Source of the DNA: Thermomicrobiales bacterium | Lineage (GTDB): Bacteria > Chloroflexota > Chloroflexia > Thermomicrobiales > UBA6265 | NCBI GenBank assembly: GCA_046328375.1 | Contig: JAXLWT010000022.1 | Coordinates: forward strand, 20,804 to 84,803 | Direction of reading: 5' to 3' | Length of the DNA stretch: 64,000 bases | Shown: piece by piece, positions 1-64,000 of the stretch | Position numbering within the stretch: the stretch's first letter is position 1 | Layout of the letters: every line of letters starts with the position of its first letter | The notes under the pieces: model-generated | Databases searched by the model: none | Seen by the model: the letters and a program-made list of their open reading frames with translations, nothing else | Told to the model about the DNA's origin: nothing | Translations under genes and position numbers: made by a program

Positions 1-671
1 GTTCCCTCGGCAATCACCCGGCCCGCCTTGAGCAGCACGATCTGGTTCGCCAGCGCGTCGGCCTCCTCCAGGTACTGCGTGGTCAGCAGGACGGTCGAGC
101 CGCCATGCACCAGGCTGCGAATGGCCGCCCAGACTTCGCGCCGCGCCGCGGGGTCCAGCCCGGTTGTCGGCTCATCGACAAAGAGAACCGGCGGCGAGAC
201 GATCAGGCTGGCGGCCAGGTCAAGCCGGCGCCTCATGCCCCCAGAGTAGGTGCGAACCGATTGATTGGCGGCGTCACTCAACGCAAACTGCGCAAGGAGT
301 TCTTCTGCTCGTGCTCGTGCCACCCGGCCCGGCAGATGGTTGAGCCGCCCGAACATCTCCAGGTTTTCGCGCCCGGAGAGAATTTCGTCGACCGCGGCGT
401 ACTGCCCGACCAGGCCGATTCGCTCGCGTACCTGCCGCGCCTGGCGGCGCACGTCGCAGCCGGCGACTGATGCCTCGCCGGAATCCATGCGCAACAGGGT
501 GCTCAGGATGCGAACTACGGTCGTCTTCCCTGCGCCGTTCGGTCCCAGCAGTCCGCAGACAGTACCAGGCGCCACGGCCAGGTTGAACCCGTGCAACCCG
601 GCATTTATCGCGCCACCGGCGTACCGCTTGTGGACATCATGCGCCAGAATGGCGCTATGCACATGATCCAT
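1..671 (-). CDS. ABC transporter ATP-binding protein, DrrA/ABC-2 type (3' end runs off the window)
   Basis: Own translation of the minus strand from ATG at 671-669: MDHVHSAILAHDVHKRYAGG... It carries Walker A LLGPNGAGKTT, ABC signature YSGGMRRRL and Walker B LFVDEPTTGLD. It is absent from the ORF track because it is open at the window edge. Confidence 0.9.
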   Translation of the reverse strand, partial: MDHVHSAILAHDVHKRYAGGAINAGLHGFNLAVAPGTVCGLLGPNGAGKTTVVRILSTLLRMDSGEASVAGCDVRRQARQVRERIGLVGQYAAVDEILSGRENLEMFGRLNHLPGRVARARAEELLAQFALSDAANQSVRTYSGGMRRRLDLAASLIVSPPVLFVDEPTTGLDPAARREVWAAIRSLVHGGSTVLLTTQYLEEADALANQIVLLKAGRVIAEG

Positions 672-789
672 CGCCGTCCTTTCGACAAACCAGCCACCGG
701 GAATCCGTGCCTTCACGACAGAGCCGGGGAATTACGTACATGATACCGTACACTGTACGCTACTGGGAAGGTGTGCGCGTGCTGCCATC

Positions 790-1575
790 ATGAGCAAGAG
801 CCCCTCGCGCTCAACTGACCACGATCCCGCGCGTTCTCTGGCACTCCTGTGGAGATCCCACACGCGTGCCGGACGTTCCGGGCTGACCCTGGCCGCCATC
901 ATTGAAGCGGCAATTGCCATCGCGGACGCCGAGGGGTTAGAAGCCGTCTCCATGCGCCGTGTGGCAGAGCGCCTGAACGTTGGCGCGATGTCGCTCTACA
1001 CCCACGTGCCAGGCAAGGGCGAACTCACGGATCTAATGTTCGATGCGGTGGCTGGTGAGCTGTACGAGGATGTGGAAGAGCCGTCACGGCAGCCTGGAGG
1101 TTGGCAAGCAGCGCTGCGGTTCGTCGCGCGGCGAAACTGGGAACTCTTTGACCGCCACCCATGGCTGTTGAGCCTCAGCCACGCCCGGCCGGTGATGGGG
1201 CCGCACGTCTCGCGCAATTACGAAGCCGAGTTGCGCCCGCTGGATGGCATTGGCCTGACCGACATTGAGATGGACGACACCCTGGCGCTCGTGCTCTCGC
1301 ATGTGAGCAGTGTCGCCCGCACGCGGCTCCTGCAGCACTCCGCCCAGCAGGAGAGCGGCCAGACTGATCTGGAGTGGTGGGTGGCCACGGCGCCCATCCT
1401 GGAGACAGTCATGAGTGGCCAGCACTTCCCCGTGGCTGGTCGTGTCGGCCAGGCGGCTGGCATGGCGCACCAGGCGGTAACCAATCCCGAACACGCGCTG
1501 GCGTTCGGCCTGGACCGCATCCTGGACGGGATTGAGGTCCTGATAACGCGCAGAGCATCGGAGCGCAGCCAGTGA
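790..1575 (+). CDS. TetR/AcrR family transcriptional regulator
   Basis: 261 aa ORF. N-terminal HTH: LTLAAIIEAAIAIADAEGLEAVSMRRVAERLNVGAMSLYTHVPGKGEL. Divergent from the ABC ATPase. Confidence 0.85.
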   Translation: MSKSPSRSTDHDPARSLALLWRSHTRAGRSGLTLAAIIEAAIAIADAEGLEAVSMRRVAERLNVGAMSLYTHVPGKGELTDLMFDAVAGELYEDVEEPSRQPGGWQAALRFVARRNWELFDRHPWLLSLSHARPVMGPHVSRNYEAELRPLDGIGLTDIEMDDTLALVLSHVSSVARTRLLQHSAQQESGQTDLEWWVATAPILETVMSGQHFPVAGRVGQAAGMAHQAVTNPEHALAFGLDRILDGIEVLITRRASERSQ

Positions 1576-1591
1576 GCTCCGGGGAAGGTCG

Positions 1592-2371
1592 ATGCTGACC
1601 ACGGGTGAACCTGAAGCGGACGCCCTCTTGCCGGTCCTGGCGGATGGGATATCTGCCGCGCTCGAGCCGCAGCCTCGCCTGCTGGGGCTCTACCTCTATG
1701 GCTCCCTCGCCACCGCAGATTTCGTCCCCGGTGTAAGCGATATCGATCTGCTGGCAGTCACCGATGGCCCGATCACGCCACGGGTCATCGACCGCCTGCA
1801 CACGATGCACGCGGGCATCGAAACGCGCTTCCCACACTGGCATGACCGGATAGAGGTGATCTACGTACCCCGGCACGCCCTGGCCACTTTTCGCACGCAG
1901 TTCAGCGAGATTGGCGTCATCAGCCCGGGCGAACCGCTCCACATCCTCTCCGCTGGGGTTGACTGGCTCATGAACTGGCACCAGGTCCGTCACCCTGGAA
2001 AGGTCGTGACTGGTCCCTCAGCCGAGGTCTACGTTCCGGACACGACGGTCGAGGAGTACGTCACCGCCGTGCGCGATCACGCCGCTGCCTTCGCGGAGTG
2101 GATGCCGGAGATGCGTTCGGCTCGCCAGCAGTCGTACGCCGTCCTGACGCTCTGTCGTGCCCTCTTCACCGCTCGTCACGGCCACGGCACATCAAAAGCG
2201 GACGCCGCCGCCTGGCTGGCCGCCGCGCAGCCCCACCACGCGTCCCTGCTGGCGCAAGCGCTCCGCTGGCGCGAGGCCGTCCCTGATGACCCAGCCGAAT
2301 CCGACCGGGCTTATCCAGAGACGCTGCGTTTCATCCGGGAAATGCGGCAAGAAATTGCGCGTACGGTGTGA
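1592..2371 (+). CDS. Nucleotidyltransferase-domain protein, aminoglycoside adenylyltransferase (ANT/AadA)-like
   Basis: 259 aa. Pol-beta NTase motif LYLYGSLATADFVPGVSDIDLLAV, followed by a C-terminal helical domain typical of ANT(3'')/ANT(9)-like proteins. Confidence 0.7.
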   Translation: MLTTGEPEADALLPVLADGISAALEPQPRLLGLYLYGSLATADFVPGVSDIDLLAVTDGPITPRVIDRLHTMHAGIETRFPHWHDRIEVIYVPRHALATFRTQFSEIGVISPGEPLHILSAGVDWLMNWHQVRHPGKVVTGPSAEVYVPDTTVEEYVTAVRDHAAAFAEWMPEMRSARQQSYAVLTLCRALFTARHGHGTSKADAAAWLAAAQPHHASLLAQALRWREAVPDDPAESDRAYPETLRFIREMRQEIARTV

Positions 2372-2532
2372 CGACGCGTCGTGTCTACTGGCCTGGCATG
2401 GTCAGGCCAGTTGCTGCTTTCGTACGCCCGGGGAATTGCGTGGGCACCTGCCTGTGGAGGTGGTGAAAAGCCTTTGCGAGGGAGTTACACGTTCGACGAT
2501 GGTATTCTCGGATTGATCGTGAAAGGCAATGT

Positions 2533-2811
2533 ATGGTGACTAATGAACCTGACGTGATTCATATTGATCCGGATAGCGAGTTGGGTCGAGCTCTTGAAAA
2601 TAGTGAGAGAGCAGTCGTTTTGGTAAGCAAGAATAAGAGATTCATCGTTTCTCCTGGCTTGGCCACCCCTGGCTCCAGTTTCGATCCCGAACGATTTCTC
2701 CGGGTTCTTCATGATGCCGCTGGCAGCATTTCGCCGGAGGAAGCAGAGCGCTGGAAGGAACAAATCTATCGAGCGCGCGAAGAAGGCTCACGGCCAATCA
2801 CGCGTCCGTGA
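2533..2811 (+). CDS. Type II antitoxin (VapB-like partner of the downstream PIN toxin)
   Basis: 92 aa ORF directly upstream of the PIN gene with a GTGA start/stop overlap (2808-2811). The local GC is clearly lower than the flanks. Confidence 0.6.
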   Translation: MVTNEPDVIHIDPDSELGRALENSERAVVLVSKNKRFIVSPGLATPGSSFDPERFLRVLHDAAGSISPEEAERWKEQIYRAREEGSRPITRP

Positions 2812-3203
2812 AGTACCTGGTTGACAGCGATTGGCTCATCGATGCCTTTGGAGGTATCTCCAGCGCCATTCATACGTTGGCTTTGCTGCGTCGAGACGCT
2901 CCAGCAGTAAGTATCGTCTCCTATGGAGAACTCTTCGACGGCGGAGCGGCAATGCCAGACCCCGAGCGGAGAATCGCTCAACTTGCTGAATTTCTTGATG
3001 CATTCGAACTTCTCGGCCTTGATCCATCCACGATGAGAATCTTCGCGCAAATCCGAAACCAACTTCGTCTGAAGGGACAGATTATCCCGGACTTCGACAT
3101 CCTCATCGCCTCCACCGCGCTCCAGTACGACCTCACACTGCTGACGCGCAACACGCGCCACTTTGCGCGGATACCGAACCTCAGGCTGTATCTGCCGCGC
3201 TGA
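2808..3203 (+). CDS. vapC: PIN-domain ribonuclease toxin VapC
   Basis: 131 aa. Acidic PIN residues are in the expected order (LVDSD..., YGEL, DILIAST, TRNTRHF). It is translationally coupled to the upstream small ORF. Confidence 0.8.
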   Translation: MKYLVDSDWLIDAFGGISSAIHTLALLRRDAPAVSIVSYGELFDGGAAMPDPERRIAQLAEFLDAFELLGLDPSTMRIFAQIRNQLRLKGQIIPDFDILIASTALQYDLTLLTRNTRHFARIPNLRLYLPR

Positions 3204-5115
3204 TATCCTGCAGTTTCCAACCTGCCCCAAGCCACCGCTCGAACCAGGCACGAACGCGGTTCATGAGATCGATCTCGTGCTGGCGCTCGCTGAAGATGTG
3301 GTCTTCACGCGGGTAGACGACGAGTTCAGAGGGAACGTCATGTTCGCGCAGGGCCTGGGCAAGGTACTGCCCCTGGTTGAGCGGTACACGCACGTCGGCG
3401 GCGCCGTGCGGGATGAACGTCGGCGCTGAGATACGGTGCGCGTACGAGATGGGACTGGTTGCCGCGTGCTGGTGTGGGCCCGGGCCACTCCAGGGCAGGC
3501 TGCCACCCATCCCCGTAGAGAAGCTGGGGATGTCGCCAGTGGCGATCATCAGGCTCCAGTCAGTGACTCCGGCGCCCACAATCCCGCACTTGAAGCGCTC
3601 CGAGTGTCCCAGTGCCCAGGCGGTCATGTACCCGCCGTAGCTCCAGCCGCCGATCCCAAGTCGTTCCGGATCCGCCACGCCCTGCCGCACCAGCTCGTCG
3701 ATGCCGGCTTCAATATCGGCCCAGGCACCCTCACCCGGACTACCCAGGACTGATTTCGCGAACTCCGGACCACGGCCGCTGCTTCCACGCGGGTTCGGCA
3801 TGAAGACCGCGAACCCGGCCTTTGCCAACCACTGCCCCCAGAGCATCCAGTCCACAATGATGGCGTCCGGGAAACGCCAGTACGGACCGCCATGGACAGA
3901 TATCACGGTCGGGAACGGACCGTCATCACGGGTGGCGCCTGCCGGAAGCAGCAGCACGCCGTCAAGAGCGAGCCCGTCCGGCGCCAACCAGGAAAACGCC
4001 TCGTGCGGCGCCCAGTCAAGCGCGGCCAGCGTTGGGTTCAGATCACTCCGCCGTGCCCAGGGCCGGCCAGGTGCGCCAGCCCAGACATTGCCAACATCTT
4101 CCGGCGTGCGCCGAAACGCCGCCAGCAACGATCCGTCCCGGCTGGCGCTAAGTGGATAAGCATCGCCCGGAAGGCGCTGCACGACGTCCAGGGAGCCCGA
4201 AGGTACATTCACACGCCCAACCCAGGAATCGAGCCGATCCTCGACCAGGACCAGGACCTCGCCGTTGCCTGGTGTCACGAGCTGCATGGGACAGACCGTG
4301 AGATCGGGGATCAACTCCCGGAGCTCACCGCCCGACGCAGGAACGGTAAAGATGCTGACACCCGCGTGAAAACTGTGCGGCTGGGTTGCCAACACCACCA
4401 CCGTGTCGTCCGGTGCCCAGCACATGTCACCGACAGACGCAGTGTGATGGCAGAGGAGATTGGCGACCCCTGAGTCCAGGTCCACGACGAACAGATCGAC
4501 TGCGTGGAACGCGTTGTCCGTCTCGGGAGTGACCCAGGACTTGACCAGGAGACGGTTGCCGTCCGGCTCCGCCACCACGTCAACGATGTGACGATCCCCG
4601 AGGGCCTCGACCGTCGTGATGTCGCCCGAGTCAAGATCGAGCAGCCGCAGACGATGGTACTGCCAGTCTTCCCCGTAGACCTCCGCGTCATCACGCGCTT
4701 CCTTGCGCTGCTTCGCCTCGTCAGTCTCCGGGTCCGCGGCAATCAGCGCGACACGCTTCCCATCAGGGAGTGGGAGGTAGCTGGAGATGCCAGGCTCCCA
4801 GTTTGTCAGCGCCCTGGCTTCGCCGCGCTCAGGATTGATCCGGTACAGCTGGTTGACACCTCGCTTCTCCCGGTCCGACAGGAAATACAGCGTCCGGCTG
4901 TCGGGTGACCAGCGTGGCGCGTGATCCTTGGCCGTGCCTGCGGTGAGCGGAGCAGCCGCGTCACCCGGAGAAGCAAGCCAGATGCTGCCTGAGGGATGCT
5001 CGTCCGCATGCCCAGCCGGCTCAGCGGCGAACGCGATCCAGCCACGCTCCGGACTCACCTCCACGGCAGTGACAAGCAGTTGATCCGCGACCATCTCGGC
5101 GGTCAGTTCACCCAT
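3181..5115 (-). CDS. S9 family serine peptidase (prolyl oligopeptidase/acylaminoacyl-peptidase type) with N-terminal beta-propeller
   Basis: 644 aa. Nucleophile elbow GGWSYGGYMT, then HGAADVRVP and EDH for the Asp/His. The N-terminal half has WD40-like/TolB-like repeats. Confidence 0.9.
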   Translation of the reverse strand: MGELTAEMVADQLLVTAVEVSPERGWIAFAAEPAGHADEHPSGSIWLASPGDAAAPLTAGTAKDHAPRWSPDSRTLYFLSDREKRGVNQLYRINPERGEARALTNWEPGISSYLPLPDGKRVALIAADPETDEAKQRKEARDDAEVYGEDWQYHRLRLLDLDSGDITTVEALGDRHIVDVVAEPDGNRLLVKSWVTPETDNAFHAVDLFVVDLDSGVANLLCHHTASVGDMCWAPDDTVVVLATQPHSFHAGVSIFTVPASGGELRELIPDLTVCPMQLVTPGNGEVLVLVEDRLDSWVGRVNVPSGSLDVVQRLPGDAYPLSASRDGSLLAAFRRTPEDVGNVWAGAPGRPWARRSDLNPTLAALDWAPHEAFSWLAPDGLALDGVLLLPAGATRDDGPFPTVISVHGGPYWRFPDAIIVDWMLWGQWLAKAGFAVFMPNPRGSSGRGPEFAKSVLGSPGEGAWADIEAGIDELVRQGVADPERLGIGGWSYGGYMTAWALGHSERFKCGIVGAGVTDWSLMIATGDIPSFSTGMGGSLPWSGPGPHQHAATSPISYAHRISAPTFIPHGAADVRVPLNQGQYLAQALREHDVPSELVVYPREDHIFSERQHEIDLMNRVRAWFERWLGAGWKLQDISAADTA

Positions 5116-7097
5116 CAGTTGTTTCCCCCAGTGGAAGCGGCCGGGACGTGAGATCCCTGGCCAAGCCAGCGCGCAGTCCAGTCCCGGACGCGGCGCAAGA
5201 GATCGAGTTGATGTTGACGCTCCCGGATGCCATGTGGCTCACGCGGGTAGACCACCAGCTCACACGGGACGCCGCGCTCCCGCAGGGCCTGAGCCATGAG
5301 TTGGCCCTGGCTGACCGGCACCCGCGCATCGTCGGCGCCGTGCAGGATGAGCAGGGGCGTGGTGGCCTGATGGGCGAAGGAGATGGGGCTGAGCGCGGCG
5401 TGCTGGTGCGGCCCTGGGCCTTCCCAGCCTGCACTCCCGCCCAGCATACGCTCGAAGTGCGGCAGATCGCTGGTGGCGTTCATCATGCCCCAGTCGCTGA
5501 CACCAGCACCCATGATGCCCACCTTGAAGCGCGTCGTTTGCCCCACGGCCCAGGCGGTCATGAAGCCACCCTGGCTCCAGCCGCCGATTCCGAGCCGCTC
5601 TGGATCGGCGATGCCTGCGGCCACGGCGTACTCCACCCCGGCCAGGACATCGAGCCAGTCCTCCTTGCCGACTGCACCAGCGACGGTGTCCGCAAACGCG
5701 TGCCCGCGACCAGAACCGCCGCGTGGGTTTGGCAAGAGCACGGCGTACCCCGCCGTTGCCAACCACTGGCCCCAGCGCATTGGCCCGACCTGGAGCGAAT
5801 CCGCATACCGCCAGTAGGGACCGCCATGGACGAGGGTCATCAGCGGAAATGGTCCATCGTCACGCATTGCCCCGGGCGGCAGAATCAGCAGTCCCTCAAT
5901 CTCCAGGCCGTCGGGCGCGGTCCAGGTCACCCGCTCCTGGGCACCAAACGGAAGGGCCTCCAGCTCAGGGTTGGTGTTCGTGACCCGCGTCAGTGGTTCT
6001 CCAATGCGCCCGAGCCAGAGATCACTCAGGTGGTCCTGCGTGCTGCCGGCAAGCGCGATCGTCTCGCCGTCGGCGCTGACGCTGATCTGATCGATCTCAC
6101 CGGGAAAGTGTGCCAACCTGGCCAGTTTCTCCGCGTCGGCCGTTGCCGCCGCCCCATCGGCAAGTGACTCAAGCCTGGCAATCCAGCTTTCAAGGTGATC
6201 GAGGATCGGCAGGTACGGCGCACCGGCCGCGTCAGTGACAACGCAGTTTGGGCAAGCTTCGAGTTCATGCGCAAAGATCCGCGTTTCGCCGCTCGCAAGG
6301 TCGAGCGCAAAGACACCCTGGCCGCCCTGCATCCCGGGCAGGAGTTGCGCGAGGTAGAGCAACGTCGCGTCGTTGGGACCCCAGGCAAGGTCACCGCCAC
6401 CGGAGGTCAACGCAGCCACGGTGCGCGGGGCGTCATGACCCGTCAGGTCGATGAGTACGATCTCGCCGCGCTCGGTCACGTTGTCCAGTTCAGGCGTCGG
6501 CCAGACAATCGCGGCCAGCCGCTTCCCATCACTGGCGGCTGCAACCTCGACGACGTGCCGGTCTGGTAAGCCGTCAACCGTCGTGATGTCGCCAACACTG
6601 GGATCCAGCAGGCGCAGTCGCTGAAAGGGCCACTCCGCGCCGTAGACCTCGGCGTCGTCGCGCCGCTCCTTGCGCTCCTTCTGCTCCGCTGTTTCAGGGT
6701 CAATTGCCAGGAGCGCGATCCGGCCGTCGGGCAGCGGCAGGTAGTCCGCGATGCCGGGTTCCCAGTCGGTGAGCGCTTCCGCTTCGCCACCGTCCGGAGA
6801 AATGCGATGGAGCTGTGCCGTCCCCCGTTTCGCCCGATCCGACAGGAAGAAAACCGTGCGCCCGTCTGCGCTCCAGCGCGGCGCGTGATCCTCTGCCGTC
6901 CCGGCCGTGAGCTGGCGCGCAGGCTCCTCCCGGCTGGCCAGCCAGATGGCACTGGCGGGATGCTCCTCGCGCTGGCCGAATGGCGTCACCACGTACGCCG
7001 CTAGGTTCCCATCCGGGCTCAGGCGTACGCCACCCACCCGTCGCGCGTCTGCAATGGCTTCGGCCGTCAGTTCCGGCTGCGTTTCTGCTGCTGGCAT
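5115..7097 (-). CDS. S9 family serine peptidase, tandem paralog
   Basis: The ORF-track frame is 5115-7283, but the first 62 aa are Arg-rich junk that would overlap the upstream gene. ATG at 7097 gives MPAAETQPELTAEAIAD..., collinear with the paralog. GGWSQGGFMT nucleophile. ATGA overlap with the downstream paralog at 5113-5117. Confidence 0.88.
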   Translation of the reverse strand: MPAAETQPELTAEAIADARRVGGVRLSPDGNLAAYVVTPFGQREEHPASAIWLASREEPARQLTAGTAEDHAPRWSADGRTVFFLSDRAKRGTAQLHRISPDGGEAEALTDWEPGIADYLPLPDGRIALLAIDPETAEQKERKERRDDAEVYGAEWPFQRLRLLDPSVGDITTVDGLPDRHVVEVAAASDGKRLAAIVWPTPELDNVTERGEIVLIDLTGHDAPRTVAALTSGGGDLAWGPNDATLLYLAQLLPGMQGGQGVFALDLASGETRIFAHELEACPNCVVTDAAGAPYLPILDHLESWIARLESLADGAAATADAEKLARLAHFPGEIDQISVSADGETIALAGSTQDHLSDLWLGRIGEPLTRVTNTNPELEALPFGAQERVTWTAPDGLEIEGLLILPPGAMRDDGPFPLMTLVHGGPYWRYADSLQVGPMRWGQWLATAGYAVLLPNPRGGSGRGHAFADTVAGAVGKEDWLDVLAGVEYAVAAGIADPERLGIGGWSQGGFMTAWAVGQTTRFKVGIMGAGVSDWGMMNATSDLPHFERMLGGSAGWEGPGPHQHAALSPISFAHQATTPLLILHGADDARVPVSQGQLMAQALRERGVPCELVVYPREPHGIRERQHQLDLLRRVRDWTARWLGQGSHVPAASTGGNN

Positions 7098-7179
7098 GCT
7101 CTCCCCTAGCTTCGTGCTGGAGGCATTGTCGCAAGTTACGCCAGCAGCAGGGCAAACCTCGATGAGCGCACCGCGGGCG

Positions 7180-8067
7180 CTACGCCGTCTGGCGGGCCCA
7201 CGCCTCAACGCCCGCCCGCACCAGCTGCGTTCCGGACGCAATCGCCGTCTCGCCACCCTCGCCATCGGTCCAGATTGAGACAACCGCGAAGACGGCGACC
7301 TTGCCGGTGTTCATCACGGTGTTGATCGCCGCCTGCACCTGCTCCATGCTCGGCCCGTTGAACTCCACCGTGCGGTGGTTGGGAACATAGCGACCGTCGA
7401 GGATATCGGCGTCGATGTGCAGGTAGATGATGTCGCACTTCTCGGCCAGCGTATCGATAGCCTCCTGCAGATCTTCGCCTGGGAAGCCAGGCGCGGGCGC
7501 GGCAATCGTGACATCGGTCGCGCGGATCAGTTGCTCTTCAGCCGGATCGAGGTTGCGCACATCGACCATGACGATACGGTCGGTCGGCAGTGGTGTCTCC
7601 TGCTGAGAAAGCAGACGCCACTCGGGATAGGCGAGTCCGGCTGAGACGGCAACGGGCATCCCGCCGAGCATGCCAGAGAGGGTGGTGCGTGGAGTGTTGA
7701 AATCCCCGTGGGCGTCGAACCAGACCAGACCGATCTTCGCAGCCGGGCCATGCGCCTGCTGGATCCCGCCGACAATGCCAGGCACGGCGTCACAGGTGCC
7801 GCCAACCACCAGGACGGGCTTACCAGCGCGTCGACCCTCTGCCACCGCGTCCGCGATCTGGCCGCCGAAGATCCCGAGCTTGACGGTTGGCTCGTCCGCG
7901 TCGTGCCCGGCCGGGAACTGTGGCTCCGCGACCGTCGGCTCACCAAGCAGTTCGTAGACGCCAGACGCCGCGTAGTGCTCGACCGGGTCCGCCTTCGCGG
8001 ACCAGCGTTGCGCCACGTCGTAGCGGTTCTGGACGACGTGCAGGCCGGACCGTGATTGCGTGGACAT
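7180..8067 (-). CDS. Arginase/agmatinase/formiminoglutamase (ureohydrolase) family protein
   Basis: 295 aa. Metal-binding motifs VWFDAHGDFNTP and YLHIDADILD. Confidence 0.8.
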   Translation of the reverse strand: MSTQSRSGLHVVQNRYDVAQRWSAKADPVEHYAASGVYELLGEPTVAEPQFPAGHDADEPTVKLGIFGGQIADAVAEGRRAGKPVLVVGGTCDAVPGIVGGIQQAHGPAAKIGLVWFDAHGDFNTPRTTLSGMLGGMPVAVSAGLAYPEWRLLSQQETPLPTDRIVMVDVRNLDPAEEQLIRATDVTIAAPAPGFPGEDLQEAIDTLAEKCDIIYLHIDADILDGRYVPNHRTVEFNGPSMEQVQAAINTVMNTGKVAVFAVVSIWTDGEGGETAIASGTQLVRAGVEAWARQTA

Positions 8068-8174
8068 GCGTGTACCTCTGCTCCTGTTGCGTGCTGGCCG
8101 AATGCCCTATGCCGCAACTATCGCAAGAAGTGCACGTCGCTGTCAGCCGCTCACTGGCCAACGAGGAGCAAGTG

Positions 8175-9254
8175 CTACCCGCTGGCATCCCGGTCCGGCG
8201 CAATTCCATCACCGCTGCTTCCCGGCGCGACCTCGACGGCGCCGGGGAGATCTGTCTTGAAGACCCTGAATAGAAGCCAGAGTGAGGGGATGAGGATGAT
8301 GGCACCAAGGCCGTAGGTCACCAGGGCGGCGCGCAGCATCGCGGGCGTCGCGGCCGAGTTCTCGAAGGTCAGATCCGGCGCCACCAGGTACGGGTACTGG
8401 GCCAGCGCCCAACCCACAAGCAACAGGATCACTTCAGCCACCGCCGTGTACCGGGCCAGGAGAAAGCGGCGGCTATAGACCGCCCAGCCGGTGACCACGG
8501 CCAGGAAAACGCCGACCGGCACGACGATGATCGCCCTGGTGCCAGTTAACCCCTCCCAGATCTCCGGGGCATCACGTCGTGCCAGCGGCAGAGCGATCGC
8601 CGCCAGGATGGCGAAGGCCACACCCGCTCCGAGCGCACGGCGCCGGAAATCATCCTGCAGTTCACCCTCCGTCTCCACGGTGAGGTAGACCGCCGCCAGG
8701 AAAGAGCACGTGACCAGTGCCAGGAGGCCGATCACCAGGGGAAACGGCGCCAGCCAGGTCGTCCACTGGTTGCTCTGCACGACGCCGTCGGCCACCCGGA
8801 TCTGGCCCGAGGCGACTGCACCGGCGGCCATGCCGAAGAAGACGGGCGTGACCACGCTGGCGATCGCAAACACCCGGTCCCAGACGCCACCAATGACCGC
8901 CACACTGCGCGCAGGGGTACGGAACACAAAGGCCACACCGCGGAAGACGATGCCGACCAGCGCCAAGGTGAGCGGGATGAAGAGCGCCACACTCAGGGCG
9001 GCGTAGACCGGCGGGAAAACGGTGAACACGATAACGATGACAAAGATCAGCCAGACGTGGTTCGCCTCCCAGATCGGGCCGATGGCGTGGGCGATAACCT
9101 CACGCTGTTGATTGGCGCGTGGTCCCCGCGCCAGCAGGTCCCACACGCCTCCTCCGAAGTCCGCCCCACCCAGCACGGCGTAGAGGATCACGCCCAGGAG
9201 CAGGATGACGCCAAGGGCAAATTCCAGCGTCTGGACATCATCAAGCGATGGCAC
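8175..9254 (-). CDS. cydB: Cytochrome bd ubiquinol oxidase subunit II
   Basis: 359 aa polytopic protein. N-terminus LGVILYAVLGGADFGGGVWDL is typical of CydB. It overlaps the cydA stop. Confidence 0.9.
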   Translation of the reverse strand: MPSLDDVQTLEFALGVILLLGVILYAVLGGADFGGGVWDLLARGPRANQQREVIAHAIGPIWEANHVWLIFVIVIVFTVFPPVYAALSVALFIPLTLALVGIVFRGVAFVFRTPARSVAVIGGVWDRVFAIASVVTPVFFGMAAGAVASGQIRVADGVVQSNQWTTWLAPFPLVIGLLALVTCSFLAAVYLTVETEGELQDDFRRRALGAGVAFAILAAIALPLARRDAPEIWEGLTGTRAIIVVPVGVFLAVVTGWAVYSRRFLLARYTAVAEVILLLVGWALAQYPYLVAPDLTFENSAATPAMLRAALVTYGLGAIILIPSLWLLFRVFKTDLPGAVEVAPGSSGDGIAPDRDASG

Positions 9255-10620
9255 GTGCCCCTCCTTCCGCAGCGCTGCCTGCGCTCTCCGGCGCGCCCGG
9301 CGGCGGGAAGTGATCGGGGATTGGCGTGCGCCCCAGGCGGACCAACAGCACCAGCGTGGTGACGGCGAGGATGAAATAGATCAGGAGGAAGCCGCCATAG
9401 CTGTAAAAGACATTCTGCACAGGCGTCACGGCCTCGGCCGTGCGCATGAAGCCCCAGATGATCCAGGGTTGCCGCCCGACTTCCGTCACAATCCAGCCCG
9501 ACTCGATGGCAATGAAGCCGGCGGGCGTGGCCAGCACGATCGCGCGCAGCAACCATGACCCTGGCTCGAACGGCACACCGCGCCGCCGTGACCGCCAGGC
9601 GGCCACCCAGTACCAGATCGCCAGCCCGAGGGTCGCGAAGCCGATGCCCACCATGACCTGGAACGCCAGGTGCACGATGACGACCGGTGGCCGGTCCTCC
9701 GGCGGCACGATTTCCAGCCCCTGTACAACAGCGTGCGGGTCATGGAAGGCGAGCAGGCTGAGGCCATTCGGTATCTCGATGCCGTACTTTGTCGTCTGCG
9801 TCTCCGGGTCGGGGATGCCGCCGATCGTCAGCGGCGCGCCGGCCTGTGTGTGGAAGAGCCCCTCCAGCGCCGCCAGCTTTACCGGCTGGTTGTCTGCCAC
9901 CCAGCGCGCGCTGAGGTCACCGCTGATGATCTGGAGCGGAATCACGACCCCGGCCAGGCCAAGACCGATGGTGAGCCCGATACGATGGTAGGCGTCGCGC
10001 CGCCCGCGCAGGATGCCCCAGGCGTAGAGGCCGGCAATCCCAAGGCCCGTGGCCACGTAGGCTGCCAGCACCATGTGCAGCGCCTGCTGCGCCCAGGCCG
10101 AATTGAACATGGCCGCCACGGGATCGACGTCGACGACCTCACCGTTCACGACCCGGAAGCCGGTAGGGCTGTTCATCCAGGCGTTGGCCGAGATGACGAA
10201 AATGGCCGAGAACGCGCCGCTGATCGCGATGGGGATGGACGCGAGCCAGTGCGCACGCGGGGAAAGACGGTCCCACCCGTAGAGGTAGAGACCCAGGAAG
10301 ATCGCCTCTGTGAAGAAGGCAAACCCTTCTGCGGAGAAGGGAAGGCCAATAATGCCGCCGGCGTAGCGCATGAACCCCGGCCAGAGAAGACCAAGCAGGA
10401 ACGAGAGCACGGTACCGGAAACGGCGCCGACGGCAAAGAGGATGGCAAACGCTTTCACCCAACGCTTGACCAGCGCCAGGTAAATCGGGTTGCCCGTCTT
10501 TAACCACAGCCCCTCGGTGATCACCAGCAGCAGGGGCAAGCCCATCCCGAGCGCGGCGAAGATGATGTGAAAGGCGAGGGCGGTCGCCATTTGCAGGCGG
10601 GCGGCGAGGAGATCGGTCAT
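9241..10620 (-). CDS. cydA: Cytochrome bd ubiquinol oxidase subunit I
   Basis: Starts MTDLLAARLQMATALAFHIIFAALGMGLP (ATG at 10620; the ORF track extends to 10647). Q-loop and heme-ligand region are present. Confidence 0.9.
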   Translation of the reverse strand: MTDLLAARLQMATALAFHIIFAALGMGLPLLLVITEGLWLKTGNPIYLALVKRWVKAFAILFAVGAVSGTVLSFLLGLLWPGFMRYAGGIIGLPFSAEGFAFFTEAIFLGLYLYGWDRLSPRAHWLASIPIAISGAFSAIFVISANAWMNSPTGFRVVNGEVVDVDPVAAMFNSAWAQQALHMVLAAYVATGLGIAGLYAWGILRGRRDAYHRIGLTIGLGLAGVVIPLQIISGDLSARWVADNQPVKLAALEGLFHTQAGAPLTIGGIPDPETQTTKYGIEIPNGLSLLAFHDPHAVVQGLEIVPPEDRPPVVIVHLAFQVMVGIGFATLGLAIWYWVAAWRSRRRGVPFEPGSWLLRAIVLATPAGFIAIESGWIVTEVGRQPWIIWGFMRTAEAVTPVQNVFYSYGGFLLIYFILAVTTLVLLVRLGRTPIPDHFPPPGAPESAGSAAEGGARAIA

Positions 10621-10860
10621 GGAGTGTTCCCGGGGCAGGAGTAGCATTGACTCCGCGAGCGGATTCAGGTGGAAACTCTAGCAGCCGGTTTCGCGCGCTA
10701 CCCCCACCGCAGTGGGTAGGCAGCGCCCGCGTTGTGCTCCCGGCGCAACGGCCGCTACACGTCGTGCACTACCATAACCTGCAGCAGTCCCCATCTCAGG
10801 CAGGTTCCAGACGTGACCGTGACCTCCGTTTCTCCCATCACCACAGCGCCAACCCGGCCG

Positions 10861-11421
10861 ATGCGTGCCGATGCACGACGCAATTACGCGGCGCTGGTGA
10901 CAGCCGCAGATGCAGTGTTTGCCGAGCAGGGTGGTGCGGCTGCCCTGGAGGAGATTGCCCAGCGAGCCGGGGTTGGGATAGGCACGCTCTATCGCCACTT
11001 CCCCAGCCGGCGCGCGCTGATCCTGGCCACCATCGAGCGCGCCAGCGATGACGTCAACGAGCAAGGACGGGTGCTCCTGGATGCGCCGGCTCCGGGGGAA
11101 GCCCTTGAAACCTGGCTGCGGGTCCTGCTGGATCATGCCTCTGCGTATCACGGCCTGGGCGCCGAAGCCCTGCGGTATCCACCGGAAGCAGGGGAGCAAG
11201 TGGACACCTGTCGTTCCATGCGGCAGATCTGCGCCGCACTCCTGGCCCGCGCCCAGGCGGCAGGCGACGTACGGCCGGATGTCGACGCGACTGACCTCTT
11301 TCTCCTGGTCTACAGCCTGGCCTCGGCCAGCGCCCAGGACGGCGTGCCAGCCCGGGCGGCCGATCACCTACTGACCGTCGTCTGTGACGGCCTGCGCAGC
11401 TCGTGCGCCAGGAACGCCTGA
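10861..11421 (+). CDS. TetR family transcriptional regulator
   Basis: ATG at 10861 gives MRADARRNYAALVTAADAVFAEQGGAAALEEIAQRAGVGIGTLYRHFPSRRAL. A GTG at 10813 is an alternative start. Confidence 0.85.
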   Translation: MRADARRNYAALVTAADAVFAEQGGAAALEEIAQRAGVGIGTLYRHFPSRRALILATIERASDDVNEQGRVLLDAPAPGEALETWLRVLLDHASAYHGLGAEALRYPPEAGEQVDTCRSMRQICAALLARAQAAGDVRPDVDATDLFLLVYSLASASAQDGVPARAADHLLTVVCDGLRSSCARNA

Positions 11422-11434
11422 GACAGCCGGTCCC

Positions 11435-12346
11435 CTACGCTGCCGCTAGCGTCGCCATGAGCGCCTCCGTGCGTGGCCGCTCTTCCTCCGGCCCGGTGAA
11501 AAAGACCACCAACTCAGTCGCACCAGCTTCCTCGTAAGCTCTCAACCCCGCTGTGACCTCGGCCTCATCCCCGGCCAGCAGGAGATCGGCCGCGTTCGCG
11601 ACTCCCTCGATATCCATCATGGCCCGGTACGAGGGGAGAGCGCCGGAGCCGCCGAAGCGATCCGCCACACTCTGCCTGGCTGCCGCAGGCTTGTCGGTGA
11701 CATTGGCCAGTACCCCTGCCACCACCCTCGGCCGGGGGCGCCCCACGGCGGCAGCGGCATCGTTGATACGCGGCGCAACGTGCTCCGCGATCGCGCGCGG
11801 CCCAGCCCAGGCCGTCACGGTGCCATCAGCCAACTCCCCTGCCAGGCGCAGCATGACGGGTCCCAGTGCTGAGATGAGTACGGCTGGCGGCTTGGCCTGC
11901 AGGACCGTGAGCTGCCCCTGAGCGCGCAACGTCTCGCCCTGGTAGCTCGCCTGCTCTCTACGCAGGAGCGGTTCCAGCGCCTCCAGGTACTCCCGCATGT
12001 GCCGCGCGGGACGGTCGTAGTCGTAGCCGTACCACTCCTCGATGATGGCACGATGGCTCGGTCCGAGACCAAGTTGCAACCGGTTGCCAGTTGCGGCCTG
12101 CACGCTGAGGGCCTGGCTGGCGAGAGCAATCGGGTGCCTGGGATAGGTCGGTACGATGGCGGTGCCCAGGGCCAAATCGGGGACCTCTCGCCCCACCAGG
12201 GCAAGAGCGGTCAGGATATCCCACCCGACGTACTGTCCCATCCAGACGCTCCCCAGGCCCAGTTCCCGGGCTCGCTTCGCACGCGAGACCATCGTGTCCA
12301 GGGTCACCGGTCCGGTGGTATCCCCAATGTCAATGCCGATCTGCAT
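11435..12346 (-). CDS. LLM-class (luciferase-like) F420-dependent oxidoreductase
   Basis: ATG at 12346 gives MQIGIDIGDTTGPVTLDTMVSRAKRARELGLGSVWMGQ..., which is typical of LLM/F420 TIM-barrel enzymes. Confidence 0.8.
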   Translation of the reverse strand: MQIGIDIGDTTGPVTLDTMVSRAKRARELGLGSVWMGQYVGWDILTALALVGREVPDLALGTAIVPTYPRHPIALASQALSVQAATGNRLQLGLGPSHRAIIEEWYGYDYDRPARHMREYLEALEPLLRREQASYQGETLRAQGQLTVLQAKPPAVLISALGPVMLRLAGELADGTVTAWAGPRAIAEHVAPRINDAAAAVGRPRPRVVAGVLANVTDKPAAARQSVADRFGGSGALPSYRAMMDIEGVANAADLLLAGDEAEVTAGLRAYEEAGATELVVFFTGPEEERPRTEALMATLAAA

Positions 12347-12467
12347 CACGATCCTCTCTACAGGACGTACAAGGATTCTCTCAAACGGAGTCATTCTCCG
12401 TTTTATACGGAGGAACCCTCCACTTATCAACCGCGCAGAGAGGCAGGTGTGAGAAAGGGGCTTTGCC

Positions 12468-13139
12468 TCAGATGCTGGAAAGCCGCCGCACCTCAGCTTC
12501 GAGAGCGGCCAGGCTGGCGTCCAGATCGCTGTCTGGACCGATCAACAGGGGTTGACCGAAGGTGAGATCCAGTCGCCAGCGGCGGCGACGCGTGTAACGC
12601 AGGCCAACCGGAACCACCGGAATGGATGCGGAGAGTTGCCGCGCCGCCAGGACGGCGAAGCGCACCGTGCCGGGCTGAAAGGGGAGCATCTCCCCGTCAG
12701 CACGCTGCGGCGTAGGGTGAGGATCAACGACCGGGTAGGCCTCCGGGAATATGAGGAGGGCATTCCCCTCCCGCAGCAGATCAACGGCTTCCCGCGACGC
12801 CTGCAGCAGGAGCAGCCTGCGCTCCCGTTCGGAAGCACGGTCGTTTGTGCCGCGCAGCGGTTCGCGCAGGACAGAGGGCCAGCCTGCCGCCTGGCACGCT
12901 GCCCGGAGCAGCCCGCGCAATTGACCAGGCGGCAGCCAGTCGAGTGCTGCGACCGCGCGAATCTGGCGACGGATCAGCGCATAGATGGCGATACCGTCGT
13001 AGGTGTAGTGATAGTGGCGCGCGGCCAGGACGACTGGCCCGCTTCGAGGGACGTGCTCCAGGCCGGTGGCATGCACGTCAATGGAACGCACGGCGACCCG
13101 GCAGAACGACCGGATACTGAGCCAGGCGGCGAATGGCAT
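12468..13139 (-). CDS. PlsC-type (lysophospholipid) acyltransferase family protein, possible carotenoid-glycoside acyltransferase (CruD-like)
   Basis: Shows VVLAARHYHYTYDG (a non-canonical HX4D-like box) and LLIFPEAYP. The start could be 13139 (ATG) or 13220. Cluster membership is by proximity only. Confidence 0.55.
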   Translation of the reverse strand: MPFAAWLSIRSFCRVAVRSIDVHATGLEHVPRSGPVVLAARHYHYTYDGIAIYALIRRQIRAVAALDWLPPGQLRGLLRAACQAAGWPSVLREPLRGTNDRASERERRLLLLQASREAVDLLREGNALLIFPEAYPVVDPHPTPQRADGEMLPFQPGTVRFAVLAARQLSASIPVVPVGLRYTRRRRWRLDLTFGQPLLIGPDSDLDASLAALEAEVRRLSSI

Positions 13140-13276
13140 GAGATTTCGGGGACCCAGAGCCACAAGACCGCTTCCCTGATTACGCCGGCACACGTTACGC
13201 ACTGGCGACGACGCCCGCACGTCATCTCTCTAGGATCGGGCATTGCCGGGGCATTCGCCAGTGCTGGCTGGCCGCG

Positions 13277-14008
13277 TCAGTCGTGAAGTGTTGCGTCCGC
13301 CGCAGCGGCCCGGTCACGGACAGCAGCGGCCATGCACGACGCGTGCGATTGAGCATATCCCTCTGGCAGCAAGACGACGCGAGTGCCCAGTTCGGCCACG
13401 TGCTGCCAGAGTCGCCACCACTTGGCGCCGTGCCACTTCGCCGACATGACATGGATCAGGATCACCGGAAGCGCTGCCGGGCGGTCGTAGTGACCAGGGC
13501 GCCAGACGTTGGAGGAGTCGAGCGGCATTGGCCCGGTGAGCACCTCCGCAACGTTCGCACGCAGCGGCATCTCGAAGAACGCGATGCCAGCAATCGCCTG
13601 TCCGTGCGCCAGCATCTGGCGCGCGGTTTCCCAGGCCAGGTATCCGCCCAGGCAGTTGCCGAACAGGAGGTACGGGCCAGCGGGCTGCAGGGCGCGAATC
13701 TGCTGCACATACTCCGCGCCGAGCGCAGGCACACCCTCCTGCCGCACCAGGTCACGGTGCCTCGCCGTCTGCGCGAATCCCCAGCACGGGCAATCCCCTT
13801 CTACCAGGCGCGCGATCTCGGTGTCACCGCGCATCTCAGCGTTCGTGTGGCTGGAAGGAAAGACAAAGATGGGACGTTGCCGGCCGGTACGCTGTAACGG
13901 CACCACCCAATCCGGCAGGAACGGCGTGATGATTTCGCTCGGGTCAGCCTCGATTGCCAGGCGACGCACTGCGATGAACCGCCTGTCACCTGGCACTTGA
14001 GCGAGCAC
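13277..14008 (-). CDS. Thioesterase-like alpha/beta hydrolase with Cys in the nucleophile elbow
   Basis: RPIFVFPSSH... and LLFGNCLGGYLAWETARQM (GxCxG where thioesterase domains have GxSxG). The start is uncertain: GTG at 14008 or 13996, or ATG at 13834. The ORF-track frame runs to 14170 and overlaps the Cys-rich frame. Confidence 0.5.
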   Translation of the reverse strand: MLAQVPGDRRFIAVRRLAIEADPSEIITPFLPDWVVPLQRTGRQRPIFVFPSSHTNAEMRGDTEIARLVEGDCPCWGFAQTARHRDLVRQEGVPALGAEYVQQIRALQPAGPYLLFGNCLGGYLAWETARQMLAHGQAIAGIAFFEMPLRANVAEVLTGPMPLDSSNVWRPGHYDRPAALPVILIHVMSAKWHGAKWWRLWQHVAELGTRVVLLPEGYAQSHASCMAAAVRDRAAAADATLHD

Positions 14009-14370
14009 CAGATTGTCCCGATGCCCCCGCACTCCTGACCTTCGGTCTTGCACGCACAGGCGCCATCGACACAGACCTTCTTGCAGCATTCTGCGTCGGC
14101 GCTGCATGGCTGCAACCCCACGATGCAGCAGTGAGTCGGGCCGGTTGGGCTCGAAGCGTTGGGCAGGCATGCCAGACCCTTGCCTTTACAGCAGGGAATC
14201 TTCTGCGTGCAACGGTCGCCCGCCTTCCTGGCTCAGGTCGTCTTCTTCTTTTTCCTCTTGCCCTCAACATCGCCGGAAGCCAGAACCCCAAGGAGCGTGC
14301 TCAACCCGGCGCCGCCGATGGCCAGGTTCAGGCGACGACGTGTCCAGGCATCGCAGGCGTTTCCGTCCAC
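13801..14370 (-). pseudogene. Tat-leader/polylysine/Cys-rich family member interrupted by an in-frame TGA
   Basis: Own translation from GTG at 14370, with an AAGGA Shine-Dalgarno 8 nt upstream: VDGNACDAWTRRRLNLAIGGAGLSTLLGVLASGDVEGKRKKKKTT, then TGA at 14235-14233. The same frame continues ARKAGDRCTQKIPCCKGKGLACLPN...CSADAECCKKVCVDGACACKTEGQECGG... Confidence 0.6.
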
Positions 14371-14568
14371 GGCACGAATCCTTTGCACGTGAGCGTTGAT
14401 GCGCTGCCGGCGACCCGGCCGATCCTCAACCGGGAGGGAAGGGATTCAGACCTGCGGCAAGCGCGTGAACCGCGAAGCAGGCAACGTGTCACGCACTACA
14501 CCGTGAGACAAGGATCATTGCTCCGCGAGGAGCAGGTCCCTGTGCATGAGAATTGCCCCACGCGGGGA

Positions 14569-15447
14569 TCAGCGCGTGCCTTCAGGAGCAGGCCACGCGG
14601 CGGCGGCGCCACGAGGTGCTGGCATCCTTGGCTCCGGCGTGCGCATGGCCAGCCAGGCGGGGAGCATGCCGGCAATCAACGCCAGCACGACTGGCGGCCA
14701 GAGTCCTGCCCCGAGGCTGAGGACCATCGCGAAGATGAGGTTCGCGGCGTACACGGCAAAGGGGAACCAGGACGTGGGCCTGAGTTCCTCGGCCGTCATG
14801 TTTTCCCGCCAGAGCAGGCGGCTCAGCCCCATGTAGAGCAACCCTGTCACCGACCAGCCGACGAGGTTCTGGATCGGCATCCCGAAGTAGGGACCAGACT
14901 CATGCCAGGTCCAGAACTGCACCCGCAGGCTGGGGTCCGCCATTGCCGGATCGAGCACGAGGTCCCAGGCGGTGAGCAGCCAGACGCCAAAGAAGAGCGC
15001 CCAGAAGGTAAGCCGCCCACCGACGCGGCTGGCCAGCAAGGTGCCCAGCATGTAGGCCGCCAGACCGAGATAGAACCAGGAGAGCGGAATGGTGAACGGC
15101 ACCCGGCCCATGACCTTGTAACCGAGAAAATCGGTGTAGGCGTAGTTCCCGAATGGCCAACCGGTGCCAGTGCCGATCAACTCGGATGAGAGCGAGAGCA
15201 CGAACGAGACCGCGAAGAAGATCAACGTGCGCCGCTTGCCAATGGTCACCCAGGCGTAGGCGAACATGGCTGCTGCACCGAACAGGATGTGGCTTGCGCC
15301 CCCATAGGACATCCCGAAGTTGAACACCTGCAGGGCCCGGGAATCCCCAGCCCACCACTGCGGGTTCGGCAGCGCAATGAGCAACCCGGCCAGGCCGAAC
15401 GCCAGGGCCGCCAGGTGACCGATGAGCAGGATGCGAGCAAGTTTCAT
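14569..15447 (-). CDS. cruF: Carotenoid biosynthesis membrane protein, CruF-like carotenoid 1,2-hydratase family (PF04240-like)
   Basis: ATG at 15447 (ATGA overlap with the upstream GT2 stop) gives MKLARILLIGHLAALAFGL... Polytopic, with GWPFGNYAYTDFLGYK, WDLVLDP and YFGMPIQNLVGW, which resemble the family motifs as I recall them. Confidence 0.65.
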   Translation of the reverse strand: MKLARILLIGHLAALAFGLAGLLIALPNPQWWAGDSRALQVFNFGMSYGGASHILFGAAAMFAYAWVTIGKRRTLIFFAVSFVLSLSSELIGTGTGWPFGNYAYTDFLGYKVMGRVPFTIPLSWFYLGLAAYMLGTLLASRVGGRLTFWALFFGVWLLTAWDLVLDPAMADPSLRVQFWTWHESGPYFGMPIQNLVGWSVTGLLYMGLSRLLWRENMTAEELRPTSWFPFAVYAANLIFAMVLSLGAGLWPPVVLALIAGMLPAWLAMRTPEPRMPAPRGAAAAWPAPEGTR

Positions 15448-16670
15448 GTGACGCTCCAGATATCTTCCGGGACGAGCGTGCGGCCGCGCCAGGTATGAGT
15501 GCGCTGGATGGCGCTCTGCCACAGGCGCACGGCCACGGGGAGATCGACCAGGGGCGAGAGCCAGTAGGTGGCAGGTGGCTGCGTGTATGCCCGCCGGGTG
15601 CCCATGAGCACACCGAACCTCATCGCGAGAAGCGCGAGGTTGACGATCCGCAGCACCGTCACCGCGGGCACCGCCCGAGTGAAACAAGAGCGCCGAGCAA
15701 TTGGCCTGACGGTGGTCGTCGCCGTGCCCCCGAGCAGCCAGGCCGTTGCCAGCACGGCGACCGGTAGCCCCTGCGCGAGCAGCACCTCGGCGAGCCGCTG
15801 CCAGCCATCAAATCCCGCATACCGGTCACGCAGGGTCAGCGAGCGCGGCCAGTTCCGCCAGGTCTCTCGCCAATCGCCGTACATTGCGGTCTCAACAAGA
15901 TCATCAGCCTCATGGAACCCGACGTAATGGCCGGCTTCGGCCAGGGCACGGGCCATGGTCACATCCTCACACCGGGAATCTCGCGCCACGGTGAACCCAC
16001 CAAGGTGGTCGAGCGGTTCGCGCCGGAAGAGCGAGCATTGCCCGTTTGCCTGGACGTCGTGGACGCGGCCGGCATCGTGGCCGGGAATGCCGTACCGGTA
16101 GACCAGGGTCGTCAGCAGCGCCGGGTGCAACAGGCCATCAGCGTCGCCGCTGACAACCTGCCGTGTCGCAACACCCTGCAACGCCACGCCGCTGCGCTGA
16201 GCCTGTGCCAGCAGCGAGCGCACAAGGTCACGATGGGGGCGGACATCGGCGTCGATCGTCAGGATCCAGTTTGATTTCGGATCTGCTTCGAGCAGGCCCA
16301 CCTGCAGCCCGTACGCCTTGCCGTTCCAGTCCGGGGGGATTGGCGCAGCGTCGAGGAGCCGGATGCGCGGATCGCGTGCAGCCGCAGTGCGAACCAGGTC
16401 TTGCGTGCCATCCTGGGAGCCGCCATCGACCACCAGGATTTCCTGCACCTCGGCAGGCTGCGCCATGAGACCCTCGAGGCAGGGGGACAGGCGCAACCGC
16501 TCATTCAGGACAGGCACGATCACCGTCACGCGATCGCTCGCCGCTGAGTCGCCTCTCCGCTGAATTCGTGTCGATCGCGCCGTGCCCAGGAGCCGCATGG
16601 CCACGCGTAGACCTGCCATCACCTGCGCGATGGCGAGCAGGAACAGCAGTGTGCTGCGAAGCGCGCTCAT
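15444..16670 (-). CDS. Family 2 glycosyltransferase, carotenoid glycosyltransferase candidate (CruC/CrtX-like)
   Basis: ATG at 16670 gives MSALRSTLLFLLAIAQV... GT2 core VTVIVPVLNERLRL...ILVVDGGSQDGT...ILTIDADVRP. Confidence 0.75.
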   Translation of the reverse strand: MSALRSTLLFLLAIAQVMAGLRVAMRLLGTARSTRIQRRGDSAASDRVTVIVPVLNERLRLSPCLEGLMAQPAEVQEILVVDGGSQDGTQDLVRTAAARDPRIRLLDAAPIPPDWNGKAYGLQVGLLEADPKSNWILTIDADVRPHRDLVRSLLAQAQRSGVALQGVATRQVVSGDADGLLHPALLTTLVYRYGIPGHDAGRVHDVQANGQCSLFRREPLDHLGGFTVARDSRCEDVTMARALAEAGHYVGFHEADDLVETAMYGDWRETWRNWPRSLTLRDRYAGFDGWQRLAEVLLAQGLPVAVLATAWLLGGTATTTVRPIARRSCFTRAVPAVTVLRIVNLALLAMRFGVLMGTRRAYTQPPATYWLSPLVDLPVAVRLWQSAIQRTHTWRGRTLVPEDIWSVT

Positions 16671-16771
16671 GGAACCACCGGTCCCGGTGGTGGAGTAGCG
16701 TATGTGCGACTCGCGAACGCGCCAGTCCATAGCCTGCAGGCTGTGCATACGTCATTCGGCAGGGAACACGG

Positions 16772-18274
16772 TTGACCGGTAGACAGCGAATCGTCGTTAT
16801 TGGCGCCGGGTTTGGGGGCGTGGCCGCGGCCGTGCGGCTGGCGGCGCGCGGGCACCAGGTAACGCTGCTGGAACAGCGGGACCAACCGGGAGGACGCGCC
16901 TACGTCTACCAGCAGGACGGCTTCACCTTTGATGGCGGGCCGACGGTCATCACCGCACCGTGGCTGATCGATGATCTGTTCGCGCTCGCGGGACGGAAAC
17001 GCGAGGATTACCTCGACCTGCTGCCCGTTGATCCGTTCTACCGCATCTTTTTTCCGGATGGCACCCACTTCGACTATTCCGGCGATGCCGCACGCATGGA
17101 AATCGAGATGCGTCGCCTTGGGGCGAGCGATGCCGACATCGCCGGGTACCACGCCTTTGTCCGCCAGAGTGAGCGCATCTTCGACAAGGGTTTTACGGAT
17201 CTGGCCACGCAGCCCTTCCTGCACTGGCAGGACATGCTGCGCGTGGCGCCAGACCTGATCAGGCTCGAGAGCTACCGCACGGTCTACGGGTTGGTGTCGA
17301 AACACGTCCAGCATGACCGCCTGCGCCAGATTCTCTCCTTTCATCCCCTGCTCGTCGGCGGCAACCCCTTCCAGACCACAAGCATCTACGCCCTCATCCA
17401 TCACCTGGAGCGCAAGTGGGGGGTGTGGTTCGCCCGGGGCGGAACCGGCGCCGTGGTCGATGCGCTGGTGCGACTCTTCACCGACCTTGGCGGAACCCTG
17501 CGACTCTCGACCAGGGCGGAGGAGGTAGTCATCGCGCAAGGACGGGCGGTTGGCGTCCGCCTGGCCAACGGAGAGGTCATCCCGGCGGACAGTGTGGTCT
17601 GCAACGCCGATGTCAGTGGCGCGTACCGCCGGCTGCTGCCGCCGGCCATGCGACGCACCCTGCCTGGGCGGTGGCTTGAACAGATGCGCCACTCGATGTC
17701 GCTGGTCGTGATCTACTTCGGGACAGATCGCCAGTACCGGGGAGGAGACGGACCAGCCCTGGCTCACCACGACATCATTCTGGGGCCACGCTACGAAGGG
17801 CTGCTGCGCGACATCTTCCGCCGCAAGCGGCTGAGCGATGACTTCTCGCTCTACCTGCACATGCCGACGCTCACTGACCCCTCGCTGGCGCCCCCGGGCT
17901 GCGAGGCGTTCTACGTGCTGGCGCCCGTGCCGCACCTGGGGGCGGGGATCGACTGGGAACGGGAGGCGAAGCCGTTCCGTGATCGGGTGATGGGGTTCCT
18001 GGAGCGGAACTACCTGCCTGATCTCTCGCGCCACCTGGTGACGGAGCACATGATCGATCCGCGCCACTTCCGTGACACACTGAGCAGCCACCTGGGGGCC
18101 GCGTTCGCGGTGGAGCCGATCCTCACCCAGTCGGCCTGGTTCCGGCCGCACAATCGCGCGCCGGGCGTGCCGAACCTCTACTTCGTGGGCGCTGGTACGC
18201 ACCCTGGCGCGGGGCTGCCTGGCGTGCTCTGTTCGGCGGTCATCGCCGACGAGCTCATCACCGAGGCGTCGTAA
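16772..18274 (+). CDS. crtI: Phytoene desaturase
   Basis: 500 aa. FAD fold RIVVIGAGFGGVAAAVRLAARGHQVTLLEQRDQPGGRAYV and C-terminal LYFVGAGTHPGAGLPGV. TTG start. Confidence 0.9.
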   Translation: MTGRQRIVVIGAGFGGVAAAVRLAARGHQVTLLEQRDQPGGRAYVYQQDGFTFDGGPTVITAPWLIDDLFALAGRKREDYLDLLPVDPFYRIFFPDGTHFDYSGDAARMEIEMRRLGASDADIAGYHAFVRQSERIFDKGFTDLATQPFLHWQDMLRVAPDLIRLESYRTVYGLVSKHVQHDRLRQILSFHPLLVGGNPFQTTSIYALIHHLERKWGVWFARGGTGAVVDALVRLFTDLGGTLRLSTRAEEVVIAQGRAVGVRLANGEVIPADSVVCNADVSGAYRRLLPPAMRRTLPGRWLEQMRHSMSLVVIYFGTDRQYRGGDGPALAHHDIILGPRYEGLLRDIFRRKRLSDDFSLYLHMPTLTDPSLAPPGCEAFYVLAPVPHLGAGIDWEREAKPFRDRVMGFLERNYLPDLSRHLVTEHMIDPRHFRDTLSSHLGAAFAVEPILTQSAWFRPHNRAPGVPNLYFVGAGTHPGAGLPGVLCSAVIADELITEAS

Positions 18275-18297
18275 ACCCCGCCTGGTCCGCGCGGGCA

Positions 18298-19203
18298 TCA
18301 CAGATCCCCTGGCAGGACGGCGGGGAATCGGGGCATCCGCGCGAAATCGAGCGCCACAGCCGGGAGTGCGCCCAGCTTACGCCGGGTGTGCACCGTGGCC
18401 CGCGTGTTGAAGACGTCGTAATCCAGCTCCTCGATGCGCGTCAGGATAGAGGCGTAGAGCCGGCTCGCCGCCAGGGCCGTCATCTGACCTGCTGGTGAAA
18501 GCGCGGCGATACCTGGCCGCGCGGAGGCATAGAGATTGCGGGCCCGCGCGATCTCGAAGGCCATCAGATCCCGGAAGCGGCCAACCGGGCGGCCCGCGAG
18601 GAGTGACTCGGGCGTGCAGCCGAACGCGTCCAGATCCGCCAGCGGCAGGTAGACCCGCTGTTGCCGTGCGTCCTCCCCCACATCGCGCAGGATGTTCGTG
18701 AGCTGCATGGCAATGCCGAGGTCCACGGCGCGCGGCAGCGCCGAGGCCTGGGAACAACCCAGCACCGGTGCCGTGAGCAGCCCCACGGTCCCTGCCACGC
18801 GGTAGCAGTAGCCGCGCAAGTCATCCCATGTCGCGAATGGCTCCGGCTGCAGATCGCTGCGAATACCATCGATGAGGTCATGGGCCGGCTCTACGGGAAT
18901 GCCGTAGATGGCGCGCGTCGCGGCAAATGTTTGCGCCACCGGGTGCGATGGGGCGTCGAGCTGTGCTTCCCACCCGGCAAGGAGGGCCGTTGCCTCGTCA
19001 CGCGTCGCCGCGCGATCGACGATGTCGTCGGCGATCCGGCAGTAGGCGTAGATGGCGTGCAACGCCCGGCGCCGCGCCGGCGTCTGGAAATGACTGGCCA
19101 GGTAGAAGGTGCGCCCGTGCTCTCGCGTAATTTCCGAGCAGAGGCGCCAGTTCACAGGCGCGTCGCTCAGGCCGGAAGAACGGCTCAACGCGCTACTCAG
19201 CAT
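18298..19203 (-). CDS. crtB: Phytoene synthase
   Basis: 301 aa. Asp-rich motifs YCRIADDIVD and LTNILRDVGEDARQQRVYLP. Confidence 0.9.
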   Translation of the reverse strand: MLSSALSRSSGLSDAPVNWRLCSEITREHGRTFYLASHFQTPARRRALHAIYAYCRIADDIVDRAATRDEATALLAGWEAQLDAPSHPVAQTFAATRAIYGIPVEPAHDLIDGIRSDLQPEPFATWDDLRGYCYRVAGTVGLLTAPVLGCSQASALPRAVDLGIAMQLTNILRDVGEDARQQRVYLPLADLDAFGCTPESLLAGRPVGRFRDLMAFEIARARNLYASARPGIAALSPAGQMTALAASRLYASILTRIEELDYDVFNTRATVHTRRKLGALPAVALDFARMPRFPAVLPGDL

Positions 19204-20237
19204 GGCGTCGTGATCAGATCGGCGCGGCGGAGCTGCGCCAGATCTGCCATGCCGGCGGCAAACATGCTGACGCGCAGTTCCAGCAAGAGGGCACTGAGCA
19301 AGTCATGAGCCCCCGTTTCAGATTCTGCCGCGGCACGCAGGAGGGGCGCGGCAAAGCCAGCCAGGTCCGCCCCGAGCGCGATTGCCACCGCGGCGTCGAC
19401 ACCACTGCGCAGTCCGCCGCTGGCGATGAGCGGAATCTCTGGAAGGGAACGCCGTACCATTTGCACCGCCTCAGCGGTAGGGATACCCCAACCGACGAAT
19501 GCGCCGCTAACCCGGCGCAACAATTCGGTCGGTGCGCGGTGCCGTTCCACCTCGCTCCAGCTCGTACCGCCAGCGCCTCCAACATCAATTGCGGCGACAC
19601 CCGCGTCAACGAGCTGCCGGGCAACCGGCGCGGAAATCCCCCAGCCGACTTCCTTGACGACAACCGGGACATCCAACCCGGCACACAGATCAGCGATGCG
19701 TGAGAGCAGCCCTCGCCAGTCCGTGTTGCCCTGTGCTTGCAGGGCCTCCTGCAGGGGATTGAGATGGAGCACGAGTGCGTCTGCGCCGATCATCTCGACC
19801 GCGCGGCGTGCCTGCTTCAGCCCGTAGCCGGTGTTCAACTGGGCAGCACCGAAGTTAGCGAGCAGAAGGATGTCTGGAGCAACTTCCCGCACCGCGAAGA
19901 GGCTCTCCAGCTCTGGCTGCTCCAGGGCCACACGTTGTGACCCCACCCCCATGGCACACCCGAGCGCCTGGGCCGCGGCGGCCAGGCGGCGGTTGATTTC
20001 CGCGCCGCGTTCCACGCCGCCGGTCATGCCGGAGATCAGGATTGGCGCGGCCAGGCGCCGGCGCAGGAAGGTGACACTCGTTTCTATCGAAGCCAGGTCG
20101 AGTTCCGGCAGCGCGCAGTGCAGCAACCGGTAACGCTCCAACCCGGTGCTGCTCGCGGAAGCCACGGTTTCGCCCATGACGATCCGCAAGTGATCCTGCT
20201 TGCGCTGCGCGTGGTCGCTACCTGTGGGTAAAGACAT
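19197..20237 (-). CDS. fni: Type 2 (FMN-dependent) isopentenyl-diphosphate delta-isomerase
   Basis: QRKQDHLRI, MGVGSQR and VVVKEVGWGIS motifs. Start is ATG at 20237 or 20270. It overlaps the crtB start by 7 nt. Confidence 0.88.
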   Translation of the reverse strand: MSLPTGSDHAQRKQDHLRIVMGETVASASSTGLERYRLLHCALPELDLASIETSVTFLRRRLAAPILISGMTGGVERGAEINRRLAAAAQALGCAMGVGSQRVALEQPELESLFAVREVAPDILLLANFGAAQLNTGYGLKQARRAVEMIGADALVLHLNPLQEALQAQGNTDWRGLLSRIADLCAGLDVPVVVKEVGWGISAPVARQLVDAGVAAIDVGGAGGTSWSEVERHRAPTELLRRVSGAFVGWGIPTAEAVQMVRRSLPEIPLIASGGLRSGVDAAVAIALGADLAGFAAPLLRAAAESETGAHDLLSALLLELRVSMFAAGMADLAQLRRADLITTPC

Positions 20238-20350
20238 TGCGGGCTCCGGTCCGCTGGGATTGTGCAGCATCTTGCCGCTCTTTGGAGTACTGTAACCTGA
20301 ATCTCTAGTGGAGGTTTCGAACGGGTTTTTCGAGGTGTATTCTAAGCCAC

Positions 20351-21325
20351 ATGGAACACAGAAGCGATCGTTCGGAGATGAGCGGTACCGGTAGCGAGGA
20401 AACGCAGCCTGCTGCGCTCCTCCCCATCGGGCAGGTTGTCGCGCTGCTGCAGGCAGAATACCCGGATGTCTCCCACTCCAGCCTGCGCTTCCTGGAGCGA
20501 GAAGGATTGGTGACGCCGCACCGCACCCAGGGAGGTCACCGTCTCTTTACCCAGCACGATGTGGACCGAGTCCGCCAGATCAAGCGCTGGCAGGAACAGC
20601 GGCTCTCGCTGGAAGACATCCGGCAGCGTCTTGAGACGCGTGACACCAACCCGCTAGGTGAACTGGTGGAACGGCTCAGTCATGACCTCCTGAGTGGTCA
20701 GTTAGCCGCCGTGCCTGAATTGTTGCAGGCGGACGACCTGGGGGTGCCGCTGCCCGTGCTCTTCCAGGACGTCCTCCTGCGCGTGCAGGTCGAGGTTGGC
20801 CAGCGCTGGCAGCGCGGCGACCTCCGCGTCGGACAGGAGCACGAAATTACCGAGTTCGTGCGCGAAGCCATCGCGCAACTCTCCTGGCGCCACGCGGTCG
20901 TGCCGCACGGCCCCGCGATCCTGGCCGCCTGCGCGCCTGGAGAGCACCATGACCTGGGCCTGCGGATGGTCGTGGGCTTACTCCGCGCCCAGGGTCGCAA
21001 CGTGCATTTCCTGGGCTCGAATATCGATGTGCCACAGTTGCTCGAGGAAATCCGTGACCGCTTGCCAGCGGCTGTACTCCTTTCAGCGACGCTACCGGCG
21101 CGGTTCCCCGCCTTGCAGCACCTCCTGAAGGAACTCCGTGAAGATACGGCAACCCGGGAGATCCCGGTGGTCGTGGGAGGCGGTATCGTGCGCGTGATGG
21201 ACGCTGAACTCACCGGGCTTGGTGTAATTCCCATCAGGGCCGCTGATCTGATGTCCGTCGTGGACAGCATTGTGCAACTCAGCGAAGAGCAAGCCGCGGC
21301 TCGTGACACCCTGGTGATCGCGTAA
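20351..21325 (+). CDS. carH: MerR-family, B12-binding light-responsive regulator (CarH/LitR type)
   Basis: N-terminal MerR HTH: IGQVVALLQAEYPDVSHSSLRFLEREGLVTPHRTQGGHRLF. Also WQRGDLRVGQEH (W-x9-EH) and GEHHDLG (E-x-H-x-x-G) followed by a Rossmann-like B12-binding domain. Confidence 0.85.
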   Translation: MEHRSDRSEMSGTGSEETQPAALLPIGQVVALLQAEYPDVSHSSLRFLEREGLVTPHRTQGGHRLFTQHDVDRVRQIKRWQEQRLSLEDIRQRLETRDTNPLGELVERLSHDLLSGQLAAVPELLQADDLGVPLPVLFQDVLLRVQVEVGQRWQRGDLRVGQEHEITEFVREAIAQLSWRHAVVPHGPAILAACAPGEHHDLGLRMVVGLLRAQGRNVHFLGSNIDVPQLLEEIRDRLPAAVLLSATLPARFPALQHLLKELREDTATREIPVVVGGGIVRVMDAELTGLGVIPIRAADLMSVVDSIVQLSEEQAAARDTLVIA

Positions 21326-21343
21326 AGGAAAGGACGGACCCCG

Positions 21344-21865
21344 ATGGCGAGCACTCAACCAACGTTTGACCGTGGCCGCCCCAATGCGTTCCGCAAGTGG
21401 TTCTTCAAGTCCCCGGTCTCGATGTACAAGGGCCCTGTTGCCGACGTGATGAGCAAGCGCTGCGTGATGATGCTCACCACGATCGGGCGCAAGAGCGGGC
21501 TGCCCCGCACAAACGGCGTCAGCTACATGCCCGTGGGTGACAGCTACATCATCTTCGCCGGTTGGGGTGTCCAATCCGACTGGTACAAGAATCTGCTGGC
21601 CAACCCTGAAGTCACCATCCAGGTCGGCAGCAAGACGATCAAGGCGACCGCCAAACCCGTCGAAGACCCGGCACGCCGCCGGGAGCTCATGCTGCAGATG
21701 CGCAAGCGCTCCGGGCAGTGCGGTCCCCCGGAGCCCATGCGCAGCGTCCTGAAGGCCACGGGCGTCTTCGACTATGAAGGCGAGCTCGACATGGCCGTGG
21801 AGCAGGCCGGCAAACTGCCGGTCGTTGAAATCACGCCAATCAGTGGGGCGACCCGCCCGCGGTAA
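21344..21865 (+). CDS. Deazaflavin (F420H2)-dependent nitroreductase family protein (DDN/PNPOx-like)
   Basis: 173 aa. LTTIGRKSGLPRTNGVSYMPVGDSYIIFAGWGVQSDWYKNLLANPEVTIQVG. Confidence 0.8.
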   Translation: MASTQPTFDRGRPNAFRKWFFKSPVSMYKGPVADVMSKRCVMMLTTIGRKSGLPRTNGVSYMPVGDSYIIFAGWGVQSDWYKNLLANPEVTIQVGSKTIKATAKPVEDPARRRELMLQMRKRSGQCGPPEPMRSVLKATGVFDYEGELDMAVEQAGKLPVVEITPISGATRPR

Positions 21866-21955
21866 GCCCTAACCCCGGGCGCTCCGAGGCCAGGACCACC
21901 GTTCATCAGGGATGGGCGATCGGTTTCGGGTATCCCGTAACCGATCGCCTGCATT

Positions 21956-23509
21956 TCAGCGAGGCAACGTCGCCAGCAGGTCACGCGCCACCTTCTCCGC
22001 GACCATGAACGTAGGCACGTTGGTGTTCGCCAGGGTCACGAACGGCATGATCGAGGCGTCCGCGATCATCAGCCCCTGCAAGCCATGCACGTTCCCCGAG
22101 GCATCGACGACCGCCATCGGATCATCGGCGGGCCCCATGCGGCAGGTACTTGTCGGGTGGTAGTCGTGGGTGGCGTTCGTCAGTAACCAGTCCTTGATTT
22201 CGTCACGAGTCTGCACATCCGGCCCCGGCACCTTCTCGCGCACCAGCACCGCGGCCAGGGCCGGCTGCGCGCCCAATTGACGTGCCAGTTCCAGCGATTC
22301 CGCCAGCACATCCAGGTCGTATTCGCCAATGTCAGACAGGTAGTTAGTGTCGATCACGGGCGCGGCCTCCGGATCCGTCGGGCGCTCGGGATTGAGCCCG
22401 ATCGAACCACGCGAGCGCGGCGCCATCACGGCGGAAGCAATGGCGAAGCGCCACGATTCACCGTCGTGTGGCCGCGGGGCAACCGGGTAGATGTGAATGT
22501 CATAGGGTCCTTCGCAGCGGCTGGAACTGACCAGGCCAGTCGTTCCCTCCTCCCGGGCCAATCCACCCGCTGCCAGGAACGCCTCCATTTCAGCCACCAT
22601 CTCCGGGCTGGCCTCGTAGGTCACGGCGGTCGCCGGGTGATCGTGCAGGTTCTGGCCAACGCCGGCCAGTTCATGCTGCAGCGGGATACCCCAGCCAGCC
22701 AATGCGCCGGCCGGGCCAATGCCGGAGCGCTGCAGAATCAGCGGCGTGCCGTAGGCTCCGCCCGCGAGGATGATCCGGTCAGCGTGAATCTCCGCCGGGC
22801 CCTCCGGGCTGATGACCGCCACGCCGACGGCGCGCTTCCCCTCCAGCAGCACCCGGTCCACCAGTGTGTCGGGCAGGAGACGGAAGTTCGGCGCCTCGCG
22901 AATTGGGTCGAGGTAGGCAAAGCTCGCGTTCCAGCGGATGCGCGTGTCTGGGTCGATGTTGACCGGGTGAATTGAGAATCCGAACTCGGGATCGAGACTG
23001 CAGAGGGTGGGGAGCACGGGATAGCCGGCCTGCTGCACGGCCTCCACCACGTGCGTGTGATACGGCGTGACCCAGTCCGGCGGGGGCACGTGCACCCGCA
23101 TTTTCTCATCCACGATCCGGAAGAGGGGTTCCACCTCCTCTGCGCTCCAGCCTGGGTTCTCCACGGCCCAGGTGTCGTAATCGGAGCGGTGGCCCCACAG
23201 CGCCGCGGCGCCGTTGTGTGAGGAGCAGCCACCAATCACCCGCGCACGCTGGAGATGATGGTCCGGCATGCCGTGCTGTGCCGCCGAAAGGTAGTTCCAG
23301 GAGTCTTCGTCGACCGGCATGCGGGTCGGGTCGAGCAGTGTCGCTGGCCAGTCCGGCGAGCCGAAAGGCCCGTAATCCGGTCCAGCCTCGATCAGGAGGA
23401 CATCCTCGCCCGCCTCCACCAACCGGGCCGCCAGCACCGCGCCAGCGGGCCCCGAGCCCACAACAATCGTGCCCACGTTGCCGTCCACACGTACCTCCCG
23501 CAATGCCAA
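21956..23509 (-). CDS. GMC family FAD-dependent oxidoreductase
   Basis: 517 aa. IVVGSGPAGAVLAARL dinucleotide fold and the C-terminal GMC signature region. Confidence 0.85.
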   Translation of the reverse strand: MALREVRVDGNVGTIVVGSGPAGAVLAARLVEAGEDVLLIEAGPDYGPFGSPDWPATLLDPTRMPVDEDSWNYLSAAQHGMPDHHLQRARVIGGCSSHNGAAALWGHRSDYDTWAVENPGWSAEEVEPLFRIVDEKMRVHVPPPDWVTPYHTHVVEAVQQAGYPVLPTLCSLDPEFGFSIHPVNIDPDTRIRWNASFAYLDPIREAPNFRLLPDTLVDRVLLEGKRAVGVAVISPEGPAEIHADRIILAGGAYGTPLILQRSGIGPAGALAGWGIPLQHELAGVGQNLHDHPATAVTYEASPEMVAEMEAFLAAGGLAREEGTTGLVSSSRCEGPYDIHIYPVAPRPHDGESWRFAIASAVMAPRSRGSIGLNPERPTDPEAAPVIDTNYLSDIGEYDLDVLAESLELARQLGAQPALAAVLVREKVPGPDVQTRDEIKDWLLTNATHDYHPTSTCRMGPADDPMAVVDASGNVHGLQGLMIADASIMPFVTLANTNVPTFMVAEKVARDLLATLPR

Positions 23510-23685
23510 ATCTGCGCAGGATCATACGGCAGCGCCGCCAGGCGTGAACTACCCGTGCGGGCGGGAACTGGCCACAACCCCGGCTACGCCTGGGAGCACC
23601 GGGATGCCAGGCCCAGAGCCAGGCGCCGGGGTTGGCTACCATGTTCACCTCATTGCCCAGCGGAACCATGCAGGAAAGGGCGAGC

Positions 23686-24753
23686 ATGTCCTTCGGTGAA
23701 CCGGGAACGTTTGTGGCGGCGGTGGTACAGGATGGCTCGGTCTTCCTCGACCGGGACGCAAGCGTGCGCAAGACGATCGCGCTGGCGCGTCAGGCTGCCG
23801 CGTCGGGGGCCCGCCTTGTGCTCTTCCCGGAGGCATTCATTGCCGGCTACCCACGCGGCCTGAGTTTCGGCGCCATTGTCGGGAGCCGCAGCGGCGAGGG
23901 GCGCAAGCTCTACCGGCGGTACGTGGAAAGCGCGATCACCATTCCCGGACCTGAGGCCTCACTGCTGGCGGCAACGGCCGCCGATCTGGGCATCTACCTC
24001 GCGGTCGGCGTGATTGAGCGCGATCAGCGCGCTACCAGTACCGTCTACTGCACCCTGGCGCTCTGGGGACCCGACGGAACGCTGCTCAATGTGCACCGCA
24101 AGATCAAGCCAACCGCCAGTGAGCGCCTGATCTGGGGCGAGGGGGACGGCTCCGGCCTCCGCACGGTGCCGACCGAGATTGGCCACATCGGCGGTCTGAT
24201 CTGCTGGGAGAACTACATGCCCCTGGCGCGCAGCGCGCTCTACGCTCAAGGCGTCGAGATCTACCTGGCGCCAACGGCAGACGGCCGGGAGACGTGGCAA
24301 TCCACCATTCGCCACGTGGCCATGGAGGGACGGTGCTTCGTCCTGGCCTGCAACCAGTACATGACAAAGGCGGAGTATCCATCTGACCTGGACGAGGCCT
24401 CGCTGCGAGAAGTGGCAGCCCTGCCGGACCCCATGACGCGCGGCGGCAGCGCGATTGTCGGGCCACTAGGTGAGTACCTGGCGGGGCCACTCTGGGATGA
24501 ACGAGGCATTCTCTTCGCGGAGATCGACCCAGGCGCGGTCGCCGAGGCCCGCTTCGACTTCGATGCCTGCGGGCACTATAGCCGTCCCGACCTGCTGCAA
24601 CTCCAGCACCGGACGCCGCGTCATTCAATCAGACCGGCCCTCATGTCGGTGAATGAGGTCTGGCGCGAGGTCCTGGATGGCTCGCAGGCGCGAACAGACA
24701 CTGAGCTGGAAGCGAATTGGACAGCCCAATTGGGTCCAGGCAGCACAGAGTAG
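23686..24753 (+). CDS. Nitrilase/cyanide hydratase family enzyme
   Basis: ATG at 23686 gives MSFGEPGTFVAAVVQ... Glu-Lys-Cys triad context: LVLFPEAFIAGYP, HRKIKPT, LICWENYMPL. Confidence 0.85.
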   Translation: MSFGEPGTFVAAVVQDGSVFLDRDASVRKTIALARQAAASGARLVLFPEAFIAGYPRGLSFGAIVGSRSGEGRKLYRRYVESAITIPGPEASLLAATAADLGIYLAVGVIERDQRATSTVYCTLALWGPDGTLLNVHRKIKPTASERLIWGEGDGSGLRTVPTEIGHIGGLICWENYMPLARSALYAQGVEIYLAPTADGRETWQSTIRHVAMEGRCFVLACNQYMTKAEYPSDLDEASLREVAALPDPMTRGGSAIVGPLGEYLAGPLWDERGILFAEIDPGAVAEARFDFDACGHYSRPDLLQLQHRTPRHSIRPALMSVNEVWREVLDGSQARTDTELEANWTAQLGPGSTE

Positions 24754-24947
24754 GCAATACGCGGCCAAACTCCCTGGCTCACGTCAAGGGAGCGGCGATC
24801 AGGCGCGCTTGAGACCTGCCGTGGCTGGTGTTCCAGGTGGTGAACACTCAGTCACGCTGATCGACTCTTGCTGATTCCCTGATGTGGCGATAGCATCCCG
24901 TGCACGAACAATTGCGCAAACGAGAGGAGCCCAGAGTGGTGCGTGCA

Positions 24948-26264
24948 ATGCGGACGCTGCCGGGGCAGCGGGTCGATCGTCGTGGACTGCTACGCCGTGC
25001 CGGTGCTTTTGGCGCAGGGCTCGCTGCCGCGCGCTACGCGCCAGGCATCTGGACCCCTGGGGCGTCCGCCGCGACATCACTGAACGTCCTCTCACCGCTG
25101 GCGCCAGATCCGGCCCCGCCGGGTGTCGCCCAGTTCTCACTGGACGATTTCGCGGCCTGGCAGCAGGCGCACGACGCCACGGTCACGTACGAAGCTGTCG
25201 CGTGGCCGCAACTCCACGACAAGATGGCGACCAACTTCGCCTCCGGCACGCACGTGCACGACGTGATGTACAACTGCGGCTGGGTGCCCGAGTTCGCGTC
25301 CTTCCTGACGCCGCTGCAGGATTCCCTGCCGAAGGATCTCGTGGACGACCTGCCACCCTCTTCTTTCTCCACCGTCACCTGGGACGGCAATACCCTCGGC
25401 GTCGTCTTCTCCCTCTCGCTCCTGACGCTCTTCTACAACACCGCCCACCTTGAAGAGGCGGGACTCTCCGGCCCGCCCACGACCTGGGATGAGCTGAAGG
25501 GGTACGCCCAGGAACTGACGAAGGACGGGCGCTACGGCTGGGTGCTGAACTATGGCGCGCCGGAAGGGATCGGCGGCGCGGCCTCCTACTGGATGGTCTT
25601 CCTGCAGCAGGCCGGCGGCACGATGTATGGCGACGACGGGATGCCGGTCTTCAACGATGCGCCTGGCCTGGACGCGTTGAAGCTGATGGTGGAGATGTTC
25701 ACGAACGGCTCAACCGATCCCGGTTCCATTTCCTACACCGGGATCAACGATGCCACCAACGTCTTCACCGCTGGCAACGCCTCGATGATGATGAACTGGC
25801 CATTCATGTGGAAGCCAGCCAGCGATCCCGCCACTTCGAAGATCGTGGGGCAACTCGGCTCAGCGATCCTGCCGGCCGGCGAGGCCGGGACGGCGTCCAT
25901 CGACGGCACAGACGCGTGGACCGTCGCCAAGTCGACCGCCGCGCCGGAGTTGGCCGTCGAGTTGATCCAGTTCTATCTCGACCCGGTGGTGCAGACACGC
26001 CAGGTGCTCGACACCGGCTGGCTGCCGATCCGGCTGTCGGTCCTGGAAGATCCCGAGGTGCAAAAGGGCGCACCGAACGCCGCGGTCGTCCTGGAGCAAG
26101 CCAAGCACCCGTACGACTCGTTCGTTACGCCTGACTACAACCAGGTCACGGTGGCGATCGGCACCGAGATCCAGAAGGCACTCCAGGGATCCAAGTCGCC
26201 GGAGGATGCGTTGAAGGATGCCTCGGATCAGGTCACCGAGATCGTGAAGGCGCGGGCCAGCTAG
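24948..26264 (+). CDS. Sugar ABC transporter substrate-binding protein (family 1) with Tat-like signal
   Basis: MRTLPGQRVDRRGLLRRAGAFGAGLAAA..., SBP_bac_1-like body. The ORF track starts at GTG 24900. Confidence 0.85.
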   Translation: MRTLPGQRVDRRGLLRRAGAFGAGLAAARYAPGIWTPGASAATSLNVLSPLAPDPAPPGVAQFSLDDFAAWQQAHDATVTYEAVAWPQLHDKMATNFASGTHVHDVMYNCGWVPEFASFLTPLQDSLPKDLVDDLPPSSFSTVTWDGNTLGVVFSLSLLTLFYNTAHLEEAGLSGPPTTWDELKGYAQELTKDGRYGWVLNYGAPEGIGGAASYWMVFLQQAGGTMYGDDGMPVFNDAPGLDALKLMVEMFTNGSTDPGSISYTGINDATNVFTAGNASMMMNWPFMWKPASDPATSKIVGQLGSAILPAGEAGTASIDGTDAWTVAKSTAAPELAVELIQFYLDPVVQTRQVLDTGWLPIRLSVLEDPEVQKGAPNAAVVLEQAKHPYDSFVTPDYNQVTVAIGTEIQKALQGSKSPEDALKDASDQVTEIVKARAS

Positions 26265-26282
26265 ACGATCTGACAAGCGCCC

Positions 26283-27242
26283 GTGGCAACGCTCACAACA
26301 TCCCCCCGCCCTCCACTTCCAACGCAGGGCGGGGGCAACCTGGAGCAGCGACGGCGACGTGCCGGGCTGGTGCTGGTTGCCCCAGCGTTGATCATGCTGG
26401 TGGCGGTGATCGGCTACCCAATCGTGCGCTCGGTCCTCCTCTCGTTCCAGGACGCCAAGCTCTCCGCGGGCGCGATTGGCTCAGCGTGGATCGGACTGGA
26501 GAACTACCAGAAACTGCCGGGCGACGAGGCGTTCGGCATAGCCCTGCGTAACTCGGCGTTCTTCACGGCCTGCGAAGTCATCCTGGTGGTGGGGATCGCC
26601 CTGGTTACAGCGATGTTGCTCAACACACCACAGGGGCGGAAGCCGTTTTTCACGACCATCTTGCTCATCCCGTGGGTGATCGCGCCGGTCGCAAACGCGG
26701 TCCTCTGGAAGTGGATCCTGCACGCCAACTACGGCGTGCTGAACGCCATTGTGGTGGGACTCGGCATCTCCGAGCGCCCCGTCAACTGGCTGGGCACGCC
26801 GGAGACCGCGCTGCGGATGCTGCTACTGGCGGATGTCTGGAAATCAATTCCGTTCATCGCGTTACTGCTGCTGGCCGGCCTGCAAAACATCCCGAACTAC
26901 CTGTACAAGGCTGCGCGGCTGGATGGCGCGACCGCGTGGCAACAGTTCCGCTTCGTGACGCTGCCGGGCCTGCGCACGCCCCTGGCGCTGGCGGTGATCC
27001 TGCAGACGATCTGGAGCTTCAAGGTTTTCGATCTCATTTTCGTCCTGACCAAGGCCGGCCCGGCCGATGGCACACTGCTCCTGAACTTCCTGGCCTACCG
27101 TGTCTCGTTCAACTTCCTCGATTTCGGGTATGGCGCAGCTATTGCCAACGTCATTTTCCTGATCATGTTCGTCCTGGCCCTTGTCTTCATCAAGTTGCTG
27201 AAGCCGGGCGCGCCGCGCTCACGGGTGCAGGCTCTTGGTTGA
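26283..27242 (+). CDS. Sugar ABC transporter permease (CUT1)
   Basis: 319 aa, six-TM MalF/UgpA-like, with EAA-loop region AARLDGATAWQQFRFVTLPGL. Confidence 0.88.
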   Translation: MATLTTSPRPPLPTQGGGNLEQRRRRAGLVLVAPALIMLVAVIGYPIVRSVLLSFQDAKLSAGAIGSAWIGLENYQKLPGDEAFGIALRNSAFFTACEVILVVGIALVTAMLLNTPQGRKPFFTTILLIPWVIAPVANAVLWKWILHANYGVLNAIVVGLGISERPVNWLGTPETALRMLLLADVWKSIPFIALLLLAGLQNIPNYLYKAARLDGATAWQQFRFVTLPGLRTPLALAVILQTIWSFKVFDLIFVLTKAGPADGTLLLNFLAYRVSFNFLDFGYGAAIANVIFLIMFVLALVFIKLLKPGAPRSRVQALG

Positions 27243-28140
27243 GGTGAGCACCACAACGCCTGGCAGCCTGAGGCACCCGACCCTGACCACGAAGAGCGGG
27301 ACCCGGCGCCGCCTGGAGATACTCCTGAGCGACCTTGGCGTGCGGGTTGGCCTGGTCATTTTCGTCGTCTGGACGCTGGCGCCCGTCGCCTGGATGGTGA
27401 TCTCGTCCCTGCTCACGCCGGTCGCGCTGACCAGCCTGCCGCCCGATCTCTCGCCGGGACAATTCACCTGGTTGAACTACCAGGGCGTGTTGGCGACCGG
27501 CCAGAGCCTGCTGCCAGCGATGCGCAACTCGCTGATCGTCTCGGCGTTCACCACCAGCATCGCGCTGGCGCTCGGGTCCGCGGCGGCCTACGCCATCGCG
27601 CGACTGGAGACACCAGGCGGAAACCGGCTGGCCGTGATGGTGCTCGCGACCCAGATGTTTCCCGGCATCGTGATCATCATCCCGCTCTTCATCCTGCTTT
27701 CGCGCCTGGGGCTGATCGACACCTACGCCGGCCTGGTGCTGGTCTACCTGAGCTTCGTGCTGCCGATCGTGATCTGGGTGATGAAGGGGTTCTTCGAGGC
27801 GATCCCGCACGACCTGGAGCGAGCCGCCGCGATCGATGGCGCGACGACCTGGCAAACTTTCACCCGCGTCGTCCTGCCCATCTCGCTGCCGCCCCTCTTT
27901 GCCGCGGGCATCTTCGCGTTCATCGAGAGCTGGAACGAGTTCATGTTCGCCATCGTGCTCACGCGCCTGCACACGAAGACCGCCCCTATCGCCATTTCCG
28001 AGTTCGCCGGCCAGTACCAGACGGCCGTGGGCCAGATGGTGGCAGCCGCCACGCTGGCCAGCGTGCCGATCATCGCGCTGGCGCTGGTCTTCCGGGGCTA
28101 TATCCTCAAGGGTTTCGCCGAAGGGGCGATCAAGGGTTAG
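27235..28140 (+). CDS. Sugar ABC transporter permease (CUT1)
   Basis: 301 aa MalG/UgpE-like, with ERAAAIDGATTWQTFTRVVLP. Confidence 0.88.
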   Translation: MVEVSTTTPGSLRHPTLTTKSGTRRRLEILLSDLGVRVGLVIFVVWTLAPVAWMVISSLLTPVALTSLPPDLSPGQFTWLNYQGVLATGQSLLPAMRNSLIVSAFTTSIALALGSAAAYAIARLETPGGNRLAVMVLATQMFPGIVIIIPLFILLSRLGLIDTYAGLVLVYLSFVLPIVIWVMKGFFEAIPHDLERAAAIDGATTWQTFTRVVLPISLPPLFAAGIFAFIESWNEFMFAIVLTRLHTKTAPIAISEFAGQYQTAVGQMVAAATLASVPIIALALVFRGYILKGFAEGAIKG

Positions 28141-28148
28141 GGAACACT

Positions 28149-29225
28149 GTGTCCGATGTCACGCTCGTCGATATCACCAAACGCTACGGTAACGTCGAAG
28201 CCTGCCGTGGTGTGAACCTGCATGTCGCAGACGGCGAGTTCGTGACCCTGCTGGGACCCTCTGGCTGCGGCAAGTCGACCACGCTGAACATGATTGCTGG
28301 CCTGGAGAGCGTGACCGCGGGCGACATCCTGATCGATGGCACACGCGTAAACGATTTCACGCCGTTTGAGCGCGACGTCGCGATGGTCTTCCAGCAGTAC
28401 GCGCTCTACCCGCACATGACCGTGGCGGAGAACATCGGTTTCCCCCTGCGCCTTCACAAGCGCTCCCGGGCAGAAACCGCGGGGCGCGTGCAGCAGGTTG
28501 CGGAATTGCTGGAACTGACCCCGCTTTTGAACCGCCTGCCGCGCGAGCTTTCCGGTGGCCAGCAACAACGCGTGGCGCTGGGCCGGGCCATCATCCGGGA
28601 GCCGCGCATCTTCCTTTTCGACGAGCCCTTCTCCAACCTGGACGCGGCGCTGCGCCTGCGCATGCGGACGGAGATCAAGCTGCTCCACGCGCGCCTGGGG
28701 GTCACCTCCATTTTCGTGACCCACGACCAGGAGGAGGCACTCTCCATCTCGGACCGCATCGCGGTCATGCGGCAGGGCATTGTGGAGCAATACGGGACTC
28801 CTGCGGAAATCTACGCCGCCCCCGCAAGCACGTACGTGGCGCGGTTTATTGGGTCACCTCCGATGGACATCCTCTCCGGGAGCCTGGAACGACGTGACGG
28901 ATCGCTTCACTACGTCGTTGGCGACGCCGCGTTCCCCATCCCTGAGGCGGCGCCTGGGAACCTCGATCCTTCAGCTACCGTCGATCTCGGCATCCGCTCC
29001 GAGTACGTGCACCTGACCGCTCCAGCGGAGGGCGTGACCGCCACCGTCCAGGTGGTGCAGCCAGTCGGTCCATCGACCGTCGTAACAACTTCCTGGCGTG
29101 GCGGAGCACTCACGGCGCGCGCGCCAGGTATGGCGGAGATCCAACCAGGCACCCAGGTCGGCCTGCGCCTGGACCCAACCCGCCTCCTCTTCTTTGATCG
29201 GGCAACGGGACGCCGCCTCGGCTAG
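28149..29225 (+). CDS. Sugar ABC transporter ATP-binding protein (MalK/UgpC/MsiK type)
   Basis: 358 aa. GPSGCGKST, LSGGQQQRVALGRA, FLFDEPFSNLD and a C-terminal TOBE-like domain. Confidence 0.9.
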   Translation: MSDVTLVDITKRYGNVEACRGVNLHVADGEFVTLLGPSGCGKSTTLNMIAGLESVTAGDILIDGTRVNDFTPFERDVAMVFQQYALYPHMTVAENIGFPLRLHKRSRAETAGRVQQVAELLELTPLLNRLPRELSGGQQQRVALGRAIIREPRIFLFDEPFSNLDAALRLRMRTEIKLLHARLGVTSIFVTHDQEEALSISDRIAVMRQGIVEQYGTPAEIYAAPASTYVARFIGSPPMDILSGSLERRDGSLHYVVGDAAFPIPEAAPGNLDPSATVDLGIRSEYVHLTAPAEGVTATVQVVQPVGPSTVVTTSWRGGALTARAPGMAEIQPGTQVGLRLDPTRLLFFDRATGRRLG

Positions 29226-29273
29226 CGCTGGTTCGGACTCGCGTCTACCGCCTTCCCTGGTAATGGCCACACG

Positions 29274-30242
29274 CTACGCACCGGTCACCACGATGAACAG
29301 TGCCAGGGTGAACAGGGATGTAACCAGGCTCAGGAAGAGCGTGGAGGCCGCCTGCGACTGGGCGACTCCGTACTGAACCCCGAGCAGGGCGACCGAGACC
29401 AGCGTCGGCAGCGCGGCCGCGACGACCGCTTCACCCAGCGTGGGGTTGGTGAAGCCCAATGCGAGCAAGATCCCCAGCAAGAGCGCCGGCTGCCCAAGGT
29501 TCTTCAGGGCCGCGAGGATCACCACGGGCCGGCTGATCTCCAGCTTGTAGGCGGAGATCACGATGCCAGCGGAGAAGAGCGCCACGCCGGTTGCCGACTG
29601 TCCCAGGAGTTCGATCGCGTTCGCAGCAGGCGCCGGAATCGTGACGCCCGCCATCACGCAGATGATGCCGGCCAGCGGCAACCAGACAATCGGCTTGACG
29701 AACGCGTGCAGGAGGGTTGAGCCGATACTCACCTCCGGCACGGCGTTCGCCTGCCTCGCATCTGCTTGCCTGGCAGCCCGGGTGCGCGACTCCAGCGTGA
29801 GGAACACGACCGTTGCCGGGAAGACCGTCAGCAGCACGAGGGTGTTGCCCACCGCGATCGGGACGTTGCTGGCCGGCCCGTAGAGATTGCCCAACACCGG
29901 CGGCCCGATGAAGGCGAAGTTGGGCGCCGAGGCGGCGAGTGCTCCAAGCGCGCTGGCTCCCAGCGAGTAATGAAACACGAGATGCGCCACGGCGAACACC
30001 ACAACGTAGAGGCAAACTATCACGACAAAGAGCGCCGCCAGCAGTGAGACATCGGCCAGCAGCGCGGCGCGTGGCGTGTGCACCGTACCCACGAAGAGCG
30101 AGAGCGGCAGCGCGTAGCTCATCACCATCTTGATGAGCACCGACGCGTCTTCCGGCACGAAGTCGTGCCGCCGCGCAGCGATGTACCCCAGCACCACCGT
30201 GATCACGGCCGGCAGCAAGGCGATGGCAATGGTCTCGAACAT
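29274..30242 (-). CDS. AEC (auxin efflux carrier) family transporter
   Basis: 322 aa polytopic protein. MFETIAIALLPAVITVVLGYIAARRHDF is a typical AEC N-terminus. Confidence 0.75.
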   Translation of the reverse strand: MFETIAIALLPAVITVVLGYIAARRHDFVPEDASVLIKMVMSYALPLSLFVGTVHTPRAALLADVSLLAALFVVIVCLYVVVFAVAHLVFHYSLGASALGALAASAPNFAFIGPPVLGNLYGPASNVPIAVGNTLVLLTVFPATVVFLTLESRTRAARQADARQANAVPEVSIGSTLLHAFVKPIVWLPLAGIICVMAGVTIPAPAANAIELLGQSATGVALFSAGIVISAYKLEISRPVVILAALKNLGQPALLLGILLALGFTNPTLGEAVVAAALPTLVSVALLGVQYGVAQSQAASTLFLSLVTSLFTLALFIVVTGA

Positions 30243-30445
30243 GTGACGTTCCTCGAGATGTTGCGAATCCGCGGACGCGCGCCCTTGGCGCGCAGGCGCC
30301 GCTTCTATCTCTGTGCCGAATGATTCAGCCCGGCGCCTGATCGTCGCGCGTCATGCGAACTCATGCAAGGGGCAGTGCGCGACTGAGCCTGCCCCCTGAC
30401 ATGAGACCTCCGTGGTGGGCACGCCATCTCGGCGATGTGCGGTCG

Positions 30446-31792
30446 CTATGTCAGCCAGTGCAGCAGCAGGGACGCCAACCAGAGGAACACCGCGAACCCG
30501 ATCACATCCTGGAACGCGGTCTCGAACGGCCCGGCGGTCGTCGCGGGATCGAAACCGAAATGCTTCGAGAGCATCGGCACGACGGTCCCCATGAAGCCGG
30601 CCGTCATCATGGAACAGGTCAGGGCAATCCCAATGACCAGGCCGAAGGGCAGATGCCCAGCCCAGATTGCGCCGACAATTCCAAGCAGGCCGCCGCAGAC
30701 CAGCGCCATGATCAACGCGGTCTCCATTTCCTTGCGCACCTGCGCACCCCAACGCGCCAGGCTAACGTGGCCGGTATCGAGTCCGCGCACCACAATCGCG
30801 GCGGCCTGTAACCCGACATTGCCTGAAACCGCCGAAATGACCGGCATGAAGGACGCCAGCAGGATCACCTGGGTCAGAACGGCATCGAAGTGCGAAATGA
30901 CCAGTCCCGCGCCGAGTTCGATGCCCATCGTCCCAACCAGCCACGGCAGGCGGAGCCGCGCAATCTGGGCGGGCGAGCGGCGATCCATCTCCTCGGCGTC
31001 CGTCCCTGCCATGCGCAACAGGTCGTCCGACAACTGGTCTTCCAGGACATCGATGGCGTCGTCGGCGGTAATGATGCCAATCAGGTGATTCTCGTCATCC
31101 ACCACTGGCACCGCCAGCAGATTGCGGTCACGCAGCAGGCGGGCAGCGTCAACAGCCGGCTCCGCCGCATTCACACGGATGACCTCGGGCGCCATCAGCG
31201 CGGAGACGGGGGTCTGCGGAGACGCCAGGACGAGCGCGTGCAGGGAGAGGACCCCGAGCAGGTGCTCGGCAGGATCCACCACGTAGACGTAGTACAGCGT
31301 CTCCGCCTCGGCCGCAACCCGGCGCAACGCGGTGATCGCCTGATCCGCGCGCAGGTCGGGCGCGATGGCGACAAAAGCCGGCGTCATCATGCCGCCCGCG
31401 CTGTCTGGCGGGTAGGCCAGCAACTCACGGATCTCCTCAGCGTCGTCGGGCCGCATGGCGACCAGGATGCCCTCGGCCTCGGCATCCGGCAGCTCGTCCA
31501 CCACATCGGTCGCGTCGTCCGGCGCCATCGCGCCGAGCACACTGGCGGCTTCAGCCCGCGTGAGGTTGCGCAGGATCGTGGCGGCCTCGAAGGGCGCCAG
31601 GTCCGCCAGCACGTCGGGCAGCACTGCGTCTGGCAGCGCCTGCACCAGCGTCGCCACCTCGGCGGTATCCAGACTGGGAATGATGTCCGCCCACGCGGCG
31701 GGGCTGACGCGCTCGCTCAGCGCGACGATACCGTCAGTTTGCCGCGCATCCAGCAGGGCGCGCACTTCCGGAAACAGCGTCTCTCGCTCCAT
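30446..31792 (-). CDS. mgtE: Magnesium transporter MgtE
   Basis: 448 aa. N-domain, tandem CBS domains and a C-terminal five-TM MgtE channel domain (GNVGLQAAAIVVRGL). Confidence 0.9.
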   Translation of the reverse strand: MERETLFPEVRALLDARQTDGIVALSERVSPAAWADIIPSLDTAEVATLVQALPDAVLPDVLADLAPFEAATILRNLTRAEAASVLGAMAPDDATDVVDELPDAEAEGILVAMRPDDAEEIRELLAYPPDSAGGMMTPAFVAIAPDLRADQAITALRRVAAEAETLYYVYVVDPAEHLLGVLSLHALVLASPQTPVSALMAPEVIRVNAAEPAVDAARLLRDRNLLAVPVVDDENHLIGIITADDAIDVLEDQLSDDLLRMAGTDAEEMDRRSPAQIARLRLPWLVGTMGIELGAGLVISHFDAVLTQVILLASFMPVISAVSGNVGLQAAAIVVRGLDTGHVSLARWGAQVRKEMETALIMALVCGGLLGIVGAIWAGHLPFGLVIGIALTCSMMTAGFMGTVVPMLSKHFGFDPATTAGPFETAFQDVIGFAVFLWLASLLLHWLT

Positions 31793-32125
31793 GACATGAC
31801 CTCCCCGGGACAGGGGCCTGGAGCGCTAGCGCAGCGTGTGATGCGTGTCTCGGTGGGTCAGGGGAGAAGATGGGTGCTCATGCACGCAGCCTGACCCGGA
31901 TTGGGCACGTGTCGCCGTGCGTAGCGCTCGGCAGGTTTATCGCCGGTACTCACTCGCACAACTCCTCCGGTGCCCGAACCTCCACCACAGCGTGGAGCAC
32001 TGCGCGGCATGCGCAGCGCGCGGCAGGATAGTGCGGCGGGACGAGGATGTCCAGCGTCAGCACTCGTGGAGATTGAGACAGTGCATTTGGTTGCGCGCCA
32101 CGCACGCGATGCTGAGCCCGGCCAT

Positions 32126-32458
32126 TCAGGGCCACCGGTGGTTCTCCCACCAGGCTCGTTCGCCATTGCCGTCCAGGCTCTCGGTGAACACTTCACCATC
32201 GTGGTGCACGAGTCTCGCAGGTCCCGGGTCGACGCTGATCATGGGCTGACGCGACACATTCGCGACCATCCCGCCGACAGCCGGGATGATATCGGCGGCG
32301 GAGATCTCGTCGCGGTTCACCAGATCAGCCCCCGGGACGCCGTAATCCTCTCCGTCGCCTCGCAAGCCAGGTGCAGATTGCTCCTGTCCGGGGAGCTGCG
32401 AGACGAATTCACCTGGGGCGACCTTGCGTTTGGCAACCCGTTTACTGCACCACGCCAT
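32126..32458 (-). CDS. Hypothetical protein
   Basis: 110 aa ORF with higher third-position GC (by eye) than the overlapping 190 aa plus-strand ORF 31970-32542. No family recognised. Confidence 0.3.
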   Translation of the reverse strand: MAWCSKRVAKRKVAPGEFVSQLPGQEQSAPGLRGDGEDYGVPGADLVNRDEISAADIIPAVGGMVANVSRQPMISVDPGPARLVHHDGEVFTESLDGNGERAWWENHRWP

Positions 32459-32577
32459 GTGTTCGTGTACCCACTTCTGGGCGAGAAGTTCTCAACTGAC
32501 AGTAGTGATCGTGGCGCCCTGCTAAACTTCACACTCTGTTAGTCCTTGCTCGACGGTGAGCAGGGACACTACGGGCC

Positions 32578-33564
32578 ATGAAGCCCGTGACGAGTCCCTG
32601 GAGCAACGCCGTGCTCGGGCGGGCGTCTCTTGCAGATGCACAGGCAGGTGAGGCGGCTCCGGCCGCGCCGTCGCTGACGCGCAAGCGCGCCTTCTGGCGG
32701 CAGGAATGGTTCCTCTTCCTCCTCTTCGTCGCCCCGAACTTCTTCTTCTTCGGCGTCTTCAGTTACTGGCCAATGATTTCCAACGTCTACCTGAGCATGG
32801 TGCGTTGGGACATGATCGCGCCGGTCAAGACATTTGTTGGCGGCGCGAACTTCGCCTACCTGGCCAATAGCGACACCTTCCACACCGTCCTCAAGAACTC
32901 GCTCGTGTTCACCATCGGCGCGGTCGGTGGCTCGCTCGTCCTGGGGTTGGCCACCGCACTCCTGCTGAATCAGCCGCTACGCTGGCGGAACGGGGCACGG
33001 GCCGTGATCTTTGCGCCGACCCTCCTCAGCGGCGCGGCCATCGGCATCGTCTGGGTCTACATCTTCGATCCCCGCTTCGGCCTGCTGGCGCAGTTGCTGG
33101 GATTTCTCAACATCAGTTCGCCGAACTGGCTGACCGACCCCAACTGGGCCATGCCGGCCGTGATCATCGTCTACGTCTGGAAGAACGTCGGGTTCAGCAC
33201 GGTTATCTACCTGGCGGGGCTGCAGGCGATCCCGAAGGATCTCTACGAAGCAGCGCGGCTGGATGGCGCCGGCGTGTGGTGGCGCTTCCGCTCCGTCACG
33301 CTGCCCATGCTCTCGCCCATTACCTTCTTCCTGGTCATCACCTCGCTGCTCAATTCATTCCAGGCGTTCGACATCATCAAGGTGATGACGGACGGCGGTC
33401 CGGTGGACTCCACAAACACCCTCATCTTCTACGTCTACGAGCAGGGCTTCGTGGCCTTCAACGCCGGACGCGCGGCGGCGGCCGCGCTCGTCCTCTTCGT
33501 GATCATGTTCGGCATCACCTTGCTGCAGATCCGGCAGGGTGAGGACAGGGTGCACTATGGATAG
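32578..33564 (+). CDS. Sugar ABC transporter permease (CUT1)
   Basis: 328 aa MalF-like, with EAARLDGAGVWWRFRSVTLPML. Confidence 0.88.
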   Translation: MKPVTSPWSNAVLGRASLADAQAGEAAPAAPSLTRKRAFWRQEWFLFLLFVAPNFFFFGVFSYWPMISNVYLSMVRWDMIAPVKTFVGGANFAYLANSDTFHTVLKNSLVFTIGAVGGSLVLGLATALLLNQPLRWRNGARAVIFAPTLLSGAAIGIVWVYIFDPRFGLLAQLLGFLNISSPNWLTDPNWAMPAVIIVYVWKNVGFSTVIYLAGLQAIPKDLYEAARLDGAGVWWRFRSVTLPMLSPITFFLVITSLLNSFQAFDIIKVMTDGGPVDSTNTLIFYVYEQGFVAFNAGRAAAAALVLFVIMFGITLLQIRQGEDRVHYG

Positions 33565-34408
33565 CTCGGGTCAGAAACTGTCAACGCAGATGCAGATCCT
33601 CGGCTACGTGCTGATGGCGCTGGTCGTGGTCATTGTCGGGCTGCCGTTGCTCTGGATGGCGCTCGGCTCCCTGAAGACGAACCAGGAGATTTACTCGCTA
33701 CCGACGCGGTGGCTGCCATCCGCGCCACGCTGGGACAACTTCGCCGACGCCTGGAACGCCGCTCCCTTTGGCCAGTTCTACATCAACAGCATCATCATTA
33801 CGGTTGCGGGAGCAGCACTCAAAGTCGTCAACGCCACCATGACGGCGTATGCCTTCGCGTTTCTGCGCTTCCCCGGCAAAAACTGGCTCTTCCTGCTCCT
33901 GCTGGCGGCCCTGATGATCCCCGAGCAGGTCACCATCCTCCCGAACTACCTGACCCTGGCCGATGTCTTCGGCCAGAGCTGGATCAACACCTATCAGGGG
34001 ATCGTGCTCCCCGGCGCAGCAACGGCGTTTGGCACGTTCCTCATGCGTCAGAGTTTCCTCAGCCTGCCCCGCGAGGTGCTGGACGCCGCCAAGGTCGATG
34101 GCTGCGGCCACCTGCGCCTGCTCTGGGACATCGTGTTGCCCCTCTCGCGTCCCGTACTGGCCACCATGACGCTGATCTTCGTCGTCGACCGCTGGAACGA
34201 TTATCTCTGGCCGCTCATCGTCACCAACTCGCAACTGATGCGGCCCCTGACTGTGGGACTCACGTACCTCTTCGATCAGGAGGGGAACACACGGTGGGGT
34301 CCGGTGATGGCGGCCTCGATCTTCGTCATCGCTCCCCTGCTTGTCATCTTCGCCTGGGCGCAGCGCCACATCATCGAGGGCATTGCCGCCGGAGCGACGA
34401 AAGGATGA
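33557..34408 (+). CDS. Sugar ABC transporter permease (CUT1)
   Basis: ATG at 33557 gives MDSSGQKLSTQMQILGYVL... MalG-like, with LDAAKVDGCGHLRLLWDIVLP. Confidence 0.88.
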   Translation: MDSSGQKLSTQMQILGYVLMALVVVIVGLPLLWMALGSLKTNQEIYSLPTRWLPSAPRWDNFADAWNAAPFGQFYINSIIITVAGAALKVVNATMTAYAFAFLRFPGKNWLFLLLLAALMIPEQVTILPNYLTLADVFGQSWINTYQGIVLPGAATAFGTFLMRQSFLSLPREVLDAAKVDGCGHLRLLWDIVLPLSRPVLATMTLIFVVDRWNDYLWPLIVTNSQLMRPLTVGLTYLFDQEGNTRWGPVMAASIFVIAPLLVIFAWAQRHIIEGIAAGATKG

Positions 34409-34485
34409 GCAGTGGACGCAATGGCGGTCATCAGGCTGCGACACCGCACGGCGGCAGCTTGCCGCGACGTACAGGGAGGACACTC

Positions 34486-35826
34486 ATGAGTGGAGTGATT
34501 TCGCGCCGCAACCTGCTGGGCGGCGCCGCCGGCCTCGGAGCGGCTGTTGCCGGAAGCAAGATCAGCAAGCGCAGCACCGCGTTTGCCGCCCCTGCCGTCG
34601 TGCAGGACACTGGCTCCAAGGTCAAGGTGCTCTACTGGGGATCCTACAGTGATGTCCTGGGCGAGGCCGAGCAGGCCATGGTCAAGATGTTCAACGAGTC
34701 CCAGGACGAGGTCGAGGTTGAGTACCAGTTCCAGGGCACGTACGAGGAAACGGCCCAGAAGCTGACCGCCGCCCTGCAGGCGAAGCAGGCGCCGGATGTC
34801 TCGGTCCTCTCCGACGTGTGGTGGTTCAAGTTCTACCTGAACCGCACCCTGGCCCCGCTGACCGACCTGCTCGCCGCCAACAAGATTGACACCAGTGACT
34901 ACGTCGACTCCCTCTACAACGAGGGCGTGCGCGACGGCGTCTCCTACTGGCTGCCGTTCGCCCGCTCCACGCCGCTCTTCTATTACAACAAGGACATGTT
35001 CGCTGAGGTCGGGCTGGACGCGGCTCCGGAGACGTGGGATGAGCTGGTTGCCGCCGCGCCGAAGCTGGTGCAGAAGGATGGCGACACTATCACCCGCTCC
35101 GCCTTCGCGCACCCGAACAGCGCCTCGTACATCGCCTGGCTCTTCCAGCCGGTCGTCTGGCAGTACGGCGGCGCCTACTCCGACCCCGAATTCAACATCA
35201 TGATCAATCAGGAGAAGGCCGTGGCGGCCGGGGACTTCTATCGCTCCTCGGTCGTGGACGGTTGGGCCACCACGCCTGACGATCCGGAAACGGACTTCGT
35301 CAATGGCCTGACGGCCTCGATCATGGCCTCCACGGGCAGCCTGCGCGGCATCACCTCTGACGTCGGCGACAAGTTCGGCATTGGCACCGGGTTCCTCCCC
35401 AAGGCCGAGAACTTCGGTTGCTGCACCGGTGGCGCCGGCCTGGCGATCCTGGCCGGTTCCCCGGCCGAGAAGCAGGAGGCCGCGTTCAAGTACATCGCGT
35501 TCGCGACTTCGCCGGAGGGCACGGAGTTCTGGAGCCAGAACACCGGGTACATGCCGGTGCGCAAGTCCGCGATCGAAAGCGACACGATGAAGAAGTTCTT
35601 CGAGGAGAACCCGAACTTCAAGACGGCCGTCGATCAACTCCCCATGACGCAGCCCCAGGACGCCGCGCGCGTCTTTATCCCGAACGGTGACCAGATCATC
35701 GGCAAGGGACTGGAGCGGATTACTGTCAATCGCGAAGAGGTGCAGCCGGTTTTCGACGACGTGGCTGCCACCCTCACCGAAGAGGCCCAGCCGGTGCTGG
35801 AGGCACTGGCCGCCCTGCAGGGGTAG
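34486..35826 (+). CDS. Sugar ABC transporter substrate-binding protein with Tat-like signal
   Basis: In-frame ATG at 34486 inside the artefactually long ORF 33709-35826. MSGVISRRNLLGGAAGLGAAVAGSK..., SBP_bac_1-like body. Confidence 0.85.
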   Translation: MSGVISRRNLLGGAAGLGAAVAGSKISKRSTAFAAPAVVQDTGSKVKVLYWGSYSDVLGEAEQAMVKMFNESQDEVEVEYQFQGTYEETAQKLTAALQAKQAPDVSVLSDVWWFKFYLNRTLAPLTDLLAANKIDTSDYVDSLYNEGVRDGVSYWLPFARSTPLFYYNKDMFAEVGLDAAPETWDELVAAAPKLVQKDGDTITRSAFAHPNSASYIAWLFQPVVWQYGGAYSDPEFNIMINQEKAVAAGDFYRSSVVDGWATTPDDPETDFVNGLTASIMASTGSLRGITSDVGDKFGIGTGFLPKAENFGCCTGGAGLAILAGSPAEKQEAAFKYIAFATSPEGTEFWSQNTGYMPVRKSAIESDTMKKFFEENPNFKTAVDQLPMTQPQDAARVFIPNGDQIIGKGLERITVNREEVQPVFDDVAATLTEEAQPVLEALAALQG

Positions 35827-35855
35827 TTCTCCCGCGAATTCGTGGTTTCGAGCCT

Positions 35856-35880
35856 GGGGGCTGGCCAATGGCCAGCCCCC
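35856..35880 (+). terminator. Stem-loop terminator candidate after the SBP gene
   Basis: GGGGGCTGGCC-AAT-GGCCAGCCCCC, a perfect 11 bp stem, followed by TTCTTGT. Confidence 0.65.
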
Positions 35881-35922
35881 TTCTTGTCACGCTTTGCGCC
35901 CGGCCGAGTGCTCGCATTTGGC

Positions 35923-35948
35923 AAAAATACGTATTTTTACTGATGTGC
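35923..35948 (+). promoter_or_regulatory. Conserved AT-rich element, copy 1 (perfect 16 bp palindrome AAAAATACGTATTTTT, then ACTGATGTGC)
   Basis: Lies 77 nt upstream of the GH5 gene ATG. It matches the copies at 37716 and 56656. Confidence 0.7.
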
Positions 35949-36025
35949 TCTGAACGGCTCGAACGCAAACTGAGCTCCACGAACGACACGACGTTCGCAA
36001 GCATTTACGAACCGGGAGCTGATCG

Positions 36026-37198
36026 ATGGAACCGACGAAACTTGACGCCCTCGCTCGCACCCTGAGCACCGCTGACCTCGCGCCGTCACGGCGCGGTCTC
36101 CTCTCTGGATTGGCCGCCGGCGTGGCCGGCCTGGCCGGCCTGACCATGCTGGACGACGTCGACGCCAAGAAGCACAAGGGCAAGAAGAAGAAGAAGTGCT
36201 CGAAGAAGAAGAAGAAGAAGGGCCTCTGCGGCGGAGGCGGTAACACCCCAGACCCATACACCGGACCGGTCTTCACGGTCAGTGGACGCTCCATCCTGGA
36301 CACGGGGGGGGACCCGGTCGCACTCCGCGGCGTCAACAAGATGTCCGTCTTCGATGACAACGACCCACGTGGCAATTCCTACTTCCCGCAGATTGCCCTC
36401 TCCAAGTCGAACACGGTGCGCATCGTCTGGGCGATCGAGGACGACAACGGCCCCACGAATGTCAACGACCTCGCGGCGCTGATCACCAACTGCCAGAACA
36501 ACAAGATGCTGCCGATGATCGAGCTGCACGACGCAACGGGCGATCTCTCGCAGTTGCCGAAACTGGGCAACTACTGGACCCGCAACGACGTGCTGCAGGT
36601 CATCTTCAATGCGGGCGGCAACCTGCTGATCAACATTGCCAATGAGTGCGGTGACGACACGGTCACCGCCAACCAGTGGGTGTCGGCGTACACGCCGGTC
36701 ATCCGCCAGATGCGCAACGCCGGCATTCGCACGCCGCTCGTTATTGACGCCCCGGACTTCGGCAAAAACCTCGAGGTCGTGGTGGCTGGCGCGAATAATC
36801 TGCTGAGCGTTGATGCCAACCTGATCTTCTCCGTCCATCCCTACTGGCCGAAGAACGACGGCGGCGGCGCGACCTTTATCGAACAGCAGTTCACGGCCGC
36901 CTTCAACAAGGGGTTTGCCCTGATCATCGGCGAGTTCTCGCAGTGGGGCGCCTTCAATGGCAACAACAGCATCTGTGTGGGCAATGGCGAGTGTGATTAC
37001 AACGCGATCATGACCAAGGCCAGCGCCAAGGGGTTCGGCTGGTACGCCTGGGAGTGGGGACCGGGCAATGAGTTCGGGGATGCGAACTGCGCCAAGATGA
37101 ACATGACGACGAACGGCACCTTCGCCACGCGGCAGGCAGGTTGGGCCACGGACGTCTTCAACCGCATCGCGGCCGAGTCCAACCCCATCATCGGCTAG
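36026..37198 (+). CDS. GH5 glycoside hydrolase (beta-mannanase-like) with family-specific Tat leader and polylysine spacer
   Basis: MEPTKLDALARTLSTADLAPSRRGLLSGLAAGVAGLAGL...DAKKHKGKKKKKCSKKKKKKG, then a GH5 body with acid/base NIANECG and nucleophile ALIIGEFS. Confidence 0.8.
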   Translation: MEPTKLDALARTLSTADLAPSRRGLLSGLAAGVAGLAGLTMLDDVDAKKHKGKKKKKCSKKKKKKGLCGGGGNTPDPYTGPVFTVSGRSILDTGGDPVALRGVNKMSVFDDNDPRGNSYFPQIALSKSNTVRIVWAIEDDNGPTNVNDLAALITNCQNNKMLPMIELHDATGDLSQLPKLGNYWTRNDVLQVIFNAGGNLLINIANECGDDTVTANQWVSAYTPVIRQMRNAGIRTPLVIDAPDFGKNLEVVVAGANNLLSVDANLIFSVHPYWPKNDGGGATFIEQQFTAAFNKGFALIIGEFSQWGAFNGNNSICVGNGECDYNAIMTKASAKGFGWYAWEWGPGNEFGDANCAKMNMTTNGTFATRQAGWATDVFNRIAAESNPIIG

Positions 37199-37205
37199 TT
37201 CCCCA

Positions 37206-37237
37206 GGGCCAACCGGGCGCAAGCGCCCGGTTGGCCC
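37206..37237 (+). terminator. Stem-loop terminator candidate after the GH5 gene
   Basis: GGGCCAACCGGGCGC-AA-GCGCCCGGTTGGCCC inverted repeat immediately after the stop. There is no T-tract. Confidence 0.55.
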
Positions 37238-37715
37238 CGAAACCGGATCGCAGCGTGCCGGCCGGCGTCCTGGCACCCTGAGGCACATCGCCACAGGGTG
37301 CCAGGAGCCAGCCGTTGACCCGCGGAAGGTTGTGGGACTTCTTGGACACACGAAACGACCGCACAGGTGCCGGACTGCCTCCGGAAGCCTGGTCCGCAGA
37401 CCGAAGCGTTCAGCCGGAAATGGAGTTAGCCGCCTGGATGCTGCCGGCGTTGATGGACTCACTCGCCAGCTCGACGGGCGCGGTGGCAGTTGCTCCGGCG
37501 CTGCCGGGTGGGCCGGGTCTCTGGCTGCGGCGATGGTCGGCAACACCACCGCCGGTAGGCACAAGAAGATGGCTCCCCTCTTCCAGGCGACCATTTTGAG
37601 CACGAATGCGGCTGCCGCCATCGACCATGCCGCGGACCCCATCTGGTCACCAAACCGGCGAGCCAATCTGAATCCAGGTCCGGTGTCCAACCCGACCGCC
37701 GCCATGGCCTCCCCC

Positions 37716-37742
37716 AAAAATGCGTATTTCTACTGATGTGCC
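37716..37742 (+). promoter_or_regulatory. Conserved AT-rich element, copy 2 (AAAAATGCGTATTTCTACTGATGTGCC)
   Basis: Lies 93 nt upstream of ATG 37836. It is identical to copy 3 over 26 nt. Confidence 0.7.
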
Positions 37743-37835
37743 GGCGCCCCCGCGGGCGCATGCTGTGCCCATCCTCGGCAAAGGCCGAGGGCGACAGATC
37801 GGGGACTTCGGTCCAGCTCCAGGAGGAGCATCACG

Positions 37836-38246
37836 ATGGATGGTTCACGTTTTGACAGCCTGATCAGTCGTCTCACTGAGCCCGGTTCACGGCGCCGCGC
37901 GCTCGGGGTGCTTGGCATCTCGGCGTTGGTTGCCGGTGGTCTGGAAATATCGTCACCCGACGTGGAAGCCAGGCGGCGGCGGCGGAAGAAGCACCGCAAG
38001 GGAAACAAGGGCGGCGGTGGGGGCACGCCGCTGCAACTTCGTGACGTCTGCGTACCCGGGCAATCCACGTGTGCCTCCGGGCTGCAGTGTGATAGTCCCA
38101 CCACACGTCACACCTGCAGCAGCACCGTTGAGGGCGTCGATGCCTGGTGCTGCGTGCCGCCCGGCGGAAGCTGCACCGAGTGCGATTGTTGCGGCGATTT
38201 CTACTGCGGTGGGGATGGCACCTGTATCCCGAACCCTGAAGGCTAG
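37836..38246 (+). CDS. Small secreted Cys-rich protein with Tat leader and polybasic spacer
   Basis: MDGSRFDSLISRLTEPGSRRRALGVLGISALVAGGL...ARRRRRKKHRKGNKGGGGG, then about 73 aa containing 12 Cys. AGGAGG Shine-Dalgarno upstream. Confidence 0.8.
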   Translation: MDGSRFDSLISRLTEPGSRRRALGVLGISALVAGGLEISSPDVEARRRRRKKHRKGNKGGGGGTPLQLRDVCVPGQSTCASGLQCDSPTTRHTCSSTVEGVDAWCCVPPGGSCTECDCCGDFYCGGDGTCIPNPEG

Positions 38247-38286
38247 AACCCAATGGTCGTCGGAATCTTCTGACACCTTGCGGTTC

Positions 38287-38318
38287 CTCGCGGCGCTCCG
38301 GCTAAGGAGCGCCGCGAG
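38287..38318 (+). terminator. Stem-loop terminator candidate
   Basis: CTCGCGGCGCTCC-GGCTAA-GGAGCGCCGCGAG, a perfect 13 bp stem. Confidence 0.6.
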
Positions 38319-38398
38319 CGGCGGCACAGCAACCAGATGCAACCCTGTTCGTCATTTCCCACCCGCTTTCCACGCACTACGAATCTGGAGACTCGGCT

Positions 38399-39835
38399 GT
38401 GGATGGTTCGCACTTTGATCACCTCACCAAAGCGTGCCGTACGCTGAAAACACGCCGCACGGTGACCCAGGTGCTGGCTGCAATCCTGGCAAGCGGGACT
38501 ACTCAGGCTGCCCATGTCGATGCCAAACGCAAGAAGCACAAGAAGCCGTGCAAGGCGCCAAAGCAGAAGTGCAGCGGCAAGTGCCTGTCGGTGCTGACCG
38601 ACGACCGCAACTGTGGGTCATGCGGGACCCGCTGTGGCGACGGCCAGAGTTGCAAGAATGGCAAGTGCACGGGCGGCTCGACTCCACAGGACTGCCTTCC
38701 CGGCGAGTGCTGTGAGGACAACCAGGCTTGCGGCACAGATGGTCGATGCCGGGGTGGGGTGTGCCAGCCGAAGCCCACCTGCCACGCCCACGGCGAGACC
38801 TTCCCCGCCACGGACACCACGCCGTGCTGCAGCGAGAACACGGCCAGCAATGCCGGAACCACCGGCGTCGAAATCACCTGCCTCCCCGGCGAACTGGGGA
38901 ACCCGTGCCTGGCCGATGGCGATTGCCGGAGTGGGAGCTGCATCGGCTACCAGTGTGTGGGCTGCTCGGCCGGCGAGGGGGTGTGTAACGGCCGTTGCGT
39001 CTCGCTGAGTTCCCAGAGCAACTGCGGCGCCTGTGGGAACGCGTGCGCACGGGGATCGTATTGCCAGGGCGGGTCCTGCGCATTGCGGTACGTACTGGAC
39101 TTGCAGTGGCCGGTAAGCGCCTGCGACGACGTGTACTCCACCAGCGACGGAGCGGTGTTCATCGCCTTTAGCGGGCAACACTGCGTGCGGGACTACAGCG
39201 GGACAGGCCAGGTTCGGCGCACCTACGGCGTTTGCGGCACACCGGGGACAGACAACTCGCATTTAAAGAACCCCCGCGCGGTCGCGGCGGACGCCTTCTA
39301 TGTCTACGTGGCGGATTACGACAACGATCGCATCCAGATCTTCTCTCGCACCGTGAACTCCAGTGCCATCGGCAGAATCGGCAACGGGAGCGGAAATGGG
39401 AACAACCAGTTCAGAGGACCGAACGACATCGCGTTTGACGCCGACGGGAACATCTATGTCGCGGATTACGTCAATGATCGCGTCCTGAAATTCAGTGACG
39501 CTGGCGCCCACCTGCTGACCTTTGGCGGATCAGGCACTGGCAATGGTCAGATCCAGGGTGCGACGGGTGTTGCCGTCGACGGTCATGGCAACGTGTACGT
39601 CTCGGACCGGATCGGGATCCGGGTCCAGAAGTTCGACAGCGCCGGTCATTTCCTGGACAAGTACGGCACGCTCGGGCACGCGCCGGGAGAAATCAACCTG
39701 CCGCTGGATGTTGAGAGCAACGGCGACGTGTTCATCGAGATTACTTCAATGGACGACCAGCAGCGCGCAACTGGAATCTGGTCCGTATCTTCGAAGCCAG
39801 CTAACGGGCCAGCTGTCCCACGTGGACGCCAATGA
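38399..39835 (+). CDS. Tat leader / polybasic spacer / Cys-rich repeats / NHL-repeat beta-propeller protein (3' end apparently frameshifted)
   Basis: GTG start: MDGSHFDHLTKACRTLKTRRTVTQVLAAILASG...AKRKKHKKPCKAPKQKC. Repeats NCGSCGTRCGDGQSCKNGKC and NCGACGNACARGSYCQGGSC. NHL blades YVYVADYDNDRIQIF, IYVADYVNDRVLKF, VYVSDRIGIRVQKF. A further blade (NLYIADVNYGVVRY) lies in another frame up to 39905. Confidence 0.8.
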   Translation: MDGSHFDHLTKACRTLKTRRTVTQVLAAILASGTTQAAHVDAKRKKHKKPCKAPKQKCSGKCLSVLTDDRNCGSCGTRCGDGQSCKNGKCTGGSTPQDCLPGECCEDNQACGTDGRCRGGVCQPKPTCHAHGETFPATDTTPCCSENTASNAGTTGVEITCLPGELGNPCLADGDCRSGSCIGYQCVGCSAGEGVCNGRCVSLSSQSNCGACGNACARGSYCQGGSCALRYVLDLQWPVSACDDVYSTSDGAVFIAFSGQHCVRDYSGTGQVRRTYGVCGTPGTDNSHLKNPRAVAADAFYVYVADYDNDRIQIFSRTVNSSAIGRIGNGSGNGNNQFRGPNDIAFDADGNIYVADYVNDRVLKFSDAGAHLLTFGGSGTGNGQIQGATGVAVDGHGNVYVSDRIGIRVQKFDSAGHFLDKYGTLGHAPGEINLPLDVESNGDVFIEITSMDDQQRATGIWSVSSKPANGPAVPRGRQ

Positions 39836-40115
39836 CAACCTGTACATCGCGGACGTCAACTACGGCGTGGTGCGCTACCGCCTGTTGGCCAGTTCACCCT
39901 CCTGACAAGCGCACCTGGTGAAAGAGTCCGGAACACGGCCCTTTCGTCCGCCAGGAACCAAGGTATGCGACGACGAGGGCTGCTGGGGTGACTCGGGCGA
40001 TCAGGAATCCGTTCTTGATGAGGGCTGATCGCCCAGCCGAGACACACAAACACCCCGGCGTGGTAGCGCCGGGGCGTTGCAGCACTCGATGTCAGCGGAT
40101 TTCCAGTCCCATCCT

Positions 40116-40520
40116 CTACTCCCGATTGGTCGCCGTCTTCCACATAGCGCGGAATTTGGCGGCCTGGCCGGCAGTGCGGATCATCGGTTTCACCGCCTCT
40201 TCGGTCATGAACTCCGTGGTGCCGCGCAGGCGCTTGGCCGTCTCCAGGAATTCCGAGAGGATCGGGATCAACTGGTCCTTGAGGACGACGATCAGGAAGA
40301 TCAAACCGCCGGCGATCCCGGCCAGCGCGATGGTGACCAACAACAACTGGAAGATCAGGAAGATGATGGCGATGTCACGCAGGCGCTCAAGCGGCGCTTG
40401 ATCCACACCACCCAATTGGTACAGGCCATAGACGATGCCAACGACGATCAAGCCCAGGACGAGGACGATGAGAATCGCCCACCATTTCCATCTGCCAGTA
40501 TCGACGCCGTTTTCCTCCAT
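40116..40520 (-). CDS. Small membrane protein (DUF948-like, tentative)
   Basis: ATG at 40520 gives MEENGVDTGRWKWWAILIVLVLGLIVVGIVYGL..., two TM segments and then a helical tail. Confidence 0.5.
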   Translation of the reverse strand: MEENGVDTGRWKWWAILIVLVLGLIVVGIVYGLYQLGGVDQAPLERLRDIAIIFLIFQLLLVTIALAGIAGGLIFLIVVLKDQLIPILSEFLETAKRLRGTTEFMTEEAVKPMIRTAGQAAKFRAMWKTATNRE

Positions 40521-40618
40521 GCCGGGGCCTATCTCCTGCACGCATTCCGCCTTCCCACTGGCCACGCATCGTAGCATGGCGCAGCCGAGCCACTTCTCGC
40601 TTACGTCAGCCGGGCTGC

Positions 40619-41854
40619 TTACCTTGTGTCGCCGGTCGTGACCGCACGAATTGTGCCGCCGCCAAGCACCTCATCTCCCCGGTACAGCACCAGCGCCTGG
40701 CCCGGAGAGGCCACCGGGCCTGCCCCGGTGAACTCGACGGCCAGCGAGTGGCTGCCCGGATCACCAGGGATGATGGTGGCGGGGGTCTGCGCCCCGCGGT
40801 AGCGCACCATGGCCTCGGCTACGAACGGAGCATCTGGCCACTCCCCGGAGATGAGACTCACGCTGTCCACCTCGATGCGCCGGGCAGCGGCCTCGTCACG
40901 TGAGCCGACCACCACGCGGTTCGCGGCGGGCTCCAGGCGGATAACGTACAGGGGGTCCTTGCGCGCGATCCCCAGCCCGCGCCGCTGTCCCACGGTGTGG
41001 TGCACCAGCCCGTTGTGTGCGCCGATGGCCACGCCGGCGGTATCCACCACCTCACCCGGCACCGTGACGTCGGGACGCCGCTTCGCCACGAACTGGGCGT
41101 ACGACTGATTGCCGACGAAGCAAATCTCCTGGCTCTCCGCCTTCTCCGCCACCGGCAGATCAAAGGCGCGAGCCAGGGCACGCGTCTCCGTCTTGTGCAG
41201 GCCACCAAGCGGGAACTGGATAAACCCCAACTGCTCCTGGGTCAGGGTGTACAGCACATAGCTCTGATCCTTGCGCGGATCCACCGCCCGGAAGAGTCGA
41301 TGGGGCTCGCCCAACGCGGCATCGCCCGCGACCACGCGTGCGTAGTGCCCGGTCGCAAGGCAGTCCGCGCCGATCATCTTCGCGCGCTCGACCAGGTGCC
41401 GGAACTTCACATGCCGGTTGCACTCCAGGCAGGGATTCGGCGTGCGGCCAGCCGCATACTCATCCACGAAACGCTGCACGACTGCCTCACGAAACTCCCC
41501 TTCCATATTGATGGCGTAGAAGGGAATCCCAATGCGGGCGCACGTGGCGCGGGCATCGTCCATGGCCGGGATACCGCAGCAGGGATTCGCGCGGTGGTCA
41601 GGATCGTCCGGGGAAAAGAGGCGCAGGTTGATGCCAACGACGCGGTAGCCTCGCTCGCGCATCAGCAGCGCCGTCACCGCGCTGTCGACACCGCCGCTCA
41701 TCGCCACGACGCAGGTTTTGCCCGCGCCATCGCGCGGTCCGATCCGTTCCGGAGTAAGGAGCGTGGCGATATCGGGCCTGTCCAGCTCGGGAATTGAGAG
41801 AGTTGGGAACTTCACGGGGAATGGGGCTCCAATAGGTAGAAGGCAGAGCGTCAA
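40619..41854 (-). CDS. mnmA: tRNA 2-thiouridine(34) synthase MnmA
   Basis: PP-loop VVAMSGGVDSAVTA and conserved Cys contexts (NPCLECNRHVKF, CLATGHYAR). The start codon is uncertain (TTG at 41854). Confidence 0.9.
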   Translation of the reverse strand: MTLCLLPIGAPFPVKFPTLSIPELDRPDIATLLTPERIGPRDGAGKTCVVAMSGGVDSAVTALLMRERGYRVVGINLRLFSPDDPDHRANPCCGIPAMDDARATCARIGIPFYAINMEGEFREAVVQRFVDEYAAGRTPNPCLECNRHVKFRHLVERAKMIGADCLATGHYARVVAGDAALGEPHRLFRAVDPRKDQSYVLYTLTQEQLGFIQFPLGGLHKTETRALARAFDLPVAEKAESQEICFVGNQSYAQFVAKRRPDVTVPGEVVDTAGVAIGAHNGLVHHTVGQRRGLGIARKDPLYVIRLEPAANRVVVGSRDEAAARRIEVDSVSLISGEWPDAPFVAEAMVRYRGAQTPATIIPGDPGSHSLAVEFTGAGPVASPGQALVLYRGDEVLGGGTIRAVTTGDTR

Positions 41855-41927
41855 AACACGATGAACGCCGCCGGCACGCCTGATGAGGCGTGCCGGTGGA
41901 CCACGACCATCGAATTGTAGTTGCGTG

Positions 41928-42617
41928 CTAGATCTTGTTGGCGCGGATCACATAGCGGTGGAGGTATTCACCCGCCACGGCATCGAACTCACCGCCACAG
42001 GTAATCAGCGTCAGCGATTCCTGGCCTGTGTCCCCAACGACCTGGGTAGCAATCACTTCCGGCGTCAGTTCCGTTTGCACGTTGAAAAGCTGCGTCCACT
42101 CGACGGCGTACTCGATCTGCTCACCATCGTCGCCGATCACACGCAGAATGTCTCCAGGCTGCAGGCTGGGCACGCCCTGGAAGATGGCCGGGCCAACGTC
42201 CCAGTAGTCGACATGGCCAGCCATGACCACGTTGCCGCCCTGCCCCACCTTGCCGAGTTGCGAGTACCAGGTGACGACCCACGGGCCACTGGGATCCTGC
42301 ATCACGCCGTCGACGATGGAGCCGTCTTCAACCGGCGCGTCCAGCCCGATGCTGTCCGCCTGAAGCTCCACCGGCGTGAATCCGGCCGCTCGCGCTGGCG
42401 CGGATTCCTTGACCTTGCTCGCGCCCAGGACCACCGGGCCCGGACGACGGCCACCCATGGAGGGGACTTCCGACAGAACTTCCTGCGATTGAGCCTGGGT
42501 ACCGTCATCTTGCGCGGAGACACCGGCCAGCGGCAAGAGCAATCCCAGGAGTAGCGCCAGGGTAACCAGGATCCCGAGGATGCGGTACGACCTGGCCGTG
42601 CGCGAACGCTGCTTCAT
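41928..42617 (-). CDS. Sortase-family transpeptidase (class E/F-like)
   Basis: ATG at 42617 gives MKQRSRTARSYRILGILVTLALLLGLL (membrane anchor). Catalytic contexts VVMAGHVDYW and LTLITCGG, then the Arg region HRYVIRA. Confidence 0.75.
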   Translation of the reverse strand: MKQRSRTARSYRILGILVTLALLLGLLLPLAGVSAQDDGTQAQSQEVLSEVPSMGGRRPGPVVLGASKVKESAPARAAGFTPVELQADSIGLDAPVEDGSIVDGVMQDPSGPWVVTWYSQLGKVGQGGNVVMAGHVDYWDVGPAIFQGVPSLQPGDILRVIGDDGEQIEYAVEWTQLFNVQTELTPEVIATQVVGDTGQESLTLITCGGEFDAVAGEYLHRYVIRANKI

Positions 42618-42912
42618 AGTGCGCGATCGACCTCCGAATACAACACGGTACAAGAACTTCTGTCATCCGTCGCGCGGACGACGGCGTGCAGTCTGGGGGC
42701 GAGCCCGCCCATCATACAACGCGCCTCCGGCGGAAAAAGGGTCAGAAGCGTCCGTTCTCCGCGACGATTGTCCTCAATGGTAAGGTACGGCACAGAACGG
42801 CTGGCTGGATCACTGAGGAGAGCGCAGCGTGGATCGCGAAGCCCTGCACGGTACCCGGATGGTGGAGCGCGAAGCGCAACTGCCCACGGTGAAATCGAAG
42901 GAAGCGATCCAG

Positions 42913-43989
42913 ATGAATCTGGAACATGGTCTGCCCTCGGCAGCCAGCATCCAGGATCGCACTATCCCGCTCTTCAACCGCACCGGGCTGCGTTTTCACC
43001 ACTCTGGGACCTTTGCTTCCCGCCCATTCCTGCAGGACATGAACGACCTCGGTGGGCAAGATGTCGCCATCGTCGGCGCGCCGTTCGATGGCGGCACCAC
43101 GTATCGCTCCGGCACGCGCTTCGGGCCGCAGGCCATGCGTGCCATCTCCGCGCTCGGCACTGGCTACAACTTCGAGATGGGCGTCGATCTCTGGGAGTCG
43201 CTGGACATCATCGATGTCGGCGACATCTCGGTGATCCCGGCAAACATCGAAAAGACATTCGACCAGATTGACAAGGCGATTGGGTACATCCACGAGCGGG
43301 CCGTCTTCCCGGTCGTCCTCGGCGGCGATCACTCCATCGGCTATCCGGACATCCGTGGCATTGCGCCCCAGATCGACGGCAACGTTGGCATCATTCACTT
43401 CGACCGCCACTCAGATCTCTCGGAGTACAACCTCGACGAGCGGATGCACGGCACCCCCTTCTTCCACGCCACCAATATCCCGAACGCGCCCGCCACGAAC
43501 CTCGTCCAGATTGGCATTGGCGGCTGGACTGGCAGCCGGGCGGGCGTCGGCATTGCCCGCGAGCGGCGCGCCTCGGTCATCACCATGACCGATGTCGATC
43601 GCTGGGGGCTGGAACGCGTCTGCGAGCTGGCGCTGGAGATTGCCTGGAAGGACGCGAAGGCGGTCTTCCTCTCTTTCGATATCGACTGCATCGACCCGGG
43701 CTTTGCGCCTGGTACCGGCACGCCAGAAGCTGGCGGCTTCACGCCGCGCGAGGTGTTCAGGATGCTGGACATCATCGTGCGCGAGGGGCTGGTGGGCATG
43801 GAAGTCGTCGAAGTGGCGCCCCCCTATGACGTGGGCGATGTGACGTCCCTGCTCGGCGTGCGCGTGGTCAACAACGTTCTCGGCACGCTCGTCAATGAGG
43901 GCAAATTGGGCACCCGCCCGGACAGCTCGGTCAAGAGTGATCCCCAGGTCAACGCCGCGCAGGCGGATGAGGGGAACGTCGGCGGATAG
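42913..43989 (+). CDS. speB: Agmatinase/guanidinobutyrase-type ureohydrolase
   Basis: ATG at 42913 with GAAGGAAG upstream. IVGAPFDGGTTYRSGTRFGPQAMR, GGDHSIGYP, IIHFDRHSD, SFDIDCIDPGFAPGTGTPEAGG. Confidence 0.85.
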   Translation: MNLEHGLPSAASIQDRTIPLFNRTGLRFHHSGTFASRPFLQDMNDLGGQDVAIVGAPFDGGTTYRSGTRFGPQAMRAISALGTGYNFEMGVDLWESLDIIDVGDISVIPANIEKTFDQIDKAIGYIHERAVFPVVLGGDHSIGYPDIRGIAPQIDGNVGIIHFDRHSDLSEYNLDERMHGTPFFHATNIPNAPATNLVQIGIGGWTGSRAGVGIARERRASVITMTDVDRWGLERVCELALEIAWKDAKAVFLSFDIDCIDPGFAPGTGTPEAGGFTPREVFRMLDIIVREGLVGMEVVEVAPPYDVGDVTSLLGVRVVNNVLGTLVNEGKLGTRPDSSVKSDPQVNAAQADEGNVGG

Positions 43990-44009
43990 ACAACGGGGAA
44001 GACACCGTC

Positions 44010-45599
44010 ATGCCAGGGACGCGCGACAACGTCGTCACGCTCAAGCGCCGTGATCTCCTCCGCTCCGTCCCGTTCGTGCTGCCGGCGCTGAAAGCGGCTC
44101 CCGCGTCCACCGCGCCGGCCGCGGCTCCTGCGGCCGGTATGAACGTGATCCTCTTCCTCTCGGATCAGGAGCGGGCGATTCAGCACTTTCCTGACGGCTG
44201 GGAGTCGGCGAACCTGCCCGGCAGCACGCGCCTGCGAGAGCACGGGCTCTCGTTCGAGCGCGCGTTCTGCAACACCTGCATGTGCTCTCCCAGCCGCGCC
44301 ACGCTTTTCACCGGCCTCTTTCCTGCCCAACATGGGGTTACTGACACCCTCTCTTTCGGGACCCGCTTCTCCGCCAGTGAGCGCGTACTGCCACGCGACC
44401 TGCCGAACATGGCGACCATGTTCGACGCTGCGGGATACGAGGTGGCCTACAAGGGGAAGTGGCACCTCAGCAAGCCGTTAGCGGCGCCGGATGACCCCGC
44501 CGCCTGGTCCCCTGGTGACCTGGAGGTGTATGGCTTCGGGCGTTGGGACCCGCCAGACGCCGGAGAGAACCGGCATGTGAGCCAGTTCGGCGGCGGGACT
44601 GCCGACAACGACGGCCGCATCATGACTGGCGAACGCAGTGCTGTCGGCCAGGAAGGAGCGCTGGCCTATCTCCAAGACGTCGCAGACCGCCAGCAGCCCT
44701 TTTTTCTCGTCGTCTCACTGGTCAACCCGCACGATGTCCTTGCCTACCCCCAGATCTGGCAGGACGGCGGGTACGACACAACCGACTGGCTAGATGGAGA
44801 CATCCCCCTCCCCGCCACAGTGGACGAGGACCTGGCCAGCAAACCAGCTGCCCAGTTGCAGTTCCTGCGCCGGCTCAACTTCGGCCTCGGTCCACTACGC
44901 GATGCGGCTGATCGCCAGAACTATGTCAATTTCTACGGCAACCTGATCAAGGCAACAGACGCCTGGTTGGTGCAGTTGCTGGACACCCTGGACGACCTGG
45001 GGCTCCGCGAGAACACGCTCATCGTGCGCACCTCCGATCATGGCGAGATGGGGATGGCGCATGGCGGCCTCCGCCAGAAATCGTTCAATGTCTATGAGGA
45101 ATCACTGCGCGTGCCGCTGATCTTCTCCAACCCGCGGCTCTTCCCGGAGCCGCGCCAGAGTGACGCCCTGGTCTCGCACGTCGATCTGCTGCCGACGCTC
45201 GCCACCCTGATCGACTCGCCGGCTTCAGCGCGCGCCGCCTGGCATGGGGTTGATTACTCCGCGCTGATCCTCGATGCGGAGGCCCCGCCGGTGCAGGAGG
45301 AGGTCGTTTTTACCTACGATGATCTGCGCTGCGCCCAGAATGTGGCCCAGCTTGTGCCGCCACCGAACCGCATCATGGCCGTGCGCGAGGAACGCTACAA
45401 ACTGGCCCGCTACTACGATGGCGATGGCGCCGTACCCGATCAGTGGGAACTCTACGACCTGGAGAGCGACCCGGAGGAGCGTGTCAACCTGGCCGCACCG
45501 GGATTCGCCGCCTCGCCGGAGCAGGACGCCACGCGGGCTCGGCTGACCGCCCGGCTGGAAGAAATCACCGCGACACGCCTGCAACCGCTCGCCAGATAG
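44010..45599 (+). CDS. Sulfatase (formylglycine-dependent)
   Basis: 529 aa. N-terminal RRDLLRS signal-like region, CSPSRATLFTG (CxPxR) motif and SDHGEMG. Confidence 0.85.
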   Translation: MPGTRDNVVTLKRRDLLRSVPFVLPALKAAPASTAPAAAPAAGMNVILFLSDQERAIQHFPDGWESANLPGSTRLREHGLSFERAFCNTCMCSPSRATLFTGLFPAQHGVTDTLSFGTRFSASERVLPRDLPNMATMFDAAGYEVAYKGKWHLSKPLAAPDDPAAWSPGDLEVYGFGRWDPPDAGENRHVSQFGGGTADNDGRIMTGERSAVGQEGALAYLQDVADRQQPFFLVVSLVNPHDVLAYPQIWQDGGYDTTDWLDGDIPLPATVDEDLASKPAAQLQFLRRLNFGLGPLRDAADRQNYVNFYGNLIKATDAWLVQLLDTLDDLGLRENTLIVRTSDHGEMGMAHGGLRQKSFNVYEESLRVPLIFSNPRLFPEPRQSDALVSHVDLLPTLATLIDSPASARAAWHGVDYSALILDAEAPPVQEEVVFTYDDLRCAQNVAQLVPPPNRIMAVREERYKLARYYDGDGAVPDQWELYDLESDPEERVNLAAPGFAASPEQDATRARLTARLEEITATRLQPLAR

Positions 45600-45607
45600 C
45601 GGCCAGG

Positions 45608-46054
45608 GTGCGGCAAGACGCATTGCGCCCGCGTTCCTGGCTCACGCCGGTGCTGGCCATCGTGCTGCTCGTGCTGATTACCGGCGGTCTCATCTGGTTC
45701 GCCGCCAACTCGTTGCTGGCGGGTCTCTGCGGCAGCACCGAGATCACCCGCCTGACCTCGCCCAACGGCCACCACGACGCTGTGCTGTTCGAGCACAACT
45801 GCGGCGCCACGACCGATTTCGCCACCCATGTGTCCGTGTTGCCGGCGGGCGCGCCTCTCGGAAATGACGCGGGCAACGCCTTCGCTGCAGAAGCGGATGA
45901 TCCGGGTCCACGCGCGCGATGGGGCGGACCATCAGTGGACGTGGCGTGGGCAGGGGACGACGTACTGGCGATCCGCTACGGCACGGAGGCAGGGGTTCTC
46001 CACCATTCGCCAGTGGTGGAAGGTGTCGCCATCCACGTCGAGCAGGCGCCGTAA
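45608..46054 (+). CDS. Hypothetical membrane-anchored protein
   Basis: In-frame GTG at 45608 after the sulfatase stop. It has one N-terminal TM (WLTPVLAIVLLVLITGGLIWFAA). No family recognised. Confidence 0.45.
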   Translation: MRQDALRPRSWLTPVLAIVLLVLITGGLIWFAANSLLAGLCGSTEITRLTSPNGHHDAVLFEHNCGATTDFATHVSVLPAGAPLGNDAGNAFAAEADDPGPRARWGGPSVDVAWAGDDVLAIRYGTEAGVLHHSPVVEGVAIHVEQAP

Positions 46055-46464
46055 CGCCGCTGCCCAGCGGTATCGCGATTTCCCTTCCGCATGTGGCGAC
46101 CGCTGTCTCGGCCACGCACTGACCACCGTCCAGTTCGACGTCGTGTCCTGTCGCGCAGGCAGTCGTCAGAGTGCTGCCCCCACGCTTGAGCTTCCACCCT
46201 CCCGGCGGATCACTCTGCCAACCATGACGCTTCGTTGATCACGTAACTGATTGGCAGAAACCTGCCATTCCCTGATTTGGACAGGTTTCTTACGCTGAAA
46301 TCGCGAGAGTGCATCGGCCCACTCCGCCCGGCGAAACGTCATGGCAGGCGGTGGCCTGGCTTCTGGCTGCCGACCAGGGCAGGCGGCCAATCAGCGTGCG
46401 CTTCGGGGCGACCAGGCCGGCCCACACCGCCCCGAATCCTGTGAGAACAACGAGGAGATACCAC

Positions 46465-47238
46465 ATGGACGGAAAGCAGTTCGATGATTTGGCCCGCGTC
46501 GCTGGAGACGTGATGCCCCGGCGCAGCGCGCTTGGCCGTGTGCTGGTCAGTGCGGCGGCCGTGATGATGGCGAGGCCGGGTCTGGCGAGCGCCAAACGCG
46601 GTGGCAAGAAAAAGAAGCGTTGTAGGAAGCTGACCCAGGGCTGCGGCGGCAAGCAAAAGTGTTGCAACGGGCTGACGTGTGCAAACGGCGCCTGCGCTTG
46701 CGCGGCGGGCACAGTTGCTTCGGGCAACGCCTGCGTACCGCAACAGCCCGGCCCCACCTGCGCGAGCGACGCCCAGTGTGGCTCCGGCCAGGTCTGCCAG
46801 GTGGGAACGTGCGTCCCAGCTCCGTCCGAGTGCGTCAAGGACGCCGATTGCAACTTGCCCGGCGCGAAGTGCGTGAACGGCACATGCGTGGTCAAAGTGG
46901 TCATTGAATGCGCGCAGAACAACGACTGCGGGCCGAACGAGGTCTGTGAAACCCGGCCGAACGGCCGTGTGTGCATCTGCCCGGACACGGAGGCCGGCCG
47001 CTGCATCCGGCGCTGCGAAAAGCAGTCGAACTGCCCTGGCGCCTGCTCCTGTCGCAATCACTTCCCGGAAGCGTCACCATTCATCGAGGATGGTATCTGC
47101 GTCAAGGAACCGTTCCTCCTCTGCGATGCGAAGACCTGTAATGGGGACAGCGACTGCAAGAGCAACGAGATCTGCATCGGCACAGGCTGCGGCTCGAACG
47201 GCACCGTCTTCAAGTGCTCGCCAATCTGCGTCGATTGA
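46465..47238 (+). CDS. Secreted Cys-rich repeat protein with Tat leader and polylysine spacer
   Basis: ATG at 46465 with GAGGAG upstream. MDGKQFDDLARVAGDVMPRRSALGRVLVSAAAVMMARPGLASAKRGGKKKKRCRK..., then repeated C-x2-D/N-x2-C-x2-G-x2-C-x2-G-x-C units. Confidence 0.8.
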   Translation: MDGKQFDDLARVAGDVMPRRSALGRVLVSAAAVMMARPGLASAKRGGKKKKRCRKLTQGCGGKQKCCNGLTCANGACACAAGTVASGNACVPQQPGPTCASDAQCGSGQVCQVGTCVPAPSECVKDADCNLPGAKCVNGTCVVKVVIECAQNNDCGPNEVCETRPNGRVCICPDTEAGRCIRRCEKQSNCPGACSCRNHFPEASPFIEDGICVKEPFLLCDAKTCNGDSDCKSNEICIGTGCGSNGTVFKCSPICVD

Positions 47239-47459
47239 GCGTACAGGTGGTTAGGTCCCTTGCGAACAAATGGCGTGTGATCGCCAGGCACCCCGCCGGT
47301 CACTCCCTGCCAGCGCCCCTCGCTTGTTACAGGATCACTCGTTCCGGAGCGCGACGCCTGATCGATTCCGCGAACCCGCAACGGCTGACTGCGGGCGTCT
47401 GACGCCGTTATCTTGCTGATCGGGTAGTACGCACTTTCGTATAACTCTGGCAGCACTAT

Positions 47460-47474
47460 TGGCACGAATGTTGC
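47460..47474 (+). promoter_or_regulatory. Sigma-54-type -24/-12 promoter-like element
   Basis: TGGCACGAATGTTGC matches TGGCACG-N4-TTGC exactly. It lies 55 nt upstream of ATG 47530. Confidence 0.35.
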
Positions 47475-47529
47475 GAACCTTTGCGTAACGAGGCTGTGCT
47501 GGCAGCCCACGTACAAGGAGGCTCACGTC

Positions 47530-47718
47530 ATGATGGATCACACCGCTGCCAGAAACGATCGTCTGCGCGATACGGGCCGCTGGGGCTACACCGGCGACAT
47601 GGCGGAAGACCAGGTCCCCGTCGAGTACGAAAGCCACAGCAACCGCTGGCTCATCTGGCTCGCCGTTGCGGCGTTGATCGTCATTGCCGCAGTCATGCTG
47701 ATCGGCCCGAACCTGTAA
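47530..47718 (+). CDS. Small tail-anchored membrane protein
   Basis: 62 aa with AAGGAGG Shine-Dalgarno. C-terminal TM WLIWLAVAALIVIAAVMLIG. Confidence 0.55.
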   Translation: MMDHTAARNDRLRDTGRWGYTGDMAEDQVPVEYESHSNRWLIWLAVAALIVIAAVMLIGPNL

Positions 47719-47882
47719 CGGCGATCAGCCGGTCTCCAATCTCGATTTCCCCCGCACAAGAGGAGCACTCCGTCGCCCGGGTGCTCCTCTTGTGCTGTCC
47801 CCGGCCCCGACTGTAGCCCCGGCACCAATCGTGCAATTCAGAACTCAAGACACTGAACCGTGGCAACGAGGAGGCAACAACC

Positions 47883-48122
47883 ATGACTGATCCAGGAGTT
47901 CCCAGGCAGGAGGGCCAACCAACGACCATCAGCCGTGATCCGATTGGGACCGACCCAATTGGCAACAACCCACTGGAACTCAATGCTCCACCCCAACGCC
48001 GCACTGATGGGGACAATGCAACCCCCGGGGGCTGGCTCAAGAACGCGACGGGCGTCTTCATTGCGGTGGTCGTGCTGGTCGTCATCTTTGCCGTCATCGT
48101 CCTGGTCCAGCGCGGCATGTAG
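47883..48122 (+). CDS. Small tail-anchored membrane protein
   Basis: 79 aa with GAGGAGG Shine-Dalgarno. Pro/Asp-rich N-terminal part and C-terminal TM GVFIAVVVLVVIFAVIVLV. Confidence 0.55.
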   Translation: MTDPGVPRQEGQPTTISRDPIGTDPIGNNPLELNAPPQRRTDGDNATPGGWLKNATGVFIAVVVLVVIFAVIVLVQRGM

Positions 48123-48283
48123 TTTCCATAACCTCAGGACGGCGCTGTCTGCTATACTGTGGGGTGCAATGCGGCTCGTGCCAGAGGCACGGGCCGTTCC
48201 GTGTGCGGCGGATTCCTGCGCTGAACCTGGCAATGTTCCCACGCACTCATGTCACTACGTTCAGAAAGGAACGCGCACAGCCC

Positions 48284-50194
48284 ATGGTCGCAACTGCGAA
48301 TCGAGTAACACCAGCGGATACTGCCATGACCACCGGACCCGCCAATCTGCGCAATGTGGCCATCATCGCCCACGTCGACCACGGTAAGACCACATTGGTC
48401 GATGGCCTGCTCAAGCAATCGAATGTCTTCCGGGATCCGACGGCTGCCGGCACCCTCATCATGGACTCCAACGATCTCGAGCGTGAGCGTGGCATCACCA
48501 TCCTCGCCAAGAACACGGCGGTTCACTACGGCGACGTCAAGATCAACATCATCGACACGCCCGGCCACGCCGACTTCGGCGGCGAGGTGGAGCGCGTGCT
48601 CAACATGGCTGATGGCTGCCTGCTCCTGATCGACGCCGTCGAAGGTCCCATGCCCCAGACTCGCACCGTCCTGGCGCGGGCGCTGGAGCGCGGCCTGCGC
48701 CCGATCGTGGTGGTGAACAAGATCGACCGCCCGGCCTCCCGCATCGACGAAGCCATGGAGCGGCTGCACGATCTCTTCCTGGAACTGGCCACTGACGCAG
48801 ACCAACTCGAGTTCCCGGTCCTGTTCGCGATCGCCCGCGAAGGCCGGGCGGGGTTCGAGCCGGAGGTGGAGAAGCTGGCGCCTGACCTGCGCCCGCTCTT
48901 CGAGACCATCGTGCGCGAAGTGCCCGCACCTGATGTCGACGTCGACGGTCCTGCCCAGATGCTGGTCGCCTCCCTCGACTACGACGCGCACCGGGGCCGC
49001 ATCGCCATTGGCCGCATTCAGCGCGGCACGATCCACACTGGCGATACGCTGCTGCACCTGGGCACAGACGGCATGGAAACGCGACAGAAGATCAGCGGCC
49101 TCGCCGTCTTCGACGGCCTGAAGCGTGTCGAGGTCCCGGAGGCGAGCGCGGGCGAAATCGTTGCCCTCACCGGCTTTGCGGACGCCCAGATCGGCGCCAC
49201 CCTGACCGACCCAGAGGCGCCCGAGGCGCTGCCGGTCATCGCCATCGAGGAGCCGACGCTGCGCCTCACCTTCGGCGTCAACACCTCCCCGTTCTCTGGC
49301 CGTGAGGGGCAGTACTCCACTTCCCGCCAGTTGAACGAGCGCCTGAACCGCGAACTGGAGACGAATCTCTCGCTGCGGGTGGAACAGACAGACCAGGCCG
49401 ACGTGTTCGCGGTCTCCGGGCGCGGAGAGCTGCACCTCTCGGTCCTGATCGAGACCATGCGGCGTGAGGGCTATGAGTTCCAGGTCTCTCGCCCGGAAGT
49501 CATCACGAAGACCATCGACGGTGTGGTGCATGAGCCGGTCGAACAACTGGTCATCGACACCACCGAGGAGTATGTCGGCACGGTCAGCGACCTGGTCGGC
49601 AACCGCCGCGCGCGCCTCACCGACATGGTGAACGACGGTCGTGGCTCAGTCCGCCTCGAATACACGATCCCCACCCGCGGCTTGATCGGCCTGCGCAACG
49701 CCTTCCTCACCGCCACGCGCGGCAACGGCGTCATGGCCTCACGCCTTGTCGGCTACGAGCCATGGCTGGGCCCGATCAGCAGCACGCGCTCCGGGCCATT
49801 GGTGGCCTCTGAGGGTGGCGTGGCGCTGAGCCACGGCCTGGCCAACGCCCAGGAGCGTGGCGTTACGTTCATTGAACCGCAGACCCAGGTCTACGAGGGG
49901 ATGATCGTGGGCCAGCACCCGCGCCAGGGCGACCTGCCGGTGAATGTCTGCCGCGCCAAGAAACTGACGAACATGCGCGCGTCCACCAAGGACATCGCCA
50001 TTGGCCTGACGCCGCCCACGGTGCTCTCGCTGGAGCAGGCGCTCGATTTCCTGGCTGACGACGAACTGCTGGAAGTCACCCCGCTCAACTGGCGCCTACG
50101 CAAGCGGTACCTGACACAAGATGAGCGGGCGAAGGTCCGAAAGCGGGAGCAAGGTCGATCTGCCAGCGCGGATTCAGTTGCCCCTACTCGCTAA
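48284..50194 (+). CDS. typA: Translational GTPase TypA/BipA
   Basis: [37 protein letters not shown] and BipA-specific C-terminal domains. The start is 48284 or 48326; the ORF track extends to 48164. Confidence 0.92.
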
Positions 50195-51623
50195 GGGTGT
50201 ATGGCTTCCAGACCTGCACAGAAGCTGTACGGCGACTATCTCTGAGGAGCGCGGCATCTCCGGTCGCGAGGGCATGACCAACCGCCTCAATGAATTCCCC
50301 GTTCGGGGTGTACAACTCACTGGCGCGAGCATGCGAACCGGCGATCTGCGCTCAAGACGGGTCCTCTCACGCGCAGTCGGCCACGAAGGCGCTGAACATA
50401 TCGTGAAACTGAAAGGTCCTGCGGCGGTCATCCAGTGGTGACACAAAGAGCTTGGCCCGAGCGACGTATGTGATGAAGTCCAGAGCTTCGACCTGTAACC
50501 CAGCGGTGGTCGGCTCGGGCTCGAGATTTATGTTGGGCCGTTAGGCGAGAGGGACGCAGCTTGCTCTGAACGAGAGACTGAGCCAAGACCTCCTCTAACA
50601 TGGCAGGGTCTCACTGCAAAGGCGTGCTGCGCCTACGTCCCTCACGGCCTTGTGGAATACGCAACTCGCCACTCATTCCTTCTTTCTAGACATGTCCGGC
50701 TATGAAACTTGCATCAGGATGTGTGGAATTGCGCAACGGCACGCCGCTTCGCAGACCCAGATCTTCCTGCTACGTACGCGTGTGACCTGTCACGCATGGC
50801 TCCTCACAACGCCAGGCGAGCACATGCGGAGTTGAAACTTCTCCTTCATGTTGGCCAGAGTGCATGAACCCTCACGAGAAAACGTAACAAGTCATTTGCT
50901 CGCTGCAAGTGAGTCACCGTGACTGTCTCGCACCAGAATTACACCCGCGATGCGCCATTGTGGTTCTTCCCGGCGAGAGCGGTCTGAAGCATGCTGGAAT
51001 GAGAGCGTGGTCATCTGATGTGATGCGCTGGGGGCGATCAAAATCGTGAGACGAACTGCGCTTGAACGCGGAGGTAGCCCACGTGGAGGGAACCAGGCTC
51101 ACGATCTCCCTGGTGCTTCCTGGCCGCGTCGGTGGCCGGCGGGCTGCTGTCGGTCTTCTTCACGTCTGGTCCCCGTGCGCGCATTGGCCAGAGCACGGCC
51201 ATGGCTTCGGTTGGACCCTGTGCCCTCGCCCGCAACATCAAACCACTTCGGTCATTGGCCCGTTGCGGGTCGATTCGCCGGAGCCTGGCCAGACGGCCAG
51301 GGTGGGCCGTGGGATCCTCGCTGCTGTCGGGGGTCGGCCGACACGGCCGTCACACCAATTGAGTCGCCTCCATTGGGATGAGTATGCGCGCTAGCAAAGG
51401 AGACGTACGCCGTGCTTTTTTCCGCGATGGGTTCGCTCGGCGACCGTCTGGATTCGAACTCTTTCACTGCTCTTGAAGCAGAGCGCGCTTTGGCAACGAT
51501 TGTGCGAGCGGCTGGATGACCTTGAAAAGCCCGTTGCCGAACGCCTCGTAGCCGCCGGTCCCGGCTCCGCGTCGCCGGTCGCACATGAATCCGCGTAAGC
51601 GGGAAAGGCCCTCGTGCTTCCTC

Positions 51624-52577
51624 ATGCAGAATGCAACGACAGACCATTGGTTCGAGCTCAATATCGCCTGTGATCCGGAGTCCGTCGAAGTGGTCACAGG
51701 AGTATTCACGCACTATGGATTCACGCAGGGCGTAACTGTCCAGGAGTCATTCGCACGAGTTGACGACGGCGACGAATTCGCCGTGGCTCCGCGTGATTTG
51801 GTGCAGGTCAGCACGGTGCTTAGAGCGGCCGATGTCGGCCCTGAAGCGTTTGCAGAGGCGCGCCGCTCGCTGTGGCTGGCGCGGCAGGCGCTCTGGATCA
51901 AGAGTCGATCTCGACCAATCGGGGCGCTGCACGTTCTCGAACGATGCGGAGACGACGGCGCCGTGGCTCGAGAGGGTCAGCCCAACGCACTGCGGGTGGG
52001 GAACCAGGTGGTAGTGAAGGTCCCCGGTTACGATCTCGTTGCAATGCCCGGCGAAACAGTGATTGAGATCGACGCGGGCATCGCGTTCGGCACCGGCCGG
52101 CATTTGTCCACCCAGCTCTGCATGCAGGCGCTTGAGAACGAGATGGCAGTGGGTGCTTCAGTCCTCGATGTCGGCACGGGTTCGGGGCTGCTGGCGATCA
52201 CAGCCGCACTGCTTGGCGCACGGACGGTCGACGCCATGGACATCGATCCGGCCGCGGTGCGTGTCGCGCAGGCGAACGCCGAGCGTAACAGCGTTGGCGG
52301 GAGCGTTCGCATCGCGCTGGGCACCGTTGGGCCAGGCTGCCCGTTTCCGGGACCGTTTGACCTGGTGATCGCCAACATCATTGCCGGCGTGCTGATCGAG
52401 CTGGCTTCAGATTTGGCAGGCGCGGTGGCACCGGGCGGTACATTGATTATTGGCGGCATCATTGACGACAAGGAATTCCTGGTCCATGAGGCCTTCGCTC
52501 ACGAGCATCTCGTCCTGGCCCGCCGGGTCCAGGTTGAGGATTGGGTAGCGCTCGTCTGGAGAAAGCCCAGGACCTGA
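51624..52577 (+). CDS. PrmA-like SAM-dependent methyltransferase, diverged paralog
   Basis: VLDVGTGSGLLAITAALLGARTVDAMDIDPAAVRVAQANAERN and DLVIANI. It lacks the EDW-x3-W box that is present in the second copy. Confidence 0.75.
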   Translation: MQNATTDHWFELNIACDPESVEVVTGVFTHYGFTQGVTVQESFARVDDGDEFAVAPRDLVQVSTVLRAADVGPEAFAEARRSLWLARQALWIKSRSRPIGALHVLERCGDDGAVAREGQPNALRVGNQVVVKVPGYDLVAMPGETVIEIDAGIAFGTGRHLSTQLCMQALENEMAVGASVLDVGTGSGLLAITAALLGARTVDAMDIDPAAVRVAQANAERNSVGGSVRIALGTVGPGCPFPGPFDLVIANIIAGVLIELASDLAGAVAPGGTLIIGGIIDDKEFLVHEAFAHEHLVLARRVQVEDWVALVWRKPRT

Positions 52578-52765
52578 TGCGGCAAGGGACAATGCGGCCC
52601 AACCCGGGTATGAGGAATGGTTCAAGCGTCGCCTCATGGCCACAGGGACGAAAGACACCAGCTGCAACCGGCGATGTAAAGGCACCTGCTCGGTCGTACG
52701 CGTTCTCACATCAGCCAGGCGACCATACCGCGCGGGATACGCCGCTGAATACGTGGAGCGGATCG

Positions 52766-53518
52766 GTGGAACCAGGGAACAGTCAGCATGCACATGCTGT
52801 CCCGCCATTTGCGGATCGGCAAGCCGCGGGAGAGGCTCTGGGGGACGCCTTGATGCAGTTTCGCGGTGATGAGCCGCTGATCCTTGGCATCCCGACCGGC
52901 GGCGTCCCCGTGGCGGCGGAGGTTGCCCGGCGGCTTGGCGCAGAACTGGATGTAGTTATTGCGCGCAAACTGGGTGCGCCTGACCAGCCGGAGTTGGCGC
53001 TGGGGGCTGTGACGGCGATGGGCACTGTCTGGATCGAGGACGCCATTGTGGCCAACCACGGTGTCAGCAAGGATCACCTGGCGGCGATCATTGCCCGCGA
53101 AACTGCGGAGGCAACAGCTCGTGAGAAGCGTTTCCGTGGTGATCGGCCCCAACCGCGCATCGCGCAACGTACGGTGATCGTTGTCGATGACGGTCTGGCC
53201 ACAGGAGCGACATTGCGCGCCACGCTGCGCGCGGTCCGGGCACGGGGCCCAGCACGATTGGTGGCTGCCATTCCAATCGGACCGCTGGACGCCCTGGAAG
53301 ATCTTGATGGCGAAGCTGACGAGATCGTCTGCCTGGTGACGCCGGACCCGTTCGAATCGGTCAGTGTGCACTACGCGGATTTCCGTGCGGTTTCCGCGGA
53401 GCGTGTGCAGGAGATCCTCCGCGACGCTCTGACGGGCCGGGAGCAGGAGCGTGAACAGTCAGCGGCGCCAGAATCAGGAACTCCGCCGAACGCTCAAGAG
53501 AACCGGAGTGCGACATGA
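52766..53518 (+). CDS. Phosphoribosyltransferase-family protein
   Basis: FADRQAAGEALGDAL...ILGIPTGGVPVAAEVARRLGAELDVVIARKLG and the PRPP loop VIVVDDGLATGATLRA. The start is uncertain (GTG 52766; the ORF track starts at 52541). Confidence 0.75.
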   Translation: MEPGNSQHAHAVPPFADRQAAGEALGDALMQFRGDEPLILGIPTGGVPVAAEVARRLGAELDVVIARKLGAPDQPELALGAVTAMGTVWIEDAIVANHGVSKDHLAAIIARETAEATAREKRFRGDRPQPRIAQRTVIVVDDGLATGATLRATLRAVRARGPARLVAAIPIGPLDALEDLDGEADEIVCLVTPDPFESVSVHYADFRAVSAERVQEILRDALTGREQEREQSAAPESGTPPNAQENRSAT

Positions 53519-53691
53519 CGACCAGGAAACCTGACCATGAGGATCCTCACAGCCCGGAAGATCGCCCGGTCCTGGAGGAAACCTGCCCTCACTGTGGATT
53601 TCGCCTCGTGACCACCGAAGAGCCTGGTCCTGCTCGGTGCCCTGTCTGCGGACAACACATACGGTTGATCAGCACTCCCACTGACGCGTAG
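53515..53691 (+). CDS. Zinc-ribbon micro-protein (58 aa)
   Basis: Own translation: MTTRKPDHEDPHSPEDRPVLEETCPHCGFRLVTTEEPGPARCPVCGQHIRLISTPTDA. CxxC...CxxC pairs, and an ATGA overlap with the PRTase stop. It is below the ORF-track size cutoff. Confidence 0.55.
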   Translation: MTTRKPDHEDPHSPEDRPVLEETCPHCGFRLVTTEEPGPARCPVCGQHIRLISTPTDA

Positions 53692-54279
53692 GCGCGTGCG
53701 CCTCACCACGGTTAGCGGACCCAGGCAGCCTGTTCTTACGGCGCTACGTCGTCCTGGAGACTTTGTTGTCCTTCTGGATGCTTGCACCCGTGCGCCATCG
53801 GAAGGCTGCAGCCGGATTTCGGGACGAGCTGCTTCAGACACTACACCTGACCCCATGACGTCCAGCACGATGCCTCCCGGCATGCCCAGGACATGCCCGG
53901 TCAGCCGCGCGGTGCGAGGAATGGACGGCGGTGTGGCAGGTGGTTCGAACATCCTACGTCCCCAGCGTTCGGATTGCTCGTCACCGGGTGCAACTGCAAA
54001 TGCACCCGCAATGCACCGTTATGGTGCTTTTTCCGGACGCGTCGCTGCAGCATCATCGGAACGTAGCGCCAGACCAGTGCTGCCATGGCGCCACGATGGA
54101 GTCAGCCGATCCACAAGCGTGGAGAGGGCGAGGTCAGAAGCATCCTACGGACCGTGGCACCTTCCCCTTGGGGCCTGCAGGCCGGTGGATTACCTCGCGC
54201 GATTCGCATCAGGGGCTGATCTCGTCACAACGGAGCCCGGGGCAGGGGGCGCAGTCGAGAGCCGAGGAGAGTTCTAACG

Positions 54280-54402
54280 ATGGTCACGACAAAGCAGGAC
54301 ATCAAGCAGGATCGCCGCGAGGACCATCGCGACGAGAAGGAAGACCGCCGCGAAGATCACCGCGACACGAAGCAGGATCGGCGTGAGGACAAGCGCGACT
54401 AG
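54280..54402 (+). CDS. Highly charged repeat micro-protein (40 aa), tentative
   Basis: Own translation: MVTTKQDIKQDRREDHRDEKEDRREDHRDTKQDRREDKRD. GAGGAGA Shine-Dalgarno 10 nt upstream. A codon-aligned antisense hydrophobic ORF (54274-54477 minus) competes with it. Confidence 0.35.
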   Translation: MVTTKQDIKQDRREDHRDEKEDRREDHRDTKQDRREDKRD

Positions 54403-54582
54403 CGCAAATTCAGTTGATTCAGCCGAGTCACCGTTGACTCCGCACGCCCTGGCTTCAGGTGAAGCGCTGGAGTTCACGGTTGCCGGTCAGGAGCAGGGGT
54501 GGCGAGGAATCGCTGCCCCTGCTCCTTTTGGGGAAAGGCTCTGCCGTCCCGGTCCACTTCCACGTGGGTGATGGTGTCGTTG

Positions 54583-55581
54583 ATGACAGAACAGACCGAA
54601 ACAGGCTCCTGGGTGGAGTTAGCCGTGAGTTGTGCGCCGGAGGCTGTTGAGATCGTCGCCACGCTCCTGGCGAGTTACGGCCTCAACGACGGCGTCATTA
54701 TTGAGGAGCCGTTCACCCAGGATGTGAACAGTGACGATGTGCTGATTGACTCCTCCCTACCAGTGGCGGTGCGCACCTTCCTCGACGCCAACCGCGATGA
54801 CAGGGAGATCGAGGAGATCGAGACGGCGATCGGCGACGGACTGGCGCAGTTGGACCCGGACTACAGCGTCGGCCGCCTGTTCGTGCGCACGATGACGATA
54901 CACAAAAGGGATGGCGAGGACTGGGCGGAGGCCTGGGTGCGCTTCTCCAACATGGTGCGCGCAGGGGGGCGGGTAGTGGTCACCGCGCCGTGGTACACCG
55001 AGTACGAGCCGGCGCCGGACGAGATCGTCATTCCCCTCGAGACTGGACTGGCGTTCGGCGGCGGTGGGCATGCCGCAACGCAGTTGGCGGTGGAGGGCCT
55101 GGAAGCCATTGTGCGACCAGGCGATCATGTTCTTGATGTTGGCGCCGGTACCGGCATCCTCGCCCTGGTCGCCGCTCGTCTTGGCGCCAGCGCCGTAGAC
55201 GCGCTGGACGTCGACCCTGTCGCAGTGCGGGTGGCGCAGGATAACGTGGAGCGGAATGGCCTGGGGAACATCGTCCGGGTTGAACTCGGCAGCGTTGGTC
55301 CTGGTCAGCCGTTCCCTGGGCTGTACGACGTGGTCGTGGCCAACAATATGGCCAGCATCTTGATCAAACTGGCCACCGGTATGACCAGCGCGGTGCAAGA
55401 CGGCGGAACACTCATCCTCAGTGGCATGCTCGACTCGCGTGAGGCGGAAGTCCGCGAGACGTTCGAGGCTTTGGGCTGGCGTGTCGTGCAGCGAGAGCAG
55501 CGCAAGTGGGTCATGCTGGTGTTGCGCCGGTTTGAAGACGAAGCAGGACACGTCTTGCAGGGGCCGCTCTCCCAGTCATAG
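54583..55581 (+). CDS. prmA: Ribosomal protein L11 methyltransferase
   Basis: ATG at 54583 gives MTEQTETGSWVELAVSCAPEAVEIV... GEDWAEAWVRF box, VLDVGAGTGILALVAARLGASAVDALDVDPVAVRVAQDNVERN. Confidence 0.85.
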   Translation: MTEQTETGSWVELAVSCAPEAVEIVATLLASYGLNDGVIIEEPFTQDVNSDDVLIDSSLPVAVRTFLDANRDDREIEEIETAIGDGLAQLDPDYSVGRLFVRTMTIHKRDGEDWAEAWVRFSNMVRAGGRVVVTAPWYTEYEPAPDEIVIPLETGLAFGGGGHAATQLAVEGLEAIVRPGDHVLDVGAGTGILALVAARLGASAVDALDVDPVAVRVAQDNVERNGLGNIVRVELGSVGPGQPFPGLYDVVVANNMASILIKLATGMTSAVQDGGTLILSGMLDSREAEVRETFEALGWRVVQREQRKWVMLVLRRFEDEAGHVLQGPLSQS

Positions 55582-55649
55582 CGCGAATTTCTCCCGACGT
55601 GCAGCCGGAGGCAGCAAAGAGGCCGGCCGGAAGCGTGCGTTGCCTCCAG

Positions 55650-56314
55650 CCTGAAAGTGCATGTGCCGGGAGGCCACTCACCTGCCAGCCCTTGGTGGGA
55701 AGGGGCCTACCAACAGACCCGACGCTGGATCGATGCGGCGGTCTTTGCCACGATGACGCGCGATCTGCGCAAACTGCTGTGCTGGAGCGAGGGGCGCGAT
55801 CCTGACCCCAGTGCGGTGATTTTCGACAGCACCAAGCGGCAATCGACGCCGGAGAGCGGTTCACGGGCTGCCGGCGAAGGCTACAGGCGCAAGCGGTGCA
55901 GCAAGGTCCATCTCGCCGTCGATACCCTCCGGCAGTTGCTGGCGCTGCATGTCACCCCAGCCATGACCAGGATCGCGACCAGATCGCCATCCTGGCGGAG
56001 GCCATGCCGGAGGCGCCGGGACCGACGCTCGAGGTGGCCTACGTCGATCAGGGCTACTCCGGCACGGCCGCACGCGACGCAGCCGCCGAGCACGGCATCG
56101 AACTCGTGGTCGTCAAGTTCGCGCACGCCAAACGCGGCTCGTCCTCCTGCCAAGACGGTGGGGCATGGAGCGATCGTTCGCCTGGGCCACCCGATCCCGG
56201 CGCCTTGCCAAGGACTACGAAAGGTTGCCAGAGACAGTCGAAGGCGTCTACCTCCTCGCGTTCGCCTGCCTGGGCCTCCAACACCTGTTCCATCTCGCAG
56301 CCCCAATTCCCTGA
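55650..56314 (+). pseudogene. IS5-family DDE transposase remnant (5'-truncated, at least two frameshifts)
   Basis: Three frames read in series. First, PWWEGAYQQTRRWIDAAVFATMTRDLRKLL...DPSAVIFDSTKRQST...KVHLAVDTLRQLLALHVTPA. Second, [51 protein letters not shown]. Third, [45 protein letters not shown], stop at 56312-56314. Confidence 0.8.
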
Positions 56315-56655
56315 CAGGCTCCAGGCGTCGGCGGTCAGGGGGCTGATCCAGCGCAGCGCGGCGCGCTCAAGGCCGAGACTGGCACGACAGGTGTCGAGGG
56401 AGCGCGTGAGACGGCAGAAGTGGTGGTGATCCACGATGCAGACTTCCCTCACGGCACGGGCAAGGGACGCCAGCGGTTGCTTTCAAGTTGGGGTCGGCCT
56501 TCGCGTCCTTTGCTCCTCGAAGTCGCCGGCGAACCGGGCCTCGCGTTGATTCAGACGCGATGGTTCCGTATGACACCCTGAAGCACATGGCCGCCCGTGC
56601 TCCCGCACACCTGGCGGGGCGCTCCCAGTCGCCTGGTGCACTGCTGTCATCCCGC

Positions 56656-56682
56656 GAAAATGCGTATTTCTACTGATGTGCC
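56656..56682 (+). promoter_or_regulatory. Conserved AT-rich element, copy 3 (GAAAATGCGTATTTCTACTGATGTGCC)
   Basis: Lies 62 nt upstream of GTG 56745. It is identical to copy 2 over 26 nt. Confidence 0.7.
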
Positions 56683-56744
56683 TGATCGTCGGCGCCCGTA
56701 TCGTGAGGCTGGGACGCGATCAACGATACGGCAGGGAGGCACCA

Positions 56745-57293
56745 GTGGACGCAAACCGGTTTGATGATGTCGCACGTTCGCTCCAGCGTGAGGCGCCGCG
56801 CCGTGGCGCGCTCGGTCTGCTGCTGGGTGGAGCCCTGGCCCTGACCGGGATCGCGGAGACGGTCGCGAAAGGCAAAGGGAAAGGCAAGAAGAAGAAAAAG
56901 AAGGATGTCTGCGAGAAGGCGAAGAAGGCCTGCAAGGGCAACTGCGGTATGGGAGAGGCGTGCTGCTCCAGTTTCGACTGCAGTTCCTGCCAGAACCTGT
57001 ATTGCAACGGCAACCAAGGCGGGGCCAAGGCTGGTGTGTGCGGCTGCGATGCCCCCGATGTCCTCCACAACGGTCGCTGCGGTAGCAAGCCAGTCTGCAT
57101 TCCGGCAGGGCAGAAGCGCGACTTCTACGACGACAGAATCTGTTGCAGTGGGAGCGAGGTCACGGACATCAATGACCCCGCGTACGGCACCTGCCTCCCC
57201 GGAGTCCTGTGGTGCCTGTCGGATGCCGATTGCACCGGCGGGTCATGTCGCGGCTACCAGTGCTATGCGCCCGAGCTCGGCTGCAATCTCTGA
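56745..57293 (+). CDS. Secreted Cys-rich protein with Tat leader and polylysine spacer
   Basis: GTG at 56745 with GGGAGG upstream. VDANRFDDVARSLQREAPRRGALGLLLGGALALTGIAETVAKGKGKGKKKKKKDVCEKAKKACKGNCG..., then a Cys-dense body. Confidence 0.8.
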   Translation: MDANRFDDVARSLQREAPRRGALGLLLGGALALTGIAETVAKGKGKGKKKKKKDVCEKAKKACKGNCGMGEACCSSFDCSSCQNLYCNGNQGGAKAGVCGCDAPDVLHNGRCGSKPVCIPAGQKRDFYDDRICCSGSEVTDINDPAYGTCLPGVLWCLSDADCTGGSCRGYQCYAPELGCNL

Positions 57294-57366
57294 ACTCCCC
57301 GATCGGGAGCATCAGCAAGCGCGCAAGCAGCAGACAGCACAGAGGGTGACTGTGCTCCTGTGAAAC

Positions 57367-57404
57367 GCGATCTCCGCCGGCTCATCTCGGCCGGCGGAGA
57401 TCGC
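57367..57404 (+). terminator. Strong stem-loop terminator candidate
   Basis: GCGATCTCCGCCGG-CTCATCTCGG-CCGGCGGAGATCGC, a 14 bp perfect stem. It is preceded by a second hairpin, AGCACAG-N7-CTGTGCT, at about 57343-57363. Confidence 0.65.
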
Positions 57405-57438
57405 GATCAAGTCCGTGTAAGGAGTGTGAGCAGCCAGC

Positions 57439-58050
57439 GTGGCCAGGGCCCCCTGCATGCAAGGGAAGGGCCGGCGAAGCAAGCATCACAAGAAGACGTG
57501 CAGGGCTGAATCGATCGCTCAAACCTGCAACGGCAAATGCGGTCGCGTCACCAACAACTGCCAGAAGACGATCGATTGCGGTTCATGTGCCTGTGAGCCG
57601 GCATGCGCTGCCTGCGACATCTGCCAGGAGTTTCCGGACACCCCGGGTACCTGCGTCATCGACCCGGCACAGCAGGATCGGGCCTGTGGCAGCGCTGGCA
57701 AGGTCTGCCAGCCGGACGGCACCTGCCGTTGTGTTCCCCTGACGGAATGTCCCGCCGGCAAGGAGTGCGGCGGGATCTGCGCCGATGGGCAGTGCGTCAC
57801 CGGGATCGGCAGGTGTGCCGAACGGACCAACGTCTGTACCGCCCCCTGCAACGGGAATCCCAACTGCTTCTGCATCCCGACCCGGGCAGGAGACACACGG
57901 TGCGCGCTGTATGACTCGGACGGAGGCTTTCTGCGGCCGTGCACCAGCGATGCCCAGTGCACGGGCCTCGGTCCAGGGGCATTCTGCCCGCCGCAGTTCG
58001 ACAGTTGTGGCGGGGTGAGTTCGCTTCCATGCTGGGCAGTAGCAGCGTGA
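57439..58050 (+). CDS. Cys-rich family paralog lacking the Tat leader
   Basis: GTG start 14 nt after AAGGAG. It begins inside spacer-like sequence (QGKGRRSKHHKKTC), followed by about 190 aa of Cys-dense sequence. No signal peptide occurs in any upstream frame. Confidence 0.6.
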   Translation: MARAPCMQGKGRRSKHHKKTCRAESIAQTCNGKCGRVTNNCQKTIDCGSCACEPACAACDICQEFPDTPGTCVIDPAQQDRACGSAGKVCQPDGTCRCVPLTECPAGKECGGICADGQCVTGIGRCAERTNVCTAPCNGNPNCFCIPTRAGDTRCALYDSDGGFLRPCTSDAQCTGLGPGAFCPPQFDSCGGVSSLPCWAVAA

Positions 58051-58167
58051 GGCAGCTTGCCCATGTTGCCGAACACTCAGGTGAATGAGGGGGCATAGTG
58101 CCCCCTCATTGCCAAACGTCAACGCTTTTTCGGCAATAGCTCAATAGTTGGACCTCTCCGGGAGTGG

Positions 58168-58968
58168 TCAGGCAAGGGTGGAACCGACTACGGGGCGGGA
58201 GGGTCCACCAGGCTGGCTAACTCCTACCCACGAGGCAACCACCACCGGGATCGCTGCCACGAGTGATCCCACCGCACCCAATGACGTGAGACCCGGCTGA
58301 TTCGCCACGATCCCAACAATGGCCCAGCCAATGGTCAGCGCGTATGCACCCCAAAGTTGCGCCGGGCCACGCTGCCCTTCCCGCACGAACCACGCGGCGA
58401 TACATCCGGTGATGAGCAGAAGGCCGACGCCGACCAGATTTCCGGCGCCGTGCGGGGTGACGATCCCCGTGTCGGTCAGCCGCGAGAAGACGCTGACCGG
58501 GTTTGCGGCAGTGAGCCAACCGAAGAATGGCGCAACCGGCAATGCCACGAGCCATCGGTCACGGGACGCAAGATCACCCACGCGAGCAACACGGAGGAAG
58601 ACCAGGGCGAGCAACGCCCACATCGCGGCGAGCAGGAGTTGTGCGACGTTGAGTTGGCCTGCGACGACCGCAATCGGCCACAATCCCGTCAGGAGAAACG
58701 TCGTTGCCAGGGGCCACCCCGTCGCCCGGAACACCGGCCGGACGAGGTTACGCGGAAGTAGTTGGTACCCGGCGTGGATAAGCGCGAGCAGGAATATCAA
58801 GCCCCAGATGCCAAACGCCCACGTGGCCGGATCTATCACTCCCGAGGTTGGGGACTCTGCCACTTCAGAGACTTTCGTCCCGTTCACGACGTTCGACCCG
58901 ATCATGAAGAGACAGGTCAGGAACACCACGACGGCACGAATGCGGTCCAGGGTTTGGGGTTGGTCCAT
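58168..58968 (-). CDS. Polytopic Trp-rich membrane protein (TspO/MBR-related, tentative)
   Basis: ATG at 58968 gives MDQPQTLDRIRAVVVFLTCLFMIG..., with about eight TM segments. Divergent from a TetR gene. Confidence 0.5.
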   Translation of the reverse strand: MDQPQTLDRIRAVVVFLTCLFMIGSNVVNGTKVSEVAESPTSGVIDPATWAFGIWGLIFLLALIHAGYQLLPRNLVRPVFRATGWPLATTFLLTGLWPIAVVAGQLNVAQLLLAAMWALLALVFLRVARVGDLASRDRWLVALPVAPFFGWLTAANPVSVFSRLTDTGIVTPHGAGNLVGVGLLLITGCIAAWFVREGQRGPAQLWGAYALTIGWAIVGIVANQPGLTSLGAVGSLVAAIPVVVASWVGVSQPGGPSRPVVGSTLA

Positions 58969-59094
58969 GCGCGCCTCCCTGTTGATGATCGAGAGAATCC
59001 TGTTTCGGCCCGCAGTTCCTCTGCGCATTAATAATACGGCAGTTCCTGCCATTAGTGCAGTCTACGCCACTTCGACACAAGAAATGAGTTACCC

Positions 59095-59706
59095 ATGACT
59101 GGCCGTGAGGTACCGCGCTTGAAGCTCCGCGATCGCCGCAGGCAACAGACGGCGGCAGAGATCGAACAGGCGGCTATCACCCTCTTTGAGCGCGAGGGTT
59201 ATGCGGGAACGACCATCGAACACATCGCGGAAGCGGCAGGCATCGCCCCGCGTACGTTCTTCCGCTACTTCCCGGTCAAGGAAGCCGTCCTCTTTCGCGA
59301 CCATACTGAAAAGGTGGAAGAGTTCCGCCACGCTCTTGCGGCGATCCCACCGTCAGTGCCCCCGGTCGAGCGAATTCGCCAGGCCATGTGGCAAGCACAA
59401 CGGCCGCAGGGCGACAGCAATGTGGTTCAGGCTCGCATGAAGTTGATGACCGAGGTGCCGGACTTGCGTGCGTACCACGCCTCCCTGGTTGAGGCCTACG
59501 AGACGGCCGCTGCCGAGGCCCTGCTTCCACCTGCAGCGGACAAGCAATCGACCATCGAGGCCTATGCAATCGCGGGAGCGGTCTTTGGTGCGCTGCGAGC
59601 GCTTACCCGCATCGAGCACCGGGAGGATTCACCGCCGGAGGCCGACCTGTTCCACCATGCGTTCGCCGTCCTCGGGCGAATGGACGCGGAATCTGCCCTC
59701 GAGTGA
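59095..59706 (+). CDS. TetR family transcriptional regulator
   Basis: 203 aa. QTAAEIEQAAITLFEREGYAGTTIEHIAEAAGIAPRTFFRYFPVKEAVLF. Confidence 0.85.
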   Translation: MTGREVPRLKLRDRRRQQTAAEIEQAAITLFEREGYAGTTIEHIAEAAGIAPRTFFRYFPVKEAVLFRDHTEKVEEFRHALAAIPPSVPPVERIRQAMWQAQRPQGDSNVVQARMKLMTEVPDLRAYHASLVEAYETAAAEALLPPAADKQSTIEAYAIAGAVFGALRALTRIEHREDSPPEADLFHHAFAVLGRMDAESALE

Positions 59707-60129
59707 GCCTCAGGACACCGCCCTCGATCTGCTGCAGGAGGCCAGCCGAGAACGAGACTTTCGAGCGAGGAGGGACCCGGCTGGTCACGATGACAGGGCC
59801 TGACCGGGCCAATCACGAGTGTGGCCTGACGTAGCGTGACCCATTCGACCTGGTGGCTGGCGGCTACGACCGCTTCTCTGAACGCGACCCCTGGGGTTCC
59901 AGCGGTGCTACGTGTCCCGCGACGGTCGGGGGCCAAGCCGGGTAACCGGCGCTCGCCCGGCACGAGGGGGGTGTCCGCTCGAGCGGGGACAAAAGCCTCA
60001 TGAGGCAAGAGTGCCGCCTACGGGTGGAACTGTCATCATGTTGAGGATCACCTGGGTCAGACACCAGTCTGTGCAAGACCCGGAACGGCCGGCACAGCCG
60101 GACGCGCGAGTCGCCTCCGGCTTCATCTG

Positions 60130-61267
60130 ATCGCGATCTTCACGGCCGTGCTGAAACTCTCACGCCCCTCGGCCTCGGTCATCGGTTTTCCTCTCCTGGT
60201 ACGGCGTCTTCATCCTCCCGCGCACATCTACACGAGGGGACCGACTGGTCCACCAACGAGGCCAACAGGCGCCGATCGGTTCTGGCCCGTTCAAGTTTGT
60301 GTCCTACGAACCGGGCGCCACCGTCGAGTTGGAGGCCAACCCGGCCTACTTCGGGAAGGGCCCTACCTGGAGCGCCTGATTCCCGCAGATCATTCCTGAC
60401 CCAAACACCCGGGCGCAGCTCTGCAGAACGGCGAGATCGACTTTGTCGAAGGAGTCCCGAACATGGTGGCTACCTTCGAAGCCAATCCGGACTTCAAGAT
60501 CGCCGGCAAGGTCTATCCCAGCCCGATCTACTTCGGCTTCAACCTGAAGAATGCTCCCCTGGACAACGTCGATGTGCGCCGGGCCATGGGATGGCCATCG
60601 ACCGCGACCAGATCGTCGCCACGGCACTCAGCGGCTACGGCACGCCGGAAAACCGCTTCTACCCGAGCGTCATCGAGTGGGCGAGCAATCCCGATGCCGT
60701 CGCGCCAGCGTTCGACGTCGCTGGCGCCAACGCCCTGCTCGACGAAGCCGGCTTCCCCCTGAACGGCGATAGCCGCCGGGGTCAAACTGCTCTATTTTTT
60801 TCCGGGTTGGCAGGAGGTCGCTGACACGGCCACCGTACTCAAGGAGCAACTCGCCGCGATCGGCGTCGCGGTCGAACTTGTTCTGCTCGAGTACGCAGCC
60901 TGGGAAGAGCAGATGGCCGCCGGTGATTTCGACCTGGGGCTACAGGGCGGCTCCGGGACCCGATCCGGCGAACCTGGCGCTGCGCTGGGGAACGGGGAAC
61001 ACACTGAACCGCTGGAGCTACTCGAATCCGGAGTTCGACAAACTGCTGGTCGAGGGTGATGCGGCGGCGACCCCGGAAGATCGGGCGCCGTTCTACTTCA
61101 AGGCGCAGGAGATCCTGGCCACGGATGTGCCATCGATCCCGCTCGCGCTGCAAACCTACTTCGCAGGCTTTACCAACCGCATGTCGGGCGTCTGGCTCGA
61201 TCCTGATGATCCGGCATCGAGGCAGGTCGGGATGAACCGCTTCACGCTGACCAGGCTCGCGGGCTAA
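60130..61267 (+). pseudogene. Family-5 (peptide/nickel) ABC substrate-binding protein, N-terminally truncated and multiply frameshifted
   Basis: Recognisable segments in alternating frames: PIGSGPFKFVSYEPGATVELEANPAYFGKGP; IPDPNTRAQL; NGEIDFVEGVPNMVATFEANPDFKIAGKVYPSPIYFGFNLKNAPLDNVDVRRAMG; MAIDRDQIVATALSGYGTPENRFYPS...; and a C-terminal ...FTNRMSGVWLDPDD. Confidence 0.75.
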
Positions 61268-61408
61268 CGGGCGTCGCAAGGTTATCGTCATCCCGACGAG
61301 ATAGTGTCATCCCGACGAAGGAGGGATCTCGGCACAGCGAACCCGCGTGGCAGGCTGTGCCGGGACCCCTCGCCGTCATTCGGAATGACTCAGGTGTAGC
61401 GAGCGCGC

Positions 61409-62380
61409 ATGGGGCCGTACATTTCCCGGCAGTTGGCGTCGATCATCCCCACGATCCTCCTCTCGATTGTCATCAATTTTCTCCTCCTGCACGCCGCGCC
61501 GGGTGATCAGCGCGGGTGATGGCAAGGGAGAGACAACCCGACCGAGGCAGATTGCGGCGATCCCGCGCCGAGCTGGGCCTGGATCAGCGCTGCCGGTCCA
61601 GTTTGTGAGCTACGTCCGAAGCTGGCCCAGGGAAACATGGGCCAATCCCTCGCCTTCAAGCAACCGGTCTTCGACCTGATCATGAGCCGCATGCCAGCGA
61701 CCTTGCTGTTGACCCTCACCAGCGCCGTGCTGGCACTGGTGATCGGTACCCTGCTCGGCGTGGTGGCCGCGCAGCGCGCGGGTGGCCCCGTTGACAGCGC
61801 GCTCTCGTTCCGGAAACTACGCCCTGTTTGCCATGCCCTCCTTCTGGCTCGGGCGCACCATGATCGTCATCTTCGCCTCGACGGCGCTGGGGTGGCTGCC
61901 GACCGCCGGGATGCGCAACGTCCGTGCCGATTACACCGGTGGCGCGACGTGCTGGACGTCCTGCAGCACCTCATCTTGCCGGCTACGACCCTGGCTCTCG
62001 TCCAGATTCCCATCTATTTCCGCATTGCACGCGCCAGCGTTTTGCAGCAGCAGCGCGAAGACTACGTCACCACCTTCCGCGCCACGGGCATGCCGAATCG
62101 CGCGTCTTTCGCCGCTACGCCCTGCGGAACGCCCTGCTGCCAACCGTGACCGTCTTCGGCTTGAGCCTGAGCTTCGTTTTCACCGGCGCCGCCCTCACGT
62201 GGAAATCGTCTTCGCCTGGCCGGAGATCGGCCGCCTGACCCTGGACGCCGTCTTCCGCCGCGATTACCCCTGTTGCTCGGGGTCTACCTGATCCTGGCCA
62301 TTGCGGTGCTCGATCGCTGGTGCTGCTGACCGACCTCGTCTACGCGATCCTCGATCCGCGAATCAAGGTTGCGGTAACTG
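61409..62380 (+). pseudogene. DppB/OppB-like ABC permease, multiply frameshifted
   Basis: MGPYISRQLASIIPTILLSIVINFLLLHAAPGD, then the frame changes about every 40-300 nt (VISAGDGKGETT / QIAAI / RAELGLDQ / LPVQFVSYV / KLAQGNMGQSLAFKQPVFDLIMSRMPATLLLTL...). The end coordinate is approximate. Confidence 0.75.
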
Positions 62381-62400
62381 GCGTAGAGCTGCTGTCTCCG

Positions 62401-63270
62401 ATGCCATCGTCGCTCCAGCCGGCCCACGACGAACTGGCCGCCTGAGATCGTTCTGGCGACCGTTTGTCGAGAGCCGGATGGGTCCGGTCGGCCTGGTCCT
62501 CCTGATCCTGGTCGCCCTGATGGCGATCCTGGCGCCCGTGATCGCTCCGCTGGCCCGTTCGAGCTCGAAGTGGGCCTCGCTTGCTCGCCCCCGGCGAACA
62601 GGGTTACCTGCTCGGCACCGACCACCTCGGCCGCGACATGCTGGCGCAGATCGCGTACGGGGCGCGGGTGTCGTTGACGATCGGACTGTTGGCCGCCTCC
62701 ATCTCGCTCATCGTCGGCGTGATCGTCGGCAGCATCGCCGGCTACTACGGCGGCTGGGTCGATATCCTCCTCAGCCGCCTGATCGACATGTTCCTCATCA
62801 TCCCGGCCTTCTTCCTGATCATCGTGGTGGTGGCTACGCTCGGTTCCGGGATCATCTACGTCATGATCATCATTGGCCTCACGGCCTGGCCGACCAGCAC
62901 GCCCGATGCGCGCGCAAACGCTCGCCCTGCGCGAACACTACGTCCGGGCGCTGCGCGCCCTCGGCGAATCAAGTCCCCGCATCCTCGCCCGCCACATCGT
63001 GCCAAACGGGATTCAGCCGCTACTCGCCAACGCCTCCCTCGATATCGCCGCCGCCATCTGATCGAGGCCGGCCTCTCCTTCATCGGCCTGGGGGACCCGA
63101 ACCGGGCCACCTGGGGGCGCATGATCTTCGACGGCCGCACGACGGTGATCACTACCGCCTGGTGGGTCTCGGTGATCCCGGTGTGGCCATCATGATCACC
63201 GTCCTTGGCTTCTACCTGGTTGGGGACGGCATCTCCTACGTCCTCAATCCGCGCAGCAGGCGGGTGCGCA
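62401..63270 (+). pseudogene. DppC/OppC-like ABC permease, frameshifted
   Basis: LRSFWRPFVESRMGPVGLVLLILVALMAILAPVIAP, then in another frame LLAPGEQGYLLGTDHLGRDMLAQIAYGARVSLTIGLLAASISLIVGVIVGSIAGYYGGWVDILLSRLIDMFLIIP, then further shifts (IEAGLSFIGLGDPNRATWGRMI). Confidence 0.75.
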
Positions 63271-63271
63271 C

Positions 63272-64000
63272 ATGGGCCAATTTCCACTTGTTGACCTTCA
63301 GCACCTCACCATCACCTACACCGACCGCGGCGTAGTCTCCGCAGTCGATGATGTCTCCGTTGCAGATTCCGCGTGGCGTGAGTGTCGGCCTGGTCGGCGA
63401 GAGCGGCTCCGGCAAGTCGACCATCGCGCTCGCCCTGATGCGCCTCCTGCCCCCGAACGCGCGCGTCAGCGGGCAGATGTTCTTCGACGGGGACGACCTG
63501 GCGCTGGAAACAGAAGCGGACCTCAACCGCCGCTGGCGCTGGCGCCAACTCTCGATGGTCTTCCAGAAGTCGCTCTCGGCCCTGAGTCCGGTCCATCGCA
63601 TCGGCAACCAGATGGTGGATGTGCTGACCCTCGAAGCACGCCTCTCGGATACGGCGCGAGACGCACGCATTCGCGAGGTGCTGGATGCCGTCCACCTCCC
63701 ACTCTGCCGTGTGCTGCGGCTCTACCCTTTCGAACTTTCCGGCAGCATGATGCAGCGGACCATGATTGCCCTCGGCCTTCTCTGTAACCCACCCTTCGTC
63801 ATCTTTGATGAGGCCACGACTGCCCTCGACGTTATCACCCAGGCCCAGATCCTCGTTGAGTTCAGCGCCTCAAGGAAGAGTTCAACCTGACGACCATGGT
63901 CATCTCGCACGACATCGGCGTCATCAGCGCGGTCACCGATATGGTGGCGGTCCTCTATGCCTGCAGTTGATGGAAGTTGCCCCCAGCGAGCGCTTCTTCT
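63272..64000 (+). pseudogene. DppD/OppD-like ABC ATP-binding protein, frameshifted, runs off window
   Basis: MGQFPLVDLQHLTITYTDRGVVSAVDDVS, then a +1 shift near 63355 into LQIPRGVSVGLVGESGSGKSTIALALMRLL...LSGSMMQRTMIALGL...IFDEATTALD. Another shift near 63870 leads into EEFNLTTMVISHDIGVISAVTDMVAVLYA. Confidence 0.8.

Follow-up and report, generated by a model that had tools for sequence, protein, structure and literature searches.

A probable promoter-coupled palindromic element upstream of genes for exported Cys-rich and GH5 proteins in Thermomicrobiales

AT-rich palindromes that lie over the -35 position in GC-rich genomes are often repressor boxes of the Fur/Zur type, and the Zur box of the Firmicutes reads TCGTAAT-N-ATTACGA. 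The lux and tra boxes of LuxR and TraR are palindromes of 18-20 bp centred near -42.5, which are read by dimers with a GerE-type helix-turn-helix (HTH), and the sites of SARP and OmpR-PhoB regulators are direct repeats of heptamers, with a period of 11 bp, that stand in place of the -35 hexamer. Canonical NtcA class II promoters combine GTAN8TAC centred at -41.5 with a -10 element of the form TAN3T (PMC3898017). Here we compare these systems with an AT-rich element that occurs three times in the window, the 64-kb stretch of Thermomicrobiales DNA analyzed in this study.

The three copies of the element lie on the plus strand at 35923-35948 (AAAAATACGTATTTTTACTGATGTGC), 37716-37742 and 56656-56682, and they precede the start codons of their genes by 77, 93 and 62 nt, respectively. 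These positions and distances agree with the first-pass annotation, as do the identity of copies 2 and 3 over 26 nt, the perfect 16-bp palindrome in copy 1, and the unrelated flanks: the likeness among the copies ends after approximately 27 nt, and the flanking sequences do not align. The dyad arms are ATACGTA (35927-35933) and TACTGAT (35938-35944) in copy 1, with TTTT as the spacer; they are ATGCGTA (37720-37726) and TACTGAT (37731-37737) in copy 2, and ATGCGTA (56660-56666) and TACTGAT (56671-56677) in copy 3, both with TTTC as the spacer. A search of the window with a degenerate 25-mer, allowing up to three mismatches, found exactly three sites against 0.00 expected from 100 shuffles; a chance occurrence is expected for none of them. 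We also scanned the window with a position weight matrix (PWM) built from 15 related copies. The three sites scored 45-50 bits (49.7, 48.3 and 45.0 bits for copies 1, 2 and 3), and the next-best site, which is merely the palindromic half of copy 1 in reverse reading, scored only 17.9 bits. Therefore, the family members at 38399, 46465, 57439 and 14370 do not carry the element, as had been noted before. The distribution of PWM scores was bimodal, with true sites at 35-50 bits and everything else at 23 bits or less.

The first-pass annotation held that the element does not resemble a sigma-70 -35/-10 pair. This is correct for the element alone: a consensus scan gave no match to a TTGACA-type -35, and no consensus sigma-70 promoter (TTGACA/17/TATAAT, with 16-18-nt spacing) occurs in 35600-38500 or 56300-58300, where the -10 half alone was found. 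It is not correct for the promoter region as a whole, in which a sigma-70-type -10 follows the element at a rigid distance. In every window copy a [CT]AnnnTG hexamer, which had escaped the first-pass annotation, lies exactly 20 nt past the final ATG. The predicted -10 hexamers, all on the plus strand and each followed by G, are CAAACT (35966-35971), CATGCT (37759-37764) and TATCGT (56699-56704) for copies 1, 2 and 3, and transcription would start at approximately 35977-35980, 37770-37773 and 56710-56713. The chance of finding such a hexamer at this distance in all three sites is approximately 3e-7, given a window frequency of 0.0067 per position. Among the matches listed, nAnnnT was located exactly 20 nt past the ATG in 25 of 29 distinct high-GC instances (P of approximately 6e-34 against a window background of 0.031), and other listed high-GC instances had the hexamer at 18, 19 and 21 nt, one each. 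As a negative control we used low-GC chance matches, which made up most of the at least 120 matches to the N5 pattern (five bases between the half-sites) in a metagenome scan; nAnnnT was found at this distance in 12 of the 79 low-GC matches listed, without a positional peak. In the information-content table the A and T of the -10 carry 1.63 and 1.56 bits, and neither base was constrained by any of the searches. Of the 16 distinct Thermomicrobiales copies with the hexamer, 11 begin it with C, and the predicted -10 of copy 1 is kept as CA.A.TG in five GH5 orthologue promoters.

Given this -10, the element would cover approximately -57 to -30, and ATGnnn would take the -35 position with a 17-nt spacer. 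This position, where the -35 hexamer is expected, reads ATGYGC or ATGCCG (ATGTGC at 35943-35948 in copy 1). A recognisable -10 accompanied by a poor -35 is characteristic of class II activator-dependent promoters. However, promoters of high-GC bacteria commonly have weak -35 hexamers, and a poor -35 is therefore no proof of activator dependence. We also considered TTyTAC and CTGATG within the element as -35 candidates and rejected them because they need 20-25-nt spacers. A leaderless ORF from the conserved ATG was rejected because the next codons differ (TGC, CCG, CGC, CGT). The earlier statement that the element is not a sigma-54 site was upheld by reading the sequence, which contains no GG-N10-GC (TGGCAC-N5-TTGCW); the sole GGCAC is found in the other strand, has TAGAA after it in place of TTGC, and is directed away from the genes.

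The conserved dyad appears to be an imperfect inverted repeat, ATnCGTA-N4-TACnnAT, which is preceded by an A-tract and extends 2 bp into the weak -35. Its centre lies 30 nt (N4) or 30.5 nt (N5) 5' of the predicted first base of the -10, which would place it at approximately -42.5 or -43. Conservation is mirrored, with AT, a free n and GTA on the left facing TAC, a free nn and AT on the right, and this symmetry points to a regulatory site that acts at the DNA level, as had been proposed. The dyad AAAAATACGTATTTTT given in the first-pass annotation is nevertheless lost in diverged copies, such as AAAATGCGTAATTTT in contig L012, and in the copies of L143. The 3' half that had been called invariant (TACTGATGTGC) is so in the three window copies, where it lies within the conserved dyad, but it varies in relatives, which have TACCAATG and TACGGATG, and the change tracks the dyad pattern. 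The correct patterns for the element are AAATNCGTANTTYTACNNATG and AAATNCGTANNTTYTACNNATG. A variant that is one base longer, CGTAG-TTT-CTACG, retains the 20-nt geometry; its core positions were set by the search pattern, which has five bases between CGTA and TAC. It was found in one further Thermomicrobiales-like contig as well as in MAGs labelled Spirochaetia, and downstream of its copies lie genes for GG-leader peptides, a gene for a SARP and a putative small RNA. In all copies the spacing from GTA to TAC is N4 in the clade of the window and N5 in the longer variant. A general inverted-repeat scan of 308 kb returned a single match without CGTA, located at 8082-8102 of L145. In this copy both arms are altered together (GGGA-ATTC-TCCC), the A-tract and ATG are kept, and the -10 is one base further away, 21 nt past the ATG.

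As in NtcA promoters, a GTA...TAC dyad lies at or overlaps a poor -35, a -10 of the TAnnnT type follows at a fixed distance, and the arrangement defines a regulon; the predicted dyad centre is within approximately 1 bp of -41.5. However, only 4-5 bp separate the half-sites, as opposed to 8 in NtcA sites, so that GTA-N8-TAC is not formed, and conserved outer AT dinucleotides and an A-tract at the upstream side are additional features of the element. Moreover, the host belongs to the Thermomicrobiales, nothing implicates an NtcA, and the targets are genes for exported proteins and not nitrogen genes. The lux and tra boxes are similar to the element in that its palindrome spans 18-19 bp, has its predicted centre near -42.5, overlaps the -35 and precedes genes for secreted or secondary-metabolism-like products. 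However, the sequence is unrelated to known lux boxes, and neither a GerE regulator nor an autoinducer synthase is encoded in the 64-kb window. No regulator gene adjoins the elements there, the nearest being three TetR genes and one MerR-B12 gene. The link to GerE regulators is one of proximity alone at three loci (L007, L011 and L145), where GerE-domain STAND regulators adjoin family loci; one of those in L145 ends 90 nt before the arm-swapped element. The likeness to Fur/Zur boxes lies in an AT-rich palindrome that overlaps the promoter, with CGTA...TACG five bases apart in the longer variant and an outer AAAT. In contrast to these boxes, each arm has one extra base between AT and CGTA, the -35 region stands where the outer half on the right would be, and neither a 7-1-7 nor a 9-1-9 box is formed. 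The spacing from the -10 is also strictly constant, and genes for metal homeostasis are absent downstream. The longer variant can also be read as TACGTAG-N4-TACGGAT (7+4+7) in the manner of SARP/OmpR sites, and one copy in L035 is immediately followed by a SARP gene (Trans_reg_C + BTAD). Unlike those sites, the left 'repeat' keeps CGTA and not TAC (TGCG and TCCG also occur), the proximal repeat ends 21 nt from the -10 instead of approximately 8 nt, and the period of the window variant is 10 bp. We rejected this direct-repeat reading, since an inverted repeat fits the conservation better, the free positions are mirrored, and the L145 copy with swapped arms also forms an inverted repeat.

Phylogenetic footprints of two orthologue groups contained four conserved blocks, namely the element, the -10, a hairpin in the 5'UTR and the SD/start region, and the sequence of the 20-nt spacer between the element and the -10 varied freely across orthologues. 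The element is conserved in orthologous upstream regions of related genomes while the flanks diverge. The hairpin of the copy 1 gene is a palindrome, CGAACG-N6-CGTTCG (35980-35997, plus strand), which lies just past the predicted start and is kept in the GH5 orthologues, and that of copy 2 is a conserved CCTCGG-N6-CCGAGG after the predicted start. Orthologues of 50-56% identity (in L010, L011 and L144, and P0052 of L145) had no recognisable element. A scan of the genome collection with a strict 19-base pattern gave three true matches, all in orthologous GH5 promoters, and one further chance match inside an ABC ATPase gene.

All three driven genes in the window lie on the plus strand and encode exported proteins, for which NCBIfam gave no name. 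The gene downstream of copy 1 (36026-37198) encodes a GH5 cellulase-family protein with the leader MEPTKLDALARTL..SRRGLL and a Lys-rich linker. The genes downstream of copies 2 (37836-38246) and 3 (56745-57293) encode Cys-rich proteins of 136 and 182 aa, with the leaders MDGSRFDSLISRL..SRRRAL and VDANRFDDVARSL..PRRGAL. Co-transcription is possible for the 37836 gene with the Stig1/NHL family member at 38399-39835, and for the 56745 gene with the family member at 57439-58050; a strong GC hairpin lies between the genes of the first pair, and a GC hairpin also separates those of the second. The only terminator found in a terminator scan (35856-35880) belongs to the upstream ABC-transporter gene. 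In total, 17 distinct copies with the same geometry were found on seven contigs of related Thermomicrobiales (the window, L001, L002, L007, L012, L142 and L143), although the Thermomicrobiales copies are partly related by descent and are not fully independent. All 17 copies face a same-strand gene for an exported protein 60-145 nt away, and the same N-terminal leader occurs in 16 of the 17 driven proteins, which supports the small regulon of exported Cys-rich/GH5 proteins that had been postulated.

Based on these results, we propose that the element is very probably a promoter-coupled DNA regulatory site that forms the upstream half of a promoter. With only modest confidence, we further favour an activator site of the class II type. 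The evidence that we count for this reading consists of the fixed 20-nt geometry, the footprints, the symmetric conservation, the weak core promoter, the coherence of the regulon, the specificity of the PWM and the NtcA-like layout; the -10, the start and the centre at -42.5 are predictions made from the sequence. A dimeric helix-turn-helix regulator would bind the dyad and recruit RNA polymerase with the housekeeping sigma factor, in the fashion of class II activators of the CRP/FNR/NtcA or LuxR type. It would thereby co-induce exported proteins that share an M-D-x-x-R-F-D...SRRxxL leader, a Lys-rich linker and a Cys-rich or GH5 domain. The transcripts would begin approximately 7 nt past the -10 and would have 5'UTRs of 30-80 nt that open with a gene-specific hairpin.

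We also considered the possibility that the dyad is instead the operator of a dimeric repressor (Fur/Zur, TetR, MarR or Xre, for instance), which would keep sigma region 4 off the overlapping -35 until a signal de-represses the regulon. The site is indeed an AT-rich palindrome of approximately 18-19 bp in GC-rich DNA at the -35 position, the longer variant has a core (aCGTAgT-T-TcTACGg) similar to the 7-1-7 Zur box of the Firmicutes, and if ATG is part of the -35, its fixed distance to the -10 needs no activator and could be imposed by sigma alone. However, repressor operators usually vary in their position relative to the promoter, whereas 25 of the 29 listed copies lie at one distance, upstream of unrelated genes and in at least two lineages. 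In addition, the core promoters look weak, with a -35 that begins with A and a C in position -12, and zinc and iron genes are absent downstream of every copy. A repressor operator is thus an unlikely, though not far-fetched, explanation. A dedicated alternative sigma factor or sigma adaptor, for which the conserved block would be an extended -35 recognition element, would account for the strictly fixed, one-directional -10 geometry, for the absence of the motif from a generic sigma-70 scan and for its presence in more than one phylum-level lineage. This seems improbable to us, since the conserved block of approximately 25 bp goes far beyond a region-4 footprint, its strongly conserved sub-blocks (TACnnAT, TTyTAC) would require a spacer of 20-25 nt, and the -10 is a generic TAnnnT/CAnnnT with no special motif. 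Furthermore, the conservation is dyad-symmetric, with the L145 arms changed in concert, and lineages differ by 1 bp in the gap between the arms at a constant distance to the -10.

The remaining explanations fared worse. An A/T tract that acts like an UP element on the alpha subunits of RNA polymerase, or an intrinsic bend, might boost a weak promoter constitutively, and the position from -57 to -38 and the A-tract/T-tract content fit the zone and consensus of UP elements. However, UP elements have neither invariant C/G bases (here the CG of CGTA and the C of TAC) nor free positions that mirror each other, the GGGA/TCCC variant preserves symmetry rather than AT content, and the motif is confined to one gene family per genome; we regard this possibility as very improbable. 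The suggestion that the 3' half opens a conserved 5' leader RNA or a small-RNA binding site was prompted by its invariance among the window copies. It conflicts with the conserved -10 located 20 nt downstream, which puts the element 5' of the likely transcription start, and with the variation of this half in relatives in step with the dyad. The three copies with their flanks share no common fold either (z-scores of 0.79, -0.71 and -0.11, with different structures). At gathering thresholds nothing in the window matched an Rfam family, a search of 13 related loci with E<=0.1 as the limit gave nothing relevant, and a scan for tRNA and tmRNA genes was negative. We consider a leader RNA extremely improbable. 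Even less credence can be given to the end of a mobile or repeated element, such as a MITE, an IS terminal repeat or a recombination site, although several near-identical copies occur within one region and a transposase fragment (55657-56346) lies upstream of copy 3. The flanks are unrelated on both sides, each copy is single and directional with no inverted partner, and each lies 60-145 nt 5' of a same-strand gene. Moreover, the element is retained at orthologous positions in diverged genomes, and the correct pattern gave nine matches in viral contigs, all of them low-GC chance matches without a -10.

Returning to the promoter-coupled site, a search of the published literature yielded nothing relevant on a described Chloroflexi or Thermomicrobiales motif. 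The motif is previously undescribed and of an ordinary kind, a regulon-specific cis-element of familiar type that implies no new mechanism. A broader and rather unlikely speculation is that the element, tied to the -10 by a rigid spacing of 20 nt, forms with it a promoter module common to phyla (Thermomicrobiales and MAGs labelled Spirochaetia), read by an RNA-polymerase-recruiting factor that may be a new activator family or a PafBC-like sigma adaptor. Such a module would bring under joint control the exported Cys-rich proteins, the GG-leader (bacteriocin-like) peptides and their exporter, a SARP regulator and a small RNA, and might represent a conserved antagonism/secretion switch in soil bacteria. 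The present analysis provides a precise predicted promoter architecture, including arms, spacer, -10 and starts, for a lineage without genetics or mapped promoters. The sharpness of the motif (35-50 bits against 23 bits or less) suffices to find the regulon in any related MAG, and the motif may be used as bait to identify the regulator, for whose co-evolution with its site the one-base spacing variant and the arm-swapped copy would serve as natural experiments. Finally, this element joins the exported Lys/Cys-rich and GH5 proteins, a family that is poorly understood, into what would be one co-regulated set.

The AT-rich element occurs in three copies on the plus strand, at 35923-35948, 37716-37742 and 56656-56682, ahead of the GH5 gene (36026), the 37836 gene (136 aa) and the 56745 gene (182 aa), and direct reading of the window bore out both the positions and the sequences quoted for them in the first-pass annotation. 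A degenerate 25-mer allowing ≤3 mismatches matched only these three copies in the window, where shuffles expect none, and a matrix built from 15 related copies also gave exactly three matches, with true sites scoring 35-50 bits and all else ≤23 bits. Flank comparison showed that the homology between copies is confined to a block of ~27 nt and ends at its edges. The window comes from the chromosome of an uncultured Thermomicrobiales bacterium, the 136-aa product is identical to the NCBI MAG protein U0075_16510, and the elements lie among ordinary housekeeping and transport genes; no regulator gene was found beside them among their neighbours in the window.

We also observed several other features in the window. 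The >500 nt that follow the GH5 stop, up to copy 2 (37199-37715), are intergenic; the 134-aa ORF that a metagenome record (L006 253-657) annotates in this region runs over the element and is unlikely to be real. A DDE transposase fragment (55657-56346) lies just upstream of copy 3, and two PrmA-like methyltransferase paralogues (51585-52577 and 54499-55581) lie ~2 kb apart. A carotenoid cluster (14569-21325; phytoene synthase, glycosyltransferase, Caroten_synth) is adjoined by a MerR-B12 (CarH/LitR-like) regulator at 20351-21325, and together they look like a light-controlled pigment locus.

All three copies are followed, exactly 20 nt after their terminal ATG, by a hexamer whose second base is A and whose sixth is T, and then by G: CAAACT (35966-71), CATGCT (37759-64) and TATCGT (56699-704), all on the plus strand. 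At the frequency that [CT]AnnnTG has in the window, 0.0067 per position, chance would place it at this offset in all three copies with a probability of ~3e-7. Among the matches listed, nAnnnT stood exactly at this position in 25 of 29 distinct high-GC instances (P ~6e-34, with the copies partly related by descent), as against 12 of 79 low-GC chance matches, which showed no preferred offset. Although no search pattern specified them, the A and T have information contents of 1.63 and 1.56 bits. A 17-nt spacer would put the -35 position on ATGnnn, and the element would therefore span roughly -57 to -30, with transcription predicted to start ~7 nt past the hexamer.

The first-pass annotation had proposed a regulatory dyad, an idea that was essentially right, but the palindrome it pointed to is lost in diverged copies such as AAAATGCGTAATTTTACGGATG. 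The conserved symmetry is instead AT-n-CGTA-N4-TAC-nn-AT, in which invariant and free positions mirror each other. The metagenome search pattern had one extra base, and most of the matches listed were low-GC chance matches; the scan nevertheless gave at least ~15 coherent high-GC matches of the form AAAATACGTAGTTTCTACGGATG, in which the free positions are non-random and CGTAG-TTT-CTACG forms a perfect inverted repeat. Because this longer variant obeys the same 20-nt rule, either 4 or 5 bp can separate the arms without any shift of the proximal arm relative to the -10. A general scan of 308 kb for inverted repeats with a -10 gave a single non-CGTA match, an arm-swapped copy in a related contig (L145 8082-8102; AAAAATC-GGGA-ATTC-TCCC-AATG), which keeps the A-tract and ATG and has its -10 (TAGCAT) 21 nt after the ATG, one base further downstream. 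Both arms are altered in concert, which argues for a dimeric protein reading the dyad. This copy lies 90 nt after a gene for a STAND-type GerE regulator (916 aa, HTH_17/AAA/TPR/GerE), and the two may be a paralogous regulator-site pair; two further regulators of this type occur within 12 kb.

When one genome per species was scanned with a strict pattern, two further MAGs showed the element at the orthologous GH5 promoter, amid flanks that had diverged, so that the conservation check proposed in the first-pass annotation came out in its favor; the one additional match, inside a gene, is a chance one. Further contigs were selected because they encode homologues of the 37836 protein, which leaves the choice unbiased with respect to the DNA motif, and they supplied extra copies (L007, L012, L142, L143), giving 17 distinct copies, partly related by descent, on seven contigs. 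In all 17 the element points at a same-strand gene 60-145 nt downstream, and the products of 16 of these genes have a common N-terminal leader, M-[DE]-x-x-[RK]-[FL]-D-x-L..SRRxxL, followed by a Lys-rich linker and a domain that is either Cys-rich or GH5; in the seventeenth product a Lys-rich linker accompanies a Tat-like signal. In two orthologue-group alignments the conserved blocks were the element, the -10, a gene-specific 5'UTR hairpin and the SD/start, while the 20-nt spacer varied freely. The element was not found upstream of orthologues at 50-56% identity, and it therefore marks a subclade.

Some arrangements in these contigs are worth recording. In L002 (60-760) the promoter, 5'UTR and signal/leader are as in the GH5 gene and the mature part is Cys-rich, not GH5, so that one promoter-leader module seems to serve interchangeable cargo. 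Two copies stand back to back on opposite strands before divergent genes in L024 (78-139) and L143 (1246-1385). The gene after the L012 copy at 9137 (9184-9400) has an apparent frameshift, probably a long-read assembly error, with a Tat-like signal in one frame and a Lys-rich linker with collagen-like GPT repeats in the next. Within each orthologue group a characteristic palindrome or hairpin is retained directly after the predicted start, CGAACG-N6-CGTTCG for the GH5 gene (35980-35997) and CCTCGG-N6-CCGAGG for the 136-aa gene (~37772-37789); they could act as stem-loops that stabilise the 5' end or as additional operators. The former resembles a LexA-type CGAAC...GTTCG box, but its spacing is wrong. 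Strong GC-rich hairpins lacking a T-run (38275-38320 and 57363-57405) separate element-driven genes from the next family members (38399, 57439), which may form operons with them or may be split off by T-less terminators.

The longer variant drives GG-leader peptides adjoining a C39-peptidase ABC exporter in L027/L131, whose closest named relatives are Thermomicrobiales and Chloroflexota MAGs, and precedes a SARP regulator (L035), a Tat-signal PAP2-like protein (L101) and a secreted protein (L127). Several copies lie just after thiD (L148 10828-10950; also L018, L026, L081 and L089), with TACAAT/TAGTAT as the -10, ahead of a predicted terminator-ended transcript of ~75 nt containing conserved GGGAAAGTGgAAAGG. 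This transcript matched no Rfam family, and its alignment supports the terminator hairpin only. ThiD in these contigs is closest to MAGs labelled Spirochaetia, and the hosts look like diderm bacteria, one contig also having a TolC-like gene and a sigma-54 activator. Therefore, the module is not confined to one phylum, as far as taxonomy taken only from MAG names indicates.

The element is better described as the predicted regulator-binding upstream half of a promoter. The reading we favor, at somewhat better than even chances, is that a dimeric activator would sit on the dyad centred at ~-42.5, overlapping a weak -35, and would recruit polymerase carrying the housekeeping sigma. We favor it because promoters that depend on a class II activator share this layout, in which the dyad lies over the weak -35, a TAnnnT-type -10 follows at a fixed distance, and the orientation is always the same. 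The position of LuxR-type boxes is -42.5. The published description of canonical NtcA promoters uses the same terms, with GTAN8TAC at -41.5 plus TAN3T (PMC3898017).

A repressor occluding the -35 seems unlikely: AT-rich palindromes in a GC-rich genome often turn out to be Fur-like boxes, and the longer variant has a core that resembles a Zur box, but no metal genes are involved and such positional rigidity is unusual for operators. It is more doubtful still that a dedicated sigma factor or adaptor reads the element, since neither a dyad-symmetric block of 25 bp nor a generic -10 fits this well, and the invariant C/G positions make an UP-like element very improbable. The RNA leader suggested as an alternative in the first-pass annotation is contradicted by the Rfam search and folding and scarcely credible, and a mobile element, contradicted by the flank comparison and a viral-contig scan, can practically be dismissed. 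In our view the motif and the regulon are new, whereas the kind to which they belong is a known one.

Follow-up and report, generated by a model that had tools for sequence, protein, structure and literature searches.

Related export signals

Twin-arginine (Tat) signals, as represented by the models TIGR01409 and PF10518 and the consensus S/T-R-R-x-F-L-K, belong to the closest described relatives in design of the leader analyzed here. Common features are S/T before an invariant arginine pair, one variable and two hydrophobic residues after it, a long n-region, a weak Gly/Ala-rich h-region, A-x-A and basic residues near the cleavage site. The present leader differs from them by a conserved 13-residue box at its extreme N-terminus that lies outside any described Tat consensus, by 6–19 basic residues located after rather than before the predicted cleavage site, by a sub-threshold score with the curated HMM, and by a cargo of mostly disulfide-rich miniproteins instead of cofactor enzymes. 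Disulfide-rich cargo is not classical for Tat.

Basic residues located in the c-region or at the start of the mature protein serve as Sec-avoidance signal: a positive stretch C-terminal to a Tat-dependent helix is known to abort Sec translocation, and Sec transport is lost when several positive charges stand behind a Tat helix of low hydrophobicity (PMC7317946, PMC5449189). These cases, including actinobacterial Rieske proteins, share with the present proteins the positive charges directly C-terminal to a weak RR helix, but theirs are one to about six scattered charges, whereas the tract seen here is almost purely Lys, has a median of ten charges, is often followed by a proline linker and sits on soluble secreted cargo. 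The original impression that such a basic run belongs to no familiar class of exported proteins must therefore be narrowed: basic residues behind a Tat h-region have precedents (PMC7317946, PMC5449189), and the unusual points are how many there are (median 10) and that they come after the A-x-A site.

YSIRK sets a precedent for a conserved motif in the n-region that only some signals carry (PMC5962339). Both YSIRK/GxxS of Gram-positive surface proteins and ESPR of autotransporters are, like the leader described here, lineage-restricted, confined to a subset of exported proteins and portable between unrelated passengers. In contrast, they are extensions of Sec signals with other motifs, in other lineages and on LPXTG or autotransporter cargo, and show no sequence similarity to it. 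TonB-type proteins, built of an N-terminal membrane helix, a rigid Lys/Pro-rich spacer and a C-terminal domain, likewise place a Lys-rich and a subsequent Pro-rich segment between hydrophobic helix and functional domain. That charge can bind a protein to an anionic envelope is known from the polycationic anchors by which monoderm bacteria attach proteins non-covalently to their surface. There is no homology to either of them, the helix is here predicted to be cleaved, and envelope binding is a proposal. Finally, secreted Cys-rich repeat proteins of myxobacteria and other bacteria (NF041328 MXAN_6577-like, TIGR04201, Stig1, DUF7107) give sub-threshold or borderline matches, mostly under the curated cutoffs, to the bodies of two of the proteins described below (38399 and 46465), but it is the Cys-rich body, not a leader, that defines such families.

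Leader genes in the window

The window comprises 64,000 nucleotides of a Thermomicrobiales genome. A leader HMM trained on 32 leaders and run against all its ORFs found exactly five strong matches (E 1.5e-21 to 4.8e-14) and a single weak one at 14370 on the minus strand (E 7.5e-5), with the next best at E 0.25. The N-terminal module postulated as common to several window genes is thus confirmed by five matches with E<=5e-14, and the seven loci once put together as one family comprise these five genes, the degenerate copy at 14370(-) and a leaderless homologue at 57439.

The first gene (36026–37198, plus strand, 390 aa, leader HMM 4.8e-14) encodes a GH5 glycoside hydrolase (PF00150, 1.4e-18). 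Its signal spans residues 1–47 (36026–36166) with the arginine pair at 36089–36094, and the basic tract KKHKGKKKKKCSKKKKKK with 14 K/R follows at 36167–36220. The second gene (37836–38246, plus strand, leader HMM 2.9e-20) codes for a Cys-rich protein of 136 aa with signal at 37836–37970, RR at 37890–37895 and the tract RRRRRKKHRK (9 K/R) at 37971–38000; a Pfam search with this protein gave nothing above threshold. In its translation all twelve cysteines fall within the C-terminal ~70 aa, in accordance with the high Cys density already noticed in the first reading of the DNA.

The third gene (38399–39835, plus strand, 478 aa, leader HMM 2.5e-17) carries its signal at 38399–38524, RR at 38453–38458 and the tract KRKKHKK (6 K/R) at 38525–38545. 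The end formerly given for the finding, 39905, belongs to an out-of-frame ORF, and the NHL gene stops at 39835. In the protein the leader and tract are followed by a Stig1/MXAN_6577-like Cys-rich region (Pfam Stig1 4.4e-6; NCBIfam C_rich_MXAN6577 3.3e-11, under the model cutoff) with two of the NCGxCGxxC units noticed earlier and by an NHL β-propeller (Pfam NHL 3.7e-11), and this combination of leader and NHL recurs in a further locus (L035).

The two remaining genes of the plus strand also code for Cys-rich proteins. The one at 46465–47238 (257 aa from the MDGKQF start, 34 Cys, leader HMM 1.8e-16) has its signal at 46465–46593 and the tract KRGGKKKKRCRK (9 K/R) at 46594–46629; Pfam reveals DUF7107/Dickkopf-like repeats, and a weak match to cystine-knot miniproteins of the PDB was obtained (E 0.003). 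The other at 56745–57293 (182 aa, GTG start, 20 Cys, leader HMM 1.5e-21) has its signal at 56745–56867 and the tract KGKGKGKKKKKK (9 K/R) at 56868–56903, and the leader is also present in its homologues P0001, P0025 and P0042. The passengers, which include a GH5 enzyme, an NHL propeller and Cys-rich bodies of several kinds, are unrelated to one another, as had been supposed.

The copy at 13801–14370 on the minus strand has decayed, as already suspected. Its degenerate leader (VDGNACDAWTRRRLNL...) is followed by the tract KRKKKK, an in-frame TGA (14235–14233) stands directly behind KRKKKKTT, and the Cys-rich frame runs on to 13801; NCBI lists the 45-aa product, from a Thermomicrobiales MAG, under the annotation hypothetical protein (P0002). 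A thioesterase ORF (13277–14170, minus strand), previously considered as a possible α/β-hydrolase passenger, found no support in that role, for it lies in another frame than the Cys-rich ORF and only overlaps with it. The Cys-rich homologue at 57439–58050 (plus strand) begins in the remnant basic stretch GKGRRSKHHKK. Its description as leaderless was right: no leader was found in the DNA upstream, and its body shows homology to the part behind the tract in leader proteins of L073, L058 and L023 (BLASTP E 2.6e-12 to 2.7e-6, with a value of 2.9e-10 among them).

Upstream of three genes a 25-nt AT-rich motif (AAAATACGTATTTTTACTGATGTGC) occurs on the plus strand at 35924–35948, 37717–37741 and 56657–56681, i.e. 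78, 95 and 64 nt before the starts of the GH5, 37836 and 56745 genes, respectively. Three matches were observed versus none expected from 100 shuffles, and the motif is a candidate for a shared promoter or operator.

Architecture of the leader

The order of elements is an M-D-x-x-R-F-D-x-L-x-R-x-L box, S/T-R-R-x-[A/L/V]-L, a Gly/Ala/Leu-rich h-region and A-x-A. Motif statistics of 153 leaders show RR in all 153, S/T at −1 in 85%, and A/L/V followed by L at +3/+4. A GC-rich genome favours arginine, and this bias could account for part of the RR conservation. The h-region is only weakly hydrophobic (median Kyte-Doolittle hydropathy 1.55). Amphipathicity of the box was not significant, the observed moment being reached by 22.7% of shuffles. 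The curated Tat-signal HMM TIGR01409 gives 14.9 bits for the GH5 leader (cutoff 16.7) and matches only 3 of 142 relatives at E<=0.05.

In the same 153 leaders the basic tract, only 24 residues downstream of the invariant RR, nevertheless prefers lysine (K:R = 4.4:1) and has a median of 10 Lys/Arg. Its first residue coincides with the boundary of the predicted A-x-A cleavage site, so that the tract opens the predicted mature protein. Among 446 kb of Chloroflexota DNA, all 27 basic tracts behind a signal-like hydrophobic region had RR leaders.

The h-region might alternatively stay in the membrane as uncleaved anchor, with Lys tract and proline linker forming a TonB-like juxtamembrane spacer that displays the Cys-rich domain on the outer face. 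Tat-inserted N-terminal anchors are known, e.g., from Rieske proteins (PMC5449189), a Pro-rich linker follows 31% of the tracts, and the hydrophobic region adjoins the tract directly in every case checked. Nevertheless, we consider this unlikely, since the positions immediately ahead of the tract (alanine at −1 in 82%, A/T/V/G/S/I at −3 in 88%, acidic residues at both −2 and −4) obey the signal-peptidase rule much more closely than would be required of an anchor, and the h-region is weak and glycine-rich. Positive charge is much more abundant on the C-terminal flank of the h-region than on its N-terminal flank, which by the positive-inside rule would keep the tract in the cytoplasm and flip the N-terminus out, the Cys-rich bodies being cytoplasmic, membrane-tethered metal-binding proteins. 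Such a topology is extremely improbable, as GH5, NHL, CAP, cadherin-like and knottin-like cargo is typically extracytoplasmic and both the invariant S-R-R-x-A-L and the conserved A-x-A would find no explanation.

Distribution and cargo

An exhaustive profile search of 1.84 billion cluster representatives returned 4,720 of them at E<=1e-3, of which 185 reached E<=1e-10, and almost all of the 150 best matches began at residue 1. Hence the supposed paralogous family is not a local one but a leader type that extends over a whole lineage. Species-representative genomes were scanned with a codon-level pattern, which gave at least 118 loci, and among the matches listed about 55 of 118 contain a true leader. 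These all belong to Thermomicrobiales, Sphaerobacterales, Chloroflexia or Chloroflexota MAGs, again among the matches listed and with two exceptions (a 1.8-kb contig and an unclassified bin); most of the MAGs are of Thermomicrobiales or Sphaerobacterales. From this genome scan the leader looks Chloroflexota-specific.

The cargo consists mostly of cysteine-rich modules, some of them knottin-like by weak matches. Conotoxin-, Toxin_18-, Stig1- and Dickkopf-like modules occur as well as GH5, NHL, CAP, β-helix and cadherin-like domains, and according to such domain matches the cargo is extracytoplasmic in type. The leader follows a particular class of cargo, for in 29 of 35 FDxL leaders cysteine makes up 5% or more of the passenger. 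This argues against box and tract being just the usual look of signal peptides in a GC-rich lineage, devoid of sorting meaning, a very improbable view despite the very high copy number and the restriction to one lineage. Moreover, plain RR signals are found in the same genomes on substrate-binding and other proteins, among them enzymes and a sulfatase-like protein. As originally noticed, neither FDxL box nor basic tract accompanies the RR signals of the two ABC substrate-binding proteins (24948 and 34486), which do not match the leader HMM either, and the module is not the generic Tat signal of this organism.

The toxin-like modules (conotoxin-, Toxin_18-, Dickkopf-like) would suit a tract that serves as pro-peptide or processing site and is trimmed after export by a Lys/Arg-specific protease to free a knot-like peptide. 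Precursors of eukaryotic toxins and defensins are processed at dibasic sites in a comparable way, and the free variation in tract length is that of a disposable spacer. We regard it as improbable because GH5, NHL and β-helix enzymes, where such maturation is unneeded, have the same tract, one dibasic site would suffice, and no conserved protease gene was found nearby. Likewise, the search for a conserved neighbour gene (chaperone, peptidase or Tat paralogue) near leader genes found none. Neither a describing model in Pfam or NCBIfam nor a describing paper was found, and the leader is apparently undescribed.

Box and tract

FDxL box, RR and polylysine had been regarded as one module. All three elements were indeed seen, but in 35 FDxL-RR leaders chosen irrespective of charge a strong basic tract is present in 14 and absent in 12; in ~40% the predicted mature protein opens with 6–19 Lys/Arg. 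Basic tracts are also found behind RR leaders lacking the FDxL box. Because each occurs without the other, box and tract are separable. Cargo acidity is the same with and without tract (median −4.4 vs −3.7 per 100 aa, p=0.98), and none of the cargo properties compared explains which proteins bear it. The length of the GH5 leader tract varies among close relatives (P0005 vs the window copy), which fits a bulk-charge role. For Sec avoidance one to four charges suffice and a third of the FDxL leaders are tract-free, so the tract must do more, or something else.

Proposed role

We suggest that the window genes encode exported proteins with a Chloroflexota-specific extended Tat-type signal peptide, and assign to this reading with its full mechanism a probability of about 0.55. 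It is quite probable that the leader is a Tat-type signal peptide specialised for this class of cargo, while the specific roles proposed for the basic tract are put forward tentatively. The RR leader would direct the precursor to the Tat translocase. Dense positive charge behind the weakly hydrophobic helix might represent an exaggerated Sec-avoidance signal that rules out Sec transport, and therefore such proteins would use Tat alone. The FDxL box may mark the cargo class for lineage-specific recognition, e.g., by a chaperone or a Tat receptor variant, in analogy to the YSIRK or ESPR extensions of Sec signals. The host cell is thought to have no outer membrane. After A-x-A cleavage the tract would stay on as cationic N-terminal tail which, with the proline linker as spacer, may hold the protein electrostatically on the anionic cell surface.

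Leader-bearing genes of the window

The genes considered here have in common an N-terminal leader composed of an FDxL box (M-D-x-x-R-F-D-x-L-x-R-x-L), a twin-arginine (RR) motif (S-R-R-x-A/L-L), a hydrophobic region and A-x-A, often followed by a polybasic Lys/Arg tract. A profile HMM built from 32 leaders was run on all ORFs of the window of at least 40 aa and gave exactly five strong matches (E 1.5e-21 to 4.8e-14), so that the five intact copies of the original prediction are real. All lie on the plus strand: the genes at 36026-37198 (GH5 cargo), 37836-38246 and 38399-39835 (NHL cargo), whose ORFs are as originally described, and the ORFs present at 46465-47238 and 56745-57293.

The single weak match (E 7.5e-5) is the copy starting at 14370 on the minus strand, and none of the remaining ORFs scored better than E 0.25. 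This copy had been regarded as disrupted, and it indeed shows a degenerate leader with an in-frame TGA (14235-14233) directly after KRKKKKTT, beyond which the Cys-rich frame runs for 143 more codons to 13801. Its 45-aa product is identical to the NCBI entry [quoted passage not shown], and only this stub is annotated there. The TGA could point to a pseudogene, a sequencing error or readthrough. The alpha/beta hydrolase at 13277, once proposed as a further passenger, has to be dismissed because this thioesterase ORF sits in another frame.

The ORF at 57439 has no leader, and its body can be aligned to what follows the tract in leader-bearing proteins of other genomes (E 2.6e-12); it is therefore a leaderless homologue, as had been supposed. 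Just upstream of it an inverted repeat was seen by eye, possibly the terminator of the gene at 56745.

Anatomy of the leader and its relation to Tat signals

Among 153 leaders the RR pair is found without exception, with Ser or Thr at -1 in 85% and with Ala, Leu or Val at +3 and Leu at +4 dominating; all five window copies fit the Tat motif Z-R-R-x-hydrophobic-hydrophobic. The window has a GC content of about 64%, and the strict RR of the n-region as opposed to the lysine-dominated tract a few residues further on argues that the arginines are selected and not just a product of GC-driven composition. The hydrophobic region is weak and rich in Gly, Ala and Leu (median Kyte–Doolittle hydropathy 1.55), and the median distance from RR to the tract amounts to 24 residues. 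As in Tat signals, the h-region is uncharged, only moderately hydrophobic and no shorter than 12 residues, and an A-x-A c-region follows. Directly before the first basic residue of the tract Ala occupies -1 in 82% and Ala, Thr, Val, Gly, Ser or Ile -3 in 88%, acidic residues being common at -2 and -4. Taken together, these features of the sequence fit a Tat-type signal peptide, and a leader inserted with inverted topology is less well supported.

The GH5 leader scored 14.9 bits against TIGR01409, below the cutoff of 16.7, the other window copies gave no match, and among 142 relatives three matched at E<=0.05, this model being only 29 positions long and of low power. A lipobox with invariant Cys at +1 does not occur, since Lys or Arg follows A-x-A and Cys stands directly before the tract in only 6 of 146 cases. 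Neither YSIRK-G/S nor ESPR was matched by Pfam in the window proteins or the 142 relatives, and no model of Pfam or NCBIfam covers the leader. A search of the literature, whose incomplete coverage means that absence is not proof, revealed no description of the box or the tract.

The polybasic tract and its independence from the FDxL box

The tract comprises a median of 10 basic residues (range 4-19) with a Lys to Arg ratio of 4.4:1 in the 153 leaders, and it starts at the predicted +1 position in the window copies and in 146 of the 153 relatives. The original prediction could name no class of exported proteins with a basic run behind the h-region. A role for such residues is nevertheless known, since published work shows that basic residues located in the c-region or at the start of the mature protein function as a Sec-avoidance signal, and that transport by Sec is almost abolished when a stretch of positive charges follows an RR helix of weak hydrophobicity (PMC7317946, PMC5449189). 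The tract of these predicted Tat substrates lies in such a position.

The tract leads straight into Cys-rich sequence in 62% of the leaders and into a proline-rich linker in 31%. From its location after A-x-A, the frequent proline spacer and the length variation in close relatives we infer that its main role lies in the mature protein. Two other readings share parts of this evidence and are less well supported: an anchor that stays uncleaved, to which the linker would be a TonB-like spacer, has to be weighed against the A-x-A ahead of the tract, and a spacer disposed of during processing against the presence of the tract on GH5 and NHL proteins as well.

The length variation is seen among near-identical leaders closely related to that of the window GH5 protein (P0005, P0011 and P0014), one of which (P0011) has a Glu-rich stretch in place of the Lys tract, as expected of (AAG)n read in the GAA frame. 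The variation suggests indel-prone repeats or assembly errors in the tract. Slippery poly(A) runs or ribosome sliding were considered as a cause of the tract and rejected, since AAG is used for its lysines just as often as in background genes. Compensation of an acidic cargo likewise fails as a discriminator, the bodies being equally acidic with and without tract (p=0.98); because they are net acidic, a reading as cationic defensin-like peptides is weakened as well.

Box and tract had been described as parts of one targeting module. That the module is portable holds true, but it is not a single unit, since each part occurs without the other. Among 35 leaders chosen by the FDxL-RR DNA pattern alone, the tract is strong (6 or more Lys/Arg in 10) in 14 and missing (3 or fewer) in 12, and 29 of the 35 carry a cargo with at least 5% Cys. 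Conversely, a tract follows an RR leader without box in four paralogues of locus L035 and in the loci L038, L092, L064, L118 and L060. Tracts behind a signal-like hydrophobic stretch number 27 in 446 kb of Chloroflexota DNA, and every one of them is located on an RR-containing leader.

It could be argued that box and tract represent merely the generic style of signal peptide in this lineage, for which their high copy number and restriction to one lineage might speak. However, the same genomes contain plain RR signals without box or tract on substrate-binding proteins and further proteins poor in Cys, among them one resembling sulfatases (a regex-based census of RR signals, used qualitatively only), and the leader HMM did not match the two ABC substrate-binding proteins of the window with ordinary RR signals. 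A generic style is accordingly less well supported, and the earlier view that the module is not simply the generic Tat signal of this organism is borne out.

Cargo proteins

The passengers are diverse, as had been noted, with GH5, an NHL propeller and various Cys-rich bodies recognized in the window by Pfam and NCBIfam. The cargo at 36026 is a GH5 domain (PF00150, E 1.4e-18; 67.8 bits with a gathering score of 23.5; aligned over positions 2-270 of the 272-position profile). That at 38399 contains NHL repeats (PF01436, 42.9 bits against a cutoff of 20) besides a Stig1/MXAN_6577-like region, and that at 46465 DUF7107/Dickkopf-like repeats with a weak match to cystine-knot miniproteins of the PDB (E 0.003). 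The remaining two bodies gave no family in the Pfam and NCBIfam searches. Most of the 142 relatives lack a Pfam domain; matches in the others are to Conotoxin, Toxin_18 and UPF0506 (together 7 of 142), Stig1, Dickkopf_N, CAP, NosD/beta-helix, cadherin-like and Big_9, and NCBIfam adds NosD-family, YkwD and others.

In a large leader-bearing subfamily outside the window (the related protein P0021 and its relatives), with the motif N-x-F-G-C-x-x-V-G-x-x-C-...-C-C-S-G-x-C, AF2 predicts a mature domain of about 125 aa at a pLDDT of about 90 (model m4723247386bf). This model has no significant neighbours in the PDB, the best being colipase (E 2). The AF2 model of the protein encoded at 56745 (pLDDT 54) is too low in confidence for use. 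This protein (57188-57262) and the NHL protein (38875-38955) contain a common Cys module, C-L-x-D-x-D-C-x-x-G-x-C-x-G-Y-Q-C, with 72-73% identity at the DNA level, so that some cargo modules, and not the leader alone, have been shuffled between genes of the window.

Distribution, genomic context and possible regulation

A profile of 14 leaders was searched exhaustively against 1.84 billion cluster representatives and matched 4,720 proteins at E<=1e-3, of which 185 reached E<=1e-10; nearly all of the 150 best matches start at residue 1. The shared cassette of the supposed paralogous family is real, but it is not local to the window and occurs lineage-wide. A degenerate DNA pattern (M-D-x3-F-D-x-L-x-R ... 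R-R) scanned on one genome per species (GTDB representatives) detected at least 118 loci, and about 55 of the 118 listed encode a true leader. Among the matches listed, all true leaders belong to Thermomicrobiales, Sphaerobacterales/Sphaerobacteraceae, Chloroflexia or Chloroflexota MAGs, the sole exceptions being a 1.8-kb contig binned as Pyrinomonadaceae and one unclassified bin. Pattern matches from other phyla have neither RR nor hydrophobic region and are due to chance. When leaders were searched for a second time, with cultured hosts as the target, only one further named match appeared, again from a Thermomicrobiales MAG.

Copies tend to be clustered, with eight in one 8-kb locus, five in another and five to seven in the 64-kb window. 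The eight leader-HMM matches of L035 (Chloroflexia MAG CAVXMK010000021.1, 16001-24000) include the four small paralogues with RR leader and basic tract that lack the FDxL box, and two FDxL-leader proteins with NHL repeats like that at 38399.

The neighbours in the window are housekeeping or unrelated genes (MnmA, sortase, arginase-family, sulfatase, BipA, two PrmA paralogues, carotenoid and glycosyltransferase genes); no dedicated partner gene was found among them and none is common on two other long contigs. The sortase-domain gene (41928-42653, minus strand, PF04203, E 5.9e-17) lies between leader genes, which would suit a cell envelope with surface proteins anchored to the wall. The PrmA-like paralogues of the ribosomal protein L11 methyltransferase family (51585-52577 and 54499-55581, plus strand) are about 2 kb apart, end to start. 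Elsewhere, two adjacent long ORFs of the minus strand (3181-5115 and 5115-7283) have DNA segments of 70-74% identity in common (3227-3681 versus 5161-5615) at a spacing of 1934 nt, suggestive of a tandem duplication.

All-against-all clustering of flanking ORFs revealed as sole recurrent neighbours large STAND ATPase regulators with a C-terminal LuxR helix-turn-helix, which adjoin FDxL-leader genes at 10 of 55 loci (L021, L032, L047, L051, L066, L072, L081, L102, L109 and L118). Two of the ten have, as judged by eye, a TIR-like N-terminal start. The adjacency may reflect regulation or the mere abundance of this family in these genomes. Within the window a 25-nt AT-rich motif, AAAATGCGTATTTCTACTGATGTGC, is located 64-95 nt upstream of three leader-gene starts (35924-35948, 37717-37741 and 56657-56681, plus strand), with three matches against none expected in 100 shuffles; its flanks show no conservation. 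No copy precedes the genes at 38399 and 46465, and none occurs in the 118 listed loci. We regard the motif as a candidate promoter or operator common to the three genes, which suggests their co-regulation. Rfam gave no matches in the window.

Proposed mechanism and significance

From the published Sec-avoidance effect of such charges it follows that about ten lysines at +1 would commit the precursor to Tat, and a protein needing such a tail would be exportable by Tat only. In the mature protein the tract would then form a cationic tail and keep the protein attached to the cell surface, which is anionic. The FDxL box is conserved from the first residue onwards in thousands of proteins that are unrelated in other respects, and most likely it is a recognition element for this class of cargo. 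The nearest precedent is YSIRK, a motif of Sec signals in Gram-positive bacteria (PMC5962339), from which the leader motif differs, so that the likeness is one of analogy only.

More specific ideas found no support, since an amphipathic helix was not significant, and the tests of cargo charge and of a conserved partner gene were negative as well. We consider unlikely the combined, most far-reaching reading, in which the box defines a dedicated Chloroflexota-specific export branch for disulfide-rich miniproteins, with its own receptor, chaperone or Tat paralogue, and the polylysine tract is at the same time a hitherto unrecognised charge-based surface anchor movable only by a Tat-type translocase. 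Each part of the leader falls into a category already known (Tat signal, Sec-avoidance charges, n-region sorting motif), and it is therefore not a new kind of system, though neither a curated family nor a paper describing it was found.

The lineage-specific sorting boxes described so far are mainly those of Sec signals (YSIRK, ESPR). If the proposed mechanism is true, Tat signal peptides can bear such boxes too, and the translocase would routinely move a run of at least ten lysines over an energised membrane, which offers a natural case for comparing how charge is handled by Tat and by Sec. The leader together with the tract could serve as export and surface-display parts, and the leader HMM is a simple handle for finding the Cys-rich proteins. 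These would represent a very large unannotated repertoire of secreted proteins, some of them knottin-like, in environmental Chloroflexota MAGs, comprising thousands of clusters with up to eight genes in 8 kb, nearly all labelled “hypothetical”.
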